Origin: a virus
Lineage: Duplodnaviria; Caudoviricetes
Virus record (IMG/VR): IMGVR_UViG_3300030012_001987
Span: 1 to 58,459 of that record
DNA length: 58,459 bases
Reading direction: 5' to 3' (one strand)
Position numbers and translations under genes: made by a program. Below the pieces are notes generated by a model that worked only from the letters and a program-made list of their open reading frames with translations, searched no databases and was not told where the DNA came from. Shown here in pieces: positions 1 through 58,459 of this stretch (position 1 is the first letter of the stretch; each line of letters begins with the position of its first letter).

Positions 1-72
1 GGCTTCTACTTTCTTGGCCTTTTCCATATTAGAGCGACCACTGTATATTTTAATCACATCTTCCCAACTCAT
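1..72 (-). CDS. Hypothetical head-module protein, 5' part only (MSWEDVIKIYSG..., runs off the window edge)
   Basis: ATG at 72, just after the stop of the upstream ORF; begins with the shared MSWxxVIK motif. Confidence 0.6.
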   Translation of the reverse strand, partial: MSWEDVIKIYSGRSNMEKAKKVEA

Positions 73-77
73 TTCAA

Positions 78-416
78 TCACCTTGGTCTATTGCCTATTT
101 TACCGCCTAGAATTGTTTTACCTTTGACTTTATTTAACAAAAGAGAAACAACACCTAATTTATCAGCCAACTCGTCTATCTTTTGTGTTTTCATATCACT
201 AAGAGTATCATATAATTCATCTAATGATTCATCTTGACTTGCTGTAGATAAAATTCGTAGAGGTTTCATAGCAAGTGCAAGTTCATCTCTAAGATTAATC
301 ATCGCGCTTTCTCTTCTATCATCATCTTGAAACTCCATTTGTAATCTAGTTTCTTCATCACTTGCGCTTTGAGGGATATACCCCTCTCCGTATTTCACTA
401 TATCTTCCCAACTCAT
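78..416 (-). CDS. Hypothetical protein (MSWEDIVK motif)
   Basis: 112-aa ORF, ATGA-coupled to the upstream gene. Confidence 0.7.
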   Translation of the reverse strand: MSWEDIVKYGEGYIPQSASDEETRLQMEFQDDDRRESAMINLRDELALAMKPLRILSTASQDESLDELYDTLSDMKTQKIDELADKLGVVSLLLNKVKGKTILGGKIGNRPR

Positions 417-739
417 TCTAACTTCCCCTTCTTCTTTGGATAAATCTCTGCTCTCAACTGGTTGTAAAGTGTCTCGTAGTCTTTCCGTAACTCAGACGCA
501 GTAGCAACTAGGTCTAAGTTGTTCTCATCAAACTTCTCAAACTTCTTCTGCATGTTCTTGTCGTTCTTCACCAAGTCAAGACCCTTCATTGCAGTCAGCA
601 AATCGGACAACTGCGTTATCTCCTGACCCATGAACTCAGACGGTTGTGCAGACTGTAGGAGTTTCTTTATCTTCTTCTTTTCCTTTTGGTCAAGTTTCTC
701 CACTAGACCATCTGCTTTCAGGATAGTTTGCCAACTCAC
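413..739 (-). CDS. Hypothetical helical protein (MSWQTILK motif)
   Basis: 108-aa ORF, GTG start overlapping the upstream stop. Confidence 0.75.
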   Translation of the reverse strand: MSWQTILKADGLVEKLDQKEKKKIKKLLQSAQPSEFMGQEITQLSDLLTAMKGLDLVKNDKNMQKKFEKFDENNLDLVATASELRKDYETLYNQLRAEIYPKKKGKLE

Positions 740-1923
740 TCGTCTTCCTCCTCTTCATCGTACAAATCATGGGCCTCTATTATGTTTCTGAATTCTCTGT
801 GGAACTGGAATGGCCTTGGTTCCTCTATCTCCTTGAGTTCATTTACGACTCCATCGTTGATGAAATCATCCCTTCTTGTTATCTCAAACACATGCATCAG
901 GAACTCTATTGCTGTTAGGTACTTCTCGATGTTATCCTCTGTGTTCTCATCTTCTCCTTCTGCATCCAAATAGTCATCATGCATTTCCATTACGTCTTCT
1001 ATGAGTATGTATAGTGCGCTTTCCAAGTCATCGAATGATGACTCATCAAACAGAGCGGGAAATGCTTCCAGCAAGTTATCCTCTCTGATTAGATTGAATA
1101 GTTCGTCTAGGTTGTTCTCATCGAATCTGACGTATCTCTCTAGTCGGCTTCTTGATTCCTTCTTGTCGTATGGTGTCATGGCTTCCATACCCAAGAAGTT
1201 AAGCAAGTCCTCCCACACTTCCTTGGATGTCTTGCCATTGTACATCTTGTATCCTAGTTCTTCTTCCTGCATCCACTCCTTTGTCTCGTCATCGAACCTA
1301 GCGAGTCTGATTGGTCTTTCTAGGTAGACCTCACGTACAGGTTGTGCTATTCTCTCGCCTAGATACAGGAACTCGTTTATCTTGTCCTTGAACCTTGCAA
1401 ATTGCGTAGACCATTCCTTTGTGAACTTCTTCTTGTTCGGGAACTTCTCTTCCATCTCTGCTGGGCTGTTGAACTTTGACACCATTCGTAGGATTTCCTC
1501 TAGACTGTCGGCATTCAATTCCCTACTAGCGAAGGATTGTCTCTGCTCTGCTCTTCTCTTCATCTCTGTAGTGTAGTTCCTTTGTAGTTCCTCTAGGATT
1601 TCCTCTATCTCTCCTCTTGCTTGGTACTCAGGTGACATCATCTCCTCTGATGTGGATGCTGATGGCAATGCTTCAATCATCCTCAACGCTTGAGTCGCAT
1701 TAGCCATGAAACCCGGATTGTTGCTATAGTCTTCGCTTTCAGTTGCTCTTCTGTCTTCCAAAGGTGCTGGTTGAGTCAGCAGATTTGGGCCGAAGTCCTC
1801 CCCGTACCTCTCCCATGTCTCTGCCGCATCTCTCAACTCTCTAGGGGTTAGATTTCCCCTCAAGTCATATATGTCAGAATGGACTTCCTCACCCTGCTTT
1901 CTGAGGATATCCATGAATGACAT
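736..1923 (-). CDS. Acidic hypothetical protein, putative virion/internal protein
   Basis: 395-aa E/D-rich ORF; GGTGA SD upstream; starts MSFMDILRK. Confidence 0.75.
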   Translation of the reverse strand: MSFMDILRKQGEEVHSDIYDLRGNLTPRELRDAAETWERYGEDFGPNLLTQPAPLEDRRATESEDYSNNPGFMANATQALRMIEALPSASTSEEMMSPEYQARGEIEEILEELQRNYTTEMKRRAEQRQSFASRELNADSLEEILRMVSKFNSPAEMEEKFPNKKKFTKEWSTQFARFKDKINEFLYLGERIAQPVREVYLERPIRLARFDDETKEWMQEEELGYKMYNGKTSKEVWEDLLNFLGMEAMTPYDKKESRSRLERYVRFDENNLDELFNLIREDNLLEAFPALFDESSFDDLESALYILIEDVMEMHDDYLDAEGEDENTEDNIEKYLTAIEFLMHVFEITRRDDFINDGVVNELKEIEEPRPFQFHREFRNIIEAHDLYDEEEEDE

Positions 1924-1927
1924 CCAA

Positions 1928-2152
1928 TCACCATGGTATGTTTTCTTTCTTCAACTGCTTCTTCTTGGGTAGGAGAATAGCATCAGGGATATCAGCGGAG
2001 TTGGGTAGTGGCTTTGACTTCGTATTTGGGTCAATGCCTCCTATTGAGAAATCACGGTTCTTCGTGATTCTGCTCTCATGTTCCCTTCTTTCCTCGTTCC
2101 TTGCCGCTTTCAATTCTCTTTCCAATTGTCTTACGCCTTTCTTTTCACTCAT
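1928..2152 (-). CDS. Small basic hypothetical protein
   Basis: ORF track 1928..2161; the ATG at 2152 overlaps the end of the 41-aa upstream ORF. Confidence 0.6.
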   Translation of the reverse strand: MSEKKGVRQLERELKAARNEERREHESRITKNRDFSIGGIDPNTKSKPLPNSADIPDAILLPKKKQLKKENIPW

Positions 2153-2270
2153 CTTTGTCACCTTTCTTGTCTTTCACTGCATCCTTCATTGGCTCTTCCT
2201 TATCGCCATCCCCATCGATGTCAATAAAGTCGGGCTTTGCATTTTTCTTCAATATTTCTTGCCATTCCAT
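2145..2270 (-). CDS. 41-aa protein with WxxILK motif and DxDxDG (EF-hand-like) loop
   Basis: Manual translation MEWQEILKKNAKPDFIDIDGDGDKEEPMKDAVKDKKGDKDE; GGAGG upstream. Confidence 0.65.
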   Translation of the reverse strand: MEWQEILKKNAKPDFIDIDGDGDKEEPMKDAVKDKKGDKDE

Positions 2271-2371
2271 ATTCCTTCCTCCACAAATAATCTAATTCTC
2301 TCGTCTGTCTCCGCATTCAATTTGTCAATCTCTTCTTTCCATTTCCTTGCTATCTCAAGCAGTCTGCTCAA
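2249..2371 (-). CDS. 40-aa hypothetical protein
   Basis: TTG start overlapping the portal stop; fills the gap in the operon. Confidence 0.4.
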   Translation of the reverse strand: MSRLLEIARKWKEEIDKLNAETDERIRLFVEEGIWNGKKY

Positions 2372-4005
2372 CCAACCCGCCTCTCACTACGCCTATCGAC
2401 ATTTTCATTCCCTGCTTCTCTTGGCAAACCGCTGAATCTCTTATCGGGACCAACACTCATGCTCGGTTTGTTCCTTCCTTTCACAGTAGCGGGTTTACCT
2501 GCTTCTTCGGCAGTTGGCCTAGTTCCGGCCTCCATCATCTGACCTAGTTGTGACTGGTCGATGTTGGTTCCAGCATACGGGTCTAATTCGATTTCATCTT
2601 CTTGTTGTTGGTCTTCTGGTTGTGGTGGCTTGACGTAAGTGAATCTTCCTTCGTCATCCATATTGACTTCAAATCCGAGGTTCTTGATAGCCGCCGCGAC
2701 GTTCACCTCAATCTCCCTCTTCCTCAGTTTGGCAATCTCATCCTCTTCCTCTGATGGTGGCAGTTTCAACTCCCAATCACTGATACCGAACTCTGCTGTC
2801 ATAAATGGGAACACGTAATCGTTCCAAATCGTCTGTGCCATCTCGACTGCTCTATTGGTTACGAGTATCTGCATACCCTCGTTGTTCAATCCACCACTAG
2901 CAGAGTTGTCTGCCATGAATACCTTGCTGACTCCATAGAATCCTGATATCCTGTCTCTCAAGTCATCCTTGACAGACATGTAATCCATCTCTTTCAGGCT
3001 ATCCATGAACTTCACCCACTCGACGGAACCCTTGCCGCCTTCCGCTTCGATTCCCATCACAGGGATGAAGTGCGGGTCTTTCTCCATCTTCTCCTTGACG
3101 CTTCGCCAAAATGACCTCATCGAATCTATGTTTCTAGTCTGAACTGCTAGTAGACCCTTTGGCATTCTAGCCTTGGTATATGATGAGTTGACGTAGTTCT
3201 CCATTGCTATCAGAGTCGTAACGTGATTCCATAGCGTTATGATTGGTGACAGTCCATACATCCTACCGGGCGAGTATTTGCTGAAATGCAAAACCTCTCC
3301 CTTTGTGAAATACTGTTCTTCTCCCTTGACTCTATTTACATAGTGAACAGGGTGCAGTTCCGAGTTGCATTCTTCACAAAGGGCAGTGGGGTTTGTTTCT
3401 ATCCTGTCCCTGTGCTTGACGCAGATGTATCCACCCTTTCCTCTCTCACCCATGTCGTTAGAGTAGATGTGCATCGTAACGGGGTCACCACGATAGACCT
3501 CTTTTATTCGATGCATACGAATCTCGTTATTGTTATCCATGAAGTACTCCTTCACTAGGACAAGATAGGCATCATCCATGATATTCAGGTCATCCTCTAG
3601 TTCCTTCAATACGTCTATGAACATCTGCTCTGATTTGTTGACATAACCATCTAGGAATTTCTGAGCATACTTCAACTGGTCAGGGTTCGGCTTCTCTAAG
3701 TTCATCGAGCCACACTCTGCACATTGTTCAACAGGCGATTGATGTTCCTTCCCACAATCAGTGCATTTCTTGACGAACTTCTCCTCCCATAGGTATCCTC
3801 TTCTGAATATCTCCTGCTTGAGTTGAGTAGTGCAAGTCCTGACTATCACCGACTGCTGTGCTATGTGGTATATCACAGGAGATGTGAGTAGATATGATGT
3901 GTCCTTCTCCTGAATCCCCGGATTGTATATTGTCCTGTCTGCTGGTTTTGGAGTCGTCCTACGAAATAGGTTTCCTATTCTGAATCTTCTCTTCTCATCT
4001 GCCAT
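2368..4005 (-). CDS. Portal protein with zinc-ribbon insertions
   Basis: 545 aa, downstream of TerL; portal-like segments (YGLSPI, ISGFYGVSKVFM); CxxC pairs inserted. Confidence 0.85.
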   Translation of the reverse strand: MADEKRRFRIGNLFRRTTPKPADRTIYNPGIQEKDTSYLLTSPVIYHIAQQSVIVRTCTTQLKQEIFRRGYLWEEKFVKKCTDCGKEHQSPVEQCAECGSMNLEKPNPDQLKYAQKFLDGYVNKSEQMFIDVLKELEDDLNIMDDAYLVLVKEYFMDNNNEIRMHRIKEVYRGDPVTMHIYSNDMGERGKGGYICVKHRDRIETNPTALCEECNSELHPVHYVNRVKGEEQYFTKGEVLHFSKYSPGRMYGLSPIITLWNHVTTLIAMENYVNSSYTKARMPKGLLAVQTRNIDSMRSFWRSVKEKMEKDPHFIPVMGIEAEGGKGSVEWVKFMDSLKEMDYMSVKDDLRDRISGFYGVSKVFMADNSASGGLNNEGMQILVTNRAVEMAQTIWNDYVFPFMTAEFGISDWELKLPPSEEEDEIAKLRKREIEVNVAAAIKNLGFEVNMDDEGRFTYVKPPQPEDQQQEDEIELDPYAGTNIDQSQLGQMMEAGTRPTAEEAGKPATVKGRNKPSMSVGPDKRFSGLPREAGNENVDRRSERRVG

Positions 4006-4006
4006 A

Positions 4007-5350
4007 CTATGCCTCCGTCTTTATGACTCCCTCGATGACATCCATCTCTGCCATCTTAGAGTTCTCATGGAACTTGGATACTGTGTCTATGTCTATGCCA
4101 TATTTGATGAAGTCATAGTTGGCATTGTCCTTGTGGTTCTCATACTTCATCAGTTGGAACAACTCCTGTCTTCGGGGTTTGTACCACTCGGCCTTCTTGT
4201 GAGACTTCTTCATTCTAAGCAGTTCCAATAGTATGTCTGCGTTTGCCCCTTTCATTTTCAAGAAGGGTCTGCACTTTGTAAGAATCTCATTCACATCCGC
4301 CGCTGAGTAGAAGTTCAGTCTGTTGACAGGCTTGGTGTCCTGTGGTGATTTCTGGTCTAGATGTAATCTTCCACACCCAAGGGATTTGTGCATCTCCATC
4401 ATAAACGCCTTACCTCTGTCCCCTGTTGCGACTAGACCGACTCTTGGATTAAAGTTTTTATCCATTGTAATATATCCATCAGAGTCTATGAAAGCGGCAG
4501 TGTATGCATAGATGTCCTTTTTTATGTCATCACTGAACTTGTAGAAAGCACCATCCACTGTGGTAATGTTCTGAGTCCTAGCCATCTTTGAGATTATGCT
4601 GGGTGATGTCTTCTTGAACAGATTCTTCGGAAGCCTCTCATGTATCTGTCTAGCCGATATTCCCGGCTCCTCACAAACAGCATGGAGTATTTCCTGCTTG
4701 ATTACATCCTTCGGGCTGATACTAGGCATGTGTTCCTTGATTATCTTCTTGAACTCCTTCTTGCTATTGGTCATCTCCTTGGTCAAGGAGGAGTAGTCCG
4801 AGTTGTATGGCATCTCTGCTCTATCGAGCCTAGCCTCCCAATACTTGCAGAGGGAGTCAATGGCATCTCTCCTAGTGTTCTCGTCATGTATGTATGAGAG
4901 TTTGATTAGTTGCTCCTCGGAGCAAACCATCTCCTTGACGACGGGCTTGTACTTGGAAATCCAGTATATCCTGTCTATCGTGTTGTCCAAGTGTGATGCG
5001 TATCCCTTGATTAGGTTGTCAATCGATTTCGTGATTGCTATCTTCTGCTCTCCTTTCAGGGTTCTCCGATAGTCCTTGAGTTCCTTGATGAGAGATGGGA
5101 TGTCCTTGCCCTCTACCTCGTACTTCTTGAAATCGTCATTGAGTTGCTTCTTGGCATCCGATAATGAGATGTTGTGTTCTACTGCGAACTTCTTCTCGAT
5201 GTCGAAGTGGTTTGTGGTGTTCTGCTCTGACAACCAAGACCTCTTGAGTTCATCAGACAGTCGCTTCTGCTCTTCGACTAGCGTTTCTTCCTCATCGGCA
5301 AGAGAGGCCATCTCCCTGAGTTTGTCTCCCTTTTCTCCCATTGCATTCAC
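4007..5350 (-). CDS. Helical + winged-HTH + LAGLIDADG endonuclease-domain protein
   Basis: YTAAFIDSDG LAGLIDADG motif and LGCGRL; HTH-like EEPGISARQIHERL. Confidence 0.75.
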   Translation of the reverse strand: MNAMGEKGDKLREMASLADEEETLVEEQKRLSDELKRSWLSEQNTTNHFDIEKKFAVEHNISLSDAKKQLNDDFKKYEVEGKDIPSLIKELKDYRRTLKGEQKIAITKSIDNLIKGYASHLDNTIDRIYWISKYKPVVKEMVCSEEQLIKLSYIHDENTRRDAIDSLCKYWEARLDRAEMPYNSDYSSLTKEMTNSKKEFKKIIKEHMPSISPKDVIKQEILHAVCEEPGISARQIHERLPKNLFKKTSPSIISKMARTQNITTVDGAFYKFSDDIKKDIYAYTAAFIDSDGYITMDKNFNPRVGLVATGDRGKAFMMEMHKSLGCGRLHLDQKSPQDTKPVNRLNFYSAADVNEILTKCRPFLKMKGANADILLELLRMKKSHKKAEWYKPRRQELFQLMKYENHKDNANYDFIKYGIDIDTVSKFHENSKMAEMDVIEGVIKTEA

Positions 5351-6793
5351 CTACAGATTCAGTCCCAAAATACCCGGTGGTATTGCACTACCAGCAGGTC
5401 TAGTTGGAGTTGTATCGAACAAGTCCATGTCGTCTAGTAGAATAAAGTTCTCCCCCGGAGATTGGGTGGCGGCATTGGCTAGAGCGAGGCTCATAACCAA
5501 GTCGTCATGCGCACCAACTCCCTCAAACCTACCAGAGTCAGTGATGCTGAACATGGAAAGTTCCTCAATCAAGAGGTTAGTCAACCTTCTGCTGGAATTG
5601 TCGCCATAGGGAAAGTTGAATTTTCCATTCTCTATGTTCATTTGCAGGTTCAGAATTATCTCCTGCTTCTTCTTCCTCGTAGTGTCGAAGTCCTTGATGT
5701 TCAAATCAGAGATGCTTCTCAACTCCTGTGTGAATGCCTTAGCGAAGGTGTTGGTCTCATACAGCACCACCTCTGGTTGGAATATCTTTCCTATCAGTCT
5801 AATCTTCTCGATGTTCTCTCTGAACTCAACGTTCTTGGCTCGGTCAACATGCACAATTGTCTTGTTAGCCTCATCATCCACCTCAAGCACAGTGATTACG
5901 TTGTAGTCACCATCAGTCGAGATAGCGGGGTCAACTCCGACGTAATACTTGAATCCCTTATCTCTCCTATTGCCTAGTTTCAGAACATACTCCTTGTTCT
6001 TGCAGTTCTCGATGAACTCAGGATTGAACAGAGAAGTGCCTGTTGATATCGGTACGCATAGGTATTCCCTTGTGAACTTGAGAGAACCTATCTCAGCCTT
6101 TCTCTGCATGAGTGCATCATGGTCCCAACGCTCAGGCCAAAGTGGTTCATTCAGTGAGTTGAGACATGGGTACTTGGTGACTGTATACGCTTGGTTCTCC
6201 TCCAATTGGGAGAAGATGTCGGTATATGTAAATGGAGTGCCAATCATACGGAGGTTGGATGTGTGGTGAAGCGTCGGTATCATGTCACCGAAGAACCAAT
6301 CAGTCACTCGCTGTATGGCGGCTAGGCTGAACTCCTTCAACGGGTCGTCAATGATAATCTCCTGCGGGTGAAGACCACGAATCTGAGAGCCAACTGACCT
6401 CTCAAGTATGGCATTGCCATTCGTGAGTTGTATGTTGCCGATAGCCCAGTTGCGTGATGGCCGGAACTTCTTGAGTGCTGGGTGATTGAAGTATCTGTCA
6501 ATCTCCCTCATGTGAACTAGGGTCTGCTTCTGGTTCGATGAGATGTATAGCATCTGATATGGCGGCTCTTGGAATACCAGATTCCATACCACCCAGCAAT
6601 GCATGAACACGGACTTGCCGTGGTCACGACTACAGATGATGACAGTCCTATCCGTGTTCTGCATGGACTCCAACCACTCTTCCATGTATGGTGGGAACAT
6701 CATGCCGAGTACGTTCTGGAAGAAGTAAGGGAAGGATGTCTTCGACAATTCCATGTCCATAGCCGACACGAAGTCCATGTCATCTAGTTCCAC
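5351..6793 (-). CDS. terL: Terminase large subunit
   Basis: Walker A SRDHGKS, Walker B IIIDD, GTP coupling motif, RNase H-like YVGVDPA and HDDLVMSLALA. Confidence 0.93.
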   Translation of the reverse strand: MELDDMDFVSAMDMELSKTSFPYFFQNVLGMMFPPYMEEWLESMQNTDRTVIICSRDHGKSVFMHCWVVWNLVFQEPPYQMLYISSNQKQTLVHMREIDRYFNHPALKKFRPSRNWAIGNIQLTNGNAILERSVGSQIRGLHPQEIIIDDPLKEFSLAAIQRVTDWFFGDMIPTLHHTSNLRMIGTPFTYTDIFSQLEENQAYTVTKYPCLNSLNEPLWPERWDHDALMQRKAEIGSLKFTREYLCVPISTGTSLFNPEFIENCKNKEYVLKLGNRRDKGFKYYVGVDPAISTDGDYNVITVLEVDDEANKTIVHVDRAKNVEFRENIEKIRLIGKIFQPEVVLYETNTFAKAFTQELRSISDLNIKDFDTTRKKKQEIILNLQMNIENGKFNFPYGDNSSRRLTNLLIEELSMFSITDSGRFEGVGAHDDLVMSLALANAATQSPGENFILLDDMDLFDTTPTRPAGSAIPPGILGLNL

Positions 6794-7653
6794 TATATTC
6801 TCCCCCTAGTGCGACCTAACAACGAAGTTATCTGTTCTACTCTTTGTTCCTTTTTTGCTATTCTTCTGTTTATTTGTCGGATAGTCATTGATATTCTATT
6901 CTTATCCTTCTGCCTTTTCACCTTTCTAAGACCACCAAACTGTCTGTCTACTTCTCTTGTGAGTTCCTGTATCTCTTTACCCAATTTGGTTTGTTCTTGT
7001 ATGAGTTCCTGTCTCCTCTCTGGTGTCATTCTGAATGCCTTTATCCTCTCCTTATCATTATCCCAAAGTGGTTTGAATGTTGGATTCATCGGATGTTCGA
7101 CTATGTTACTAGTGGGATATACACTATCAAAGGCAATAACACTAGATTCGTTATCGAGTCTTTCTGGTGTCAAACCCGTTTTAGTTTTCTCATATGTGTC
7201 TTTTATTTTCTTCTTTCTATATGTTACAGAGTAAGTATCATCGTCGGCATCTGCGAATGAATAGTAAATGCCACTACCCAATGCTCCTATTTTGTCCACT
7301 ATCTCTGCTAGGTTTCCATTTACCTTCATGCCAGCCAATTTGGGATTCTTTGCTTGGTACTCAAAATGCGGTCTAGTTGTAGCGGTGTTCTTTAGATTGT
7401 AAAAATAATCTGTTATTCTACCTGATGGTTCACTATCATCATAGTCATAGAGTCTATTTTCGTTCCCAACATTTTGATGCTTATCTCCGCCTAAGTCTTC
7501 TCCACCTAGTTTTAGAACATTGAACCAACTCATAGATTTCTTGTATCCAGATGCGTAAGCGGCGGCGGCTTGTCTTTCAGCATCTTTGCGATTTCTGTAG
7601 ACCTTTCCTTTGCTACCCCACTTGTAGCCGCCCTTGACTCTACGGATTGGTAT
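6793..7653 (-). CDS. Modular head-module protein: basic PIRRVKGGYKWG module + MSWFNVLK-led domain
   Basis: ORF track 6793..7869 overlaps the upstream gene; likely start ATA at 7653 (after GAGGAGG) or ATG at 7533. Confidence 0.6.
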   Translation of the reverse strand: MPIRRVKGGYKWGSKGKVYRNRKDAERQAAAAYASGYKKSMSWFNVLKLGGEDLGGDKHQNVGNENRLYDYDDSEPSGRITDYFYNLKNTATTRPHFEYQAKNPKLAGMKVNGNLAEIVDKIGALGSGIYYSFADADDDTYSVTYRKKKIKDTYEKTKTGLTPERLDNESSVIAFDSVYPTSNIVEHPMNPTFKPLWDNDKERIKAFRMTPERRQELIQEQTKLGKEIQELTREVDRQFGGLRKVKRQKDKNRISMTIRQINRRIAKKEQRVEQITSLLGRTRGRI

Positions 7654-7654
7654 T

Positions 7655-8644
7655 CTAACCCCTCCTCTTGAACCAACCGTGAAGTCCCTCGTCTTTCTCT
7701 CTGCTGAACGTGCCAGCCTTTCTTCTCTTTGGTTTTCCTCTCTTTCCCGCTCTTCTCTTGTAATCCTTGCAAGCAGAGCAAGTCGGTCTGCATCTTCTCT
7801 TCTGTCCCTTGGATGCATCTTTCCTACCACAAGGTTCGGTTCCGGGCTTATCGTCGGTGCAAGACGCACAACTAACCCAATCCTTGGCTATTATCTCCTG
7901 CCAACTCTTACTGACCTTATCAGAATCTAGATACGCATCAGCAATCAACGCACCGACTTTCTTGCCAGTCTCGACATCACTTGGGAAGTGATTGCCCATC
8001 TGTATCCTTGACATGGATATCTTCTCTGCCATCTTGTTGAGTTCCTCCTGCTTGTCAGGGTACTCCTTTCCTAGTATCTTGGCAAGGGCATATGACTCCG
8101 TTGCATGTCCACTTGGAAATGACGGGGTGTCATCTGTGCTAGTCACGGATTCTATCTCATCTGATATCTCATATGGTCTAGGTCTTCCGTACTTCATCTT
8201 GAGTTTGATTATGTGGATGTCAATGTCCTCGATTAGTTTCTTCCTATCTTCCATCTTTTCCCCGACTATGTTCAACATCATCTCATGGTTGTTCATGTCT
8301 AGGTCTTCTATCTCACTCTCATCGATTTTCTTATCTTTCATAACCTTGAGGACTTTAGGTAGTTCCTCCTCGTTAGATGGGTGTGAGTACTCAGGGAATG
8401 TAACGTCGAAACTAGGAGTCTTTTCCAGAAGTTTCTGCTTGTCATCAGGTAGCCTATCGACCCACTTTGACTCGGCTTTGGTCAATGCTTTTTTTTTTGA
8501 GTTGCCCCAATTAGCCGCGCCTACTTTACGGCACTGCACTAAAGCACCTGACGCGTATGCAGAAGGCCATTTGGTGTATCGGCTTCTGACCTTGCGATAG
8601 CAAGCGTCTTTCTTCTTCTTCAAGTCTTCAAACCAGAGTTCCAT
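7655..8644 (-). CDS. Modular protein with PAP2-family phosphatase domain between Cys/basic modules
   Basis: PAP2 motifs KMKYGRPRP, PSFPSGH, SRIQMGNHFPSD; ATG 8644 with GGTGA SD. Confidence 0.8.
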   Translation of the reverse strand: MELWFEDLKKKKDACYRKVRSRYTKWPSAYASGALVQCRKVGAANWGNSKKKALTKAESKWVDRLPDDKQKLLEKTPSFDVTFPEYSHPSNEEELPKVLKVMKDKKIDESEIEDLDMNNHEMMLNIVGEKMEDRKKLIEDIDIHIIKLKMKYGRPRPYEISDEIESVTSTDDTPSFPSGHATESYALAKILGKEYPDKQEELNKMAEKISMSRIQMGNHFPSDVETGKKVGALIADAYLDSDKVSKSWQEIIAKDWVSCASCTDDKPGTEPCGRKDASKGQKRRCRPTCSACKDYKRRAGKRGKPKRRKAGTFSREKDEGLHGWFKRRG

Positions 8645-8648
8645 GCTA

Positions 8649-9437
8649 TCACCAATCCCTGCAAGCCATGCATCTAGGGGAGTTGTCACCGCCCTTGCAA
8701 GTGGAACACTTGTGTCTAGCCCTAAATGATTTTCTCCTTTTGCCTGACCTCTTACCTGATACGGTTACTCCCCTCTGTCCCCAATGAACTCGCTTGTATC
8801 CTCCACCGGGTTTGCTGACACACTTCATCCACTTCTTGCCTTTGGCAGTTGAACTGGTCTTCTTCGTTGGCCCCTTGCATTGTGCTTTGACGAGAGCGAA
8901 CCACTGTACACTAGGTTTGTAGAATAGTTTCCTGATTGCGGTTGTCGAACTTCCCTCATTCTCCAACATCGTGAAGACCTCCCTTATGTCGTCGGGGATG
9001 TCATCTTGGTCAATGACTTTGTTGTTTGAGTCAAATTGTATGGGGTTGAATCCCTGTCTCTCAAACACAGGGACACCTGCTGGCTTTGCCGCTCCAACTA
9101 TTGGTCTGTTGCTGTGCATGTCAATGACTTTGTTAGATATCCAACTACCAGCACCCCTTGTCTCTTCCTTGCTGAGACCAGATTCTTTCGCATGACTCTT
9201 CAAGCCAGTCAAGAGATAGATGTTCTTGTATGGTGCGATTCCTTGAACTGCAATTGGCTTACCATCTTCCACTGTTGGATAGTATGCGATGTAATACTTG
9301 GGGTCTACTTTACCAAATGGAGTATTGGTAAGCATCTGGTATCTCTCTGCTCTTGTTTGGTAATCTATGCCATGCTCTGCAAAACGTGCTTTGACCTCAT
9401 CTTCCGACAATGGAGGTGAAATCTGAAACTCTGCCAT
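8649..9437 (-). CDS. Modular protein: possible GNAT-like N-domain + basic Cys-rich C-module (RRKSFRARHKC)
   Basis: ETRGAGSWI and VFERQGF resemble GNAT motifs A/B; WFALVK lies at the domain boundary. Confidence 0.6.
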   Translation of the reverse strand: MAEFQISPPLSEDEVKARFAEHGIDYQTRAERYQMLTNTPFGKVDPKYYIAYYPTVEDGKPIAVQGIAPYKNIYLLTGLKSHAKESGLSKEETRGAGSWISNKVIDMHSNRPIVGAAKPAGVPVFERQGFNPIQFDSNNKVIDQDDIPDDIREVFTMLENEGSSTTAIRKLFYKPSVQWFALVKAQCKGPTKKTSSTAKGKKWMKCVSKPGGGYKRVHWGQRGVTVSGKRSGKRRKSFRARHKCSTCKGGDNSPRCMACRDW

Positions 9438-9441
9438 CTAA

Positions 9442-12051
9442 TCACCTGAATGTCGCCTTGAGGAAGTAGACGCTCTCCTTGGGAACGCCATATCTCTTGC
9501 TTAGGTTCTCCATCGAGTCCATGTCTGTCACTATGTTCTCAATCTCACCAGCGGATACCTCTACGTTGTACTCCTTCTCCATGATGTCCATTGCTGTTGA
9601 GATGTGATTGAAGTTATCGAGTTTGGACGTGTTGTAGTAGATGGGCTTGTCCATCATCTTCCTAATTGTGTCATGTACCTCTAGGACTGGTATCTCATCG
9701 GACTTGACAATTTTCATATCATCTAATGCAGAGCGGAACTCTGCCACTTCCTTCTCCATTCCTGCCTTCTCGTAGACAGAACCGCTTCTCTCCAAATAGG
9801 ACTCTATTGCTTCGATGGGGTATATCTCCTCCTTGCTCCAATCCTCTGCTAGTTCTGATACCGACTTTCCACCGAATGTCCTGTCTGACTTGTTGTTCCT
9901 CTGTAGGAAGTTGTGATACCAGTACCCAATCTCTATGTCAATCGCATCCTTGAATGTGTTGCCTCCGACAGCCATTATCTCCATCGCCGCCTTCTTCAAG
10001 TCAAGGAGAGCATTGTCCAACTTGTTCATGTCCTTGAACTTGGATGGATTGCTGAGTTCCTTCAATGCCCTGCTCATCTTGTCTAGTTGCGATGGTATAA
10101 TCAATCCACCCTGCCCTATGCTCTCAGCCCATAGTAGCATGAAGAACGCATTTGCTCCCTTGTTGTCTTGAGTGAGGGTCTTGAACAAGTCAATCGCTGA
10201 ACCCAACTCGCCACTGTCACCGAATGCTATCGCATCATCGAATGGCTTGTACCTGCTGTTGATTGGCTTGACGTAATACTCAAAGATTGCATCCAGCATC
10301 TTGTCGAAGTCATCCTTCAAGTCCCCCAACTCGGATGTGAATGTCTTCTTTCGGCTTGTTCCGAAACCAGTCGTACCCACCGTAGCATCTAGACTTCTTT
10401 CCTGTGCTGTGAATGGGCTTGAGAGTCTCTCCATCTCATTCTCACTACTGTCGATTATCTCACCAACGGCCTTGAGGAAACCAGTGATGTTCTCCATGGT
10501 ACTATTGTAATCCTGTAGTAGTTTACGAGCATCATCATCCAACTCTGAGTAGAGTTCCCTGTCGTCAATCATTGCGATTAACTTGGGAGACACTGGCAGA
10601 TGGTACTCGGAACGAGTCGATGATGCCTGTTGCATGAGTTTGTCTATGTATGATGACAACTCGGAACTGATGTCTGTTGTGTACTTTGCTCCTGCTATGG
10701 CGAAGTTACGGCTTAGTTTTCTCAACTCCTTCAAGAACAGGGGGCCGTCTAGCCAAGCACTATACTTATTCTCCTTCTGCTGTTGAGGCGCGTAGACGTA
10801 GTAGAACAATGGGTCAACATCCACATCTTGCATTATTCTCCTGAGTTTCCTACCAAGCAATGTCCTCTCCTGTGCAGATTCCCTAGCCTCATCGGTTGGT
10901 CTGGTGTCAGTTGCAGATGACTCGTATGGATTGGCATCATCCAAGTCCTCTTCGACTTCCTCGATGCCGTAATCATCATCATCTGATGGAACGACCCTGC
11001 CTTCCTCACCTACTATGGCAGGGCCAAGTTCCCCCAACTCCTCTCTCAGTTCATCACGAATCTTCCTATTAGTGTACTGCCCACTACCAAGACCCTGAGT
11101 CAATGACATGAATCTCTCAAAGAAGATGAGGTACTTGTCCCTCTTGTCCATGTGGTCTTGCATCTTGAGTGGCTTCATTACGAAGGTGTACTGCATACTG
11201 TGAGGATACTGCTTGAACTCATCAGCATACTCACCAACCTTAGCAACGATTCCCTTGAGCCTCTCGTCTTCTGTATCGAAATCCTCCAAGCCATCAGAGA
11301 AGTCACTCACTGCTTTGACTAGTTCATCGAATTTGTTCTCATGTATTCCCTGCCAGTAGTCATAGATTCCCTCTCTCCTAGTCAGGAACTTTAGGTCTAG
11401 TTTACCAATCAGCATGTCAGCATCCAACTTGTCTGCTTCATAGAATGGCATGTCCCTCTGAATGAGTCCAGTGAGATAGTTAATGATTGGCTTGACTCTA
11501 TTTCTGAGTTTGCTGTTTCTCTCAGTCTCCAACGCTCTCTTATATGTCTTGAGTTTGGCTTGACTCGCATCCCCTACAATTTGTAGGTTGATGAGAGATG
11601 GAATTTCATTGGTCAGGAACATCTTGGAGGTTAGCCTTTGTCCCTCTGCGGTGAAGTTCCTGAGAACATCATCTAGTTCTGTTGTCAGTTCAGGTATCTC
11701 CTCGATTACGTCATCGCTGAGACTCGTCAAGATGAACGTGATGTATGACTTGAGGTTCTTCAATCTGCCAATGTTAGGATATCTCTCCTTGAGTTTCTGC
11801 GTGGCCTCCTCTGCCGACATATCCAACTTGGCTGGAAAAACACCGTCTTCTTTCACTACTTGCATCACTTCCTCATTGGTGATGCTTGCTCTGAATGGTC
11901 TCACTAAGTCCTCTGCTTCCTGTAGGGAAAGAGATTCCTTCTGTTTATCATCCACATGATTCTGAATGCTGATTGGAAACTGTCCCTTGTCCTCTGTGAT
12001 GAACTTGCGAACAAATTCAATCCTGTTATCGGCAAGCATCTCTAATGTCAT
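9442..12051 (-). CDS. Large acidic hypothetical protein (putative virion/internal protein)
   Basis: About 870-aa ORF, ATGA-coupled, in the head module. Confidence 0.75.
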   Translation of the reverse strand: MTLEMLADNRIEFVRKFITEDKGQFPISIQNHVDDKQKESLSLQEAEDLVRPFRASITNEEVMQVVKEDGVFPAKLDMSAEEATQKLKERYPNIGRLKNLKSYITFILTSLSDDVIEEIPELTTELDDVLRNFTAEGQRLTSKMFLTNEIPSLINLQIVGDASQAKLKTYKRALETERNSKLRNRVKPIINYLTGLIQRDMPFYEADKLDADMLIGKLDLKFLTRREGIYDYWQGIHENKFDELVKAVSDFSDGLEDFDTEDERLKGIVAKVGEYADEFKQYPHSMQYTFVMKPLKMQDHMDKRDKYLIFFERFMSLTQGLGSGQYTNRKIRDELREELGELGPAIVGEEGRVVPSDDDDYGIEEVEEDLDDANPYESSATDTRPTDEARESAQERTLLGRKLRRIMQDVDVDPLFYYVYAPQQQKENKYSAWLDGPLFLKELRKLSRNFAIAGAKYTTDISSELSSYIDKLMQQASSTRSEYHLPVSPKLIAMIDDRELYSELDDDARKLLQDYNSTMENITGFLKAVGEIIDSSENEMERLSSPFTAQERSLDATVGTTGFGTSRKKTFTSELGDLKDDFDKMLDAIFEYYVKPINSRYKPFDDAIAFGDSGELGSAIDLFKTLTQDNKGANAFFMLLWAESIGQGGLIIPSQLDKMSRALKELSNPSKFKDMNKLDNALLDLKKAAMEIMAVGGNTFKDAIDIEIGYWYHNFLQRNNKSDRTFGGKSVSELAEDWSKEEIYPIEAIESYLERSGSVYEKAGMEKEVAEFRSALDDMKIVKSDEIPVLEVHDTIRKMMDKPIYYNTSKLDNFNHISTAMDIMEKEYNVEVSAGEIENIVTDMDSMENLSKRYGVPKESVYFLKATFR

Positions 12052-13697
12052 ATGTTCTCCCTCAGCCAATCCAACGGTTCTATAGTCTTTCTTTCATGCA
12101 ACATGTTAGTGTTGTACTCACTAAGCAGTGTTGCCATCTTCTCCTTTATCGCTAGTAGCATCTCGTTTCTAATCTCTTTGTACTTGGAAGTGGAGAGTTC
12201 GTCATCTAGTTTCTTCCTGTTCTCGTCACTCTGCTCTCTAGCGTAGCCATTGACCGCGTTTCTTACGTCACTGTCCTTTTCTTGATACGTCAATTCTGTA
12301 AGAGACAAATAGTAAACAAAATCTCCAAGCATCACTTGGTTCTTGTTGTCCTCTGCGGCGAAGAATATCGCTCTATCAGGTTCATCTATCTCAGCAAGAG
12401 TTTGCAGGTACTTAGGGAAAGCCTTCTCACTTGTCTCCTCAGATGTTATCTGCTTCAATGAACCATCATTGTTCCACAGTTCTATCCCCTCGTCTTGTAG
12501 AAGTTCGGACTCCTCCAACCTCTTCTTTGTCTCCATATCAACTGGCCTCACGAAACCCTTGACCTTCTCCTGTAGTTTCTTCAAGTCCTCCTCATGCTCA
12601 TCCAACATGTCCTCCAATGCGTCATCGGAGTTTATACCATATACCTCCAAGGACTCATCCCATTCTCCGCTCATCATCTTGTCATAGGCATCTTTCGGAA
12701 TGGAGAACTTCACATCTACGCTTTCTACTTTCATCTCCTCTCCCAAGTTAGCCAACATGGATTTGAACTCCTTGCTCATCTCCCTGTCTGCGGCGACTGA
12801 ATTCTCAAACGAAACAATGCTCTCACTCCTATCCCATTCCTCTTGCACAGCATTGTCAAACTCGCTTCTCCTGAGTTTGTTGTATAGAATCTCCTTGACA
12901 GTGCTAGACTTTGTGTCGGCAACTACCATGAACTCCTCAAAATTAACCGAATCATTCTCCAAGATATATGATGTTGCAGGTGGAATGTTTCCTCCTTGGT
13001 TAGCCGCCAGTCCAAACAACCTACGTGCGAATTTTGGTTCCAATCCTTCCATGACCGGCAAGTAAGATTCTTTTCCAAGTCTCGTTACATTAGACGTAGG
13101 TGGCAGTGTTAACTCGTTACTTATCATCTTGACATACTCCAACACGGTGTCATCCCCGATTGAGGAAGGGGATACCTGCCTCCTCATCTCCTCGGATGAT
13201 TCCAATTGCCTGAACACCTTCTTCATCTTCTCAGCGAGTTCGGGCTTGTCCTTGACATAATCCCTCAACATATCGTTGTTGACTTTGTTCCAACTTTGAA
13301 TAGCGGAAAACAAGCCCCTTCTCTTACTTCTCTCTATTAGTTCTAAGAGACCATCATGGTTTCCTTCTAGGAAATCCTCAATCTTGTCTTTGAGATATGG
13401 TTTGTCTATTTCTTTGGGGGTTGGCTGTGATTGCCTGTATTCTTTGAGCATTCTCAGATAGTCTTCCTTGTCTTCCAATTTCCAATTGACTTGCTTGAAC
13501 TTCTCTTCAAACTCCTCATCTTCAACTCTCTCTATTTTCTGAGTCAACTTACTAATACTTATTTTTCCGGTTCTCGTATCATACTCGGACAAATCCACTG
13601 GTTCGTTTGTAGCCCCTGCTATGGTCAGCGCGTTTGCAATCTTAACTTGCTCATCAGATAAGAACGGTCTGACTTTCAGCAGAGACTCCCATGCCAT
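12048..13697 (-). CDS. Acidic hypothetical protein (MAWESLLK motif)
   Basis: 549-aa ORF, AGGTGA SD. Confidence 0.75.
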   Translation of the reverse strand: MAWESLLKVRPFLSDEQVKIANALTIAGATNEPVDLSEYDTRTGKISISKLTQKIERVEDEEFEEKFKQVNWKLEDKEDYLRMLKEYRQSQPTPKEIDKPYLKDKIEDFLEGNHDGLLELIERSKRRGLFSAIQSWNKVNNDMLRDYVKDKPELAEKMKKVFRQLESSEEMRRQVSPSSIGDDTVLEYVKMISNELTLPPTSNVTRLGKESYLPVMEGLEPKFARRLFGLAANQGGNIPPATSYILENDSVNFEEFMVVADTKSSTVKEILYNKLRRSEFDNAVQEEWDRSESIVSFENSVAADREMSKEFKSMLANLGEEMKVESVDVKFSIPKDAYDKMMSGEWDESLEVYGINSDDALEDMLDEHEEDLKKLQEKVKGFVRPVDMETKKRLEESELLQDEGIELWNNDGSLKQITSEETSEKAFPKYLQTLAEIDEPDRAIFFAAEDNKNQVMLGDFVYYLSLTELTYQEKDSDVRNAVNGYAREQSDENRKKLDDELSTSKYKEIRNEMLLAIKEKMATLLSEYNTNMLHERKTIEPLDWLRENI

Positions 13698-13705
13698 TGT
13701 CTCAC

Positions 13706-13885
13706 CTACTTGAAATCAAACAATCCCGTTTGTTTCTTCTTGTCCATCTCGGCCTGTCTTCTTGCCTTCTCTTGTCTTTTTTTATGGAACTTCTTTCTCT
13801 CTTCATTATAGCCCATTGTGCTTTTGATGGGTTTTTTCTCCTCTTTGTTTTTGATTAAATTAAACCAATTTCTTTCTGCTTTCAT
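13706..13885 (-). CDS. Small basic protein with WFNLIK motif and C-terminal QTGLFDF
   Basis: ATG 13885 overlaps the upstream stop; GGAG SD. Confidence 0.6.
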   Translation of the reverse strand: MKAERNWFNLIKNKEEKKPIKSTMGYNEERKKFHKKRQEKARRQAEMDKKKQTGLFDFK

Positions 13886-14544
13886 TGCATCTTCTCCTCC
13901 ATTTTTTTCAATCGGAATTGCCAAGATTTGTTCTTCACATCTATGTTTGAGCCGAAGGGTTCACGATTGAATCCCAGAGGAAAAGTTCCACTATCTAGTT
14001 CTATGGGTCTTTTTCTTGGGTCTTCCTCATTGTCGAATATATCACGCCCCAACATTTCCTCTTCTGCATAGGTGGGTTTAGCCTTAGAGGAAACAGGTTT
14101 CATTATTCCTCCTTCTTCACTAGGAAGAGAATCTCTAAACATCTTTAGTTTCTCCTTCTTAGGAGTGTCCTTCCACGATAAATCTTTGAAGTAAAATGGT
14201 GATAATCCCCGCGTGTAGTAATACTTACTAGGCCAATCTAATATGAAATCCGTATTTTGTAACGGTGCTTTTTCATAAAACATATCTCTGTCAATCCAAT
14301 CATGAGATAAGGGAGTTCCGTTTAGAGAAGGAGGCTTGCTATCGAAGAACTCCAACATATTGATGTAGCCATCTTCGTCTAGCATTTTCTCCGCTAATTC
14401 CATCCTTAACCTATTTGCTTCCTTTCTAAAAGCAATTTTATTCTCTTCCCCTACTTTATATTCGGGTTTCTGCCTCGATAGAAAACGTTGGATTCTAGGG
14501 TCATCTTTTGGCTCTTGGCCTTTGACGATGTTCTTCCAACTCAT
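13882..14544 (-). CDS. Hypothetical protein (MSWKNIVK motif)
   Basis: ATG 14544 overlaps the upstream stop. Confidence 0.7.
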   Translation of the reverse strand: MSWKNIVKGQEPKDDPRIQRFLSRQKPEYKVGEENKIAFRKEANRLRMELAEKMLDEDGYINMLEFFDSKPPSLNGTPLSHDWIDRDMFYEKAPLQNTDFILDWPSKYYYTRGLSPFYFKDLSWKDTPKKEKLKMFRDSLPSEEGGIMKPVSSKAKPTYAEEEMLGRDIFDNEEDPRKRPIELDSGTFPLGFNREPFGSNIDVKNKSWQFRLKKMEEKMQ

Positions 14545-15200
14545 GCCATCTTTTCCTCCATTTGCTTTCTGACATCCAACCACACTTCGGGATGATTCTG
14601 CGCGAGAACCTCCTTGATGACTTGCATCTGATGAACTATTATCGTGTCTTGCCTCTTGTGAACCAACTTGCCCTTAAACTCCATGAGGTACTTGAGGCTC
14701 TCACGAATCTCCTTTGCTAACTTGGTCAGCGAGTCGATGTACTTGGGGTCGAGACCATCCTCTGCGAACAACTCGTCAACCTTTGACTCAAGCCTAGTGA
14801 TGTTGCTACTGAGAACCCCAATCTCATCGACATCCTTCTGTGCGATTAGTTGTGCCGCTGACTGTTGTACTAGTGGCTGTAGGTGATGCTTCATGTGTCG
14901 CATGATTTGGTCTTCTGAGCAACCGACTACCTCTGCCGCTGTAGTTGGTGTCATTATCCCATCATGCACCTGCTTCTCTATCTCGATGCGAATCGGGTGT
15001 GTGCATACCTTGCACCGTGGGTTGGATGTGTTAGTGTAGCCAGCCATGTGATTCCTCTGATGTCGTGATGATGTGCCACTGGGCCAGTTCATCCTATTGT
15101 CTAACTCATCGGCAGTGATAGCCATGGACTCCAAGTCATGCTCTAGTTGCTCACGGTCTTCGTGATTGCAAAGTGCGCATCTCTTTCTCGTAATCATCAT
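14541..15200 (-). CDS. Zn-binding HTH-repeat protein, candidate terminase small subunit
   Basis: Two CxxCxH...RHxxxH units followed by a coiled coil; lies in the packaging module; TerS role is inference. Confidence 0.5.
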   Translation of the reverse strand: MMITRKRCALCNHEDREQLEHDLESMAITADELDNRMNWPSGTSSRHQRNHMAGYTNTSNPRCKVCTHPIRIEIEKQVHDGIMTPTTAAEVVGCSEDQIMRHMKHHLQPLVQQSAAQLIAQKDVDEIGVLSSNITRLESKVDELFAEDGLDPKYIDSLTKLAKEIRESLKYLMEFKGKLVHKRQDTIIVHQMQVIKEVLAQNHPEVWLDVRKQMEEKMA

Positions 15201-16450
15201 TACACATCCAATGTTCCTTGTTCACCAGACATAGATGCTTGCTGTCTCTTTCTTTTATCAGCAAGGTCTTGTCTGACGTTCTTTGTTCTCTCTAAGTTCG
15301 TAACTGCGGCTACATTCTTCTTACCGCCATAACCCGGCAAAAACTGTCCTTTCACATCCCTACCTAGTTTAGTTTGCTTGGTTTTCGCTCTTTTTTGCTT
15401 GGCTTCTCTTGCCGCTCTAGCCGCCGGAGATTCTTCTGAACCCTCAGTCAATGTCATACCGAAATCGCTTAACGTGCCAGTTTGGTTTCTCAAGACATCT
15501 TTTGAAGCAGAGGGAAAGTCACCTAGAGTGGTTTGGTTCTCATCTAAAGCGGCTTGCTGTTCCTCCTTGAAATCAGGATTTACCTCCCCATCATCAGTCA
15601 GCGGTGCTGTTGATTTCGGGTTTCCTGTTTCATCCAATACGGGTAAATCTGGTCCGAATCCTGCTTGTGGTGACATTTGTTGTTGATAGTATGGGTCCAT
15701 AACTGTAGAGGCAGGTTCGGGAGATGCAGGAGCAGGTTCTTTACCATACATTCCTGCTAATCTTTGTTCATATGTCTTAAATGGTTCATAGGCGGCAGGA
15801 GATGTAAAATTACCACTACTTGTTCCACTAAATGCATCATCACCGTCTTGGTCTCTAGGCATAAATTGTGGTTGACTGAACCTAGCCAAATCTTCTTTTC
15901 TTTGTCTGGTTCTTGTCACGTTTCTCTTGGAAGGATTATTTCTAAGTGCATCCATGAAAGAATCACCAGAAAATCTTCTCTTGAGTCTTCTTGCACCTTC
16001 ACCTATGTTAAGACCAGTAAAATCCTTGAAGGTTTGATTTGCCGCTCTTCCTAGTCTTCTAGTTTGCTTACTAGATGGGAGAATCTTTCTGTTTACATCA
16101 CCACCGTATTTTCTACCTCTAAAATCTGCTTGGCTTTGTTGAAGTTCTTGATATTCTTTCGGTGATAGATTTTCTTGTATTGCTTGTCTTGCTGTTGTCT
16201 GTTTTAGTCTCTGTCTATCAACTGGTTTTGCACTCGCTAAATCTCTACCATAAGCCGCTACACCACGACCCACTGCACCTAATCCCCTCCCTGCTACATT
16301 GAGAACCTGCCTCGCTCTTGATGGCATTTGACTTGGAACATTAGGTTGTGCTACTGGTTGGGGCTTCGCCGCCTGTGCTTGTTGCTTTGCATTCGCTACC
16401 GCAGGGTCATCCTCATCCTCGGTTTGCTTTAGCACAGTCATCCAATTCAT
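15200..16450 (-). CDS. Low-complexity Q/A/R-rich protein (MNWMTVLK motif)
   Basis: ORF track 15200..16489; ATG 16450. Confidence 0.7.
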   Translation of the reverse strand: MNWMTVLKQTEDEDDPAVANAKQQAQAAKPQPVAQPNVPSQMPSRARQVLNVAGRGLGAVGRGVAAYGRDLASAKPVDRQRLKQTTARQAIQENLSPKEYQELQQSQADFRGRKYGGDVNRKILPSSKQTRRLGRAANQTFKDFTGLNIGEGARRLKRRFSGDSFMDALRNNPSKRNVTRTRQRKEDLARFSQPQFMPRDQDGDDAFSGTSSGNFTSPAAYEPFKTYEQRLAGMYGKEPAPASPEPASTVMDPYYQQQMSPQAGFGPDLPVLDETGNPKSTAPLTDDGEVNPDFKEEQQAALDENQTTLGDFPSASKDVLRNQTGTLSDFGMTLTEGSEESPAARAAREAKQKRAKTKQTKLGRDVKGQFLPGYGGKKNVAAVTNLERTKNVRQDLADKRKRQQASMSGEQGTLDV

Positions 16451-16454
16451 GTTA

Positions 16455-17315
16455 TCACATGCTTCTTGTTGGTTCTGGATACTTCGCATACAGTTCAGCA
16501 GTTACCTGTTTCTGTCCACCCCTTTTCTCCCACTCCGTCATTGCAACACGGCTTCTTGGTAGGACTTGTCCTTCTACTGCTGAACCATCCGGATATGAAC
16601 TAGGATTGCTGTTAGCCCACTCTTGGAAGCGTTGGTTCGTCAGACCGTATCTCTCTTTCTCTCTCCTATTATCCATATCCATAGCAGATTGGATGAATGC
16701 CTGTTTATTTCTCTCCTCCACTCTGGATGGCATCATCCTGTCTGCAAAGTTCGACAATACGTTCTTCTCCACATGACTGAACCAATCTCCCTTCTTCACT
16801 CTGATACCAGTCTTGTCTGCCATGTCGTCATCCTGCTCAGGGTCAACTGGGAACTCCGATGCGTTCTCTGGATTTACCACAGGCTTCTCCGGTTGCTCTG
16901 GTGGCATTCCCATTGGTGGTGGTGGCATCATTCCCATGTCACCCATAGGTGGGGGTGGGGGCATAGGGCCACCAGTAGGTGGTGGTGGAGGAGGCATCTC
17001 TTCCATCATCATCGGGTCTTGCTTGCCTATTTCCTCTCTGCTCTTCTGGTTTCGTGCCTTCAAGCGAGCGAGAAGTTCTGCTTCGTTCTTCTCTGTTCTC
17101 TTCTTGGCATCCTCGTCTTGTGTCGTAGAATCTTTAGTTCCCACCTTGGGTACGGTAGGCATCCTTATTTCCCCTATCTTTGGAAACTCAGGTAATTTTG
17201 CAAACGGCCCAGTCTTGCTGTAGTCCGGTCTCTCCATGTCCTCATCAGTAGCGAACTCCTCTGCTACTGCTCTCTCATAATCCGAGAGTTCCTTCAATAT
17301 GTCTTTCCAACTCAT
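16455..17315 (-). CDS. Pro/Met-rich protein (MSWKDILK motif)
   Basis: 286-aa ORF with PPPPP-M repeats; internal WFSHVEK. Confidence 0.7.
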   Translation of the reverse strand: MSWKDILKELSDYERAVAEEFATDEDMERPDYSKTGPFAKLPEFPKIGEIRMPTVPKVGTKDSTTQDEDAKKRTEKNEAELLARLKARNQKSREEIGKQDPMMMEEMPPPPPPTGGPMPPPPPMGDMGMMPPPPMGMPPEQPEKPVVNPENASEFPVDPEQDDDMADKTGIRVKKGDWFSHVEKNVLSNFADRMMPSRVEERNKQAFIQSAMDMDNRREKERYGLTNQRFQEWANSNPSSYPDGSAVEGQVLPRSRVAMTEWEKRGGQKQVTAELYAKYPEPTRSM

Positions 17316-17324
17316 TCTATCCCT

Positions 17325-17660
17325 CTATTGTTCTTTTTGTTGTTGAATTTTGTCTTTTACATAGTTAGCACCCATTTGTGCGCCCTGTGCTATTACTTTT
17401 TTTCCTGTAGGTGTAGAGGCGACGGCTCTTGCTCCTGCCGCTACTGCGGGTAGTATCTTCTCAAGTTCTTCTTCCTCATCGTCAATCTTGTGAGTTCCGC
17501 AATCTCCCTTGATGGTCTCAAACCAGTCTGATTTCTCCAACTCCATATCTAGTTTCAATGTCCCCTCAAGGAAACCCAAGGCTCTAGCAACTTTGTCCTC
17601 TGCCACCATATCCGAATCTAGAATCTCTATGGCCTTCTCTATCTTACTCTTCCAATTCAT
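17325..17660 (-). CDS. Hypothetical protein (MNWKSKIEK and WFETIK motifs)
   Basis: 111-aa ORF. Confidence 0.65.
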   Translation of the reverse strand: MNWKSKIEKAIEILDSDMVAEDKVARALGFLEGTLKLDMELEKSDWFETIKGDCGTHKIDDEEEELEKILPAVAAGARAVASTPTGKKVIAQGAQMGANYVKDKIQQQKEQ

Positions 17661-17745
17661 TTCTCCCTCTCCCGTAGCAGTACATGCAAATAGCCAGTGC
17701 GTGGTTGTCTCTCAAAACTTCCATCCCACAACATGGCAACTTCAT
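17644..17745 (-). CDS. 33-aa Cys-rich peptide
   Basis: Manual translation MKLPCCGMEVLRDNHALAICMYCYGRGRNELEE; ATGA overlap with the upstream gene. Confidence 0.45.
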   Translation of the reverse strand: MKLPCCGMEVLRDNHALAICMYCYGRGRNELEE

Positions 17746-18920
17746 GCATTCACCTTCATTATGGTTCTCCAATCAGTCTCTTCGACATCAGCACTGGTCT
17801 TCACCTCATCAGTCTCCTTGGCTTCCTCGGCCTCCCTCTTCTTCCTCTTCATGTAGGTTGAATCGGGATGTGGCTTCCATCCAGCGAGTTTCGCCATGTT
17901 AGCCATCTGCCTCCTTGACATCGTGATAAATATCTTCTCTATGTCGTTGGGTATGCCACCCATCTCCTGTGCTATCCTCTTGACGATATTGACCTCCCTG
18001 TTCGTCTTGAGCATGATTGGAACGTTCTTGATTTGAGTTGCCGCTCTTGTCGTTGCGAAGTTACCACTGGCAGTTGTGTACTCCTCATGGTCAACCATCA
18101 TCTTGAACATCTTGGCAATCTCAGGAATCTCCAAGGCTAGTTTCGCACTGCCTTGTCCTTCGATTGGAATCGGTGTGGCTGGGTCCAACTCAAAGTCCAA
18201 CTCTTGTAGGTCTTTGATTGCATCCTTGATTATCCTATGAAGACTCATCGAGTTCTTACCGAGGAAGTTCCCCTCTGCATACATCGCTTGCCACATCGGA
18301 GGTCTTGCTTCTCCGGGTTCACTGGAATACCACTCAGCAGGAACAGCAGACAGATTGTCGTTCTTGAAACTGTTTCGATACTCAACATACTTGTCCGTCA
18401 GATAGTGACCATAGACTGACTCATACCTAGCAATAGTCCCATCTGCGTCATCCCAACTAGCAGGTTGTGTGAACTTGATGTTAGCCGCACTACCACCACC
18501 AACCTCACTACTGTTCTTCCACTCATCCATCTGCTTGTCCAGTGCCATGAGTTTGTTCAGATGCTCCTCGCTGTAGTTCTGAGTTCGGAAGAACTTCTCG
18601 ATGTCATTCATGTCTGCTATTGCATCCCTTGACCAAGGCTCGCCATCAGGACCGCTGTTACCAGCCTGACGACCTTTGATTCCCTGACCCTCGACCATAT
18701 CGAATAGTGACTCACTGAGTTTGGCGTTTCCAATCGCATCCCCACTGAGTCCTTTCGTGGTTCGCAACCAATTAGTCCAGTCCTTGGTGAATGCCTTGTA
18801 GTTCCTACGAGAATTCAACTTATACTTGCCAAGATTAAGTGAAACTCTGTCCTTCTTCAACTTCCTAGCAACCACAGCCACATCCTCCCTCTTGTTCCTC
18901 ATCTTTTTCCAAATCTTCAA
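17742..18920 (-). CDS. Hypothetical protein (C-terminal WRTIMK motif)
   Basis: 392-aa ORF; true start probably a little downstream. Confidence 0.7.
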   Translation of the reverse strand: MKIWKKMRNKREDVAVVARKLKKDRVSLNLGKYKLNSRRNYKAFTKDWTNWLRTTKGLSGDAIGNAKLSESLFDMVEGQGIKGRQAGNSGPDGEPWSRDAIADMNDIEKFFRTQNYSEEHLNKLMALDKQMDEWKNSSEVGGGSAANIKFTQPASWDDADGTIARYESVYGHYLTDKYVEYRNSFKNDNLSAVPAEWYSSEPGEARPPMWQAMYAEGNFLGKNSMSLHRIIKDAIKDLQELDFELDPATPIPIEGQGSAKLALEIPEIAKMFKMMVDHEEYTTASGNFATTRAATQIKNVPIMLKTNREVNIVKRIAQEMGGIPNDIEKIFITMSRRQMANMAKLAGWKPHPDSTYMKRKKREAEEAKETDEVKTSADVEETDWRTIMKVNA

Positions 18921-19128
18921 AGATGGTTCCCTCTAGTTTCTTCTTTTTCTTCGGCTTTATCTTGAGATACTTGCCATACGAGATATTGAACAGCGGAGCC
19001 GTTCCTGCTGATGTGCTAGTTACCGCTCCTGCCCCTCTAAGCACGGTAAACCAGTCATTTTCATCTCTTGACAACGCAATCAAATCAGAAGGGTTGTTTT
19101 CCGATTTGTTTTGAGAATCCTCTACCAT
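18865..19128 (-). CDS. Small protein with WFTVLR motif, ending GGCGCGC
   Basis: 87-aa ORF. Confidence 0.6.
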   Translation of the reverse strand: MVEDSQNKSENNPSDLIALSRDENDWFTVLRGAGAVTSTSAGTAPLFNISYGKYLKIKPKKKKKLEGTIFEDLEKDEEQEGGCGCGC

Positions 19129-19178
19129 CTAACCAAGTTCCACTGGAAGGTAACACTTTATTGTTCTGAATTATAGCG

Positions 19179-19517
19179 TTATTTCTTGGCTTCTGTTTTT
19201 TTCTTCTGCTGTTCTATAAAGTTCCTATATATTCCAGCCTCTTTTGTCTTTCCCATTTCCCTTGCTCTCTGTTCCATGGCAATTGCGGCTTGTGTTTTAT
19301 GTGCATGACTCCTATTGCTATTCTTTATCTTTGAAACTGACCTCTTAGACGTTTTTTCATCCTTGAATCCCAAACCATGAATGGTTCCCTTCGGGTTTTC
19401 ATCAGTGTACAAGTCAGAATGCTTTTTTGAGTTTCTTTTTTGTCCTTTCTTCCTTGGTATTCTTGGTTTTGACTTTTTTAGTATCGATAACCAACTTTTA
19501 GACACGATATTTGTCAC
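19179..19517 (-). CDS. Basic protein (SWLSILK + PRIPRKKGQ...HSDLYTDENPKGTIHGLGF module)
   Basis: 112-aa ORF; module recalled from marine phage proteins, not searched. Confidence 0.7.
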   Translation of the reverse strand: MTNIVSKSWLSILKKSKPRIPRKKGQKRNSKKHSDLYTDENPKGTIHGLGFKDEKTSKRSVSKIKNSNRSHAHKTQAAIAMEQRAREMGKTKEAGIYRNFIEQQKKKTEAKK

Positions 19518-19520
19518 CCA

Positions 19521-19808
19521 TCACTCTTCGATAACTTGACTAGAGATAAATCGCTCTAGATTCTTCTTATTTTCCTTAATTCCATCTAGAATTACTTTTC
19601 TAGTCTCCTCACTCATGTCAGCGACGATTTTTCTCGCATTTTCCTCGGAAATACCCATAGAAACCATCCTTTTGACCTCCGATTCGACAAATTCGTAGTG
19701 TTCATCCAACATTTCGTCCAATTTTGCCTTATTTCTCATCGCAATATCATACAGAGTCTCGTTCAACTTGTTTTTTCGCACACTATCGAACCATTCCATG
19801 TCGTTCAC
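19521..19808 (-). CDS. Hypothetical protein (WFDSVRK motif)
   Basis: 95-aa ORF, first gene of the late minus-strand block. Confidence 0.65.
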   Translation of the reverse strand: MNDMEWFDSVRKNKLNETLYDIAMRNKAKLDEMLDEHYEFVESEVKRMVSMGISEENARKIVADMSEETRKVILDGIKENKKNLERFISSQVIEE

Positions 19809-20273
19809 CGTTCGGACTACGATGACACCTATTAATCGAACGAACTTCTACCTTTTGCACACTGGATAAAAGCATTATACCATTGTTTTTCAGAAATTGT
19901 CACGGAATTTTTTTAGCACTTGCGCGATTTTATTTTTTTTGTTTATTCTATTTCCAGAATAAGCATTGTGTTGTTTTTAATTTCTTCTTGTTTAACTGCT
20001 TGATTCTTTTTTTCTGTAGTTTTTTACTTGTAAGTAAAAATTTGTATGTTTCTATTTGTATCAAAGGCTTTTTTTCAAGGATTTTATTCATTCTTGATTA
20101 AATTCAGCATTTAAAATGCACAACAGAAAACAAATAGAAAAAAAAATTTGAAAAGCAAAGCCATATGGTTGTGACTTTGTTCCAACCCTATTGAATCAGG
20201 TCAAAAGACCGTCATCGTTAGCAGATGAACAGTGAAGCATATCACAAACACCATTATCATATTCCTTTTCATT

Positions 20274-20447
20274 TTATATGCCCTCGTATCTGTCCTTTTC
20301 TGCTTGTAGTGCTGATTTGAACCTATCACGCTTGAAGTTCGGGTTTGTCTCTGACAGTCTGACTATCATCCACTCTTCTTGAACCTCATCAAGGTTGAGT
20401 TCTGCCATCAGGCCAACTAACCAATTGAAATGCCTTCTCTGAAACAT
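20274..20447 (-). CDS. Small hypothetical early protein (MFQRRHF...NPNFKRDRF)
   Basis: ATG 20447 overlaps the upstream stop (TGATG). Confidence 0.6.
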   Translation of the reverse strand: MFQRRHFNWLVGLMAELNLDEVQEEWMIVRLSETNPNFKRDRFKSALQAEKDRYEGI

Positions 20448-20620
20448 CAGTTGCCCTCCTTCTCGTACTGTTGGGAGGGGTCTTCGTGTCCACACTTGAA
20501 AAGACAGTGTTCACCGTCAAACCCACAGTCCTCACAGTAAGCATCCTCAATTAAGCCAAGGTAAGCCCCGGTTATTTCCAAGGATACCCCACAACATTCG
20601 CATTCCATATCGTAATACAT
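20447..20620 (-). CDS. 57-aa zinc-finger protein
   Basis: Manual translation MYYDMECECCG...CEDCG...; ATG 23 nt downstream of the TATA-like box of palindrome copy 2. Confidence 0.6.
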   Translation of the reverse strand: MYYDMECECCGVSLEITGAYLGLIEDAYCEDCGFDGEHCLFKCGHEDPSQQYEKEGN

Positions 20621-20711
20621 CAACTAGGCGTATTCTCAATATCTTATAGGGTGCGTTTACAAAGTCTACTTACCATATGGTAGTAGGACTTTGGCTAACT
20701 ACCTTGTATTT

Positions 20712-21443
20712 CTTAGGAACGTCTGGAAACAGTGGAAGCAATTTCATGTTTCGACGTTGGAGGGACTGGCATTACTGCGTGGAGTGTTCAACTAGTATTC
20801 TCCGCGACTTACACCACAGTTATCGCATTGCGAGTAAGCAATCTTGTCGGGCCTTACCCCGTTTGGCTTCTTGTTTCCTTCAGTTCCTATAGGAATGTGC
20901 TGATGTCTTGATAAGGGGTCTTCTCATACTTCATAGCGGGAGTTTGCGCGAACTCAAACTACTACTCTATGTACATCGACTTACCCTTATCTGATGCCTA
21001 AGCGAAAGGACATCACTTTCGCGTCTTTGTCTCTAACCCTCTCCATGGGTATCAACAGCCAACTTCTCTCTGTCAAGTTTCAGAAGGCCGACATTCGGAA
21101 TTAAAGGAGTGTAAAGGGAACGTCAGGAGTAGAGGACATCATCTCGGAGGTGTTGGGAAGGGAGTTCACTCAAGACCTCAACCTTCGACCAAGCGCACCT
21201 CTAGTGTCTTAGCATCCATCAGTTCCGTGTGGAATGTGATTGGTGGTAGCCGGGGCTAATGTATACCCGGAAGTTTCCTGTCCTCCTACATAATTGCAGA
21301 ATTACCGAAACCGCCAATATTAGACTCGTTAGTGTCCTTTCAACGACTCCTATCTCTAGGTGTGATTGCCCCACGACAGGGAATATTGCACGTTACCCCG
21401 GAGGAGGGGCATTCCGTCACTACCGTACTAGTCCGTCAACTAG
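20712..21443 (-). ncRNA. Candidate large structured non-coding RNA (about 730 nt)
   Basis: No credible ORF; lies downstream of promoter-like copy 3; several hairpins. Confidence 0.45.
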
Positions 21444-21531
21444 CAATAAGGGCATGTGTAATTGTCTTATGAGGTGCGCATACAAAGTTTGCTTACCATA
21501 TGGTTGTGCTTTGCAGAACCCCTATTGGAAC

Positions 21532-21618
21532 CAAGCCCCGAATGATATTCAGTGCGCCCCTCCTTGAATCCCATGGGTAAGGGATGGGGGGCGGCGAATC
21601 ACCTATCACCGGGGCTTG
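21532..21618. other. GC-rich long hairpin (small RNA or terminator)
   Basis: CAAGCCCCG/CGGGGCTTG outer stem with inner GCCCC/GGGGC and ATCCC/GGGAT stems. Confidence 0.5.
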
Positions 21619-21621
21619 AGT

Positions 21622-21795
21622 TCACTCTTCGGCGTAGCCGTCAAACCATTGACCACGCCTCTTCAGGTCTGAACAAGTGCTACCGGATGTCTCCGGGTCT
21701 CTGCAATGCTCTTGAGCCTCTTCAAGAGTAAGTCCCCTCTTGATAACTCTGTCATTTCCTTCAAACCTGAATCTTATTATTTTGTATGTCGTCAT
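21622..21795 (-). CDS. Small hypothetical early protein (GLTLEEAQEHC...WFDGY)
   Basis: ATG 21795, 24 nt from the TATA-like box of copy 4 (leaderless). Confidence 0.65.
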   Translation of the reverse strand: MTTYKIIRFRFEGNDRVIKRGLTLEEAQEHCRDPETSGSTCSDLKRRGQWFDGYAEE

Positions 21796-21896
21796 GCTAG
21801 GGTCTTGAATCACCATCTCTTAAGGTAGCGTCTACAAAGTTGCACTACCATATGGTGGGAACGCTTTGAGGGACCACCTTGAGAAGTGGAAGGATT

Positions 21897-22292
21897 TTAC
21901 TCCTCCTCACGACTCTTTGCGTGTTTCCTCTCAAAATCTCTCATTTTTCCCTCTTGCAATCGAACCAACCAGTTCTTGAACTCGGTGTTGAACTTCCGGA
22001 CATCCCAGTTCGGAGTATTGCAAGACCAATCGGCCTCAGCCAATCTCTCACAGAACTCAAGCGTCATAATATCGTAGAACTCACCCATGTCGAATATCTC
22101 GTTGGCTAGGTTGACCATGAGCATTCTTCGCCTGAACTCAGCAGGGGTCATTTTGGTTCCGTATCTGTCCCCTATGTGACCAACACCCGCTTGAGTCGCC
22201 AACATGCCAAAGCCGAAGCCGTTGACTAGTGAAATCTCTCGACTAGTGAAGCCCTTGTCAGGCCCATTCTCAATTCCAACTATTAGAGGCAT
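21897..22292 (-). CDS. Hypothetical early protein
   Basis: 131-aa ORF, TAATG-coupled. Confidence 0.65.
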   Translation of the reverse strand: MPLIVGIENGPDKGFTSREISLVNGFGFGMLATQAGVGHIGDRYGTKMTPAEFRRRMLMVNLANEIFDMGEFYDIMTLEFCERLAEADWSCNTPNWDVRKFNTEFKNWLVRLQEGKMRDFERKHAKSREEE

Positions 22293-22474
22293 TAAAGGTT
22301 CATCTCCCTGAATGCGACTAGAGCGGCTTTCAACTCTGCGAGTGATTCCGCTAGGTCATCACCACGAACTCTTAGGCTCTTGATGATAATCACGTGGTCT
22401 GAACCAGACTTAGAATGCCCAACTTCCAGTTCGTACTTGTATGGCTTTATCATTTCCTTTGCTTCTGTTATCAT
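22292..22474 (-). CDS. Hypothetical early protein
   Basis: 60-aa ORF, ATGA-coupled. Confidence 0.6.
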   Translation of the reverse strand: MITEAKEMIKPYKYELEVGHSKSGSDHVIIIKSLRVRGDDLAESLAELKAALVAFREMNL

Positions 22475-22707
22475 TCTTCTTCATCTCCTGTTAATAGCAT
22501 ATCTTTCTTGTATTCTGCTAGTGTAACCCACTCGGTCTTAACGACTAACGACAATCGCCTCATGCTTCCATAGACTTGTTCAGCAAATTCACCGAGGCTT
22601 TCCCAGTATTCGACTAGTTCTCGTTCACTGTCGAAATAGACAGTTGTTGTTCTCTCAATCATCCCACCGGGTTTGATGTAGTTCTCATATTCAATTTCTG
22701 TTCTCAT
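22471..22707 (-). CDS. Hypothetical early protein
   Basis: ATG 22707, about 21 nt from the left TATA-like box of copy 5. Confidence 0.6.
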   Translation of the reverse strand: MRTEIEYENYIKPGGMIERTTTVYFDSERELVEYWESLGEFAEQVYGSMRRLSLVVKTEWVTLAEYKKDMLLTGDEEE

Positions 22708-22856
22708 GCCCAACAGATTTTTTCAGCCTTATGAGGGTATGCCGACAAAGTGTCTTACCATATGGTAGTACAACTTTGTAAGTGCTACCTCATAAGACTT
22801 AGTTCAGGTTCTTGGATGTCGGGAAAGACACAAACTAACTAAGGAGAGAAAGAAAT

Positions 22857-23318
22857 ATGGCACAAATGGAAAATTGGAATGAATTTAAGGACACCGTGAA
22901 CAGTTTCCTAAAGGGTGGTTCAGTCGATGAGATGACTGCTTCCACCGTTGGGGTACTCATCGGTAAGGGAGACAACAACGTAACGACACAGACGAAGGTA
23001 ACCTCGGCAATCAAGACCATGCTAGAGGACTTCGATGGCGCACCAGTGGGTAGGGCATCCGCTCTATCTGGTGAGGCATTGACTACCTTCACTCAGGCAA
23101 GCGAGGCAATCAGGGCGGTTTCAACCGTCTTCGATTCTCACCCTGCACTACAGGGACTCGTTCTACCAAACGGGAGGAGCAAGATATCGCACTTCCCTGA
23201 TGGTGATGCATGGGCAGACTTCTTGATTGGAGTCATGCGCAGACACGCAATCTCAGCAAGCAAGGCTGGCTGGGATGGCTCTGCCGACAGCCTAGTGGCT
23301 TTTCAGGAGGCTAACTAA
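22857..23318 (+). CDS. Hypothetical protein, paralog of 25887..26399
   Basis: 153 aa, AAGGAG SD; downstream of the right arm of copy 5. Confidence 0.75.
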   Translation: MAQMENWNEFKDTVNSFLKGGSVDEMTASTVGVLIGKGDNNVTTQTKVTSAIKTMLEDFDGAPVGRASALSGEALTTFTQASEAIRAVSTVFDSHPALQGLVLPNGRSKISHFPDGDAWADFLIGVMRRHAISASKAGWDGSADSLVAFQEAN

Positions 23319-23539
23319 GTCGGTGATGTTGTCTTCCCGGCACTCATCAGGGTGAATGCCAAAGTCTCCCACCATATGGTATCAACTTTTAATCTCAGAA
23401 ATAAACTTGGAAAATGGTACATTCATCCGCGGGGCGCGTTTAAAAGGGTTTTAGCCAAACCCCTACTGAGAATCCTGACTCGCTTCTTTCTGCGAGTTAT
23501 TCCTAATGTATACTTAACCCACTCTACTCTTTAGTTAAA

Positions 23540-23922
<383 letters not shown>

Positions 23923-24375
23923 ATGGCATGGAAAAAGAAAACTGAAAGTGAAAGTGAAAATGAAATAGAAGAGATGGTTGAAAATTTCAGAGAGGAGTAT
24001 AAGCCAACTCTAGGACCGAAGGCAGAGGTGACAACCCAGCCCTTCAATGGTATGCAACACATGCAACCAGTAAAGAAGGAAGTGAAGAAAATGACAAGAA
24101 CAAGTCAGACAAGAATAGAACAAGTAATCGAAGAAATAAAGATGATGCTCTTGGAGAAGAACGAGCAGTATGGGGATTCGGCATTGAGTCCGAACCGCAT
24201 ATTCTCCAAGGCATCCACGAATGAACAAATCAAAGTCAGAATTGACGACAAGTTGAATCGCCTAATGCTAGGCAATGATTCAATAGAAAGCGATGAGGAT
24301 GTTATCAGGGATTTGATAGGATATCTCATATTACTCCTAGTGTCGTATGACCTGCAAAGGACAGGCGACGCTTGA
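23923..24375 (+). CDS. DUF1599 / nucleotide-modification-associated domain 1-like protein
   Basis: KNEQYGDS...RIDDKLNRL...DLIGY pattern in the C-terminal half. Confidence 0.7.
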   Translation: MAWKKKTESESENEIEEMVENFREEYKPTLGPKAEVTTQPFNGMQHMQPVKKEVKKMTRTSQTRIEQVIEEIKMMLLEKNEQYGDSALSPNRIFSKASTNEQIKVRIDDKLNRLMLGNDSIESDEDVIRDLIGYLILLLVSYDLQRTGDA

Positions 24376-24880
24376 AGTGAAACCCAAGGGGACTGGTAAT
24401 CTCCTTGGATTAAAACAGAGTTTGCAAAGTAAAAAGTAGAAAGAGACAGGGTTTGCTAATTAGAGGTTGATTTCCCACGTAGCAGGGAGACAATTACAAC
24501 GGGATGCTTCGACTTGATATCATCGAGTAAGTCGTAAAGAATCAACCATCACATACAGGTTATGTTATAGCAGTAATACGTGTAGGCAAGTAAATCACGT
24601 TTGGATATTGAGATGTGGATACCATTTCATGCGTGGCGGGAGTCATGTATGAAACCACTATTTCCCCCTCCCGATGACATCGGCATAGGACGAATACTTC
24701 TCTGTAACAATTAGACTCCAACTGTCAGAGCGGAATGTTTACATTTCACATCTGACGGTAGAGAAACGGGGTTTGTTGCGAATAAAAAGGACAATTTTCT
24801 GTTTGACGTATCTTGGTTTAAGCCATCGGTTCCGAGCAACAAGGGGGTGGTTCCCCTGTCCTTCCCCACAACAAAAACAA
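24376..24880 (+). ncRNA. Candidate structured non-coding RNA (about 500 nt)
   Basis: ORF-free on +; several stems including a 13-bp stem with 3 G-U pairs closed by a GGGA (GNRA) loop. Confidence 0.5.
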
Positions 24881-24887
24881 TAGGTGA

Positions 24888-25391
24888 ATGAAAATGAATA
24901 TATTTGTATTAAGCGAATGCCCAACAGAGAGTGCAGAGATGATGGTGGATAAACACGTAGTTAAGATGCCGACTGAGAGTATGCAGATGATGTGTACCAT
25001 AGCGAATCTACATGACTACCAGACTCCATTTGCTCCGGTGATGCTGAATCACCCTTGCACCATTTGGGCGAGACAATCAAGACAGAACTTCAATTGGTTG
25101 CGAGAGCATACCCTTGCTCTTTGCAAGGAGTACACTCGCAGGTATGGTAAGCGACACAAGGTAGAGTGGTGTCTCAAAGAGTATGATGCCACGTGGATTA
25201 CCTTGGAGTCTGAACTACCAGACATCGGATTGACACCCTTCGCGGTTGCGATATCCGACCACATGAATTGTAGACAACTCGACGGCTTTGAGGATATGTC
25301 GGTTGTCGATAAGTATCGTGCGTACTATATGCACGACAAGAATCACTTCGCATCTTGGAAGACCAAGAAGCCAAGTTGGTTCACAGCGTAA
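24888..25391 (+). CDS. Pyrimidine-dimer DNA glycosylase (DenV/endonuclease V-like)
   Basis: MNIFVL...DKHVVKM..ES.QM, NHPCTIW, LCKEYTRRYGKRH. Confidence 0.8.
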   Translation: MKMNIFVLSECPTESAEMMVDKHVVKMPTESMQMMCTIANLHDYQTPFAPVMLNHPCTIWARQSRQNFNWLREHTLALCKEYTRRYGKRHKVEWCLKEYDATWITLESELPDIGLTPFAVAISDHMNCRQLDGFEDMSVVDKYRAYYMHDKNHFASWKTKKPSWFTA

Positions 25392-25530
25392 GACTCGCAA
25401 GAGCAGGGTTTGCCAAGTAAAAACGGGAAAGGTTTCTATCATTGGAATAGTGTTCAATTTTCTTTCTCTCTTCTGTAGCATGAACCCGTTTCCCCTGCTC
25501 GATGGGGTCACCAGTGACCTCACCTACGTT
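25392..25530 (+). ncRNA. Short structured intergenic RNA element
   Basis: Nested GAGCAGGG/CCCTGCTC and AAACGGG/CCCGTTT stems, then a GGGGTCA/TGACCTC hairpin. Confidence 0.4.
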
Positions 25531-25587
25531 TCCGATAACTTCTGTTACACTGGAAAATAAAACAAATGAAATCTAGAGAGATAAAAG

Positions 25588-25884
25588 GTGAATAAAATGA
25601 ATGGAATGATAGTTAAAACAATAGCAAGTGGAATAACATCCACATTACTGACATCAATGGTTGCAACATGGTATCTCATCCAAGAGTTTCTTGGTGAGAG
25701 CATGGCAATGCAGTTGATGATACCTGCATATGCATGGTCGTTGCTCACATTATGGGGTGACGAGATAAAGGATGTAATGAGAGGTAACAAGACAGTCGAG
25801 GAAGTTGTGGAGGATAACGTAGAGTTGGAACACTCTTGGGAATTCATCACAAGACAACTACCAAGATATAACAAGGAGGAATAA
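25588..25884 (+). CDS. Small membrane protein
   Basis: Two hydrophobic segments; AGGTGA SD. Confidence 0.6.
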   Translation: MNKMNGMIVKTIASGITSTLLTSMVATWYLIQEFLGESMAMQLMIPAYAWSLLTLWGDEIKDVMRGNKTVEEVVEDNVELEHSWEFITRQLPRYNKEE

Positions 25885-25886
25885 GA

Positions 25887-26399
25887 ATGGCAGAAATGAC
25901 AGATGAAAGATGGAATGCAATAAAAACGAAAATAGAACTGTGGTTCAACAACCATCAGGATTGGGAGTCAGAGCATATCGAACTGATATCGGTTCCCAAC
26001 CTAGTCTCAGCAGGTGACAACAAGCCCGCGAAGAGAGTCGCGCTTTACAGCGCAATCAGGACTTGCTTCTCGGATATCGCTGACAAGCCCTTTACGACAG
26101 GGAAGAAGAGTGCGATGCCTGATGAGATTCAATCGTTCAGGGATGGACAGTTGGAGTTGTTGAAGAAGGCACTGATGGAAGCGTGGGACAACTCCCCGCA
26201 GATGCAACAGTTGCTTGTCAGGAACAAGAGAAGCGGTGGTGGGTTCTTCACTTCCGCAGAGGACTACGCTCAGTCAGTAGTGGACTCAACGAGACTGCGA
26301 ATGAACACGGCGTACAATGCTTACCTGAGAAGCGACGACAAGGCCGATTATGTATGGAACGGCAAGGACAACATGGATTGTCAGATAAACAAGGAATGA
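25887..26399 (+). CDS. Hypothetical protein, paralog of 22857..23318
   Basis: 170 aa, GGAGG SD. Confidence 0.75.
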   Translation: MAEMTDERWNAIKTKIELWFNNHQDWESEHIELISVPNLVSAGDNKPAKRVALYSAIRTCFSDIADKPFTTGKKSAMPDEIQSFRDGQLELLKKALMEAWDNSPQMQQLLVRNKRSGGGFFTSAEDYAQSVVDSTRLRMNTAYNAYLRSDDKADYVWNGKDNMDCQINKE

Positions 26400-26403
26400 G
26401 AAT

Positions 26404-26610
26404 ATGAATGAAGAAGAGAAACTATGGAAAGAAGAGGGAATAGTGTTAGTAGGAAGCACGATGCGTAACGCACCTGTGTTCCTCAACAGAAAGCAGTTGA
26501 ACAAATTCAGTCGTGAGGACTTGAAGAGGTATCTTCTGGATGCACTGGATGAACTGGTCATTCTCCGTTACAGGAGAGGATTCAGTTGGATGGATGAGGT
26601 GATTGAGTAA
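26404..26610 (+). CDS. Hypothetical protein
   Basis: 68-aa ORF in the operon. Confidence 0.55.
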   Translation: MNEEEKLWKEEGIVLVGSTMRNAPVFLNRKQLNKFSREDLKRYLLDALDELVILRYRRGFSWMDEVIE

Positions 26611-28562
26611 TGTCCTCTTTTGTGAAAGAACACAAGAAGATTCCATTTCTGGTGAATGGGATAACCAATGAGTTGTACTGGTCTAATGAGAGGACAGAAG
26701 GCAAATACAAGGCTTGGGGTAAGGACTGGAAGGAAAGTGCTGAGTTTCAATGCAAGACATGTGTTGTCTGTGGAGAGACTACATTGCTTGCTGATAAGTG
26801 TTTTACAACTTCAATCACCAAGTACGGAAACAGTCCCACCTTTTTCTTGAAGGGTATGACCTGTTCCGAGAAGTGCAAGAACGAACTAGAGCAGATGACC
26901 AGACGCTTGAAGTGGTCGGAGTTTGATAGGGATAAGTTACTATCATTGATTCGTGACTTTCGTGTGTCCCTCGGTTTGGAAGAAGGAGATACACCTACTA
27001 CATTCAAGCCTTGGGATTTGATTAAGATAACGAAGAAAGGACTCTCAAGAAAAACACGTAGACCAGAGAAGCATCCAATCATTGAGTCAAGTGAATATGC
27101 TCAGAGTCCACAGTGGAAAGCATTCGTGGATTATGTATTCTCACTAACTAGAGATGATAGGATGAACCTATTTGGTGCTAACAACCAAATGTCCACATGT
27201 AGAGCGGCTCAGTTGAACAAGGATAACACATTGAAAAACAGTCGTTTCTTTCTCAGGATAGTATATGCTGTTTCCAAGGAGGAGTTTCTGAATGCCCCGC
27301 TTTGGGCTTTACCAGCAGGTGCTAAGATTGCTTTGACTAGAGAGAAGAACCTTGACATGTACAAGAACTTCAACGTGAAACTACTCTTTGAGAAGATTAA
27401 GACCGAATTGTTTCCCGATGGTATGACACGTGAGGACTACAGACAATTCACAGACTACAAGACATATAGAGACCTGACTCAAAACCAATGGTGGTTTGCC
27501 CCTGTGTTTATGCGAGGCTCTACTGGAACTGAGTCTATTCGTGGAAAGATAGACACGTATTGGGACTTCATTGTAGGATTGCAACGACACGTTAACAGAG
27601 ATGAAAAAGGTAGGTTCCTACCAGCCAAGTTCAGACGATTGGACTATCTCGTTAGCAAGAATGATGGTCACAATAACAGAGGTATGGACTGGTCGAGGGC
27701 AGACATCAGGCGATGGGTGTTTGAGTATGTATTCCCTACACTCGATGTGAAGATAGATACGAAGAACTTCCCTGAGCATTCGACTGAGCAAGAATTGCAA
27801 GACGTAATCAATCTCACAATATTTGACTTGCAACTGGTTCCAGCGTACTACAAGGTAGTTGCGACATTGAAACAAAAACAAGAGCAAAGCGGAAACAGTA
27901 TCAAGAAGATAGTGGAGTATGCTTGGCCTGACTATGAGATGGAGACATCTTCTTGGACTAGAATGCACGCTTCCGAGAAACGTGGCAATCAGATGCTTGA
28001 GAAGGTATTCAGATACCATAACAAGAAGGGTTACGTCTATGGTGACTCAACTGCTATCTTAGTGGGAAAGAACACGAAGGTAAAGTATCCAGAACCCAGT
28101 GATGCATATATCAGGATAGATGGCAGACTAGGAAGAACACTAGCAATAGAGTTCCAAGGTTGCTATCATTATGTGGACAAACATGCCATGCATGAGGGTG
28201 AGGACTATGATGAGACCATGTTCCTACAGGGTGAGATACCCGCTTCGATGTTCGCCTATTGTATGGAGAATGGCATAGATACGCCATTGAAGTACAGGCA
28301 GTATCTAGACAGGCAGTGCAGGATAGCATGTGAGGAGAACGGATACGGTACTCCTATCTACATCATACTGTCCAAACATGCCTATCCAGTCGAAGGGGTT
28401 CATGGCGACATCCGATTATGGAACAGGAGATATGTCGATACTCCGAACTGTAAGTACAGAGACCAGATGGGTCTCGCTGAGACATTCGACCTGCAAGGAA
28501 GGGAAGACATTGGTGATATGATTAGAGAGTATTACCACAACGTAATAGAAGAGGAGGAATGA
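26610..28562 (+). CDS. Large protein with N-terminal Zn finger and C-terminal Vsr/PD-(D/E)XK-like nuclease domain
   Basis: CVVCG...CSEKC; IRIDG...LAIEFQGCYH. Confidence 0.6.
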   Translation: MSSFVKEHKKIPFLVNGITNELYWSNERTEGKYKAWGKDWKESAEFQCKTCVVCGETTLLADKCFTTSITKYGNSPTFFLKGMTCSEKCKNELEQMTRRLKWSEFDRDKLLSLIRDFRVSLGLEEGDTPTTFKPWDLIKITKKGLSRKTRRPEKHPIIESSEYAQSPQWKAFVDYVFSLTRDDRMNLFGANNQMSTCRAAQLNKDNTLKNSRFFLRIVYAVSKEEFLNAPLWALPAGAKIALTREKNLDMYKNFNVKLLFEKIKTELFPDGMTREDYRQFTDYKTYRDLTQNQWWFAPVFMRGSTGTESIRGKIDTYWDFIVGLQRHVNRDEKGRFLPAKFRRLDYLVSKNDGHNNRGMDWSRADIRRWVFEYVFPTLDVKIDTKNFPEHSTEQELQDVINLTIFDLQLVPAYYKVVATLKQKQEQSGNSIKKIVEYAWPDYEMETSSWTRMHASEKRGNQMLEKVFRYHNKKGYVYGDSTAILVGKNTKVKYPEPSDAYIRIDGRLGRTLAIEFQGCYHYVDKHAMHEGEDYDETMFLQGEIPASMFAYCMENGIDTPLKYRQYLDRQCRIACEENGYGTPIYIILSKHAYPVEGVHGDIRLWNRRYVDTPNCKYRDQMGLAETFDLQGREDIGDMIREYYHNVIEEEE

Positions 28563-28801
28563 AAATGAGAAATGAAACAAATGTAGAATTTAGGTTGGTG
28601 AATGATGAGGAGATGCCACCTATCGTGATAACGATGAATGACAACGACAGCCCGAAGGTTGTGTTGAATGCCGACCACAAGATATGGCTTGCGTTACATC
28701 GCAAGACCATAGGTGGTTGTGCAGAGGCTCTGTATGAGAAGATAGACGAGTTGCTCACAGCACACCTACAGGAGCAACGCGCATACGAGAGGATGGATTA
28801 G
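28559..28801 (+). CDS. Hypothetical protein
   Basis: 80 aa, ATGA-coupled. Confidence 0.65.
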   Translation: MKMRNETNVEFRLVNDEEMPPIVITMNDNDSPKVVLNADHKIWLALHRKTIGGCAEALYEKIDELLTAHLQEQRAYERMD

Positions 28802-29947
28802 ATGCAGGATGTGAAGTACAAGAGAGAACTAGGTGATGGTCGCTGGGACAGGAAACTGAAGGAGAACATGGTTGCACTGTCGAAGGCAGACAACTACGAT
28901 GATGCCAAGCGTGAGTGGATTGCCACTGGTGAGGTTTGGTGGAGAGGTCTCAGAGTACCACAACCTAGTTGGGTTACCAACGAAGGCTATTGCCTGTGCG
29001 GTCACCATATCGTGTATCACTATGAGATACACAACACGGAGACAAACACAAGGATGGCAGTTGGCTCTGACCACATCAACTCGTATCTAATCATGCGAGC
29101 AATCCGTGAGGAGACTGGTCTGAAAGATGGCGAGATTACTGACTCCATGATTGATGAGTGGGTTACAGTGAGAGTCGATGCTCTCATCAAGACTGCTTGG
29201 TGGAACAACCATGGTGATGACTTCACTGAGATGTTCGATGACATCAAGGAACTCGACTTGAGGTTGAATGTCAGGCAGACTGGCAAGAGAATCTACAACC
29301 ATGAGTTGCAGTACTACGAGGACATCACTGCCATTCGCAAGGTATCGAGTGGCAAGTTCGGTGACCCCGACTACGAGATGTCATCCATCGTATGGAGATG
29401 GAATCATCCTGACAACCCGAAGGCACAGATACACACAAGGGGATATCCCAATGACAAACTGTGGAAGGACTTGACTATGTTTTGGGCCTTCATCGAGCAA
29501 CACAAGGAGAAGGTATCTCAGTTGGATGAGAAGGTCGCACTGAGGATTGAGGAGTTGAAGAACCACAAGGAGGAAGTTCTCGCACGTAGGGAGAGGAGAC
29601 TTGAGCAACTTGCCATTGCTGAATCCGCAAGGAAGCAGAAGGAGCAAGAGAGGTTTGAGGTATCCTGTGATTACTACGGTTGGAGAGCATTCGATGAGAC
29701 TGATGGAATCAACGATTGGGAAAGGAGATTCTTAACCGACATGAGAAACAGAATCCTGCAAAACTATGAGCCTACCGAGAGTCAGGCTGAACAACTAAAT
29801 AGGATAATAAATCGCAACGATAAGCCAGCAAGCGAGAAACAACTGGCGTATGTTGTAGCGTTAGGGTACGGAGAAGACACATCAGAAATGACGAGTAGGC
29901 AAGTATCCATAATAATAGACAAACTGAAAGGTGAAAAAAATGAGTGA
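28802..29947 (+). CDS. Hypothetical protein with Zn-ribbon-like CLCGH...VGSDH motif
   Basis: 381 aa; C-terminal ASEKQL motif. Confidence 0.7.
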   Translation: MQDVKYKRELGDGRWDRKLKENMVALSKADNYDDAKREWIATGEVWWRGLRVPQPSWVTNEGYCLCGHHIVYHYEIHNTETNTRMAVGSDHINSYLIMRAIREETGLKDGEITDSMIDEWVTVRVDALIKTAWWNNHGDDFTEMFDDIKELDLRLNVRQTGKRIYNHELQYYEDITAIRKVSSGKFGDPDYEMSSIVWRWNHPDNPKAQIHTRGYPNDKLWKDLTMFWAFIEQHKEKVSQLDEKVALRIEELKNHKEEVLARRERRLEQLAIAESARKQKEQERFEVSCDYYGWRAFDETDGINDWERRFLTDMRNRILQNYEPTESQAEQLNRIINRNDKPASEKQLAYVVALGYGEDTSEMTSRQVSIIIDKLKGEKNE

Positions 29948-30197
29948 TAAGAAAACAACGAAGAAAGCAACAACGAAGAAAGATGAGGAGGAGGCGCAGG
30001 AAGCCTTGGCTCAATTGCAACAGAACGCAATGAACCTACAGGGGACTGCACAGAACCTCGCCAATCAACTGTCTCAGTACATGCAACTATGCAAGCACTA
30101 CGAGCAGACGATTAACATCCTCACAGGTAGGCTCCAAGAACAGCAGAGGTTGGTGGAGCAACTACAGCAACAGCAGAACGTACCGGAGTCTTCATAG
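29940..30197 (+). CDS. Gln-rich coiled-coil protein
   Basis: AGGTGA SD; heptad-like Q/L pattern. Confidence 0.6.
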   Translation: MSDKKTTKKATTKKDEEEAQEALAQLQQNAMNLQGTAQNLANQLSQYMQLCKHYEQTINILTGRLQEQQRLVEQLQQQQNVPESS

Positions 30198-30232
30198 ACT
30201 CTGACTTAGTGGAACGAATAGGAGATAATAAT

Positions 30233-30439
30233 ATGAAATTGAGAATAATGAATGACACAGGACACACTGTACTAGATGACGTAACTGTTTCGGATGTCAT
30301 CGACCAAATCAACGACCATCCCACACACTGGGTTTTCGTTGAGGGCGAGATGGTATCGAGACAGGAAATCCCGAACATCAGTTGGGATGAGGTTGATACT
30401 GTCAACCTAATTCCGGCCATGGTCGGAGGCTCACTCTGA
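30233..30439 (+). CDS. Ubiquitin-like (ThiS/MoaD/SAMP-type beta-grasp) protein with GG-SL C-terminus
   Basis: 68 aa; VFVEG...V...DTVNLIPAMVGG matches the beta-grasp C-terminus; GGAG SD. Confidence 0.75.
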   Translation: MKLRIMNDTGHTVLDDVTVSDVIDQINDHPTHWVFVEGEMVSRQEIPNISWDEVDTVNLIPAMVGGSL

Positions 30440-30596
30440 GCCTAACTCGTTCTTACTGAGCAATGCTTAAGTGCAACTCTGCATAATTTGCCTAAGCATT
30501 ATAGGTCTGCTGAGTAACGCAAAAAACCCCAGCAACGGGGAAGATAGTTGTCAATCGGGTGAGAAGCCCGATAACCAAATTTTCGGAGAGAGAAGA

Positions 30597-32465
30597 ATGG
30601 AATTACAACAAGAAATATTGTCAGAAATAACAACGAACATGAAGTATGCAAAGTACTTGCCTCTTGAATTCAGGAGGGAATCTTGGAAAGAGATTGTAGA
30701 AAGGAACAAGGAAATGCACAAGAAGAAATTCGCACACATTCAGGGGTTTGACGAGAAGATAGATTATGTCTATGACAACTTCGTTCTAACCAAGAAAGTG
30801 CTACCATCCATGCGCTCCATGCAATTTGCAGGGAAGCCGATTGACTTGTCTCCGAATAGAATATACAACTGTGCTTACATGGCTATCGATTCTACGATAG
30901 CATTCTCGGAAGCCATGTTCCTGTTGCTGGGCGGCACAGGAGTTGGATACTCTGTTCAGAGACACCACGTATCAAAATTGGATACAATACAGAAGCCTAA
31001 TCCTGAGAGGACATACAGGCATCTAGTTGCGGATTCGATAGAAGGATGGGCTGATGCAGTCAAGGTATTATTTGACGCATACACAGGAGACAGGAGAACA
31101 ACACCAAGGTTCGACTACTCCGACGTAAGACCGAAGGGTAGTCAATTGAAGACTAGTGGTGGTAAAGCACCCGGCCCTGCTCCATTGAAGAAGTGCATAG
31201 TTACCATAGAGAACATGCTACTTAACATGGAAGATGGTCATCAAATTACACCAATCGAAGCACATGACATGATGTGCCACATCGCAGATGCAGTTCTTGC
31301 TGGTGGTATCAGAAGAGCCGCAATGATTAGTCTGTTCAATGCAGACGACAACGAGATGATTAACTCAAAGAATGGTCACTATTGGGAGACCAATCCACAG
31401 AGAGCGAGAGCGAACAACTCAGCAGTTCTCATCAGAGAGAAGTGCGAGAAGGAGTTCTTCGATGACTTGTGGAATAGAACCAGAGCCAATAAGACTGGTG
31501 AGCCGGGTATATTCTTCTCCAATGACAAGGATTGGGGAACAAATCCCTGTGCAGAAATTTCGCTGAAAAATCATCAGTTCTGCAATCTCTGCGAAATCAA
31601 TGTATCCACTGTCAGTAGTCAGAAGGATTTGGAAGAAAGAGTAGAAGCCGCAACCATCATAGGAACGATGCAAGCGTGTTACACTGACTTCCATTATCTA
31701 CGACAGTCTTGGAAGAATACAACAGAGAAGGAAGCACTCGTCGGTATATCAATGACTGGCATCGCAAGTAATGCCCTCAAGGACTTGAATCTTGAGAGAG
31801 CATCAGATTGCGCAGTCATCGTCAACAAGACATATGCCGACATGTTAGGAATCAACTCAGCCGCAAGAGTGACCTGTGTGAAACCTGCTGGTACTACCAG
31901 TCTGGTACTCGGCACTTCCTCTGGAATACATGCTTGGTACTCCGAGTATTACATACGAAGAATCAGAGTGATGAAGAACGAGGCAATGTATCTGTATCTG
32001 AATGAGATGCTACCTGAGTTGGTAGAGGATGATGAGTGGGATGACAACCAAGCAATACTTGCTATCCCACAGAAAGCACCGAAGGGTGACATCATCACAA
32101 GAGAGGAGTCTGCTCTATCCATGTTGGAGAGATTGAAGAAGTATTCAATCGAGTGGGTGAGAAGGGGACATATCAGTGGGGTCAACTCACACAATGTCTC
32201 CGCCACTGTTAACGTCAGAGATGACGAATGGGAGACAGTGAAGGAATGGATGTGGGACAACAGAGAATACTACAACGGTATCTCTGTCCTGCCATTCGAC
32301 AACGGTGTGTACACACAAGCACCGTTTGAGGCTATTGAGAAAGAACAATACGAGGATATGTTCGCCAAATTACAATCAATTGACCTAACACAGGTCAAGG
32401 AATACAATGATAATACCAATCTGCAAGGCGAAGTTGCTTGTGCAGGTGGTGCATGTGAAATATAA
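30597..32465 (+). CDS. nrdJ: Class II (adenosylcobalamin-dependent) ribonucleotide reductase
   Basis: YNCA, TNPCAEI, TCVKPAGT, C-terminal ACAGGACEI; no small subunit gene seen. Confidence 0.9.
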   Translation: MELQQEILSEITTNMKYAKYLPLEFRRESWKEIVERNKEMHKKKFAHIQGFDEKIDYVYDNFVLTKKVLPSMRSMQFAGKPIDLSPNRIYNCAYMAIDSTIAFSEAMFLLLGGTGVGYSVQRHHVSKLDTIQKPNPERTYRHLVADSIEGWADAVKVLFDAYTGDRRTTPRFDYSDVRPKGSQLKTSGGKAPGPAPLKKCIVTIENMLLNMEDGHQITPIEAHDMMCHIADAVLAGGIRRAAMISLFNADDNEMINSKNGHYWETNPQRARANNSAVLIREKCEKEFFDDLWNRTRANKTGEPGIFFSNDKDWGTNPCAEISLKNHQFCNLCEINVSTVSSQKDLEERVEAATIIGTMQACYTDFHYLRQSWKNTTEKEALVGISMTGIASNALKDLNLERASDCAVIVNKTYADMLGINSAARVTCVKPAGTTSLVLGTSSGIHAWYSEYYIRRIRVMKNEAMYLYLNEMLPELVEDDEWDDNQAILAIPQKAPKGDIITREESALSMLERLKKYSIEWVRRGHISGVNSHNVSATVNVRDDEWETVKEWMWDNREYYNGISVLPFDNGVYTQAPFEAIEKEQYEDMFAKLQSIDLTQVKEYNDNTNLQGEVACAGGACEI

Positions 32466-32748
32466 CGAAAAGGCGTGGTTATCAATAGAAGACGAAATCG
32501 TAGATTCAATGGTAAATGCGGGTGCAAAGGACAGCATCCGCACTTGGTATTGGAGATACAGAGAAGAACACATTCAACTCGCTGAGTTGAGACATGGGAT
32601 ATTGAGACTGATAAAGCAAGGGTATTCGGCTTTGAAGGACATGGATGACATACAAAACCTGTATGACAGAAAGGAATACTATAGAATAAACAAACAAGAA
32701 TATGGTGATTACTATGAAAATGAAATTTACAATACCGAGAACAGGTGA
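32455..32748 (+). CDS. Hypothetical protein
   Basis: ORF track 32407..32748; GTG 32455 after AGGTGG. Confidence 0.5.
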   Translation: MKYNEKAWLSIEDEIVDSMVNAGAKDSIRTWYWRYREEHIQLAELRHGILRLIKQGYSALKDMDDIQNLYDRKEYYRINKQEYGDYYENEIYNTENR

Positions 32749-33961
32749 TGGTAGACAGGAAGACACGACATCGTTCCTGATGCGTGTCAATGGTGTTAAA
32801 TGGAAACCCGGCATGAGTCCGAACAACTTTGGTGAGAGAACTCTGAGAGTTCCCCAATTGGATATAAGCAGTAGGTTCTCCAAGACCCTAGACCCCATGA
32901 CAGAGAACATCGCTTACACAATCAGGCAATGCTTGATTCCAAACACACACAGAAGAAGAAGCAGGTACTACTCTTACGACAATAGTGATTGGGACAAGTG
33001 GACTGCAATTATGACCTTCAAGAGAGATGATGGGGATGCCATGATATGGATACAGAAGAACAACACTGTGTATACCATGAACAGTCAGAGAATGTCATTG
33101 CACGACATATCACTAGCCTTGGCTAAGATAATCTTTAGGAGTGTGGTGGATAGAAGCGCAGTCAGTCTCGATGAGTACATAGACAGAGTGATTGAAACAC
33201 CACCACATGTGATGTATGCTCTAGAGAACAGAACGCCATACGTGTTTTGGGATGACGGTACGAAATGTGAAGTCAGAATCAACACGAAGTTGGTAGGCAA
33301 GAAGGATGTTGCACTTGAGATATCCGAAGGAGTATGGGGTTCGATGTCCGTATCAGAACTGAATACATTCGTGAACACGTTCGGAATGAACTCAAGCCGC
33401 TCCAAGAAGTGGTATCGAATATCACCCAAAAGACTCTGGACAGCACTCATGGGTGAAGAGCCATCAGAGAGTCAGAAGAAACTGATGATTGCATGGTTGC
33501 TACAGAATCGTACTCAGAAGATGGTCGAGGAGAGAGCATACGAGTTGGTCTACGAACTGGCCGATGAGTTTGAGAATATCCAAGTGGTGATACATGAGGG
33601 ATACATGGCTCTGTTCGTCAGGGGTATCCATGCTGATTGGATGATTGCTGATGCCAACAAAGGTTGGAAGAAAGGTCATCAGAATGTCAACACCTTCTAT
33701 TGGGATGGTCGCAAATGGGCAGGGCCGGTTTGCATTGACAACCTACATCACAACTCTAGCATTGGTGACCAACTCTCATCAAGAGCAATGATGCTGATGA
33801 ACGACAAAGGTGCTGGTGAGATGATATACACACTCAGGGGACTACAACCAATGGTGGACGAGTGGTATGGTAAGCATCGATACGATAGAGTCCTGATTCC
33901 CTATGACAAGAGGAAGGATTACAGATTCAAGCAGATACAACATGGAGCGTTGAACAAATGA
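32714..33961 (+). CDS. Hypothetical protein, possible divergent E2-like C-terminal domain
   Basis: About 415 aa; HQNV...GPVCIDNL resembles UBC HPN...G.IC.DIL; E2 call is weak. Confidence 0.6.
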   Translation: MKMKFTIPRTGDGRQEDTTSFLMRVNGVKWKPGMSPNNFGERTLRVPQLDISSRFSKTLDPMTENIAYTIRQCLIPNTHRRRSRYYSYDNSDWDKWTAIMTFKRDDGDAMIWIQKNNTVYTMNSQRMSLHDISLALAKIIFRSVVDRSAVSLDEYIDRVIETPPHVMYALENRTPYVFWDDGTKCEVRINTKLVGKKDVALEISEGVWGSMSVSELNTFVNTFGMNSSRSKKWYRISPKRLWTALMGEEPSESQKKLMIAWLLQNRTQKMVEERAYELVYELADEFENIQVVIHEGYMALFVRGIHADWMIADANKGWKKGHQNVNTFYWDGRKWAGPVCIDNLHHNSSIGDQLSSRAMMLMNDKGAGEMIYTLRGLQPMVDEWYGKHRYDRVLIPYDKRKDYRFKQIQHGALNK

Positions 33962-34869
33962 ATCCTGTGACGATTGGTGAGTCATGCAAGGAATGTGGTA
34001 GCAAGGACTTCACCTACATCGAGAGATTGGGTGAGAAGACCTGTGACGAATGTGGGCTTGTGCTTGTAGTCAATCCATTTGAGGAAACGACGCATATGAT
34101 TGCGATAAACGACGATGACAAAAGAGGCAGGTCAACTGACCGCTTGGGTTCCATCATCAGGAAATCAGACGCATATGGTAACAAGGACAAGTTCGCTCTC
34201 TATAGGGAACAAGTCAGGAGTCAACCTGAATCTGAGACAGATAGAACGGCGAGACTGCTCATCAACAGCACACTCTCGTACTACAACGTGTCAAGGGACT
34301 TGAAGAAGAGAGCAGAGAAATACTATGAGATGATGAAACGAGATTTGTTTCGTGGTTTGGATGTAGAGAGGAGATGCGCCTCTCTCACATTCTATGTTCT
34401 CAAGGAAGCAGACATCGTATGTAACATACAGGAGCATTCTAGGAGAACGCTAGTGAGACAGAATGACATCTCAAGGTTCGCTAGGAAAATCGCTAGGCAT
34501 CAGAGGAACTCTACTGTGTTCATAACAAGGAACCATGAGCAGAGAGCGCAAACTCTGATGTCAAGAATGGATGTGGACATAGATGACTATTTCAGAGCGA
34601 ATGCATTGAGAGTTGTCGAGTATGTCTCAAGGCATGTAGAGTCATTGGATATGAGATTCGCTGACACCATGTTAGCGGCTTGCATTTGGATGACAGGTCA
34701 GATGATGAGTAGACATGATATAACACAGTCTGCCATATGCAAGCACTGGAACTCTTCGCACGTTGGTTTGAGGGGAGCAATGGTGACATTGTGCGATATA
34801 TTCCAAGTAGATAGGAAGACATTATTTGGTATGCAAGTCGAGGACTTCGTATCAGGTGTGCGCTATTGA
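33958..34869 (+). CDS. tfb: Transcription initiation factor IIB (TFB)-like protein
   Basis: N-terminal CKECG...CDECGLV Zn ribbon followed by two cyclin-like repeats. Confidence 0.85.
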   Translation: MNPVTIGESCKECGSKDFTYIERLGEKTCDECGLVLVVNPFEETTHMIAINDDDKRGRSTDRLGSIIRKSDAYGNKDKFALYREQVRSQPESETDRTARLLINSTLSYYNVSRDLKKRAEKYYEMMKRDLFRGLDVERRCASLTFYVLKEADIVCNIQEHSRRTLVRQNDISRFARKIARHQRNSTVFITRNHEQRAQTLMSRMDVDIDDYFRANALRVVEYVSRHVESLDMRFADTMLAACIWMTGQMMSRHDITQSAICKHWNSSHVGLRGAMVTLCDIFQVDRKTLFGMQVEDFVSGVRY

Positions 34870-34976
34870 AAGGAGAGGAGTATTGCAAGTGTGGTAGGAA
34901 GAAGTATCGTCGTTCCTACACTGTATGCGATAGATGCTACTTGAGACAAAAGAGAGCAGAAAGACGGAGAACTTGA
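34866..34976 (+). CDS. 36-aa Zn-finger peptide
   Basis: Manual translation MKGEEYCKCGRKKYRRSYTVCDRCY...; TTG overlapping the TFB stop. Confidence 0.4.
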   Translation: MKGEEYCKCGRKKYRRSYTVCDRCYLRQKRAERRRT

Positions 34977-35062
34977 AATGGGACTGGTCAAGGAGTTGTA
35001 TTTTGAGATGAAGGAAAGAGGATTGACCTTGACATTAAAACAATATATGGAGATGAAAAACA

Positions 35063-35662
35063 ATGAGAAAGATAATGATAATAGGAGCAGGTGGAATAGG
35101 TAGTTACCTCATTCACAACCTGAATAGAATAAACCAGAGATGCAGGACTGATAAGCCCGGTATACATCTATACGACATCACGGTGTTCGATGATGACACG
35201 GTTGAGAAGAGCAATCTTGGAAACCAGATGTACAGCGAACATGATGTTGGTCAGTTGAAGGTAGACACATGGTCTGCTAGTTGTAATGCACAGCCATATC
35301 AAGTCCTGCTTGACAAGCAACTAAAGGGATATGATTTGGTGGTTTGCTGTGCAGACAACCTTGCAGTACGTCGTCTTCTATACCGACAGGGGTATGGAGA
35401 CTCTGCTAAGATTAAGTGGCTAGATTTACGCGCACAGGGTAGGAATGCGGCACTTATCTCATACAAGGTGGATGAGAACTTGGTGGATGCTCTGCTGAGT
35501 GGGCCGGATGGTTCCTTCTCCTGTCAGGCAGAGGGTTGGGATGGTCTTGCATCCGAGATGAACGCGATGCACATGGCTATCGCTGGTATTGCGGCACAGT
35601 GGATTCAGAGATGGTGGAACGACCATGATGATGTGGCTGACAAGATAATTATGAATGTGTGA
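35063..35662 (+). CDS. ThiF/MoeB/E1-family activating enzyme
   Basis: GAGGIGS, DDDTVEKSNLGNQ, VGQLKV, CADNLAVRR, WLDLR; Cys in FSCQ. Confidence 0.88.
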   Translation: MRKIMIIGAGGIGSYLIHNLNRINQRCRTDKPGIHLYDITVFDDDTVEKSNLGNQMYSEHDVGQLKVDTWSASCNAQPYQVLLDKQLKGYDLVVCCADNLAVRRLLYRQGYGDSAKIKWLDLRAQGRNAALISYKVDENLVDALLSGPDGSFSCQAEGWDGLASEMNAMHMAIAGIAAQWIQRWWNDHDDVADKIIMNV

Positions 35663-36221
35663 TAGTATGCCTATAGGAGTAACGAAATTCAACCACAAGA
35701 AACTGAAAGAGGTTCTCTCTGAGTTCTTTGATAATATGAATGTCGGTGACATGTGTACGATGAATGAGATATTGGAATACCTAGCGACTGTACCGTTGGG
35801 TAGGATGAAAGACGTACATCCAAGAGCGGCGATATCAAACCGCAAAGTGGGCATAAAGCAACTGTATACGTCTAGAGATTACTTCGCTATGGCATGTAGA
35901 CAGTTACCAAACGTCGTAAGAGGAAGTCTCTACTCGCGTGGTAGCAAGTACATGATTCCACTGGTGTTGTTCGTCAAGACGAATGAGAACAGGGATACAG
36001 TCTGCTTCAACTGCGATGAGTACATCGTTGGTGGTGCTAAGGACTACGTTGCCACACACCCAAAGGGGAAGATGCCTGTGATTGCTAGGCACATCATGTG
36101 CAGGGAATGCTACATACATGAGGTGAAGATGTTCAATCCGTATGATACCGGGTATTTTCAACACTATGATGAACAATATGAGAACTGGGAAAAGAAAAGA
36201 GAATGGAGTGAGGAAGAATGA
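35655..36221 (+). CDS. Hypothetical protein with C-terminal CxxC...HxxCxxC Zn finger
   Basis: CFNC...HIMCREC. Confidence 0.65.
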   Translation: MCDSMPIGVTKFNHKKLKEVLSEFFDNMNVGDMCTMNEILEYLATVPLGRMKDVHPRAAISNRKVGIKQLYTSRDYFAMACRQLPNVVRGSLYSRGSKYMIPLVLFVKTNENRDTVCFNCDEYIVGGAKDYVATHPKGKMPVIARHIMCRECYIHEVKMFNPYDTGYFQHYDEQYENWEKKREWSEEE

Positions 36222-36460
36222 GTAAAGAAGATAGTAACATAGATGATTTAACAGAGGAAGATTTGGATAAAATAATGACTATAATATCCACGGATGGGTA
36301 TTATCTGCAAGCAGAGATAGTGAAGGTGACATGTCCTGTTTGCGGAGAGGAGTTCTTGGGAACGAAGAGACATGCTGGTGGTTTCATAGTGGGACACCAA
36401 GCATACCATGAGTTCCAGAACAATCAAGACGCACTAATGGTGCAAATGGGAGGACAATAA
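36218..36460 (+). CDS. Small C2H2-type Zn-finger protein
   Basis: CPVCGEEF...HQAYH. Confidence 0.65.
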   Translation: MSKEDSNIDDLTEEDLDKIMTIISTDGYYLQAEIVKVTCPVCGEEFLGTKRHAGGFIVGHQAYHEFQNNQDALMVQMGGQ

Positions 36461-36461
36461 A

Positions 36462-37121
36462 ATGAATGAATATGAGAAAAAAGAAGATAAGACAAGACTG
36501 GACATAAAGGTAAGTGGTAGTAGCATGGATGAAAACAACACAGGGGTTGTACCGAGAGGACCGTATAATGAGATTGATTTGGAAGTAAAGAATCCACATT
36601 GGAAAGATAACATTAGGGAGGCTTACAAACAGATGAAGGATGATATCGTCTGGTTGTATCCTAACAATACGACTGAGACTTTCCTCAGTGTGATTTGGAA
36701 TGCATCGAAGAAGGCATTCGACATACCAAGAGAAGTACAGGTGATGGTGGATGCGAATGAGAACCTGTACATCAGTTACGGGACACCCGGTTTCGTATCC
36801 TTTGAGGGACACGAAGACGAGTTAATCAATGGCGCACCGATGAAGTTGCCCATCAAATGCTGGATACACACACATCCTTTCGGTACTGCCTTTTGGAGCA
36901 TGACCGATTGGAAATCTTTGAAAACGTGGCAACCTGTCCTAGACTCGGCTATCGTACTAGGTGACAACGAGTATCTTGCTTATGACTTGAAGACCAAGAT
37001 TGGCAAGAAGGTGTTATTCGGTTTGATGGAGCCACCGGAGACAGTGATAGACTACAAGACAGAGGAAGAGGAACTGTCTGTAATAGAAATAGATGAACAA
37101 ATAAAAAAGGAGGAGGAATGA
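36462..37121 (+). CDS. JAB/MPN (JAMM) metalloprotease
   Basis: REVQV upstream Glu and HTHPFGTAFWSMTD, an exact HxH-x7-S-x2-D motif. Confidence 0.85.
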   Translation: MNEYEKKEDKTRLDIKVSGSSMDENNTGVVPRGPYNEIDLEVKNPHWKDNIREAYKQMKDDIVWLYPNNTTETFLSVIWNASKKAFDIPREVQVMVDANENLYISYGTPGFVSFEGHEDELINGAPMKLPIKCWIHTHPFGTAFWSMTDWKSLKTWQPVLDSAIVLGDNEYLAYDLKTKIGKKVLFGLMEPPETVIDYKTEEEELSVIEIDEQIKKEEE

Positions 37122-37213
37122 AAATGAGAAGAATAACCGGAGAAAACACAAGACAAACAACGCTGGAAGAATACGGGTTTACTTTTACAAAGAAAACCGA
37201 AGAGGAGGAATAA
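37118..37213 (+). CDS. 31-aa peptide with PIP-box-like QTTLEEYGF
   Basis: Manual translation MKMRRITGENTRQTTLEEYGFTFTKKTEEEE; GGAGG SD and ATGA coupling. Confidence 0.5.
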   Translation: MKMRRITGENTRQTTLEEYGFTFTKKTEEEE

Positions 37214-37215
37214 AC

Positions 37216-37599
37216 ATGAGGAGTTTGGTAATACTACTTCTCGTATCATCCTCTCTTGCTGGATGTGCAGAGATGATACCTGACCCACCAGTTGAGGGTA
37301 ATGACCCAATCTGGACTACGGAGTATCACAACTTCACATACGAGGATACCAACAACAGTACAATGCCAGTCATCACGTTTGGTGACAATGGCACGTTGGT
37401 AGAGATATTCTCTGCTAGTGCGATACTGCACAACGAGACAGTCAACTTGACTGTTGACATGAAGCCGTTCTTCTCGGTGAACAACGTATCTTTCCAACAG
37501 GGACATGCACCCACCATGGGTGAAGTCACGTTGAGTCTGATAGAACTGAGAGGATATGACTACAACTGCACAGTTGTCTATAGGTTGTGGGAACTGTGA
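37216..37599 (+). CDS. Predicted lipoprotein
   Basis: Hydrophobic signal ending in an LAGC lipobox; several N-x-S/T sequons. Confidence 0.7.
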   Translation: MRSLVILLLVSSSLAGCAEMIPDPPVEGNDPIWTTEYHNFTYEDTNNSTMPVITFGDNGTLVEIFSASAILHNETVNLTVDMKPFFSVNNVSFQQGHAPTMGEVTLSLIELRGYDYNCTVVYRLWEL

Positions 37600-37997
37600 A
37601 ACGAGCCGTGACTGTTAGATTCCCTGCACCATTACCTGCTGAGATTCCCTGCCCGATATGTGAGGGCAACAAGTGTAAAGTTTGTAAGATGCAAGGAAGA
37701 ATCGAGGTCACGGTTGATGCCAAGGTTCCTATCCACAGACATCTGATAGTTCAGTATGTTGCTGAGAATCTCGGTGATATCTCTTTTGAACTGACTAAGC
37801 ACTTCGGTCTGGTTCCCGATGTTGAGACAGAGGATATGTTTCAAGTCGGAGATAGCACATACGAACTAGTCAAGATTAGCAGTCTAGGTGGTGTGTGTTG
37901 GGTGGCTCATAGAGTGGATGAGTTGGAGTCACCTAGATACTTCAAGTCACTGAAACAACTACAGGAATTCAAAGGAGGAATACAAGATGGACAATGA
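37587..37997 (+). CDS. Zn-finger protein (DnaJ-type CxxCxG repeats)
   Basis: CPICEGNKCKVCKMQG. Confidence 0.65.
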   Translation: MGTVKRAVTVRFPAPLPAEIPCPICEGNKCKVCKMQGRIEVTVDAKVPIHRHLIVQYVAENLGDISFELTKHFGLVPDVETEDMFQVGDSTYELVKISSLGGVCWVAHRVDELESPRYFKSLKQLQEFKGGIQDGQ

Positions 37998-38208
37998 TGA
38001 TTGGAAGATAATAGCAAGAATACAGAGAGACTCAAACAACGAAGTTATCGTGAAGAGCGGCAAGTATTGGAAGTTGGATGTAGTTGACCTGAGATGGTTC
38101 AACAACGGAAAGCCCACCAAGAAAGGACTGAGAGTGAACATGGAAGAAGCAGTGTTGCTCTCAAAGGCTCTGAATAAGATAGTGGATGATATAGATGACA
38201 CTGAGTAA
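37987..38208 (+). CDS. PC4/Sub1-like ssDNA-binding protein
   Basis: VDLRWF...KPTKKGL. Confidence 0.75.
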   Translation: MDNDDWKIIARIQRDSNNEVIVKSGKYWKLDVVDLRWFNNGKPTKKGLRVNMEEAVLLSKALNKIVDDIDDTE

Positions 38209-39724
38209 GTTCAGCAGACTGTGTGAAGTATTGGAGAAGCAGAAGCCTACGAAGAAGAGACAGACTCTATCGGAGAACCTGTCCTCCTTCTCTGATGGTG
38301 AGTTGCTTGTTCGCATACTGTGCGAGGAGTACGAATCCAATAACATCGGAGAGAAGACAGCGAGGAAGTGGATAGCCACATCCTTCGGCATCTTCGATGA
38401 GGAAGTAGCAGAGGCAGAGAGAACTTGGTCTGATATCGGAGAGGGGATGAATCAGTTCATTGGATTGGACAAGGAGGATTCTGACATCTCATTGAAGACA
38501 CTGATGAGTCTGTTGACGATGGATTGTGCTAGAAGCGATGGATATTCCTACCAGTTGTTCAAGGAATCTGTCAACAAGATGTCCGGACTAGAACTCAAGT
38601 GGTTCCTACGATACTGGTTGAGAACACCGAGAAACGGCGTATCAGTATCCACAGTGGAGAAAGCACTAGCAGATTACTTCTCTGATAAGGATGTATTGCT
38701 TTACGGTAAGTTCCACAAGGCTTCGATTGTCTATAGGTATCTCGTCAACGACCAAACCCCACCATGTACAGTTTTACATGGGGGGTTCATACCTTGCGTT
38801 TTGGCAAAGCCCTTCAATGGTAAGATTCCAGAACACTATCACCTTGATGTGAAGTATGACGGCAATAGATACCAGATACACAGGATGGATGATAGTGTCA
38901 TCATATTCAATCGAAAGGGCAATGTTGTCACTGAGCAGTATCCTGATGTGGTTGACATAGTGAAGAAGTTCAATGCGCATCAGTTCATCATTGACACTGA
39001 GATATACCCTATTGATAGCAGGGGTAGACCTGCTGAACACAAGTTGCTTGCGAAGAGAGTACATTCCAAGGACAAAGCCATGGCTGTTCGTGAGTGTCCT
39101 GTCAATCTCGCTATCTTCGATGTGTTGTATTACATGGAAGAGCCGATGATTGACAAGCCATACAAAACGAGGCTAGGTTATGTCGAGGACTTCCCAAGTG
39201 AGTACCGAGCCATATCATGGGACAACAATCACTCAATCGAAGCCGCTTACAACATAGCGATAAGTTTGGGATATGAGGGTGTTATGATAAAGGACAAGAC
39301 TACATCATACGATGTTGGTAAGAGGTCTAATACGATTCTCAAACACAAGCCAGCAAGAATAGAACTGGATGTCGTCATCACTTCTGCCAAGTATGGACAA
39401 GGCAAGAGGTCAGATGTGTTCGGTTCGTTTGGTATCTCAGTCAACGATGGTTATGGGCAGTTCACTGAGATAGGTTCAGTCGGCAGTGGGTTCTCTGATA
39501 CGGACTTGATGTTATTAACTACAGAATTGAAGAGGATTGTGGATGTGTATGATAACAACACGTTCCACTTCCTTCCTAGAGTGGTTATTGAGATAACAGC
39601 CGATTTGATAACTAGGGATGCTGATGGTAAATACTCCGTCAGGTTCCCAAGAGTAAAGAGAATCAGAAGGGACAAGTATGTATCAGACATCAACAAGATG
39701 GAAGACGTTGTAGCATTGGCATAA
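38195..39724 (+). CDS. lig: ATP-dependent DNA ligase
   Basis: KYDG, IDTE, IFDVL, EGVMIK, VGSG, RFPR motifs. Confidence 0.93.
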   Translation: MTLSKFSRLCEVLEKQKPTKKRQTLSENLSSFSDGELLVRILCEEYESNNIGEKTARKWIATSFGIFDEEVAEAERTWSDIGEGMNQFIGLDKEDSDISLKTLMSLLTMDCARSDGYSYQLFKESVNKMSGLELKWFLRYWLRTPRNGVSVSTVEKALADYFSDKDVLLYGKFHKASIVYRYLVNDQTPPCTVLHGGFIPCVLAKPFNGKIPEHYHLDVKYDGNRYQIHRMDDSVIIFNRKGNVVTEQYPDVVDIVKKFNAHQFIIDTEIYPIDSRGRPAEHKLLAKRVHSKDKAMAVRECPVNLAIFDVLYYMEEPMIDKPYKTRLGYVEDFPSEYRAISWDNNHSIEAAYNIAISLGYEGVMIKDKTTSYDVGKRSNTILKHKPARIELDVVITSAKYGQGKRSDVFGSFGISVNDGYGQFTEIGSVGSGFSDTDLMLLTTELKRIVDVYDNNTFHFLPRVVIEITADLITRDADGKYSVRFPRVKRIRRDKYVSDINKMEDVVALA

Positions 39725-39749
39725 AATATTAATACCAATTTGCAGACGA

Positions 39750-40151
39750 TTGCTTGTGTTTAACAAAGACCAACTGCAAGGCATTATGCTTGCATCTAGC
39801 ATACCAGAAGTCATTGTTGCAAGAGACAATGGTGTGAGGTTAGGTTATCGCGTTAGACTACGAATATCTTTGAGAGGACATAGCGTGTTTCTCTCAGCGA
39901 TACAACGCTCACTGTTGCAATATGAGATAGATGCTACATACAAGGAGAAGGAAAGTAAGGCTAGACCAAGGCCGATACTACTAGTCAATGGACTAGAAAA
40001 CGTAGACAAGGTTTGTGGGCAATTGATACCCGACTTGCCTTGTAACCCATTTTGGCATGTCTTCCAAGATATATTGGAGATGTGTCAGAATGGAGAACAC
40101 CTGACACAGAAGGGTCTTGACAAGATATTGGAATTGAAGGGGTTCACATGA
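39750..40151 (+). CDS. Degenerate LAGLIDADG-fold protein
   Basis: GYRVRLRISL and HLTQKGLDKILELK are typical of LAGLIDADG_1 proteins; no acidic catalytic motif; TTG start. Confidence 0.55.
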   Translation: MLVFNKDQLQGIMLASSIPEVIVARDNGVRLGYRVRLRISLRGHSVFLSAIQRSLLQYEIDATYKEKESKARPRPILLVNGLENVDKVCGQLIPDLPCNPFWHVFQDILEMCQNGEHLTQKGLDKILELKGFT

Positions 40152-40474
40152 AGTGGTGTCCACGTTGCAATCTTCGCCCTGCTTCAACAGGGGAACTATG
40201 TGGTGCATGTCATGTGACTGTTACCTTGAATAAAAAAAAGGTAGATACTATCACTGATGAAGAGATAATAGAACACCACATATTTGAGAGAGTCAAGCGT
40301 GGTTGTGTAGAGTGTGGTAACAATGACTTCGGTTATCAGGCTGGTGTGAAGGAAGAGAACAATTTGAAGTGGTATATACTTCAAGTTCACTGTGATAAGT
40401 GTGAAGCGAAGTACGAAGAAATAATGGAAGTGAGGGTTATAGATGAGCCTAATGAAAACGATGAATCAGAATAG
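40148..40474 (+). CDS. Zn-ribbon protein
   Basis: Four CxxC pairs. Confidence 0.65.
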   Translation: MKWCPRCNLRPASTGELCGACHVTVTLNKKKVDTITDEEIIEHHIFERVKRGCVECGNNDFGYQAGVKEENNLKWYILQVHCDKCEAKYEEIMEVRVIDEPNENDESE

Positions 40475-41294
40475 AGCAATAATAGTAGTAGGAAAAACAG
40501 ACACAGAGAAGATGACAAAGGCAATGACCTTTGTTTCCGATGACCCGATAGTTGTATATGCCAATGAATATGACATAACTGACAACTATTCAATTCCACC
40601 AGAGCGTGGTATCATAATCGATGAGGTGCATTACAAGGCCAACATCGAACTGATACGCAAGACGATACTGGAATACAGGGGACAAGTAGTTCTGCTATCT
40701 GACAATCAGAAGGATGTGTCCAAGAAACTACTGAGCATCTGTCAGTTGAAGAGGGCCACGAAGAAGACGATGCTTGAGGAGATTAAGGAGATAGCACCAA
40801 GGTCAGACGAACCAGTGAACTTCGACGTTGATATCTTCTCATTGATACGGGAGTATCTTCGCAACACTGACAGGGAGGAAGTCAAGGACATGCTCATGGT
40901 GAGCAAACCACCAGACATACAACTACTGTCTTGGATAGCACCAAACATACATCCCAACAAACTAGGCTTCGTTGACTTCTATGTGAAGAGAAGGTGGTCT
41001 AACGAATACTTCTACGAGATGTTAGCATACTCCCACGATGGTAGGATGCAGAGGAAGATGGTCATGCCAAAGAGAAGGGCGTATTCCACGATACCAAAGA
41101 TATGCTACAAGTTGAGACTGAGAAGAGCAGACGCTCATCTGTTGAAGGACTTGTTGAAGGATGAGCAATTCAAGGAATATGCTAAAACCAAACTAGACAA
41201 CACTGAATGTAGAATGTTGAAGTTGGGTGAGAAGAAGAGAAAGAAGCGATATGCACCAATCATTCCACAAGGGACTCTTGAGGAGTGGCTGTGA
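40443..41294 (+). CDS. Degenerate AAA+ protein, clamp-loader large-subunit-like
   Basis: Eroded Walker A, IIIDEVH Walker B, C-terminal PIP-like QGTLEEWL; near the RFC small subunit. Confidence 0.55.
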   Translation: MSLMKTMNQNRAIIVVGKTDTEKMTKAMTFVSDDPIVVYANEYDITDNYSIPPERGIIIDEVHYKANIELIRKTILEYRGQVVLLSDNQKDVSKKLLSICQLKRATKKTMLEEIKEIAPRSDEPVNFDVDIFSLIREYLRNTDREEVKDMLMVSKPPDIQLLSWIAPNIHPNKLGFVDFYVKRRWSNEYFYEMLAYSHDGRMQRKMVMPKRRAYSTIPKICYKLRLRRADAHLLKDLLKDEQFKEYAKTKLDNTECRMLKLGEKKRKKRYAPIIPQGTLEEWL

Positions 41295-41551
41295 TGGCTG
41301 GACCAATAAAGCATGTATATCGCAAGAGAGCAATGATACAGTTCGGTAAAGAACAAGGAAGGAAGTTATTCAATCTAAAGGATATGAGATACTACCTGAA
41401 TAACTACATTGGTGTGAATGGTAAGATACACAAGCAGACTGGTACTACTGCCGTACAACTAACCAGTCTAATCAGAATACATCCTGATTTCAGGTTCTAC
41501 CCTAGTCAGGAGAAATGGCAGTATATAGGACAATTAGATGAGGAGGAATAA
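41294..41551 (+). CDS. Hypothetical basic protein
   Basis: ORF in the operon, TGATG-coupled. Confidence 0.55.
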   Translation: MAGPIKHVYRKRAMIQFGKEQGRKLFNLKDMRYYLNNYIGVNGKIHKQTGTTAVQLTSLIRIHPDFRFYPSQEKWQYIGQLDEEE

Positions 41552-41553
41552 GA

Positions 41554-41778
41554 ATGAGCAATAAGAAAACAGATGAAGTAATAGAGAACGTGAGTCATGC
41601 AATTGAATCTAGACAGCAGATTGCGCTGGATGCAATAGAACTCATCATGTGGATGAACAAGAAGGTTACAGAACTGCATGTTGAAGTACACAAATTCAGA
41701 AAAGAAGCAGAAGAAAAGATAAACCATTTCATGGATATATCTAGTATGATTATGGATGAGAGCAGGAGTGAGGAGTAA
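41554..41778 (+). CDS. Hypothetical helical protein
   Basis: 74 aa, GAGGAGG SD. Confidence 0.6.
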   Translation: MSNKKTDEVIENVSHAIESRQQIALDAIELIMWMNKKVTELHVEVHKFRKEAEEKINHFMDISSMIMDESRSEE

Positions 41779-42689
41779 TGTTGTGGACAGAGAAATACAG
41801 ACCAACTAAACTCATGCATGTGGTTGGACAATCCAACTTCGTGCTTGATGCAGAGCATTGGGTGACTAATCAGGAGATGCCCAATGTCCTGTTATATGGT
41901 GTAGCGGGTGTGGGTAAGACTGCCGCCGCTCTCTCACTTGCAAACGACATGCTGGGTGATGATGTCAAGGCTAACTTCTTTGAAATCAATGCATCAGATG
42001 ACAGGAAGTTGGAAACAGTCAGAACGAGAATCAAGGAGATTGCATCAACGAGCAAGATAGGCGAAGCACCATTCAAGATTATACTCCTTGATGAGATGGA
42101 TGGTATGACTAGAGATGCACAGAATGCACTCAAGAGAATCATGGAACGGTATGCTGATAATTGTAGGTTCATTATAACTTGCAACGATAGGCACAAGATT
42201 ATCCATCCTCTTATATCGAGATGCGCTAACTATTCATTCAAGAGATTGAATAACGATGCCATTAGGAATGTAATATTCGATGTACTGGAAAAGGAAAGAG
42301 TCACTCACATCAGCGAGGATGATTTGGAAATCTTCATAGGCTCCCTACATGGAGATTTGAGGAGAGGGTTGACGGAGTTACAAGCGGCTGTTTCAAGCAA
42401 GTCCAGTCTCCTCAACATGATAGACAAACAGTTGATGCCCTACACTGAATTATTAGAATTAGTAAATAACAATGAATATACGAATGCGGTGGAGAAAGTG
42501 CATAACCTACTATACGACTCAGTTGAGATGAAAGCCATATGCGTTGGTTTGCATGATACCATCATCAAGACGGATATGACTCACGGTGAAAAATTCAAAT
42601 TACTAAGGGTCGTCGGGGAAGCAGAGTGGAGGAGCAGTAGTATGACTCCAAAGGTACTCGCTTCTTGGATGATAGGACAGATGATATGA
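41778..42689 (+). CDS. rfcS: Replication factor C small subunit (clamp loader)
   Basis: LWTEKYRP, GVAGVGKT, EINASD, DEMD, SRC. Confidence 0.93.
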   Translation: MLWTEKYRPTKLMHVVGQSNFVLDAEHWVTNQEMPNVLLYGVAGVGKTAAALSLANDMLGDDVKANFFEINASDDRKLETVRTRIKEIASTSKIGEAPFKIILLDEMDGMTRDAQNALKRIMERYADNCRFIITCNDRHKIIHPLISRCANYSFKRLNNDAIRNVIFDVLEKERVTHISEDDLEIFIGSLHGDLRRGLTELQAAVSSKSSLLNMIDKQLMPYTELLELVNNNEYTNAVEKVHNLLYDSVEMKAICVGLHDTIIKTDMTHGEKFKLLRVVGEAEWRSSSMTPKVLASWMIGQMI

Positions 42690-42773
42690 GCGGAATAGAG
42701 GTCTTCTTTGCATTCGTAATAATGAGAGGGCTATACAAAATAATATTTGATAATAATAGAAGATGGAATTGAA

Positions 42774-43010
42774 ATGGTAAGAAAGATATTTGATTTTAAT
42801 AAAGATGGGAAAACAGACATAGACGACATCAAACACTTGATGTTACGCTATGAGATAATTTTGGTTGGGGGCTTGCTCCTAATCATTTTGCCCCTGCTAA
42901 AAATAGCAGGGATATGGACATTAGATTCCGATTGGTTCTGGATACTGGCAGGTGTTGTCATAAGTGCAGAGGCCATATTGGAAATCTTACAAGCAAGAAA
43001 AAAAAGGTGA
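42774..43010 (+). CDS. Small two-TM membrane protein with EF-hand-like DFNKDGKTD loop
   Basis: Two hydrophobic helices; DxNxDG. Confidence 0.6.
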   Translation: MVRKIFDFNKDGKTDIDDIKHLMLRYEIILVGGLLLIILPLLKIAGIWTLDSDWFWILAGVVISAEAILEILQARKKR

Positions 43011-43016
43011 ATAAAA

Positions 43017-44237
43017 ATGAATGATGAAATAATGAATGAGATAAATAAAGCCGCCGAACTACTCGGCATGAGCGAAGATGAGGCGTTGGCTAAGTTCAAC
43101 GATATCTGCGCTCAGAACAACCTGAATGCTAACGAGGAACCCTTGTTGGCAAAGGGACTGTGGAGACAGTACTTTAGCAGTGCTAGACTAGCACAGCAAA
43201 GACCAGCATCATCGGCAGGTGACAATGACCTGTTGAAGACTGCATTTGGTTTCTTCATATCCGTTGACGAAGCGAGGGACATGATGGCAATCCAGAGGGA
43301 TAGGATTGTAGCAGATTACTACAGGGATGCAGACACTACGTTTGACATGGGCAAGGTTGCTATCTTCACACCCATGAATGACGGTAAGTACGATGGTTCC
43401 ATGGTGAAGGATGGGGAAGTTGTGAACCGCGTATTCCCGAAACTACCTGAAAACAACGTCGAGTTGGACAGTGGTGAGTACCTAGTCCCTCTTGATGCTA
43501 CTGAGAAGTACGGCACGTATGTCAACAAGAACTATGGCAAGCCACTACCGAAGTCGGAGTTCAGGAGAGGAGGAGTGTTCATCGGAGAGGTTGCTGGTAA
43601 TCTAGGTAAATACTTCTTCAACTACAAGGGACCACACTCGGTCAACTTCAACCCGAAGACATTTGAGTTCGTGCAGTTCACATGCATCGTCAACTCAAGC
43701 AAGCCTGAGAGGATACATGGTGTCACAGATACGACTGCATCCTCACTGGTCTACAACGACGACCTACCTGATGCAATGGATGTATCAGACATATCGATAC
43801 AGGATTCCCTCATGGAACAGTCAGAAGGCAACTTCAGCCCACTGATTGACTTGGAGAGGTTTCACAGCACAGTCGGTCAGAAGGAATACAACGACAGGTT
43901 CGTGTTCACTGACGGCAGTGTGACGAGCATCAACATGACTCCTACCAAGAACGGTAACAGGATTCTGACGCTTGATGACCTGAACACCGACTTCGACTTC
44001 GACAACGATGGGTGGAGTGGAACGACATGCTGGATACCACCACACATGGACATTGACTTCGGTATTGGTTCAAACGTGGTTGTAGTGGGTAGAACCTCAC
44101 AGTCAACAGACATGGAAGGAAATCTACAGAACGTAACGATAAACGTAACAGGACTTCATGTTCTCAAGTCAAGAGGCGGTAGCCCTGACGCTATTGAGTT
44201 CAACGAGGAAGAAGAAACGGATTGGTTTTTCACATGA
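43017..44237 (+). CDS. Putative ssDNA-binding protein (RPA-like OB folds)
   Basis: C-terminal OB-like strands (GSVTSI...ILTLDD...VVVVGR); acidic-aromatic tail EEEETDWFF; replisome context. Confidence 0.65.
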   Translation: MNDEIMNEINKAAELLGMSEDEALAKFNDICAQNNLNANEEPLLAKGLWRQYFSSARLAQQRPASSAGDNDLLKTAFGFFISVDEARDMMAIQRDRIVADYYRDADTTFDMGKVAIFTPMNDGKYDGSMVKDGEVVNRVFPKLPENNVELDSGEYLVPLDATEKYGTYVNKNYGKPLPKSEFRRGGVFIGEVAGNLGKYFFNYKGPHSVNFNPKTFEFVQFTCIVNSSKPERIHGVTDTTASSLVYNDDLPDAMDVSDISIQDSLMEQSEGNFSPLIDLERFHSTVGQKEYNDRFVFTDGSVTSINMTPTKNGNRILTLDDLNTDFDFDNDGWSGTTCWIPPHMDIDFGIGSNVVVVGRTSQSTDMEGNLQNVTINVTGLHVLKSRGGSPDAIEFNEEEETDWFFT

Positions 44238-44518
44238 GCAAGGGATATTACAAATCGTATCACATCAGCAACTATCGTGATGATGACCATGTGATACATG
44301 GGGGTAGTTATTCTATCCCTGCGAGTAACGTTGATTTTGTTACTTGGAAGAAGAACCATGAGACAGGTGAGTTTTGGGTAAAACTACACACCATGTCTGG
44401 TAAGGAAGTGAGATTGAAGGTTTCATACGATGACCTCAACAGGATACTAACAACCTGTGGAAACCGTATGGTACATTATGATGAGAATGGTGATGAGAAT
44501 GGCGTGGAGTACAACTAA
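44234..44518 (+). CDS. Hypothetical protein
   Basis: ATGA-coupled ORF. Confidence 0.6.
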   Translation: MSKGYYKSYHISNYRDDDHVIHGGSYSIPASNVDFVTWKKNHETGEFWVKLHTMSGKEVRLKVSYDDLNRILTTCGNRMVHYDENGDENGVEYN

Positions 44519-45359
44519 GACGGAAGCAATAACAACGACTGAAAAAGAGAAGGGTTCCTTTGCATTGGGAAGGGAAGCGTATCTCGCTAAGAGAAAGGAA
44601 GCACAGGATAGGAACAAGAACTTCCTTTGTGTTGGTATTTGGGGTGAGGCTAAATCAGCCAAGTCCGGAGTAGCGGCAGACATCCTCACGGAAGAGGACA
44701 TAGCGAATGATATGCATGTATTCGTGTGGGACTACGACAACAGGTTCATTGACGTAAAGAGGAATCATTACGCCAACATGGAGAACCTAGTCGTGTTCAA
44801 TCCCATCGAGAGGCATCCTGACACACTGGTAGACATCGAAGCCACCAAGCACAATGCGCAGATGCATTACGAGGAGGCCATGTCGTATCTGAAAGATGGC
44901 AAACTGAAAGCGGTGATAGTAGATGGGGCCGATAAGTTCCTGACTGATGTGTGTGAGACATACATGAGAGTCAAGCACAACCTAGATGCTGACACTGTAA
45001 TCAAGCAGATGCCCTTCGTGTGGGGAGATAGGAACACTCCTTACAAGAACTTCTTGCACAAGAAGATACTAGAGATGGACTGTCACAGAATAGTGATAGC
45101 ACACTCAAAGGAGAAGTATGTGGATTCCAGTCCTGTTGGTGTGATTGCCAACTGGCATGACTCCACTGAGGACATCTTCACATCTACTATTCGGATGGAG
45201 CGCAAGATAAAGAAGAACGGACCTACCACATATGTCGCACTGATTGAGGCAAGTGCTAGTAGGCCCGAATTGATTGGTACTAGGCATACCGTTCTTACAA
45301 TACAGAATGGCAAGGTTGATTGGACTGGTCTTCCCTTCCTCAAGGAAGGGGAACTATGA
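44499..45359 (+). CDS. P-loop ATPase (RecA/AAA_24-like recombination protein)
   Basis: GEAKSAKS Walker A, VIVDG Walker B, IVIAH; adjacent to a Cas4-like nuclease. Confidence 0.7.
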   Translation: MAWSTTKTEAITTTEKEKGSFALGREAYLAKRKEAQDRNKNFLCVGIWGEAKSAKSGVAADILTEEDIANDMHVFVWDYDNRFIDVKRNHYANMENLVVFNPIERHPDTLVDIEATKHNAQMHYEEAMSYLKDGKLKAVIVDGADKFLTDVCETYMRVKHNLDADTVIKQMPFVWGDRNTPYKNFLHKKILEMDCHRIVIAHSKEKYVDSSPVGVIANWHDSTEDIFTSTIRMERKIKKNGPTTYVALIEASASRPELIGTRHTVLTIQNGKVDWTGLPFLKEGEL

Positions 45360-46222
45360 GAGAGTACACATACCAGTTCTTGCCTGAGAACTACGATAAT
45401 CCGGAATCCCCGGTTTTGAAGATAACGAAGTCTTCTTTCGGTTCCTATCAATGGTGTCCAAAGAAGTACGAGTTCAGTTATATTGAGAGGTTGCCTCAAG
45501 ACCAGACCGAGGCAATGGCAAAGGGAACGATTGTTCACAATGCTAGAGAGGACTTCTTCAATGCCTTCGACATAAAGAAGGCGGAGAACCTCTCCTACTC
45601 GGAACTCGTAAACTACAACATGAGCCTACATCCCATAGATGACTACAGTGAGATGTATGAGACAATATCCATCTTTGAGGCCAATAGGTTTCTAGAGGCC
45701 AAGGAGGAAGGGATGTTGGAGAACTTCGTACCTGCTGTCAATGAGATTATGTTTGATGCAGAGATAACGATAGATGCAGATACGACAGACAAGTATCCCC
45801 TGTCAAGGGACTACGTGGTTCATCTACAAGGAATCATTGACCGTATGTTCTATGAGGAGGGGTCTTACATTCCCATGGAATTGAAGACTGGTCTTTGGAA
45901 AGACTACAAGAAGACGATGATGAGAAAGGAGATGGCGTTCTATCAGTTGTTGTTTGAGAACTGCCCAAGAGAACTACTGGACACTCATGGGCTTGATGGT
46001 AACATACCCATCACACATTGGGGTTGGTTCTATCCTGCATCAAACTACGTGTATGTGGAACCAGCGAAGAAAGGCAGTTACACATCAGTCATCAAGGGTA
46101 TCGCACAGATGCTACACTCATATGAGCAAGGCATCTTCCCTACGAAATACTTCGCAAGAACGTGCGCGAGTTGCAGTTTCTACGGAATCTGTGATGCGGC
46201 TAACGAGGAGAGTTGGTTATGA
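45356..46222 (+). CDS. Cas4/RecB-like PD-(D/E)XK exonuclease with Fe-S cysteines
   Basis: CPKKY, GTIVH, GIIDR, ELKTG, CASCSFYGIC. Confidence 0.85.
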   Translation: MREYTYQFLPENYDNPESPVLKITKSSFGSYQWCPKKYEFSYIERLPQDQTEAMAKGTIVHNAREDFFNAFDIKKAENLSYSELVNYNMSLHPIDDYSEMYETISIFEANRFLEAKEEGMLENFVPAVNEIMFDAEITIDADTTDKYPLSRDYVVHLQGIIDRMFYEEGSYIPMELKTGLWKDYKKTMMRKEMAFYQLLFENCPRELLDTHGLDGNIPITHWGWFYPASNYVYVEPAKKGSYTSVIKGIAQMLHSYEQGIFPTKYFARTCASCSFYGICDAANEESWL

Positions 46223-47031
46223 AAATAGAAATAGAAGCAAAGAGATTGAAGAATTACTTAGAAGACGTATACCTAAAGGGTAAGTATTACGATGGTGCAT
46301 CATCGAAGAGCGGCATACTTTCTGAATATGCCATGATGTCAGTCGAGGACACAGGTGAGTTGAGGATTGCGAATGCAAGCCCATCTGTTGCCTGTAGGAT
46401 AGACCATCACTTTACAGATGAGCAGGATGTGAGTCAAGGGGCATGTATCATTGACATTGCCAATGTACTCAAGCATCTGAAAGTATTCAGTGGTGATATG
46501 ACATTCACCTGCAATGACCATATCGTAATGACTGACAGCACGAAGAAGGCGTCCCTGTCCAAGGCATTGACACATCCGCATATGGATATGATAAACAGGA
46601 TATTGGAATATGACCTTGGGCCACTATCAAGGTCACAGAGAGCAGGTCAGTTGGGTACGGTGCAGTTTGGTAGGACTCAGTTCGATAGCATGGTCACTCT
46701 TCTTGAGGATGATGCTGTCGATGCGGCAAAGGCATGTGATGTTCTTAACTTGGCTAGATACAAGTTCGACTTCACATCTGGTGATGTGTTGCCAAACTCA
46801 AACCCAAGGGATACCAAACTCACGATATCTTCTCAGAAGACCGAGGTTGATAGAGTAGAGGTATCCGTTGACATGGTGAATGCCGATGGTGTTGATTCGA
46901 CTGTTGAGTTCACTGGCCCATTCAGTGGTTTCGTCAGTGGGCTTGTGAGTGTGTTCCTAAAGGATGATAGTCCTGTCATGTTCTACTCACCAAACAGGTT
47001 GCTCATCAAAGCACCCTATCTATCGAGGTGA
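46219..47031 (+). CDS. pcn: DNA sliding clamp (PCNA-like)
   Basis: About 270-aa beta-rich protein ending DDSPV...LIKAP, next to PolB. Confidence 0.7.
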   Translation: MKIEIEAKRLKNYLEDVYLKGKYYDGASSKSGILSEYAMMSVEDTGELRIANASPSVACRIDHHFTDEQDVSQGACIIDIANVLKHLKVFSGDMTFTCNDHIVMTDSTKKASLSKALTHPHMDMINRILEYDLGPLSRSQRAGQLGTVQFGRTQFDSMVTLLEDDAVDAAKACDVLNLARYKFDFTSGDVLPNSNPRDTKLTISSQKTEVDRVEVSVDMVNADGVDSTVEFTGPFSGFVSGLVSVFLKDDSPVMFYSPNRLLIKAPYLSR

Positions 47032-47035
47032 TGAC

Positions 47036-47227
47036 ATGGAGTGTGTAATTTGTAAAGGAGAAATAGAAGAAACAGAATACGGTTGGAAGCACGGTCACAA
47101 TGCGGAACCTGTGAAGAATGGAAGGTGTTGTAGCCGATGTCATTGGGAACTTGTAATGCCAACAAGAATAGTAATGGAGATGAAATATAATGATAATAGA
47201 CAAACTGAAAGAAGGGATAGGACTTAG
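47036..47227 (+). CDS. Small Zn-finger protein (CVIC...GHNAEP...CCSRC)
   Basis: GAGGTGA SD; CxxC pairs. Confidence 0.65.
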   Translation: MECVICKGEIEETEYGWKHGHNAEPVKNGRCCSRCHWELVMPTRIVMEMKYNDNRQTERRDRT

Positions 47228-48950
47228 GTGGAGAGACCCCAAGACTCTTGAAAGAGAGAGTAAGGAGGTCTCCTTCCATGAGTTTCCACCACACTTCTTC
47301 GTGAAGAAGAAACATGGGTGGACTGAACACGGTGACAGGATTGAATATCAAGATGGTCAAGAGAAAGTAATGCGGTTCAAGGACAAGTGGGGAAACTTCA
47401 ATTTAGATGTGAAATTCCAACACGGCGACTACAAGAACCTAGAAGGCGATGAACTAGTCAAGGTTACTTGGAGTCCACCAAGGCCATCGTACTCGTATCG
47501 TTTGAGGAATAACTTTCATGCATCATACGAAGCAGATGTCTCACACCACTACAGGTACGCTGTTGATTGTATCGATGAGATGCCTGAGTACCAGATGCGT
47601 AAGTGGTATTGGGACATGGAGTGGATGCAAGGCGGTGAGCATGATGGTGCTATCACTTGTATCGTGGTGTATGATAACTACATGAAGAGATATCGTACTT
47701 ACTTTTGGCAACCAGAGATGGAATCATTCTTGGAACAAGGATATGACATTTCGACCTCTCGTCTGTTTGACTCTGAGGAGAAGATGCTGATATGCTTCCT
47801 GTCTGATATGATAGATGATGACCCTGACATGCTTATCTCTTGGTTCGGTTGGAAGTTCGATTTGCCGAAGTTGATTGAGAGAATGGTGCATCATGGGGTT
47901 GACCCCAAGTTACTGTCACCATGGAACGAGGTCACTGGTGTCTCTTGGAAGAACAACAAACCAATCATGGATGAGGGAACGGTAACTTCCTACTCTCCGA
48001 TAGCACAACCAATCAAAGGTAGGATTTGTGTTCCACTTGACTTGGCTTTTGAGAGACAATGGAACGATGCACAGAGAGGAACACTAGCATCGATGTCACT
48101 TGACTACATCTCCGAGACTGTACTAGGTCGCAAGAAGTTAGTCAGTGAAAAGTTTCCTGATAAGAACGAGTTCTTTGCAAGAGGGTGGCTTGAGGACACA
48201 CAGAGATACGTTGAGTATGCTAAAGTAGACGTTGAACTATTAGTCCTAATAGATGAAATGCAACACACAACAGAAGCAATCGTATCACTCCAAAGGCTTC
48301 TCAAGGCTCCCTTCGATGCTTGCTTCTATGCGAGCAACATGGGTGGAATATACTTCATGCGAAATGCCCCTTGGAAGGCTCCTACGGGCGAGAAAGGACA
48401 GCGGGTGTCCTACGACGGCGCGATGGTGTATGACCCTCTCAGCGAGTCCACAAATGGACTCCATTTAGGTGTCGCGGCATTCGACTACGCACAATTGTAT
48501 CCATCTATGATAATCGCTAGGAATATCAGTTGGGAGACCGTATCGGAAGAACCAACTGCCTTTGCAGTCAATATCAAGACACCAAAAGATTTCAGCGAAG
48601 TAAAGGAATACGATATGAAATATTTCAAAGTGGATGAACTTGGCCTACTACCAAGAGCAGTTCTAGAATTAAAGACACTAAGGAATGAATACAAATCATT
48701 GGCTAGGAATGCCGAGTCTGAAAGTGACTACAACAAGTGGAACAACAATCAACTCGCAGTCAAGAGGCTCATGGCTTCCTTCTACGGCATCATTGCGTAC
48801 CAAGGATTCGGATGGGCCAATGTGGAACTTGCCGCTTGCATCACTGCTAGTGCGAGGGAAGCCATACGTCTAGCCGCTTTCAAAGTCAAGGAGATGGGGT
48901 TTAGGTCAAAGGAAATACCCTTTTTCAAGGTCAAGGAGATGAGCGAATGA
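47190..48950 (+). CDS. polB: Family B DNA polymerase, N-terminal part (exonuclease, motifs A and B)
   Basis: WDME, FDLPKL, YAKVD; DYAQLYPS; QLAVKRLMASFYG; ends before motif C. Confidence 0.92.
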   Translation: MIIDKLKEGIGLRWRDPKTLERESKEVSFHEFPPHFFVKKKHGWTEHGDRIEYQDGQEKVMRFKDKWGNFNLDVKFQHGDYKNLEGDELVKVTWSPPRPSYSYRLRNNFHASYEADVSHHYRYAVDCIDEMPEYQMRKWYWDMEWMQGGEHDGAITCIVVYDNYMKRYRTYFWQPEMESFLEQGYDISTSRLFDSEEKMLICFLSDMIDDDPDMLISWFGWKFDLPKLIERMVHHGVDPKLLSPWNEVTGVSWKNNKPIMDEGTVTSYSPIAQPIKGRICVPLDLAFERQWNDAQRGTLASMSLDYISETVLGRKKLVSEKFPDKNEFFARGWLEDTQRYVEYAKVDVELLVLIDEMQHTTEAIVSLQRLLKAPFDACFYASNMGGIYFMRNAPWKAPTGEKGQRVSYDGAMVYDPLSESTNGLHLGVAAFDYAQLYPSMIIARNISWETVSEEPTAFAVNIKTPKDFSEVKEYDMKYFKVDELGLLPRAVLELKTLRNEYKSLARNAESESDYNKWNNNQLAVKRLMASFYGIIAYQGFGWANVELAACITASAREAIRLAAFKVKEMGFRSKEIPFFKVKEMSE

Positions 48951-49156
48951 AGTGTGTGGTATGTCATAGAGAAGGGGGTAATGATGAGAAGGGTGTCATA
49001 ACCCTACAAAGCACAACCCACGGCTCTGTCTGTCCCACATGCATAGACCAACTAGTGGGAGATGTGATGAGAATGCGAAAGCCATGGACTAAGGAAGACC
49101 TGAAAGAATGGGGGATAAGAAGTCAATGGGCATTGTACGGAGATGATGAGGAATGA
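48947..49156 (+). CDS. Small Zn-finger protein within the polB gap
   Basis: CVVC...CPTC; ATGA-coupled. Confidence 0.6.
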   Translation: MKCVVCHREGGNDEKGVITLQSTTHGSVCPTCIDQLVGDVMRMRKPWTKEDLKEWGIRSQWALYGDDEE

Positions 49157-49455
49157 GACAATCACCAACAAGACAAATTATCGAATACAAAGTTTACCAT
49201 TGTAATGAAGACGGTGATGCATGTGATGTTGAAACTATCGCTGGCAAGTATTGGCATAGCGTTCGTACTCTGGTAAGTGAATGTGAAGAAGACAAGCATG
49301 ATGAGTTTCACAATGGTCTTAGAATCGGATGGATAGAGAAATGCTACTACTATTGGTATGGTGACCCTAGCGATTCTTTCAATGCTCAAGACATTGGTTG
49401 TTGTGGTGTGGATGAGGTTGAAACACTATGGGAAAGGAGTAGTGAGGAAGAATGA
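49153..49455 (+). CDS. Hypothetical protein within the polB gap
   Basis: 100 aa, ATGA-coupled. Confidence 0.6.
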   Translation: MRQSPTRQIIEYKVYHCNEDGDACDVETIAGKYWHSVRTLVSECEEDKHDEFHNGLRIGWIEKCYYYWYGDPSDSFNAQDIGCCGVDEVETLWERSSEEE

Positions 49456-49688
49456 CAAGAAGAGCAAGAAGCGTAGCACATGTAGAATATGAGATACTGC
49501 AATGGGTTGGAGACCGGGCATGGTTAGATGGTCTGATGGCTGAGATGGTTCCGAAAGGAGACAAGGTTGCTGAGAAGAGATTCAGGAAGGGCGCAACTAA
49601 CATCAGTGGGTATCTACGAAACATGATGGATAGGAGACAACACAAGTTGCCTAAAGACCATGAAGATTACAAGGAGAAGATAGAATGA
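49452..49688 (+). CDS. Hypothetical protein within the polB gap
   Basis: 78 aa, ATGA-coupled. Confidence 0.6.
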   Translation: MTRRARSVAHVEYEILQWVGDRAWLDGLMAEMVPKGDKVAEKRFRKGATNISGYLRNMMDRRQHKLPKDHEDYKEKIE

Positions 49689-49774
49689 GTCAGACATGGA
49701 AGGAATACTATAGAGCAAAGAAAGAATACAAATTGAAGTTTAGACAATGGAGGAAAAGAAATGAAAATAGATGA
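49685..49774 (+). CDS. 29-aa basic peptide within the polB gap
   Basis: Manual translation MSQTWKEYYRAKKEYKLKFRQWRKRNENR. Confidence 0.45.
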   Translation: MSQTWKEYYRAKKEYKLKFRQWRKRNENR

Positions 49775-50009
49775 AAGAGCAGACTACCAATACCTGAAAG
49801 GGAAACACGAAGGAATAAAGTTAGCACTTGGTATCCTGAATAGAAGAGATGTACATCCAACATCTATTCGATGGTTAGCCAAAGAGAAGGGTGTCATTGA
49901 GTATCAAATCGAGTTATTGGAAAAGAAAATGTATGCCACTACTTACAAACCTATGACAATCAGTCAGAAAGCGGGTTGGCCTTTTAACGCTCAGGGTGAG
50001 GAAGAATGA
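49761..50009 (+). CDS. Hypothetical protein within the polB gap
   Basis: 82 aa, GGAGG SD. Confidence 0.6.
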   Translation: MKIDERADYQYLKGKHEGIKLALGILNRRDVHPTSIRWLAKEKGVIEYQIELLEKKMYATTYKPMTISQKAGWPFNAQGEEE

Positions 50010-50089
50010 CTGACGAACGAATAGAATTCTTTTGGATACAAAGACAGTGGCCTAAGCAAATGGAAGAAGAGAATGGTGAGGAAGAATGA
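50006..50089 (+). CDS. 27-aa peptide within the polB gap
   Basis: Manual translation MTDERIEFFWIQRQWPKQMEEENGEEE, bounded by identical 14-nt junctions. Confidence 0.45.
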   Translation: MTDERIEFFWIQRQWPKQMEEENGEEE

Positions 50090-50958
50090 AGGTAGTTTAC
50101 GGACACACTGATTCAATCTACTGTACTGTTGATTCAGTAGAGCAAGCAAAAAACGTGCTTGAGGAATTGAACGAACACGTTAGAAGTTATTTTCCAAACC
50201 TGCTAGAGTTGAATGAGCATCCAGTCGTCATAGAGTTTGAGAAATACTTTGAGAGTCTAGGTGTCGGAGCGACGAAGAACAGGAACGCTGGTCTGATTAC
50301 TTGGAAGGATGGCAAGTTCTTGGATAAGAAGGAATTCGTTATGACAGGGTTTACTGCTAAGAGATTATCAGAAACCAAACTTGCGAAGGATACTCAGTTG
50401 GCTGTACTAAACATGTGGGTCGAGAATAATACTGAACAAGAAATAGCGGATTTTTTGAGAGATAGATATAATCAAGTTTTATCAGGACAGATTCCGATTA
50501 GTGAAGTATTGAAGCGTAGTCGATATAGAGAGGCTAGGTTTTCCGTCAAGTGTGGTAACTGCAAGAGGAAGAAGACATTGGATGAGTTGACCAGAGGGCC
50601 ATGTTGCAACAACATGAACCTACAGACTCTTGAGGGTAAGAGGCCAACAGTTGGTTCTGGTGTCGAGGGAGTCGTGTACTACAACAGTGTGAACAAGATT
50701 CCCATCGAGGACTCGTATCTGTTCCTCAGAGTCAAGGAGAATCATCTGAACTACTGGCATCCCATCAAGCAGGATTACGTCAAGCCAAACTATGTGGCAG
50801 GTTTGACTGAGGCTGACTTCGCTGTGTATCAGGCTGATTGGGCGCACTATGCGGATTCAGTCATCAAGAAGGCAGAGCCAGTTTTCAGAGCGATGGGTTG
50901 GGACACAATGCAGATAAAGAAAGATTTGAGCCAAAGCACGTTGGGGGAGTGGTTCTGA
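50086..50958 (+). CDS. polB: Family B DNA polymerase, C-terminal part (motif C, thumb, PIP box)
   Basis: Starts MKVVYGHTDS; IEFEK, KNRNAG; C-terminal QSTLGEWF. Confidence 0.9.
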   Translation: MKVVYGHTDSIYCTVDSVEQAKNVLEELNEHVRSYFPNLLELNEHPVVIEFEKYFESLGVGATKNRNAGLITWKDGKFLDKKEFVMTGFTAKRLSETKLAKDTQLAVLNMWVENNTEQEIADFLRDRYNQVLSGQIPISEVLKRSRYREARFSVKCGNCKRKKTLDELTRGPCCNNMNLQTLEGKRPTVGSGVEGVVYYNSVNKIPIEDSYLFLRVKENHLNYWHPIKQDYVKPNYVAGLTEADFAVYQADWAHYADSVIKKAEPVFRAMGWDTMQIKKDLSQSTLGEWF

Positions 50959-50974
50959 ATGGAGATGAATGTAA

Positions 50975-51388
50975 ATGGAAAAGATAAGAAATAGAGTTAA
51001 GGAATTGTTGATTGAAAAAGAATGGACTTTTGCAGACTTGCAAGACATGAAAGGTATTGTGAAAGAGTTTGCCGACATCCTAGAGAAGGAACTGGACTAC
51101 GGCTTCATCGCTAGGATGTGTGAAGGAGTGCCTATTGAACAAATGTTGCAGGAAGCGGCAAAGGAAGGAGATTACTATGCTCACGGCCTCAGCACGTTTG
51201 GTGGTTTATTCTACAGAGTAAGACAGGACTCATTGCAAGGCTATGTAGCAGAATACCTGAAAGAAGAACTAATGAATGCAAATGTAAATTTTAATGGAGG
51301 AGATAAGAATGAGGTTCCCAAGGGAAGTGTGGGCAGGAAGCCATCTAAGAAACGCACCACAGATGAAAAGAAGAATAGTGAAGAATAA
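50975..51388 (+). CDS. Hypothetical protein
   Basis: 137-aa ORF. Confidence 0.6.
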   Translation: MEKIRNRVKELLIEKEWTFADLQDMKGIVKEFADILEKELDYGFIARMCEGVPIEQMLQEAAKEGDYYAHGLSTFGGLFYRVRQDSLQGYVAEYLKEELMNANVNFNGGDKNEVPKGSVGRKPSKKRTTDEKKNSEE

Positions 51389-52304
51389 GCAGGAATTCGT
51401 TGATTGGGTCAATACCTACAACGGTAGGATGAACTGCTACACTACCGTCTATGACTATACTGATTTCACTGACAATGCGAAGGTGGATTCCTCTGTCGTA
51501 ATAGATAGGATGTTCCTAGATTTCGATGCTCACACTGAGCCTCTATATCATGCGTATGAGGATTTCAGAGCAGTCCACGATTACTTTGTTAGTAACAATA
51601 TCAAGCATGATACGATATTCTCAGGGAAAGGATTTCACATCATCGCTTACGGTGAGGTGGCTGATGATATCCGAAGCGTTCAACGGTATTATACCGACTT
51701 GGCTAAACATTATCCTACGCTTGATAGAACTGGTATACAAACCAATAGACTTCGTAGGATTCCTAATACGATGAACCTGAGTGCTAAAGAAGGAACGTAT
51801 TGTTGTTGGGTTGACCCTACAGATGTGGGTAATAGTATCTCCCATTTCGGATGGGTTGCTTCAAAACCAACCACAAAAAGAACCTATGGAGATAAACTAA
51901 TACGTTGGCCGAAGGTAAAGCCAGTTGCAGTATCAGAGGTAGAGGTAGAAGTCCCTGAGTCATTAGGGACTCTACCCATACTTCCTTGCTTGCACAATGC
52001 CATTACTGTCGAGAACCCTAGTCACTATGCTAGGGTGTATCTGGTTCAGTGGTATCGTGACTTGTTGAGTCTTGGTGTGCGTGATGTTGACATGGATTCA
52101 AGAAAGCAAATCAGTGACAGGATAATGAGGGAACTCACGACCATCGCCAGTAATGATGAGATATGGTTGGATTGGGATGAGGCTAAAACGAAGAGCCATG
52201 TCGATTTCATTGTCAATCGTGGGTATCATGCTCCCGGTTGCAAGAACGTATTGATACCACAGGGATATTGTGTGGGAAAGTGTTGGAGGTATCACGATGA
52301 ATAA
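51309..52304 (+). CDS. priS: Archaeo-eukaryotic primase: PriS domain fused to a PriL-like Cys-rich C-domain
   Basis: FLDFD, SGKGFH, RLRRIPNT; LPC...HYAR...PGC...GYCVGKC. Confidence 0.85.
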   Translation: MRFPREVWAGSHLRNAPQMKRRIVKNKQEFVDWVNTYNGRMNCYTTVYDYTDFTDNAKVDSSVVIDRMFLDFDAHTEPLYHAYEDFRAVHDYFVSNNIKHDTIFSGKGFHIIAYGEVADDIRSVQRYYTDLAKHYPTLDRTGIQTNRLRRIPNTMNLSAKEGTYCCWVDPTDVGNSISHFGWVASKPTTKRTYGDKLIRWPKVKPVAVSEVEVEVPESLGTLPILPCLHNAITVENPSHYARVYLVQWYRDLLSLGVRDVDMDSRKQISDRIMRELTTIASNDEIWLDWDEAKTKSHVDFIVNRGYHAPGCKNVLIPQGYCVGKCWRYHDE

Positions 52305-52980
52305 GTTGGTGATTGACAGCAGAGAGGATTCGGACTTGACCGCTTATGTGATTGACAAGGCCACGAAGATGAACATCCAACATGAGAAGGAATGGTTGGA
52401 GATTGGTGACTATGTTTTCAATGACGTATGCTTTGAAGCCAAGTCGTCTTTTGATTTCCTACAGTCTGTGATGAACAAGAGACTGTGGAACCAACTAGAC
52501 AACATGGACAGGGCATTCGACAACAACGTGGTGATAGTGTATGGTGACTTCAAGTCAGCATTCGACTCATACAAGGCATATGGTCAAGGACACTTCAACA
52601 CAGTATCCAATAAGTTCCATGGAGCCATGGGCAAGATAATACTAGACTTGGACTCAAGCATACTATGGGTCAAAGATGCGAAGACTGCGGCACACATGAT
52701 TTGTGTAGTCTGCAAGATGCAACCAATCGCTAGGGATGTGTATAACCCTAGACTGATTAAACAGAAGAGAATCAGCACTACTGATTTGAGATTAGATGTA
52801 CTCACAACCATACCCGGAATAAGTGAGAAGAAAGCCAAACTACTCATTGATGAGTTTGGTTCTATCATGGAGATAGGAGAAACACCACCATCGGAGATTG
52901 CTATGCTAGATGGGTTCGGTAAAGTGTTAGCAGAGAGAATCCATGAGTTATTGAACTCAGAGGACAAACAGGTGATATGA
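52297..52980 (+). CDS. XPF/ERCC4 (Hef-like) structure-specific nuclease
   Basis: VIDSRE, GDY, EAKS, C-terminal HhH2 (IPGIS...GFG). Confidence 0.88.
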   Translation: MNKLVIDSREDSDLTAYVIDKATKMNIQHEKEWLEIGDYVFNDVCFEAKSSFDFLQSVMNKRLWNQLDNMDRAFDNNVVIVYGDFKSAFDSYKAYGQGHFNTVSNKFHGAMGKIILDLDSSILWVKDAKTAAHMICVVCKMQPIARDVYNPRLIKQKRISTTDLRLDVLTTIPGISEKKAKLLIDEFGSIMEIGETPPSEIAMLDGFGKVLAERIHELLNSEDKQVI

Positions 52981-54456
52981 ATGGAAATATATGATAATGA
53001 TGAAGAAGACAGATTGTATTTTGAGCAACAGGAGAACACCGCTTCTTTTGCTCAGATGCAAAGAAGAACGCAAGCGTCGGTTCTACCGAAGGTAGTTGAG
53101 GCATACATGAGAAGTGCATCAGAGGTATCTCTGCACAATCCTGTTCCCTCGGCTATGTCCTTCTATGTGCTACTAGGACAGTTGTGCAAGGACATGGTAG
53201 CGATACCACATGGTAGGAGAATAGATGATACTAGGATACAGTTCCTATGGATGCAGACATCCGGTACTGGTAAGTCCACCCTATACGATTTCTTTGGGCC
53301 TGTGTCCAAGTTGACGTTTGACCTAGTGAATCAGAAACACGGTACGCAGTTTGATATATTCTCAGTGAAGGACACTACTGATGCGGCACTGGTTGGTTCT
53401 ATGGGAAGCGAGATTCAGGAAGAAGAAGATGAGAACGGTAATATGGTCAGAAGACAGGTTGCCATTCAAATCGATGGAGCGTTGGAAGGCGAGGGACTAG
53501 CCGCATACGATGAGTTTGAGTATTCAGGAGTGTTCAAGCAATCACAGCACAAAGAGAACGTGGTGATGTATCTCAACACTTTTATGAATTCTCTACATGG
53601 TGAGAATTGGGTCATAACAAAGAAACTCAAGGAAGGCGATACCATTGAGTGCAGGTGTCAAAGGTCACTGTTCGCTACTACATACATACCAAAGACACTG
53701 ACAGGAGTTATCGCTGAGAAGGGCGTGATTCAAAGATGCGCTATCTACATTCGTGAAGTTCCACAGACAATCCAAGACGAACTTCGTGATGCTATCTTAG
53801 AGGAAGTAGGTACTATCCGAAACAGGGATTTGCCTATCACTAAGTTCGCCAACAACTTCGTGAAGATGTACGAGGTATTGAAGCAACACTACGAAGAGAA
53901 CGGAGAAGACCCGTTGTCCACAGTCAAGTTCGGTGATGGTGTCATAGATGCGTTGAAGAACGAGTCGTGGAAGATGAGGAACTACGTTACCAACAGTAGG
54001 CCCGAAGTGTTTGAGATTGCAAGCAACTTCATCACTAGGTTGAATGGTACTCTCATCAGGATGGCTGTTCTTTCTGCGATAGCGGAAGCACCGAGCATAA
54101 CGGACAAGTCGAAGAGATTCATCGTAACTGAGAGAAACGTGAGACAGGCTTCGTTCCTCGTAAGGCAATGCTATCAGTCACTAGTCTCTTGGTTGGACAT
54201 GGCACTGAAAGTTCAGGCGAATGGATTGAAGGACAGGGCAAACCTAGCGATATTCAAGAAAACATACAAGCAACTTCGCAAGGGCGATGACGATTGGGTG
54301 AATAAGACTGCAATGCTAGACTCCGTAAGGAAGGAAAGCCGCAAGGGACAAGCGACTGTTTATCGCTGGTTCAATGACTTAGGTGACAATTTTGAGACAA
54401 AGATGATAGGGCGAAGGGCTTATGTGCGGTTTAAGGAGGCAGAGGGTAATGAGTAG
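52981..54456 (+). CDS. Putative replicative helicase (MCM-related AAA+ ATPase with C-terminal wHTH)
   Basis: SGTGKST, TDAALVG, YDEFE, ITRL; VTERNVRQA. Confidence 0.7.
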   Translation: MEIYDNDEEDRLYFEQQENTASFAQMQRRTQASVLPKVVEAYMRSASEVSLHNPVPSAMSFYVLLGQLCKDMVAIPHGRRIDDTRIQFLWMQTSGTGKSTLYDFFGPVSKLTFDLVNQKHGTQFDIFSVKDTTDAALVGSMGSEIQEEEDENGNMVRRQVAIQIDGALEGEGLAAYDEFEYSGVFKQSQHKENVVMYLNTFMNSLHGENWVITKKLKEGDTIECRCQRSLFATTYIPKTLTGVIAEKGVIQRCAIYIREVPQTIQDELRDAILEEVGTIRNRDLPITKFANNFVKMYEVLKQHYEENGEDPLSTVKFGDGVIDALKNESWKMRNYVTNSRPEVFEIASNFITRLNGTLIRMAVLSAIAEAPSITDKSKRFIVTERNVRQASFLVRQCYQSLVSWLDMALKVQANGLKDRANLAIFKKTYKQLRKGDDDWVNKTAMLDSVRKESRKGQATVYRWFNDLGDNFETKMIGRRAYVRFKEAEGNE

Positions 54457-54694
54457 TATATTTGAGAACAAATATGTTGTTTTTAACACCAGTGATGGAC
54501 CCAAGGTAATTCTAGAATCTTTGAATACCTACGGTGCTGACGGTTGGGAATTGGCTACAATGATAACAATAAACGAAGGTCAGTACATTGTTGCTTACTT
54601 GAAGAAGGCCACTTTGATAGAGGCTCCCAACCCTGAACAAACTAAGCAAAACAAGATTGCAGAGTTATGGTCTGGTGAAGAGGGCAAGAAATGA
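54449..54694 (+). CDS. DUF4177-like small protein
   Basis: LNTYGADGWEL. Confidence 0.65.
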   Translation: MSSIFENKYVVFNTSDGPKVILESLNTYGADGWELATMITINEGQYIVAYLKKATLIEAPNPEQTKQNKIAELWSGEEGKK

Positions 54695-55284
54695 GCGTTT
54701 TAGCAATTGACTTGGAAACCAAGAATATGTCTCACGACATAGGCGGTTGGGGTAATACCCACATGTTCCAAGTGTCAACGGTATGCACTTGGGATGGCGA
54801 CAAGGGAACCATATACATTGACAAAGCAGTGGATGATTTGAAGAAGAGCAATATAGAAATCAAACCCCTGTCACAATTGAAGTTTGATTTGGATGACCAC
54901 CTTGAGAAAGGAGGCACTTTGCTTGGACACAACATCGCTGGCTTTGACCTACCTGTATTGAAGAACGCGATGGACATCTACTGCATCAAGAAGTATCTGG
55001 ATAACAAGGCATACATCGATACAAGTAGGATACTCAACAAAGAGTATGGTGAGAGATACTCACTATCGAATCTGGTACAGCATACTCTTGGCTCTGACAA
55101 GATGATGGAGAGTGCGATGGCTCCCGAAGTATGGAAGGCTGGTGGGTACTCAGAGGTAGCAGACTACTGTTTGAAAGACTGTCAGTTGGTGTATGACCTT
55201 TGGCAACACGGCCAAAACAATAAAATGGTGAAGGGGTTCTCAATAGACCAAGAGGAAGTCCTCGATTTAGGAGTTGATTGGTAA
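54691..55284 (+). CDS. DEDD/RNase H-fold 3'-5' exonuclease
   Basis: AIDLET, GHNIAGFDLPVL, YSL, YCLKD. Confidence 0.85.
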   Translation: MSVLAIDLETKNMSHDIGGWGNTHMFQVSTVCTWDGDKGTIYIDKAVDDLKKSNIEIKPLSQLKFDLDDHLEKGGTLLGHNIAGFDLPVLKNAMDIYCIKKYLDNKAYIDTSRILNKEYGERYSLSNLVQHTLGSDKMMESAMAPEVWKAGGYSEVADYCLKDCQLVYDLWQHGQNNKMVKGFSIDQEEVLDLGVDW

Positions 55285-55454
55285 TGGCAACGGCATTGGA
55301 ATGGGTAGCATGGACAGTATTTGTGATGATAATTAGCCTACTATTCTTCGCGGCGTTTGGAGGGTCCAAGTATTCAGAGACTAACATAGAAGAGTACATG
55401 GACAAGTTGATTGCTGAGGAGATGGAACGTAGTGGCTCTCAAGGAAACATGTAA
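55284..55454 (+). CDS. 56-aa single-TM membrane protein
   Basis: Manual translation MATALEWVAWTVFVMIISLLFFAAFGGSK...; TAATG-coupled. Confidence 0.55.
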   Translation: MATALEWVAWTVFVMIISLLFFAAFGGSKYSETNIEEYMDKLIAEEMERSGSQGNM

Positions 55455-55566
55455 GTTCTGTGGAAAGGAAACTATTCCTATTCGCATACAAGGGCAAATA
55501 GTAGGCTCTCCTGTTAAGATGAAGATTTGGCAGTGTAGAGAATGTAAGGGGCTTTGGTCGGATTAA
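55432..55566 (+). CDS. 44-aa Zn-ribbon protein
   Basis: CKFCG...WQCRECKGLWSD; GTG start; followed by a T-run. Confidence 0.55.
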   Translation: MALKETCKFCGKETIPIRIQGQIVGSPVKMKIWQCRECKGLWSD

Positions 55567-55569
55567 TTT

Positions 55570-55592
55570 CCGGCCAAGGCTCCGCTTTTTTT
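55570..55592 (+). terminator. Possible terminator of the replication operon
   Basis: GC-rich segment followed by T7 right after the last gene. Confidence 0.4.
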
Positions 55593-56391
55593 ATCGCAAA
55601 AATTGTGACTTTTACTAGTCGAATCCTCACGAATTCGTTCTGCATTAGGAATAAACTAGTTTTTGTGTAAACAGCCCCGGCTATCCATATTTAAACTGAG
55701 GAAATGTGTGATTTTTCACATCCGAAACTGGTCGCGGCCCAGTCGAAAGTCTGCACTACACAACAAAAAAATTCACATCCAATAAAAAAGTAAAATAACT
55801 AGTGGTGTAAATTCTGCACCACATGGATGTTGGGAGGAAAACTGAATGGCTAATGAGAAGGATAGGCATATTGATTTGATGAAGAAAAAACATCCTGATT
55901 GGGACTGGGACTACTGGGTGGCACAGGTTACATGATACACACTACTAAAATTGAGTTTGAGATTTATTACAATCAGGGGAAACTGTACAGGGAGAAATGA
56001 GAGTTGGAGTATAGCCCCTTTCTTCCTGTCTACATCCTGATGGGGTTCTTCCTTTTCTGTGCCTCGTTTCTTCTAGTGAATGAATTCAAAGAACTAGCCA
56101 AGTATTTCAGGAGTGAAGAACAATGATTGAGATTTTGGACATGGGCCTTCTAGATAATTTTGTAATTGAAGTGCCTTTGAGTTTCTACACCCCCTACCTA
56201 GTAGTACTCACAAGTGGTCTAATTTCGTGGTTAGGCAGGTTGGACTACCTTGCTATGGAGTGGGCCAAAAGCGAGGCTCTCTAGGGTGGGGTAAAACGGC
56301 CATTTAGAGAATTAATTTACAATGGGGTTGCATTTTGGATTTACCATTGAAGAAAGTCAAATTGAACCGCTTTCGTTGGTGGGATTGCGAG

Positions 56392-56706
56392 TTAATTTAG
56401 CCAAGATGGTATTGTTGGTAGGTTTGCCATCGCTTCATATGGGTCATCATAGTCATTTGGCAAATCCAGAAGTGCCTGTCTGTATGTAGCCAACTCAGTT
56501 TGCTGTGCTTCTGTTAGAGTGTTGTAAAGCAAGACCCCTTGATACACATCTACTTTCTTCAATCGGAAATTTCTTTTCGCTCTCAGTTCCTCCCATGCGA
56601 AAGCAAACTCTTCTGTTTCATCATATTCTGAATGTCCCGGCCCTACGTTTTCATGGACTGTTACATTTGGGTTTCTTTCCTGTTCTTCTTCACCATGTTC
56701 AACCAT
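56392..56706 (-). CDS. Tail fibre assembly chaperone-like protein
   Basis: WEELRAKRN..L...YRQALLDLP...P pattern; downstream of the fibre gene. Confidence 0.75.
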   Translation of the reverse strand: MVEHGEEEQERNPNVTVHENVGPGHSEYDETEEFAFAWEELRAKRNFRLKKVDVYQGVLLYNTLTEAQQTELATYRQALLDLPNDYDDPYEAMANLPTIPSWLN

Positions 56707-56714
56707 ATTATCAC

Positions 56715-58070
56715 CTAAGCATTATCAATGCTAAACCAAATATCCACAATGTAATCGCCCATGTCCACCGCACCTGAGTTTCTTCTTACTCCTAAAGTAT
56801 CACCTGCATTGTATGAACCGTTTACTCCTGTGACCACTAGAGAATGTTGAGTTGCATTTGAATTTTCAGAATTATGTCTTGTGAATTGACTTGCATTGTA
56901 AGAAATATCAGTTAGTGTTCCTGACCCTGCATTTCCATTTGCAAATATTCTCAGCACTTGAGCAGTTGAGCCACTCAATACCACTCCCTGTGTTCTAATT
57001 TCAACTGCGTGTATAGTGATGTCTCTAGGTAAGGTGTAGGTGCTTATACCCACTTCATTATCATCAAATGTAAATGTATTCAATCCTGAACCTTGACCAT
57101 TAGATGTTCCATAATCCAATTTACCGAAAGTTACCTTATGCCAAAGGTTCCAACCATTCGCATTCGATACTGCTTCGATTCCCCCGACATTGTTTATCTT
57201 GAGTCTCTGAGAGCCATTCGTCATCAATGCTAGAGTATGATTAGTCGAAGTTCCAAATACACCAGTAGATGCTTGTGCCTGTGTCTTTATTCCTGCACCG
57301 CTCGCTCTTTCAACGAATAACTCTCCATTACCGCCATCTATCCCTTCTAGATGTAATAAATGGTCAGGAGCAGAACCGGCATCTCCAACTCCTATCCGTT
57401 GTGTGCCAGCATTGATGAAGAAAAAATTATTCGTTGCGTCTGAATTGTAACAGAAGTCTATGTCATCAGTACCCGCATTAATCTCAAACTGTCTCACACC
57501 ACCACGAAGTCGGAAGAACTCTTGCTCAACTGCTCCACCTTCCGTTAATCTAAATATTAATTCACCATCTTCTGAACCATCGCTAACGTCATTTGGTTCC
57601 ATTGTTATCCTACCAAATTCAGTTTTCTGACCTGCATCATTGTTAGCAGTAAAAAGAATACTTCCTAAGTCATCTCCATCACCTGAATTAGCACCATCGT
57701 TTCTATACAAATCAAGTATAGGCCCATCAATCGCATCAGCATTCGTATTCTCTAGAATCAAAGTAGCGGTATTCGATGCGCTGTTCTTTATCGTGGTTGA
57801 TTTGGTTTGTGCATTGATTGTTATAGTCCCATCAGCATTTACTGCTATGTTTTGAATACCGGAGATATCGCTAACGCTGAATATGTCACCAGATGACATG
57901 GTTGGGTTTATCGAGAAGACTTGTCCCTCTGCTCCCTCAAAAGATAGGGTATTGTCATCTAACACCTTGAGGAACATAGGTGAGTTGTCTTTTCCTACGA
58001 ACTTGATTTCGGGTTGGGAAGTTTGACTCACATTCGGAGTAATCAGGATGTCCTTATCGCTATCTGCCAT
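56715..58070 (-). CDS. Tail fibre / receptor-binding protein
   Basis: G/N/T/S-rich beta repeats (RIGVG...PDHLLH, LMTNGSQRLKI). Confidence 0.75.
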   Translation of the reverse strand: MADSDKDILITPNVSQTSQPEIKFVGKDNSPMFLKVLDDNTLSFEGAEGQVFSINPTMSSGDIFSVSDISGIQNIAVNADGTITINAQTKSTTIKNSASNTATLILENTNADAIDGPILDLYRNDGANSGDGDDLGSILFTANNDAGQKTEFGRITMEPNDVSDGSEDGELIFRLTEGGAVEQEFFRLRGGVRQFEINAGTDDIDFCYNSDATNNFFFINAGTQRIGVGDAGSAPDHLLHLEGIDGGNGELFVERASGAGIKTQAQASTGVFGTSTNHTLALMTNGSQRLKINNVGGIEAVSNANGWNLWHKVTFGKLDYGTSNGQGSGLNTFTFDDNEVGISTYTLPRDITIHAVEIRTQGVVLSGSTAQVLRIFANGNAGSGTLTDISYNASQFTRHNSENSNATQHSLVVTGVNGSYNAGDTLGVRRNSGAVDMGDYIVDIWFSIDNA

Positions 58071-58459
58071 TACAAACCAAACCTCCCTCTTGTAGACTCA
58101 TACATCTCCAATATTTCTGCCGCAGTTAATGCAGTGTCATAGAGGACTGCATTATACATTTTCCCATCCATAGGTGCGCTACCATAGGTAGTGTTACTAC
58201 CAACACACACATCACATAGGACAAAATCCCTATCTGTAATGTTGAATGTCTCACCTGTAAAGTTCGTAGAACCTGTGGCTTTCTCTACACCATTGATGTA
58301 TAGTTGTTGGGAAGTGGTATTGCATACGAATGCTATGTGCATTGGCCCTGCATCGTAGGCATCTAAGTCGTAGAACACATTCGCAGTAGAAGCATTACCG
58401 TCACTACGGAAGAAGCAGAATACTCTATTATCTGAATTACCGTTGTAAGGACTCTCCCC
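58070..58459 (-). CDS. LamG/concanavalin A-like domain tail protein (3' part only)
   Basis: HIAFV...LYINGV...DGKMYNAVLYDTALTAAEI; frame open to the window edge. Confidence 0.7.
   Translation of the reverse strand, partial: GESPYNGNSDNRVFCFFRSDGNASTANVFYDLDAYDAGPMHIAFVCNTTSQQLYINGVEKATGSTNFTGETFNITDRDFVLCDVCVGSNTTYGSAPMDGKMYNAVLYDTALTAAEILEMYESTRGRFGL

What the first reader, a model, noticed from the sequence alone, without database searches (positions are those of the whole stretch)
30233..37121. Virus-encoded ubiquitin-like conjugation system: Ubl (GG-SL), E1, JAB protease and candidate E2/E3
Seen within 7 kb on one strand: a 68-aa beta-grasp protein ending IPAMVGG-SL; a ThiF/E1 with intact nucleotide-binding motifs and a Cys in FSCQ; a JAMM protease with an exact E...HxH-x7-S-x2-D motif. 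Established: a masked GG must be trimmed, typically by a JAB protease, before E1 adenylation (archaeal SAMP/UbaA/JAMM, bacterial Bil and CBASS Cap2/Cap3). No ThiG, MoaE or thiouridylase gene is seen, which argues against sulfur transfer. Inference: the virus carries its own protein-tagging pathway for host takeover, counter-defence or control of its own proteins. RNR and TFB are interleaved and are candidate substrates.
Basis: partly seen in the sequence, partly recalled or inferred. Interest (0 to 1): 0.88.

Follow-up and report, generated by a model that had tools for sequence, protein, structure and literature searches.

The report
Archaeal virus ubiquitin-like tagging gene set
A tailed virus of abundant marine archaea carries a conserved set of genes for a small ubiquitin-like tag, its activating enzyme, a trimming protease and a likely carrier enzyme, and its host archaea carry a related set, which points to protein tagging in this virus-host pair, though no tagging has been shown.

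Summary
The window is a magrovirus-like tailed archaeal virus. It encodes:
- a 68-aa protein ending GG-SL (30233-30439), modelled as a beta-grasp;
- a minimal ThiF/E1 (35063-35662; Pfam 1e-16);
- a JAMM protease (36462-37121; profile hit to AMSH-LP at 3.8e-6; E, HxH, S and D invariant).

Ubl, E1 and JAB co-occur in every one of 80 related viral loci that reaches far enough. GG is invariant and the tail after it varies.

Three findings are new:
- An 80-aa zinc-motif protein (36218-36460) sits between E1 and JAB and always ends GG plus one residue.
- Poseidoniales host chromosomes carry a homologous Ubl plus E1-JAB fusion.
- A homologue of the E2-like domain lies next to that host operon.

Conjugation, targets and the RNR/TFB substrate idea are untested. 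Sulfur transfer is disfavoured but not excluded. I rate it a new variant of a known kind.

The parts
30233..30439 (+). Pro-Ubl: a 68-aa beta-grasp protein ending VGG-SL. It lies directly upstream of the RNR gene.
32702..33961 (+). p419: a multidomain protein. Its C-terminal domain (about residues 271-400) is modelled as UBC/E2-like, with an invariant Cys344 in GP[IV]CIDN...GDQ...ND...TL. It is the candidate E2.
35063..35662 (+). Minimal E1/ThiF-type adenylating enzyme, 199 aa. It has no rhodanese domain and no CxxC zinc motifs. A Cys154 in GSFSCQ is invariant.
   Evidence: Pfam ThiF 1.1e-16. The profile matches Uba4 at 3.9e-9, Cap2 at 5.6e-9, MccB at 1e-8 and MoeB at 3.2e-8 in the PDB. The best NCBIfam match is PRTRC ThiF at 1e-17, below its cut-off. 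Invariant residues are listed. SFSCQ is present in 118 of 120 representatives.
35655..36221 (+). p188: a variable insert between E1 and p80 with Cys-rich motifs. Whether it belongs to the system is doubtful.
   Evidence: It is found in only 2 of 80 related loci and has no family. It overlaps the E1 stop by 8 nt and the p80 start by 4 nt.
36218..36460 (+). p80: an 80-aa protein with a CPxC...H...H zinc motif, an invariant GTKRHAGGF stretch, and a C-terminus that is always GG plus one residue. It is a possible second E1/JAB substrate or an adaptor.
   Evidence: All 60 of 60 viral copies end GG plus 1, as do 118 of 120 database representatives. C39, C42, H60, H64, G78 and G79 are invariant in 46 sequences. 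The stop lies within 4 nt of the JAB start in 34 of 60 loci, and there is a 4-nt overlap with E1 in 18 of 60. Median dN/dS is 0.19. It has no family or PDB relative.
36462..37121 (+). JAMM/MPN+ metalloprotease, 219 aa, with an extra N-terminal region. It is the predicted tail-trimming and possibly deconjugating enzyme.
   Evidence: It carries the exact HxH-x7-S-x2-D motif. E91, H136, H138, S146 and D149 are invariant across 34 viral and 7 host sequences. All 24 of 24 profile hits in the PDB at E<=0.1 are JAMM deubiquitinases, the best at 3.8e-6. It is present in 78 of 80 loci, and the two misses are cut within 510 bp after E1.

Best explanation
This is a conserved, virus-encoded ubiquitin-like protein activation and conjugation module of magrovirus-type viruses of Poseidoniales (Marine Group II) archaea.

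Proposed mechanism:
1. The 68-aa beta-grasp Ubl is made as a precursor with 0-3 residues after an invariant GG.
2. The JAMM protease removes the tail. It may later reverse conjugation.
3. The minimal E1 adenylates the exposed Gly and probably takes the Ubl onto Cys154 of GSFSCQ.
4. The Ubl then passes to Cys344 of the UBC-like C-terminal domain of p419.
5. It is finally joined to lysines of unknown viral or host targets.

The 80-aa zinc-motif protein p80 is translationally coupled to E1 and JAB and always ends GG plus one residue. It is either a second, non-beta-grasp substrate of the same E1/JAB pair or an adaptor.

What is shown here: the component identities at family or fold level, their conservation as a set, the GG-plus-variable-tail pattern, and a homologous cellular system in the hosts.

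What is inferred: every chemical step, the E2 role of p419, the role of p80 and the targets.
For: Identity of the parts:
- E1: Pfam ThiF 1e-16; PDB profile hits to Uba4, Cap2, MccB, Uba1 and MoeB.
- JAB: 24 of 24 PDB profile hits are JAMM deubiquitinases, best 3.8e-6, with the full catalytic set invariant.
- Ubl: beta-grasp model at pLDDT 86.5. The Foldseek rows shown are all ubiquitin, and the top VIA rows are Ubl, MoaD and ThiS.

Precursor signature: GG is invariant and the tail variable in 60 of 60 Ubl copies (C 12, Y 11, NQ 7, CY 4, SL 3, GNQ 3, none 3, and others).

Set conservation across 80 viral loci (E1 48-90% identical): Ubl 57 of 57, p419 67 of 67 and JAB 78 of 78 loci that reach far enough. 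In all, 278 IMG/VR contigs encode the E1.

E2-like domain:
- The secondary-structure order matches the UBC fold, with the invariant Cys344 right after the last strand.
- At least 31 of 50 VIA rows are E2/UEV/RWD, all on residues 271-400.
- The highest-probability weak Foldseek rows are Ubc13 and UbcH5.

Independent context in host genomes:
- Poseidoniales chromosomes carry E1 next to JAB (14 loci) or an E1-JAB fusion (10 loci).
- 12 archaeal-type loci also carry a homologous Ubl, ending GG plus 1-2 where checked.
- These loci are flanked by housekeeping genes.
- 8 such loci encode a protein 1.4-2 kb away that is homologous to the p419 C-terminal half, with the Cys aligned.
- None of the other 66 genome loci from that scan has this domain at E<=1.

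Against sulfur chemistry: there is no rhodanese on the E1, and no ThiG, MoaE, CysM-type or thiouridylase family in the window or in the rest of a complete relative.

Established knowledge: Iyer et al. 2006 (PMC1779556, passages read) describe bacterial operons of rhodanese-less E1, often fused to JAB, with E2-like proteins and Ubls.
Against: - No step of the chemistry is shown.
- No E2-type Pfam family matches in 42 members or 150 representatives. UQ_con finds nothing in 5 near-complete relatives. No HPN motif is conserved.
- The Ubl is only marginal for ThiS by sequence (5 of 47 members).
- The E1 lacks the canonical Arg of NLxRQ. The position of Cys154 relative to the crossover loop was not checked on a structure.
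- Co-occurrence inside collinear viral genomes is weak evidence, because nearly all core genes co-occur there.
- Ubl/E1/JAB triads are also known from sulfur-carrier pathways (Iyer 2006, Table 1 rows read; CysO/Mec+ and QbsE/QbsD recalled).
- The type-A host loci show no Ubl within 8 kb.
Confidence: 0.58

Rival explanations
1. Sulfur-carrier system. The Ubl is a ThiS/MoaD-type carrier. JAB exposes GG, or releases a C-terminal amino-acid adduct. The E1 adenylates the Ubl so it can be thiocarboxylated by a host sulfurtransferase. The sulfur then feeds a host or viral reaction such as tRNA or cofactor thiolation.
For: The only sequence families the Ubl touches are ThiS (E 1.4e-3; 6.5e-3) and SAMP1 (0.03). 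MoaD, ThiS, TtuB and CysO are among the VIA matches. ThiS/MoaD plus JAB plus E1 neighbourhoods tied to sulfur metabolism are described in Iyer 2006 (Table 1, read). A single Cys or Tyr after GG is the commonest tail (C 12, Y 11 of 60). That recalls the CysO-Cys and QbsE tails, which I cite from memory.
Against: The E1 has no rhodanese domain. No sulfur-acceptor enzyme (ThiG, MoaE, CysM-like or TtuA/Ncs6-like) was found in 41 window ORFs or in 46 ORFs of the rest of a complete relative. A UBC-like domain with an invariant Cys is linked to the system in both virus and host. That domain has no role in sulfur transfer. Iyer 2006 notes that rhodanese-less E1s fused to JAB belong to the E2-containing operon types.
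Confidence: 0.17
2. E2-independent tagging of the SAMP/Urm1 type. Ubl, E1 and JAB are the whole system. p419 is an unrelated replication-module protein whose UBC-like look is a modelling coincidence.
For: Archaeal SAMP conjugation needs only an E1 (recalled; abstracts of PMC4443979 and PMC4895103 seen in the listing). The structural scores for p419 are weak. No E2 sequence family matches. In the virus, p419 lies 1.2-3.7 kb from E1, between RNR and TFB. The type-A host loci have E1 plus JAB without a clear p419 homologue (the L106 protein reaches only E 0.02-0.04).
Against: The p419 C-terminal half is homologous to proteins encoded 1.4-2 kb from the host Ubl/E1-JAB operon in 8 loci. It is found in none of the other 66 genome loci of that scan. 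The invariant Cys is kept in both families. E2/UEV/RWD entries fill at least 31 of 50 VIA rows over the same 125-residue domain.
Confidence: 0.17
3. The E1/JAB pair acts mainly on p80 as a peptide-maturation system. The E1 activates the p80 C-terminus after JAB trimming, as ThiF-like enzymes do in some ribosomal peptide pathways. The beta-grasp protein near RNR would then have a separate role.
For: p80, not the Ubl, is the gene coupled to E1 and JAB: a 4-nt overlap with E1 in 18 of 60 loci, and within 4 nt of JAB in 34 of 60. It always ends GG plus 1. The E1 profile matches MccB at 1e-8 and PaaA at 6.7e-4.
Against: 20 of 80 viral loci lack a detectable p80, and 18 of those 20 still have JAB. 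No p80 was detected in the archaeal loci of the genome scan; its only two hits lie in the magrovirus-like contigs L100 and L101. The E1 has no peptide-clamp N-terminal domain, since its 199 aa begin at the Rossmann fold.
Confidence: 0.06

Closest known systems
Bacterial Ubl/E2-like/JAB/E1 operons: type 6d of Iyer et al. 2006 (PMC1779556). I recall that this type was later named Bil. The abstract of PMC10557695 was seen in a listing only.
   Different: Here the system is encoded by an archaeal virus and by archaeal chromosomes. The E2-like domain is the C-terminal third of a 419-aa multidomain protein with no sequence match to any E2 family. The genes are spread over 7 kb with RNR and TFB between them. 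There is an extra GG-ended zinc-motif protein. PADLOC gave only weak CBASS E1-E2 hits to the first 75 residues of the E1. I did not check whether that library holds Bil models.
Archaeal SAMP/UbaA/HvJAMM1 system (Haloferax).
   Same: Both are archaeal systems with a beta-grasp modifier ending GG, an E1 and a JAMM protease. The NCBIfam UbaA model hits the viral E1 at 6.9e-8, and SAMP1 hits the Ubl at 0.03.
   Different: The UbaA match scores 32 bits against a 450-bit cut-off, so the viral E1 is not an UbaA orthologue. The viral E1 is 199 aa and lacks the C-terminal zinc motifs. SAMPs are not masked, and SAMPylation uses no E2 (both recalled). Here there is a tail to trim and a candidate E2.
CBASS Cap2/Cap3, and the E1-JAB fusion operons (types 6a-6c of Iyer 2006).
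   Same: Both have a rhodanese-less E1 associated or fused with JAB. Cap2 is among the best PDB profile matches of the viral E1 (5.6e-9). The host version is an E1-JAB fusion.
   Different: Cap2 is an E2-E1 fusion that conjugates the cyclase itself, and has no separate Ubl (recalled; PMC10097602 seen in a listing only). Neither the virus nor the host loci have a cyclase or effector nearby.
E1/ThiF genes already noted in archaeal viruses.
   Same: The RaFAH paper (PMC8276007, passage read) states that MoeB/ThiF is among the most prevalent auxiliary genes of archaeal viral genomes and links it to ubiquitination. The Asgard-virus preprint (10.1101/2021.07.29.454249, passages read) reports three E1-like genes in Nidhogg viruses.
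   Different: In the passages I read, those reports name only the E1. They do not mention the Ubl, JAB, E2-like domain, p80 or the host counterpart. The main texts of three magrovirus papers hold none of the words ubiquitin, ThiF, JAB, MoeB or adenylyltransferase. Their supplements and figures could not be seen.
Lambdoid and T1 phage tail-assembly pair: TAPI (Ubl) and TAPK (JAB plus NlpC/P60).
   Same: Both are virus-encoded pairs of a Ubl with C-terminal Gly and a JAB protease (Iyer 2006, passages read).
   Different: The phage pair has no E1 and sits in the tail module. Here an E1 is present and the genes lie in the replication module, on the opposite strand from the portal and terminase genes.

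Membership tests
Ubiquitin-like beta-grasp superfamily (ThiS/MoaD/Ub) | beta-grasp fold (beta-beta-alpha-beta-beta-beta around one helix) | tested here: met
Ubiquitin-like beta-grasp superfamily (ThiS/MoaD/Ub) | C-terminal Gly-Gly on a flexible tail | tested here: met
   GG is invariant in 60 of 60 viral copies and in the host homologues checked. The tail residues 66-68 have pLDDT below 50.
Pfam ThiS (PF02597) | score at or above the gathering cut-off | tested here: not met
   The score is 19.6 bits against a 22.5-bit cut-off. Only 5 of 47 members match at E<=0.01.
E1/ThiF/MoeB superfamily | Rossmann adenylation domain: Pfam ThiF over the cut-off, GxGxxG, and the conserved Lys and Asp | tested here: met
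   Pfam scores 61.2 bits against a 28.1-bit cut-off. GAGGIGS, K66 and D98 (ADN) are invariant and align with the matching Uba4 positions.
E1/ThiF/MoeB superfamily | Arg of the (S)NLxRQ motif | tested here: not met
   The window has NLGNQ. Of 120 representatives, 64 have NLTYQ, 18 NLGYQ and 10 NLSYQ.
E1 enzymes that form a thioester | catalytic Cys in the crossover-loop region | tested here: inconclusive
   Cys154 in GSFSCQ is invariant in 12 of 12 sequences, and SFSCQ is present in 118 of 120 representatives. It lies 56 residues after the ADN Asp. Its structural position was not checked, because no E1 model was made.
MoeB/ThiF/UbaA-type E1 | two CxxC zinc motifs in the C-terminal part; a rhodanese domain in some members | tested here: not met
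   The 199-aa protein has no CxxC pair and no domain beyond ThiF. NCBIfam UbaA, MoeB and ThiF scores are all far below their cut-offs.
PRTRC-system ThiF (TIGR03736) | score over the curated cut-off, and the PRTRC partner proteins | tested here: not met
   It is the best NCBIfam hit (1e-17) but scores 64.3 bits against a 144.75-bit cut-off. No PRTRC partner family matched the 8 neighbouring proteins at E<=0.1.
JAMM/MPN+ metalloproteases | E ... HxH-x7-S-x2-D metal and catalytic motif | tested here: met
   E91, H136, H138, S146 and D149 are invariant in 41 viral and host sequences.
JAMM/MPN+ metalloproteases | sequence-profile similarity to known members | tested here: met
   All 24 of 24 PDB hits at E<=0.1 are AMSH-LP, STAMBP, Sst2, CsRpn11 or Rpn11, the best at 3.8e-6. 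The match covers mainly the 32-residue motif region. The single sequence scores only E 0.14 against Pfam Prok-JAB. No structure was modelled.
E2/UBC superfamily (including UEV and RWD) | UBC fold (alpha1, four-strand meander, active-site loop, alpha2-alpha4) | tested here: inconclusive
E2/UBC superfamily | catalytic Cys after strand 4 | tested here: inconclusive
   Cys344 is invariant in 42 sequences and aligns with the invariant Cys435 of the host family. It follows the last strand directly. No residue-level superposition on an E2 was available.
E2/UBC superfamily | HPN motif, or a match to Pfam UQ_con or the Prok-E2 families | tested here: not met
   There is no conserved HPN; only Q327 is invariant upstream of the Cys. 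No Pfam family matched in 42 of 42 members, and 0 of 150 representatives match an E2-type family. UQ_con matched 0 of 5 near-complete relatives.
UPF0212/DUF555 (a label JGI gives to some p80 homologues) | match to PF04475 | tested here: not met
   There is no match in the window at E<=10, while 3 control genomes pass the cut-off.

The most novel reading that the evidence does not exclude
Magroviruses and their Poseidoniales hosts share a previously undescribed archaeal E1/E2-like/JAMM conjugation pathway that uses two different GG-ended modifiers. One is a classical beta-grasp Ubl. The other is p80, a zinc-binding protein with no similarity to any Ubl. p80 would be the first member of a new class of protein modifier activated by an E1. 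The virus copy would then either compete with the host pathway or retarget it during infection of one of the ocean's most abundant archaea.
Probability: 0.15. Interest if true: 0.9.

Novelty: new variant of a known kind. Interest (0 to 1): 0.72.

Why it matters
Ubl/E1/E2/JAB cascades are known in eukaryotes, in a few archaea and in bacterial antiphage systems. In prokaryotic viruses, only isolated E1 genes had been noted in the papers I could search.

Here a whole candidate cascade is a core, purifying-selected feature of a very abundant group of ocean viruses. 278 IMG/VR contigs carry the E1, and there are 765 E1 and 470 p80 relatives in the protein database. A diverged counterpart sits in the host chromosomes.

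That makes three questions directly testable:
- whether prokaryotic viruses run their own protein-tagging pathway;
- what that pathway tags;
- whether virus and host versions cross-talk.

It also offers a very small E1 (199 aa), a highly diverged E2-like domain and a possible non-beta-grasp GG-ended substrate. These are useful for studying how minimal such a cascade can be.

Tried and rejected
- E1 plus p80 complex prediction (collected): no verdict (score 0.00; partner fold uncertain). It says nothing either way.
- p80 searches came back empty or weak: Pfam at E<=10, PDB profile, NCBIfam, Atlas (virus-only clusters, no model held), and DUF555. The JGI 'UPF0212' label is rejected.
- p419 searches came back empty: Pfam, PHROGs, PADLOC and NCBIfam, Atlas, PDB profile (2 chance-level hits), and BFVD (only 3 unnamed homologues).
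- p136 (37587-37997) as an E2: only a zinc-ribbon stretch matches PheRS. Rejected as a candidate.
- Ubl profile against PDB sequences: nothing relevant.
- E2 elsewhere in the virus: UQ_con matched 0 of 5 near-complete relatives. No E2 family appeared among 46 ORFs of the region the window lacks.
- E1 tree: only the quick tree finished. It used 21 of 63 distinct viral E1s plus 39 genome rows. Viral and host E1s form separate clades (SH-aLRT support 78 and 98). No direction of transfer can be claimed.
- 'magrovirus' plus 'ubiquitin' returned 0 papers.

Full report
**What the window is**

The window is a whole IMG/VR virus record of 58,459 bp, estimated 61% complete.

- The minus-strand half holds a portal, a terminase and other virion genes.
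- The plus-strand half holds a replication set. It includes class II RNR, a TFB-like factor, ATP-dependent ligase, an RFC-like ATPase, a PD-(D/E)XK nuclease, a PolB in two ORFs, an ERCC4 nuclease and an RNase H-like protein.
- Its relatives are 85-103 kb marine viral contigs.
- The nearest cellular homologues of its E1 lie in Poseidoniales (Marine Group II) genomes.

It is therefore a magrovirus-type tailed archaeal virus. A complete 98.4-kb relative (G001) is collinear with it. The 44.7 kb that the window lacks encodes the prohead protease, capsid, tail tube and other structural proteins.

**Checking the observation**

The E1 (35063-35662):
- It is a clear ThiF-family protein (Pfam 1.1e-16, above the cut-off).
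- A 12-row profile matches Uba4, Cap2, MccB, Uba1, MoeB, Uba5 and NAE1 in the PDB at 4e-9 to 1e-7.
- It is minimal at 199 aa, with no rhodanese domain and no CxxC zinc motifs.
- The Arg of the usual NLxRQ motif is replaced throughout the family.
- GAGGIGS, K66, the ADN Asp and GSFSCQ are invariant.

The JAB (36462-37121):
- It fails Pfam (Prok-JAB E 0.14).
- Its 14 single-sequence PDB hits are all JAMM deubiquitinases.
- An 11-row profile reaches 4.8e-4.
- A 41-row profile that includes 7 host sequences reaches 3.8e-6. All 24 of its hits at E<=0.1 are JAMM/MPN+ enzymes.
- E91, H136, H138, S146 and D149 are invariant.

The Ubl (30233-30439):
- It is only marginal for ThiS by sequence.
- Its model is a confident beta-grasp with a floppy GG tail.
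- Structure searches return ubiquitin, Fubi, MoaD, ThiS, TtuB, CysO and a bacterial Bil-type Ubl, with modest scores as expected for 68 residues.

**Conservation**

An IMG/VR scan with the E1 alignment found 278 contigs. The best 80 loci (E1 48-90% identical) were analysed with profile HMMs.

| Gene | Found | Explanation of misses |
|---|---|---|
| JAB | 78 of 80 | The two misses are loci cut within 510 bp after E1 |
| Ubl | 60 of 80; 57 of 57 with more than 5 kb upstream of E1 | The 20 misses all have less than 4.9 kb upstream |
| p419 | 73 of 80; 67 of 67 with more than 3 kb upstream | The 7 misses have less than 1 kb upstream |

- Every Ubl ends in GG followed by 0-3 variable residues. This is the signature of a precursor that must be trimmed.
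- Median dN/dS is 0.22 for the Ubl.
- These genomes are collinear, so co-occurrence alone says little about function.

**A second GG-ended protein**

The 80-aa ORF between E1 and JAB (36218-36460, p80) was not in the finding.

- It has invariant C39, C42, H60 and H64, and an invariant GTKRHAGGF-like stretch.
- Its C-terminus is always GG plus exactly one residue: 60 of 60 viral copies (I 33, V 10, A 8, Q 7, T 1, L 1) and 118 of 120 database representatives.
- In an unbiased count, the Ubl and p80 families are the only ORF families in these loci that consistently end this way.
- The p80 stop is within 4 nt of the JAB start in 34 of 60 loci. Its start overlaps the E1 stop in 18 of 60.
- Median dN/dS is 0.19.
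- It has no detectable relatives outside these viruses and no family.
- It was not detected in 20 of 80 loci (HMM E<=1e-5). Sixteen of these are the most divergent loci (L067-L091), two are cut just after E1, and 18 of the 20 still have JAB.

**The E2/E3 candidate**

p419 (32702-33961) has no sequence family. Its evidence is as follows.

- Its 42-row alignment has a single invariant Cys (C344) in GP[IV]CIDN...GDQ...ND...TL.
- The model (pLDDT 81.4) ends in a domain ordered helix 272-289, five strands, Cys344, then helices from 354. That is the order I recall for the UBC fold.
- The highest-probability weak Foldseek rows are Ubc13 and UbcH5.
- In absolute terms these scores are weak, and there is no HPN motif.
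- None of 150 family representatives touches an E2-type Pfam model.

I rate 'p419 carries an E2-like domain' at roughly even odds.

**The host counterpart**

A scan of one genome per prokaryotic species with the E1 alignment gave 77 loci.

- Three (L099-L101) are magrovirus-like contigs binned into bacterial MAGs.
- Poseidoniales genomes carry a diverged E1 (32-36% identical) with a homologous JAB. The JAB is the next gene in 14 loci and is fused into one protein of about 400 aa in 10 loci. Four further loci (L125, L126, L136, L175) carry the pair as separate or overlapping ORFs together with a Ubl.
- 12 archaeal-type loci also carry a homologous Ubl, ending GG plus 1-2 where checked. In the fusion loci that have it, it lies directly upstream.
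- The flanks are housekeeping genes (GDP-mannose dehydratase, GST, hydroxyacyl-CoA dehydrogenase, methylmalonyl-CoA mutase), so these loci are chromosomal.
- In 8 of these loci a protein 1.4-2 kb away matches the p419 C-terminal profile at E 3e-4 to 0.018. It is 547-641 aa in seven loci and is cut by the contig end in L144. None of the other 66 genome loci has such a match at E<=1.
- A profile-profile comparison of the two families gives 84.5% probability, E 6.9e-6, over 161 columns. The Cys, GD, ND and TL positions align and are invariant on both sides.

This link between the E2-like domain and Ubl/E1/JAB arises in an unrelated genomic setting. It is the strongest argument that p419 belongs to the system.

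A quick E1 tree puts viral and host enzymes in separate clades. The careful search did not finish, and I draw no direction of transfer from it.

**How it most likely works**

1. The JAMM protease trims the Ubl tail, and perhaps the p80 tail.
2. The E1 adenylates the exposed Gly and takes it onto Cys154.
3. The Ubl moves to Cys344 of p419.
4. It is then joined to target lysines, and JAB may reverse this.

Only the component identities and their linkage are shown. Every chemical step is inferred from what is established for E1, E2 and JAMM enzymes. The inference also draws on the bacterial operon types of Iyer et al. 2006, where rhodanese-less E1s, often fused to JAB, go with E2-like proteins and Ubls (passages read).

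The main rival is sulfur-carrier chemistry, which also uses ThiS-like proteins, E1s and JAB trimming. It is disfavoured by the lack of a rhodanese domain and of any sulfur-acceptor enzyme, and by the E2-like domain. It is not excluded.

Targets are unknown.

**Comparison with the literature**

- The RaFAH paper notes ThiF/MoeB among the most prevalent auxiliary genes of archaeal viruses and links it to ubiquitination (PMC8276007, passage read).
- An Asgard-virus preprint reports E1-like genes (10.1101/2021.07.29.454249, passages read).
- The main texts of three magrovirus papers contain none of the words ubiquitin, ThiF, JAB, MoeB or adenylyltransferase (PMC5434244, PMC11706807, PMC10160649). 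The archaeal Caudoviricetes survey lacks the first four of those words, which were the ones searched there (PMC8651126).
- 'magrovirus' plus 'ubiquitin' finds no paper.

Within what I could search, four things are undescribed: the full set of Ubl, E1, JAB and E2-like domain; p80; and the host counterpart.

**Verdict**

The finding is real and mostly well read. It is a new variant of a known kind of system. The E2 assignment is moderately supported. Two additions, p80 and the host homologues, raise its interest. All biochemistry remains to be done.

Noticed in passing
window 47190-48950 and 50086-50958 (+): The family B DNA polymerase is in two ORFs (586 aa and 290 aa) separated by about 1.1 kb. 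Each matches a different part of Pfam DNA_pol_B. It could be a split gene, an intein or an inserted element; I did not examine it.
   Followed up: no
window 7655-8689 (-): A PAP2-superfamily phosphatase-like protein (Pfam 7.6e-13) sits among the virion and packaging genes.
   Followed up: no
window 37587-37997 (+): p136 is a conserved protein, found in 70 of 80 related loci at 31-91% identity. It has an invariant CPIC-x4-C-x2-C zinc ribbon just downstream of the JAB, and no family. Only the ribbon resembles a PheRS segment.
   Followed up: partly
L099-L101, L126 (genome contigs): Magrovirus-like contigs are filed in MAGs labelled Maricaulis and Altibacter. A Poseidoniales-type Ubl/E1/JAB locus is filed in a MAG labelled Acidimicrobiaceae. 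Both look like binning errors.
   Followed up: partly
L119, L124 (Candidatus Methanoperedens contigs): E1 relatives (E 1e-27 to 4e-25 against the viral E1 profile) group as sister to the Poseidoniales E1 clade in the quick tree. No JAB was detected beside them.
   Followed up: no
L122 9404-10531, L129 9369-10487; L122 9074-9304, L129 9071-9304, L114 9178-9414: Host loci have a small acidic 77-79 aa ORF right after E1-JAB or JAB. In the fusion type, a 373-376 aa protein follows, with an N-terminal CxxC...CxxC ribbon reminiscent of TFB. Neither has a family hit.
   Followed up: partly
G001 21557-24196 (L094 3557-6196): The complete relative encodes a second, 880-aa protein with an ATP-dependent DNA ligase domain (1.1e-27) at the start of its structural block. 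That region is missing from the window.
   Followed up: no
window about 20000-24000: Coding strand, GC skew and AT skew all switch sign here. No tRNA genes were found anywhere in the window.
   Followed up: no
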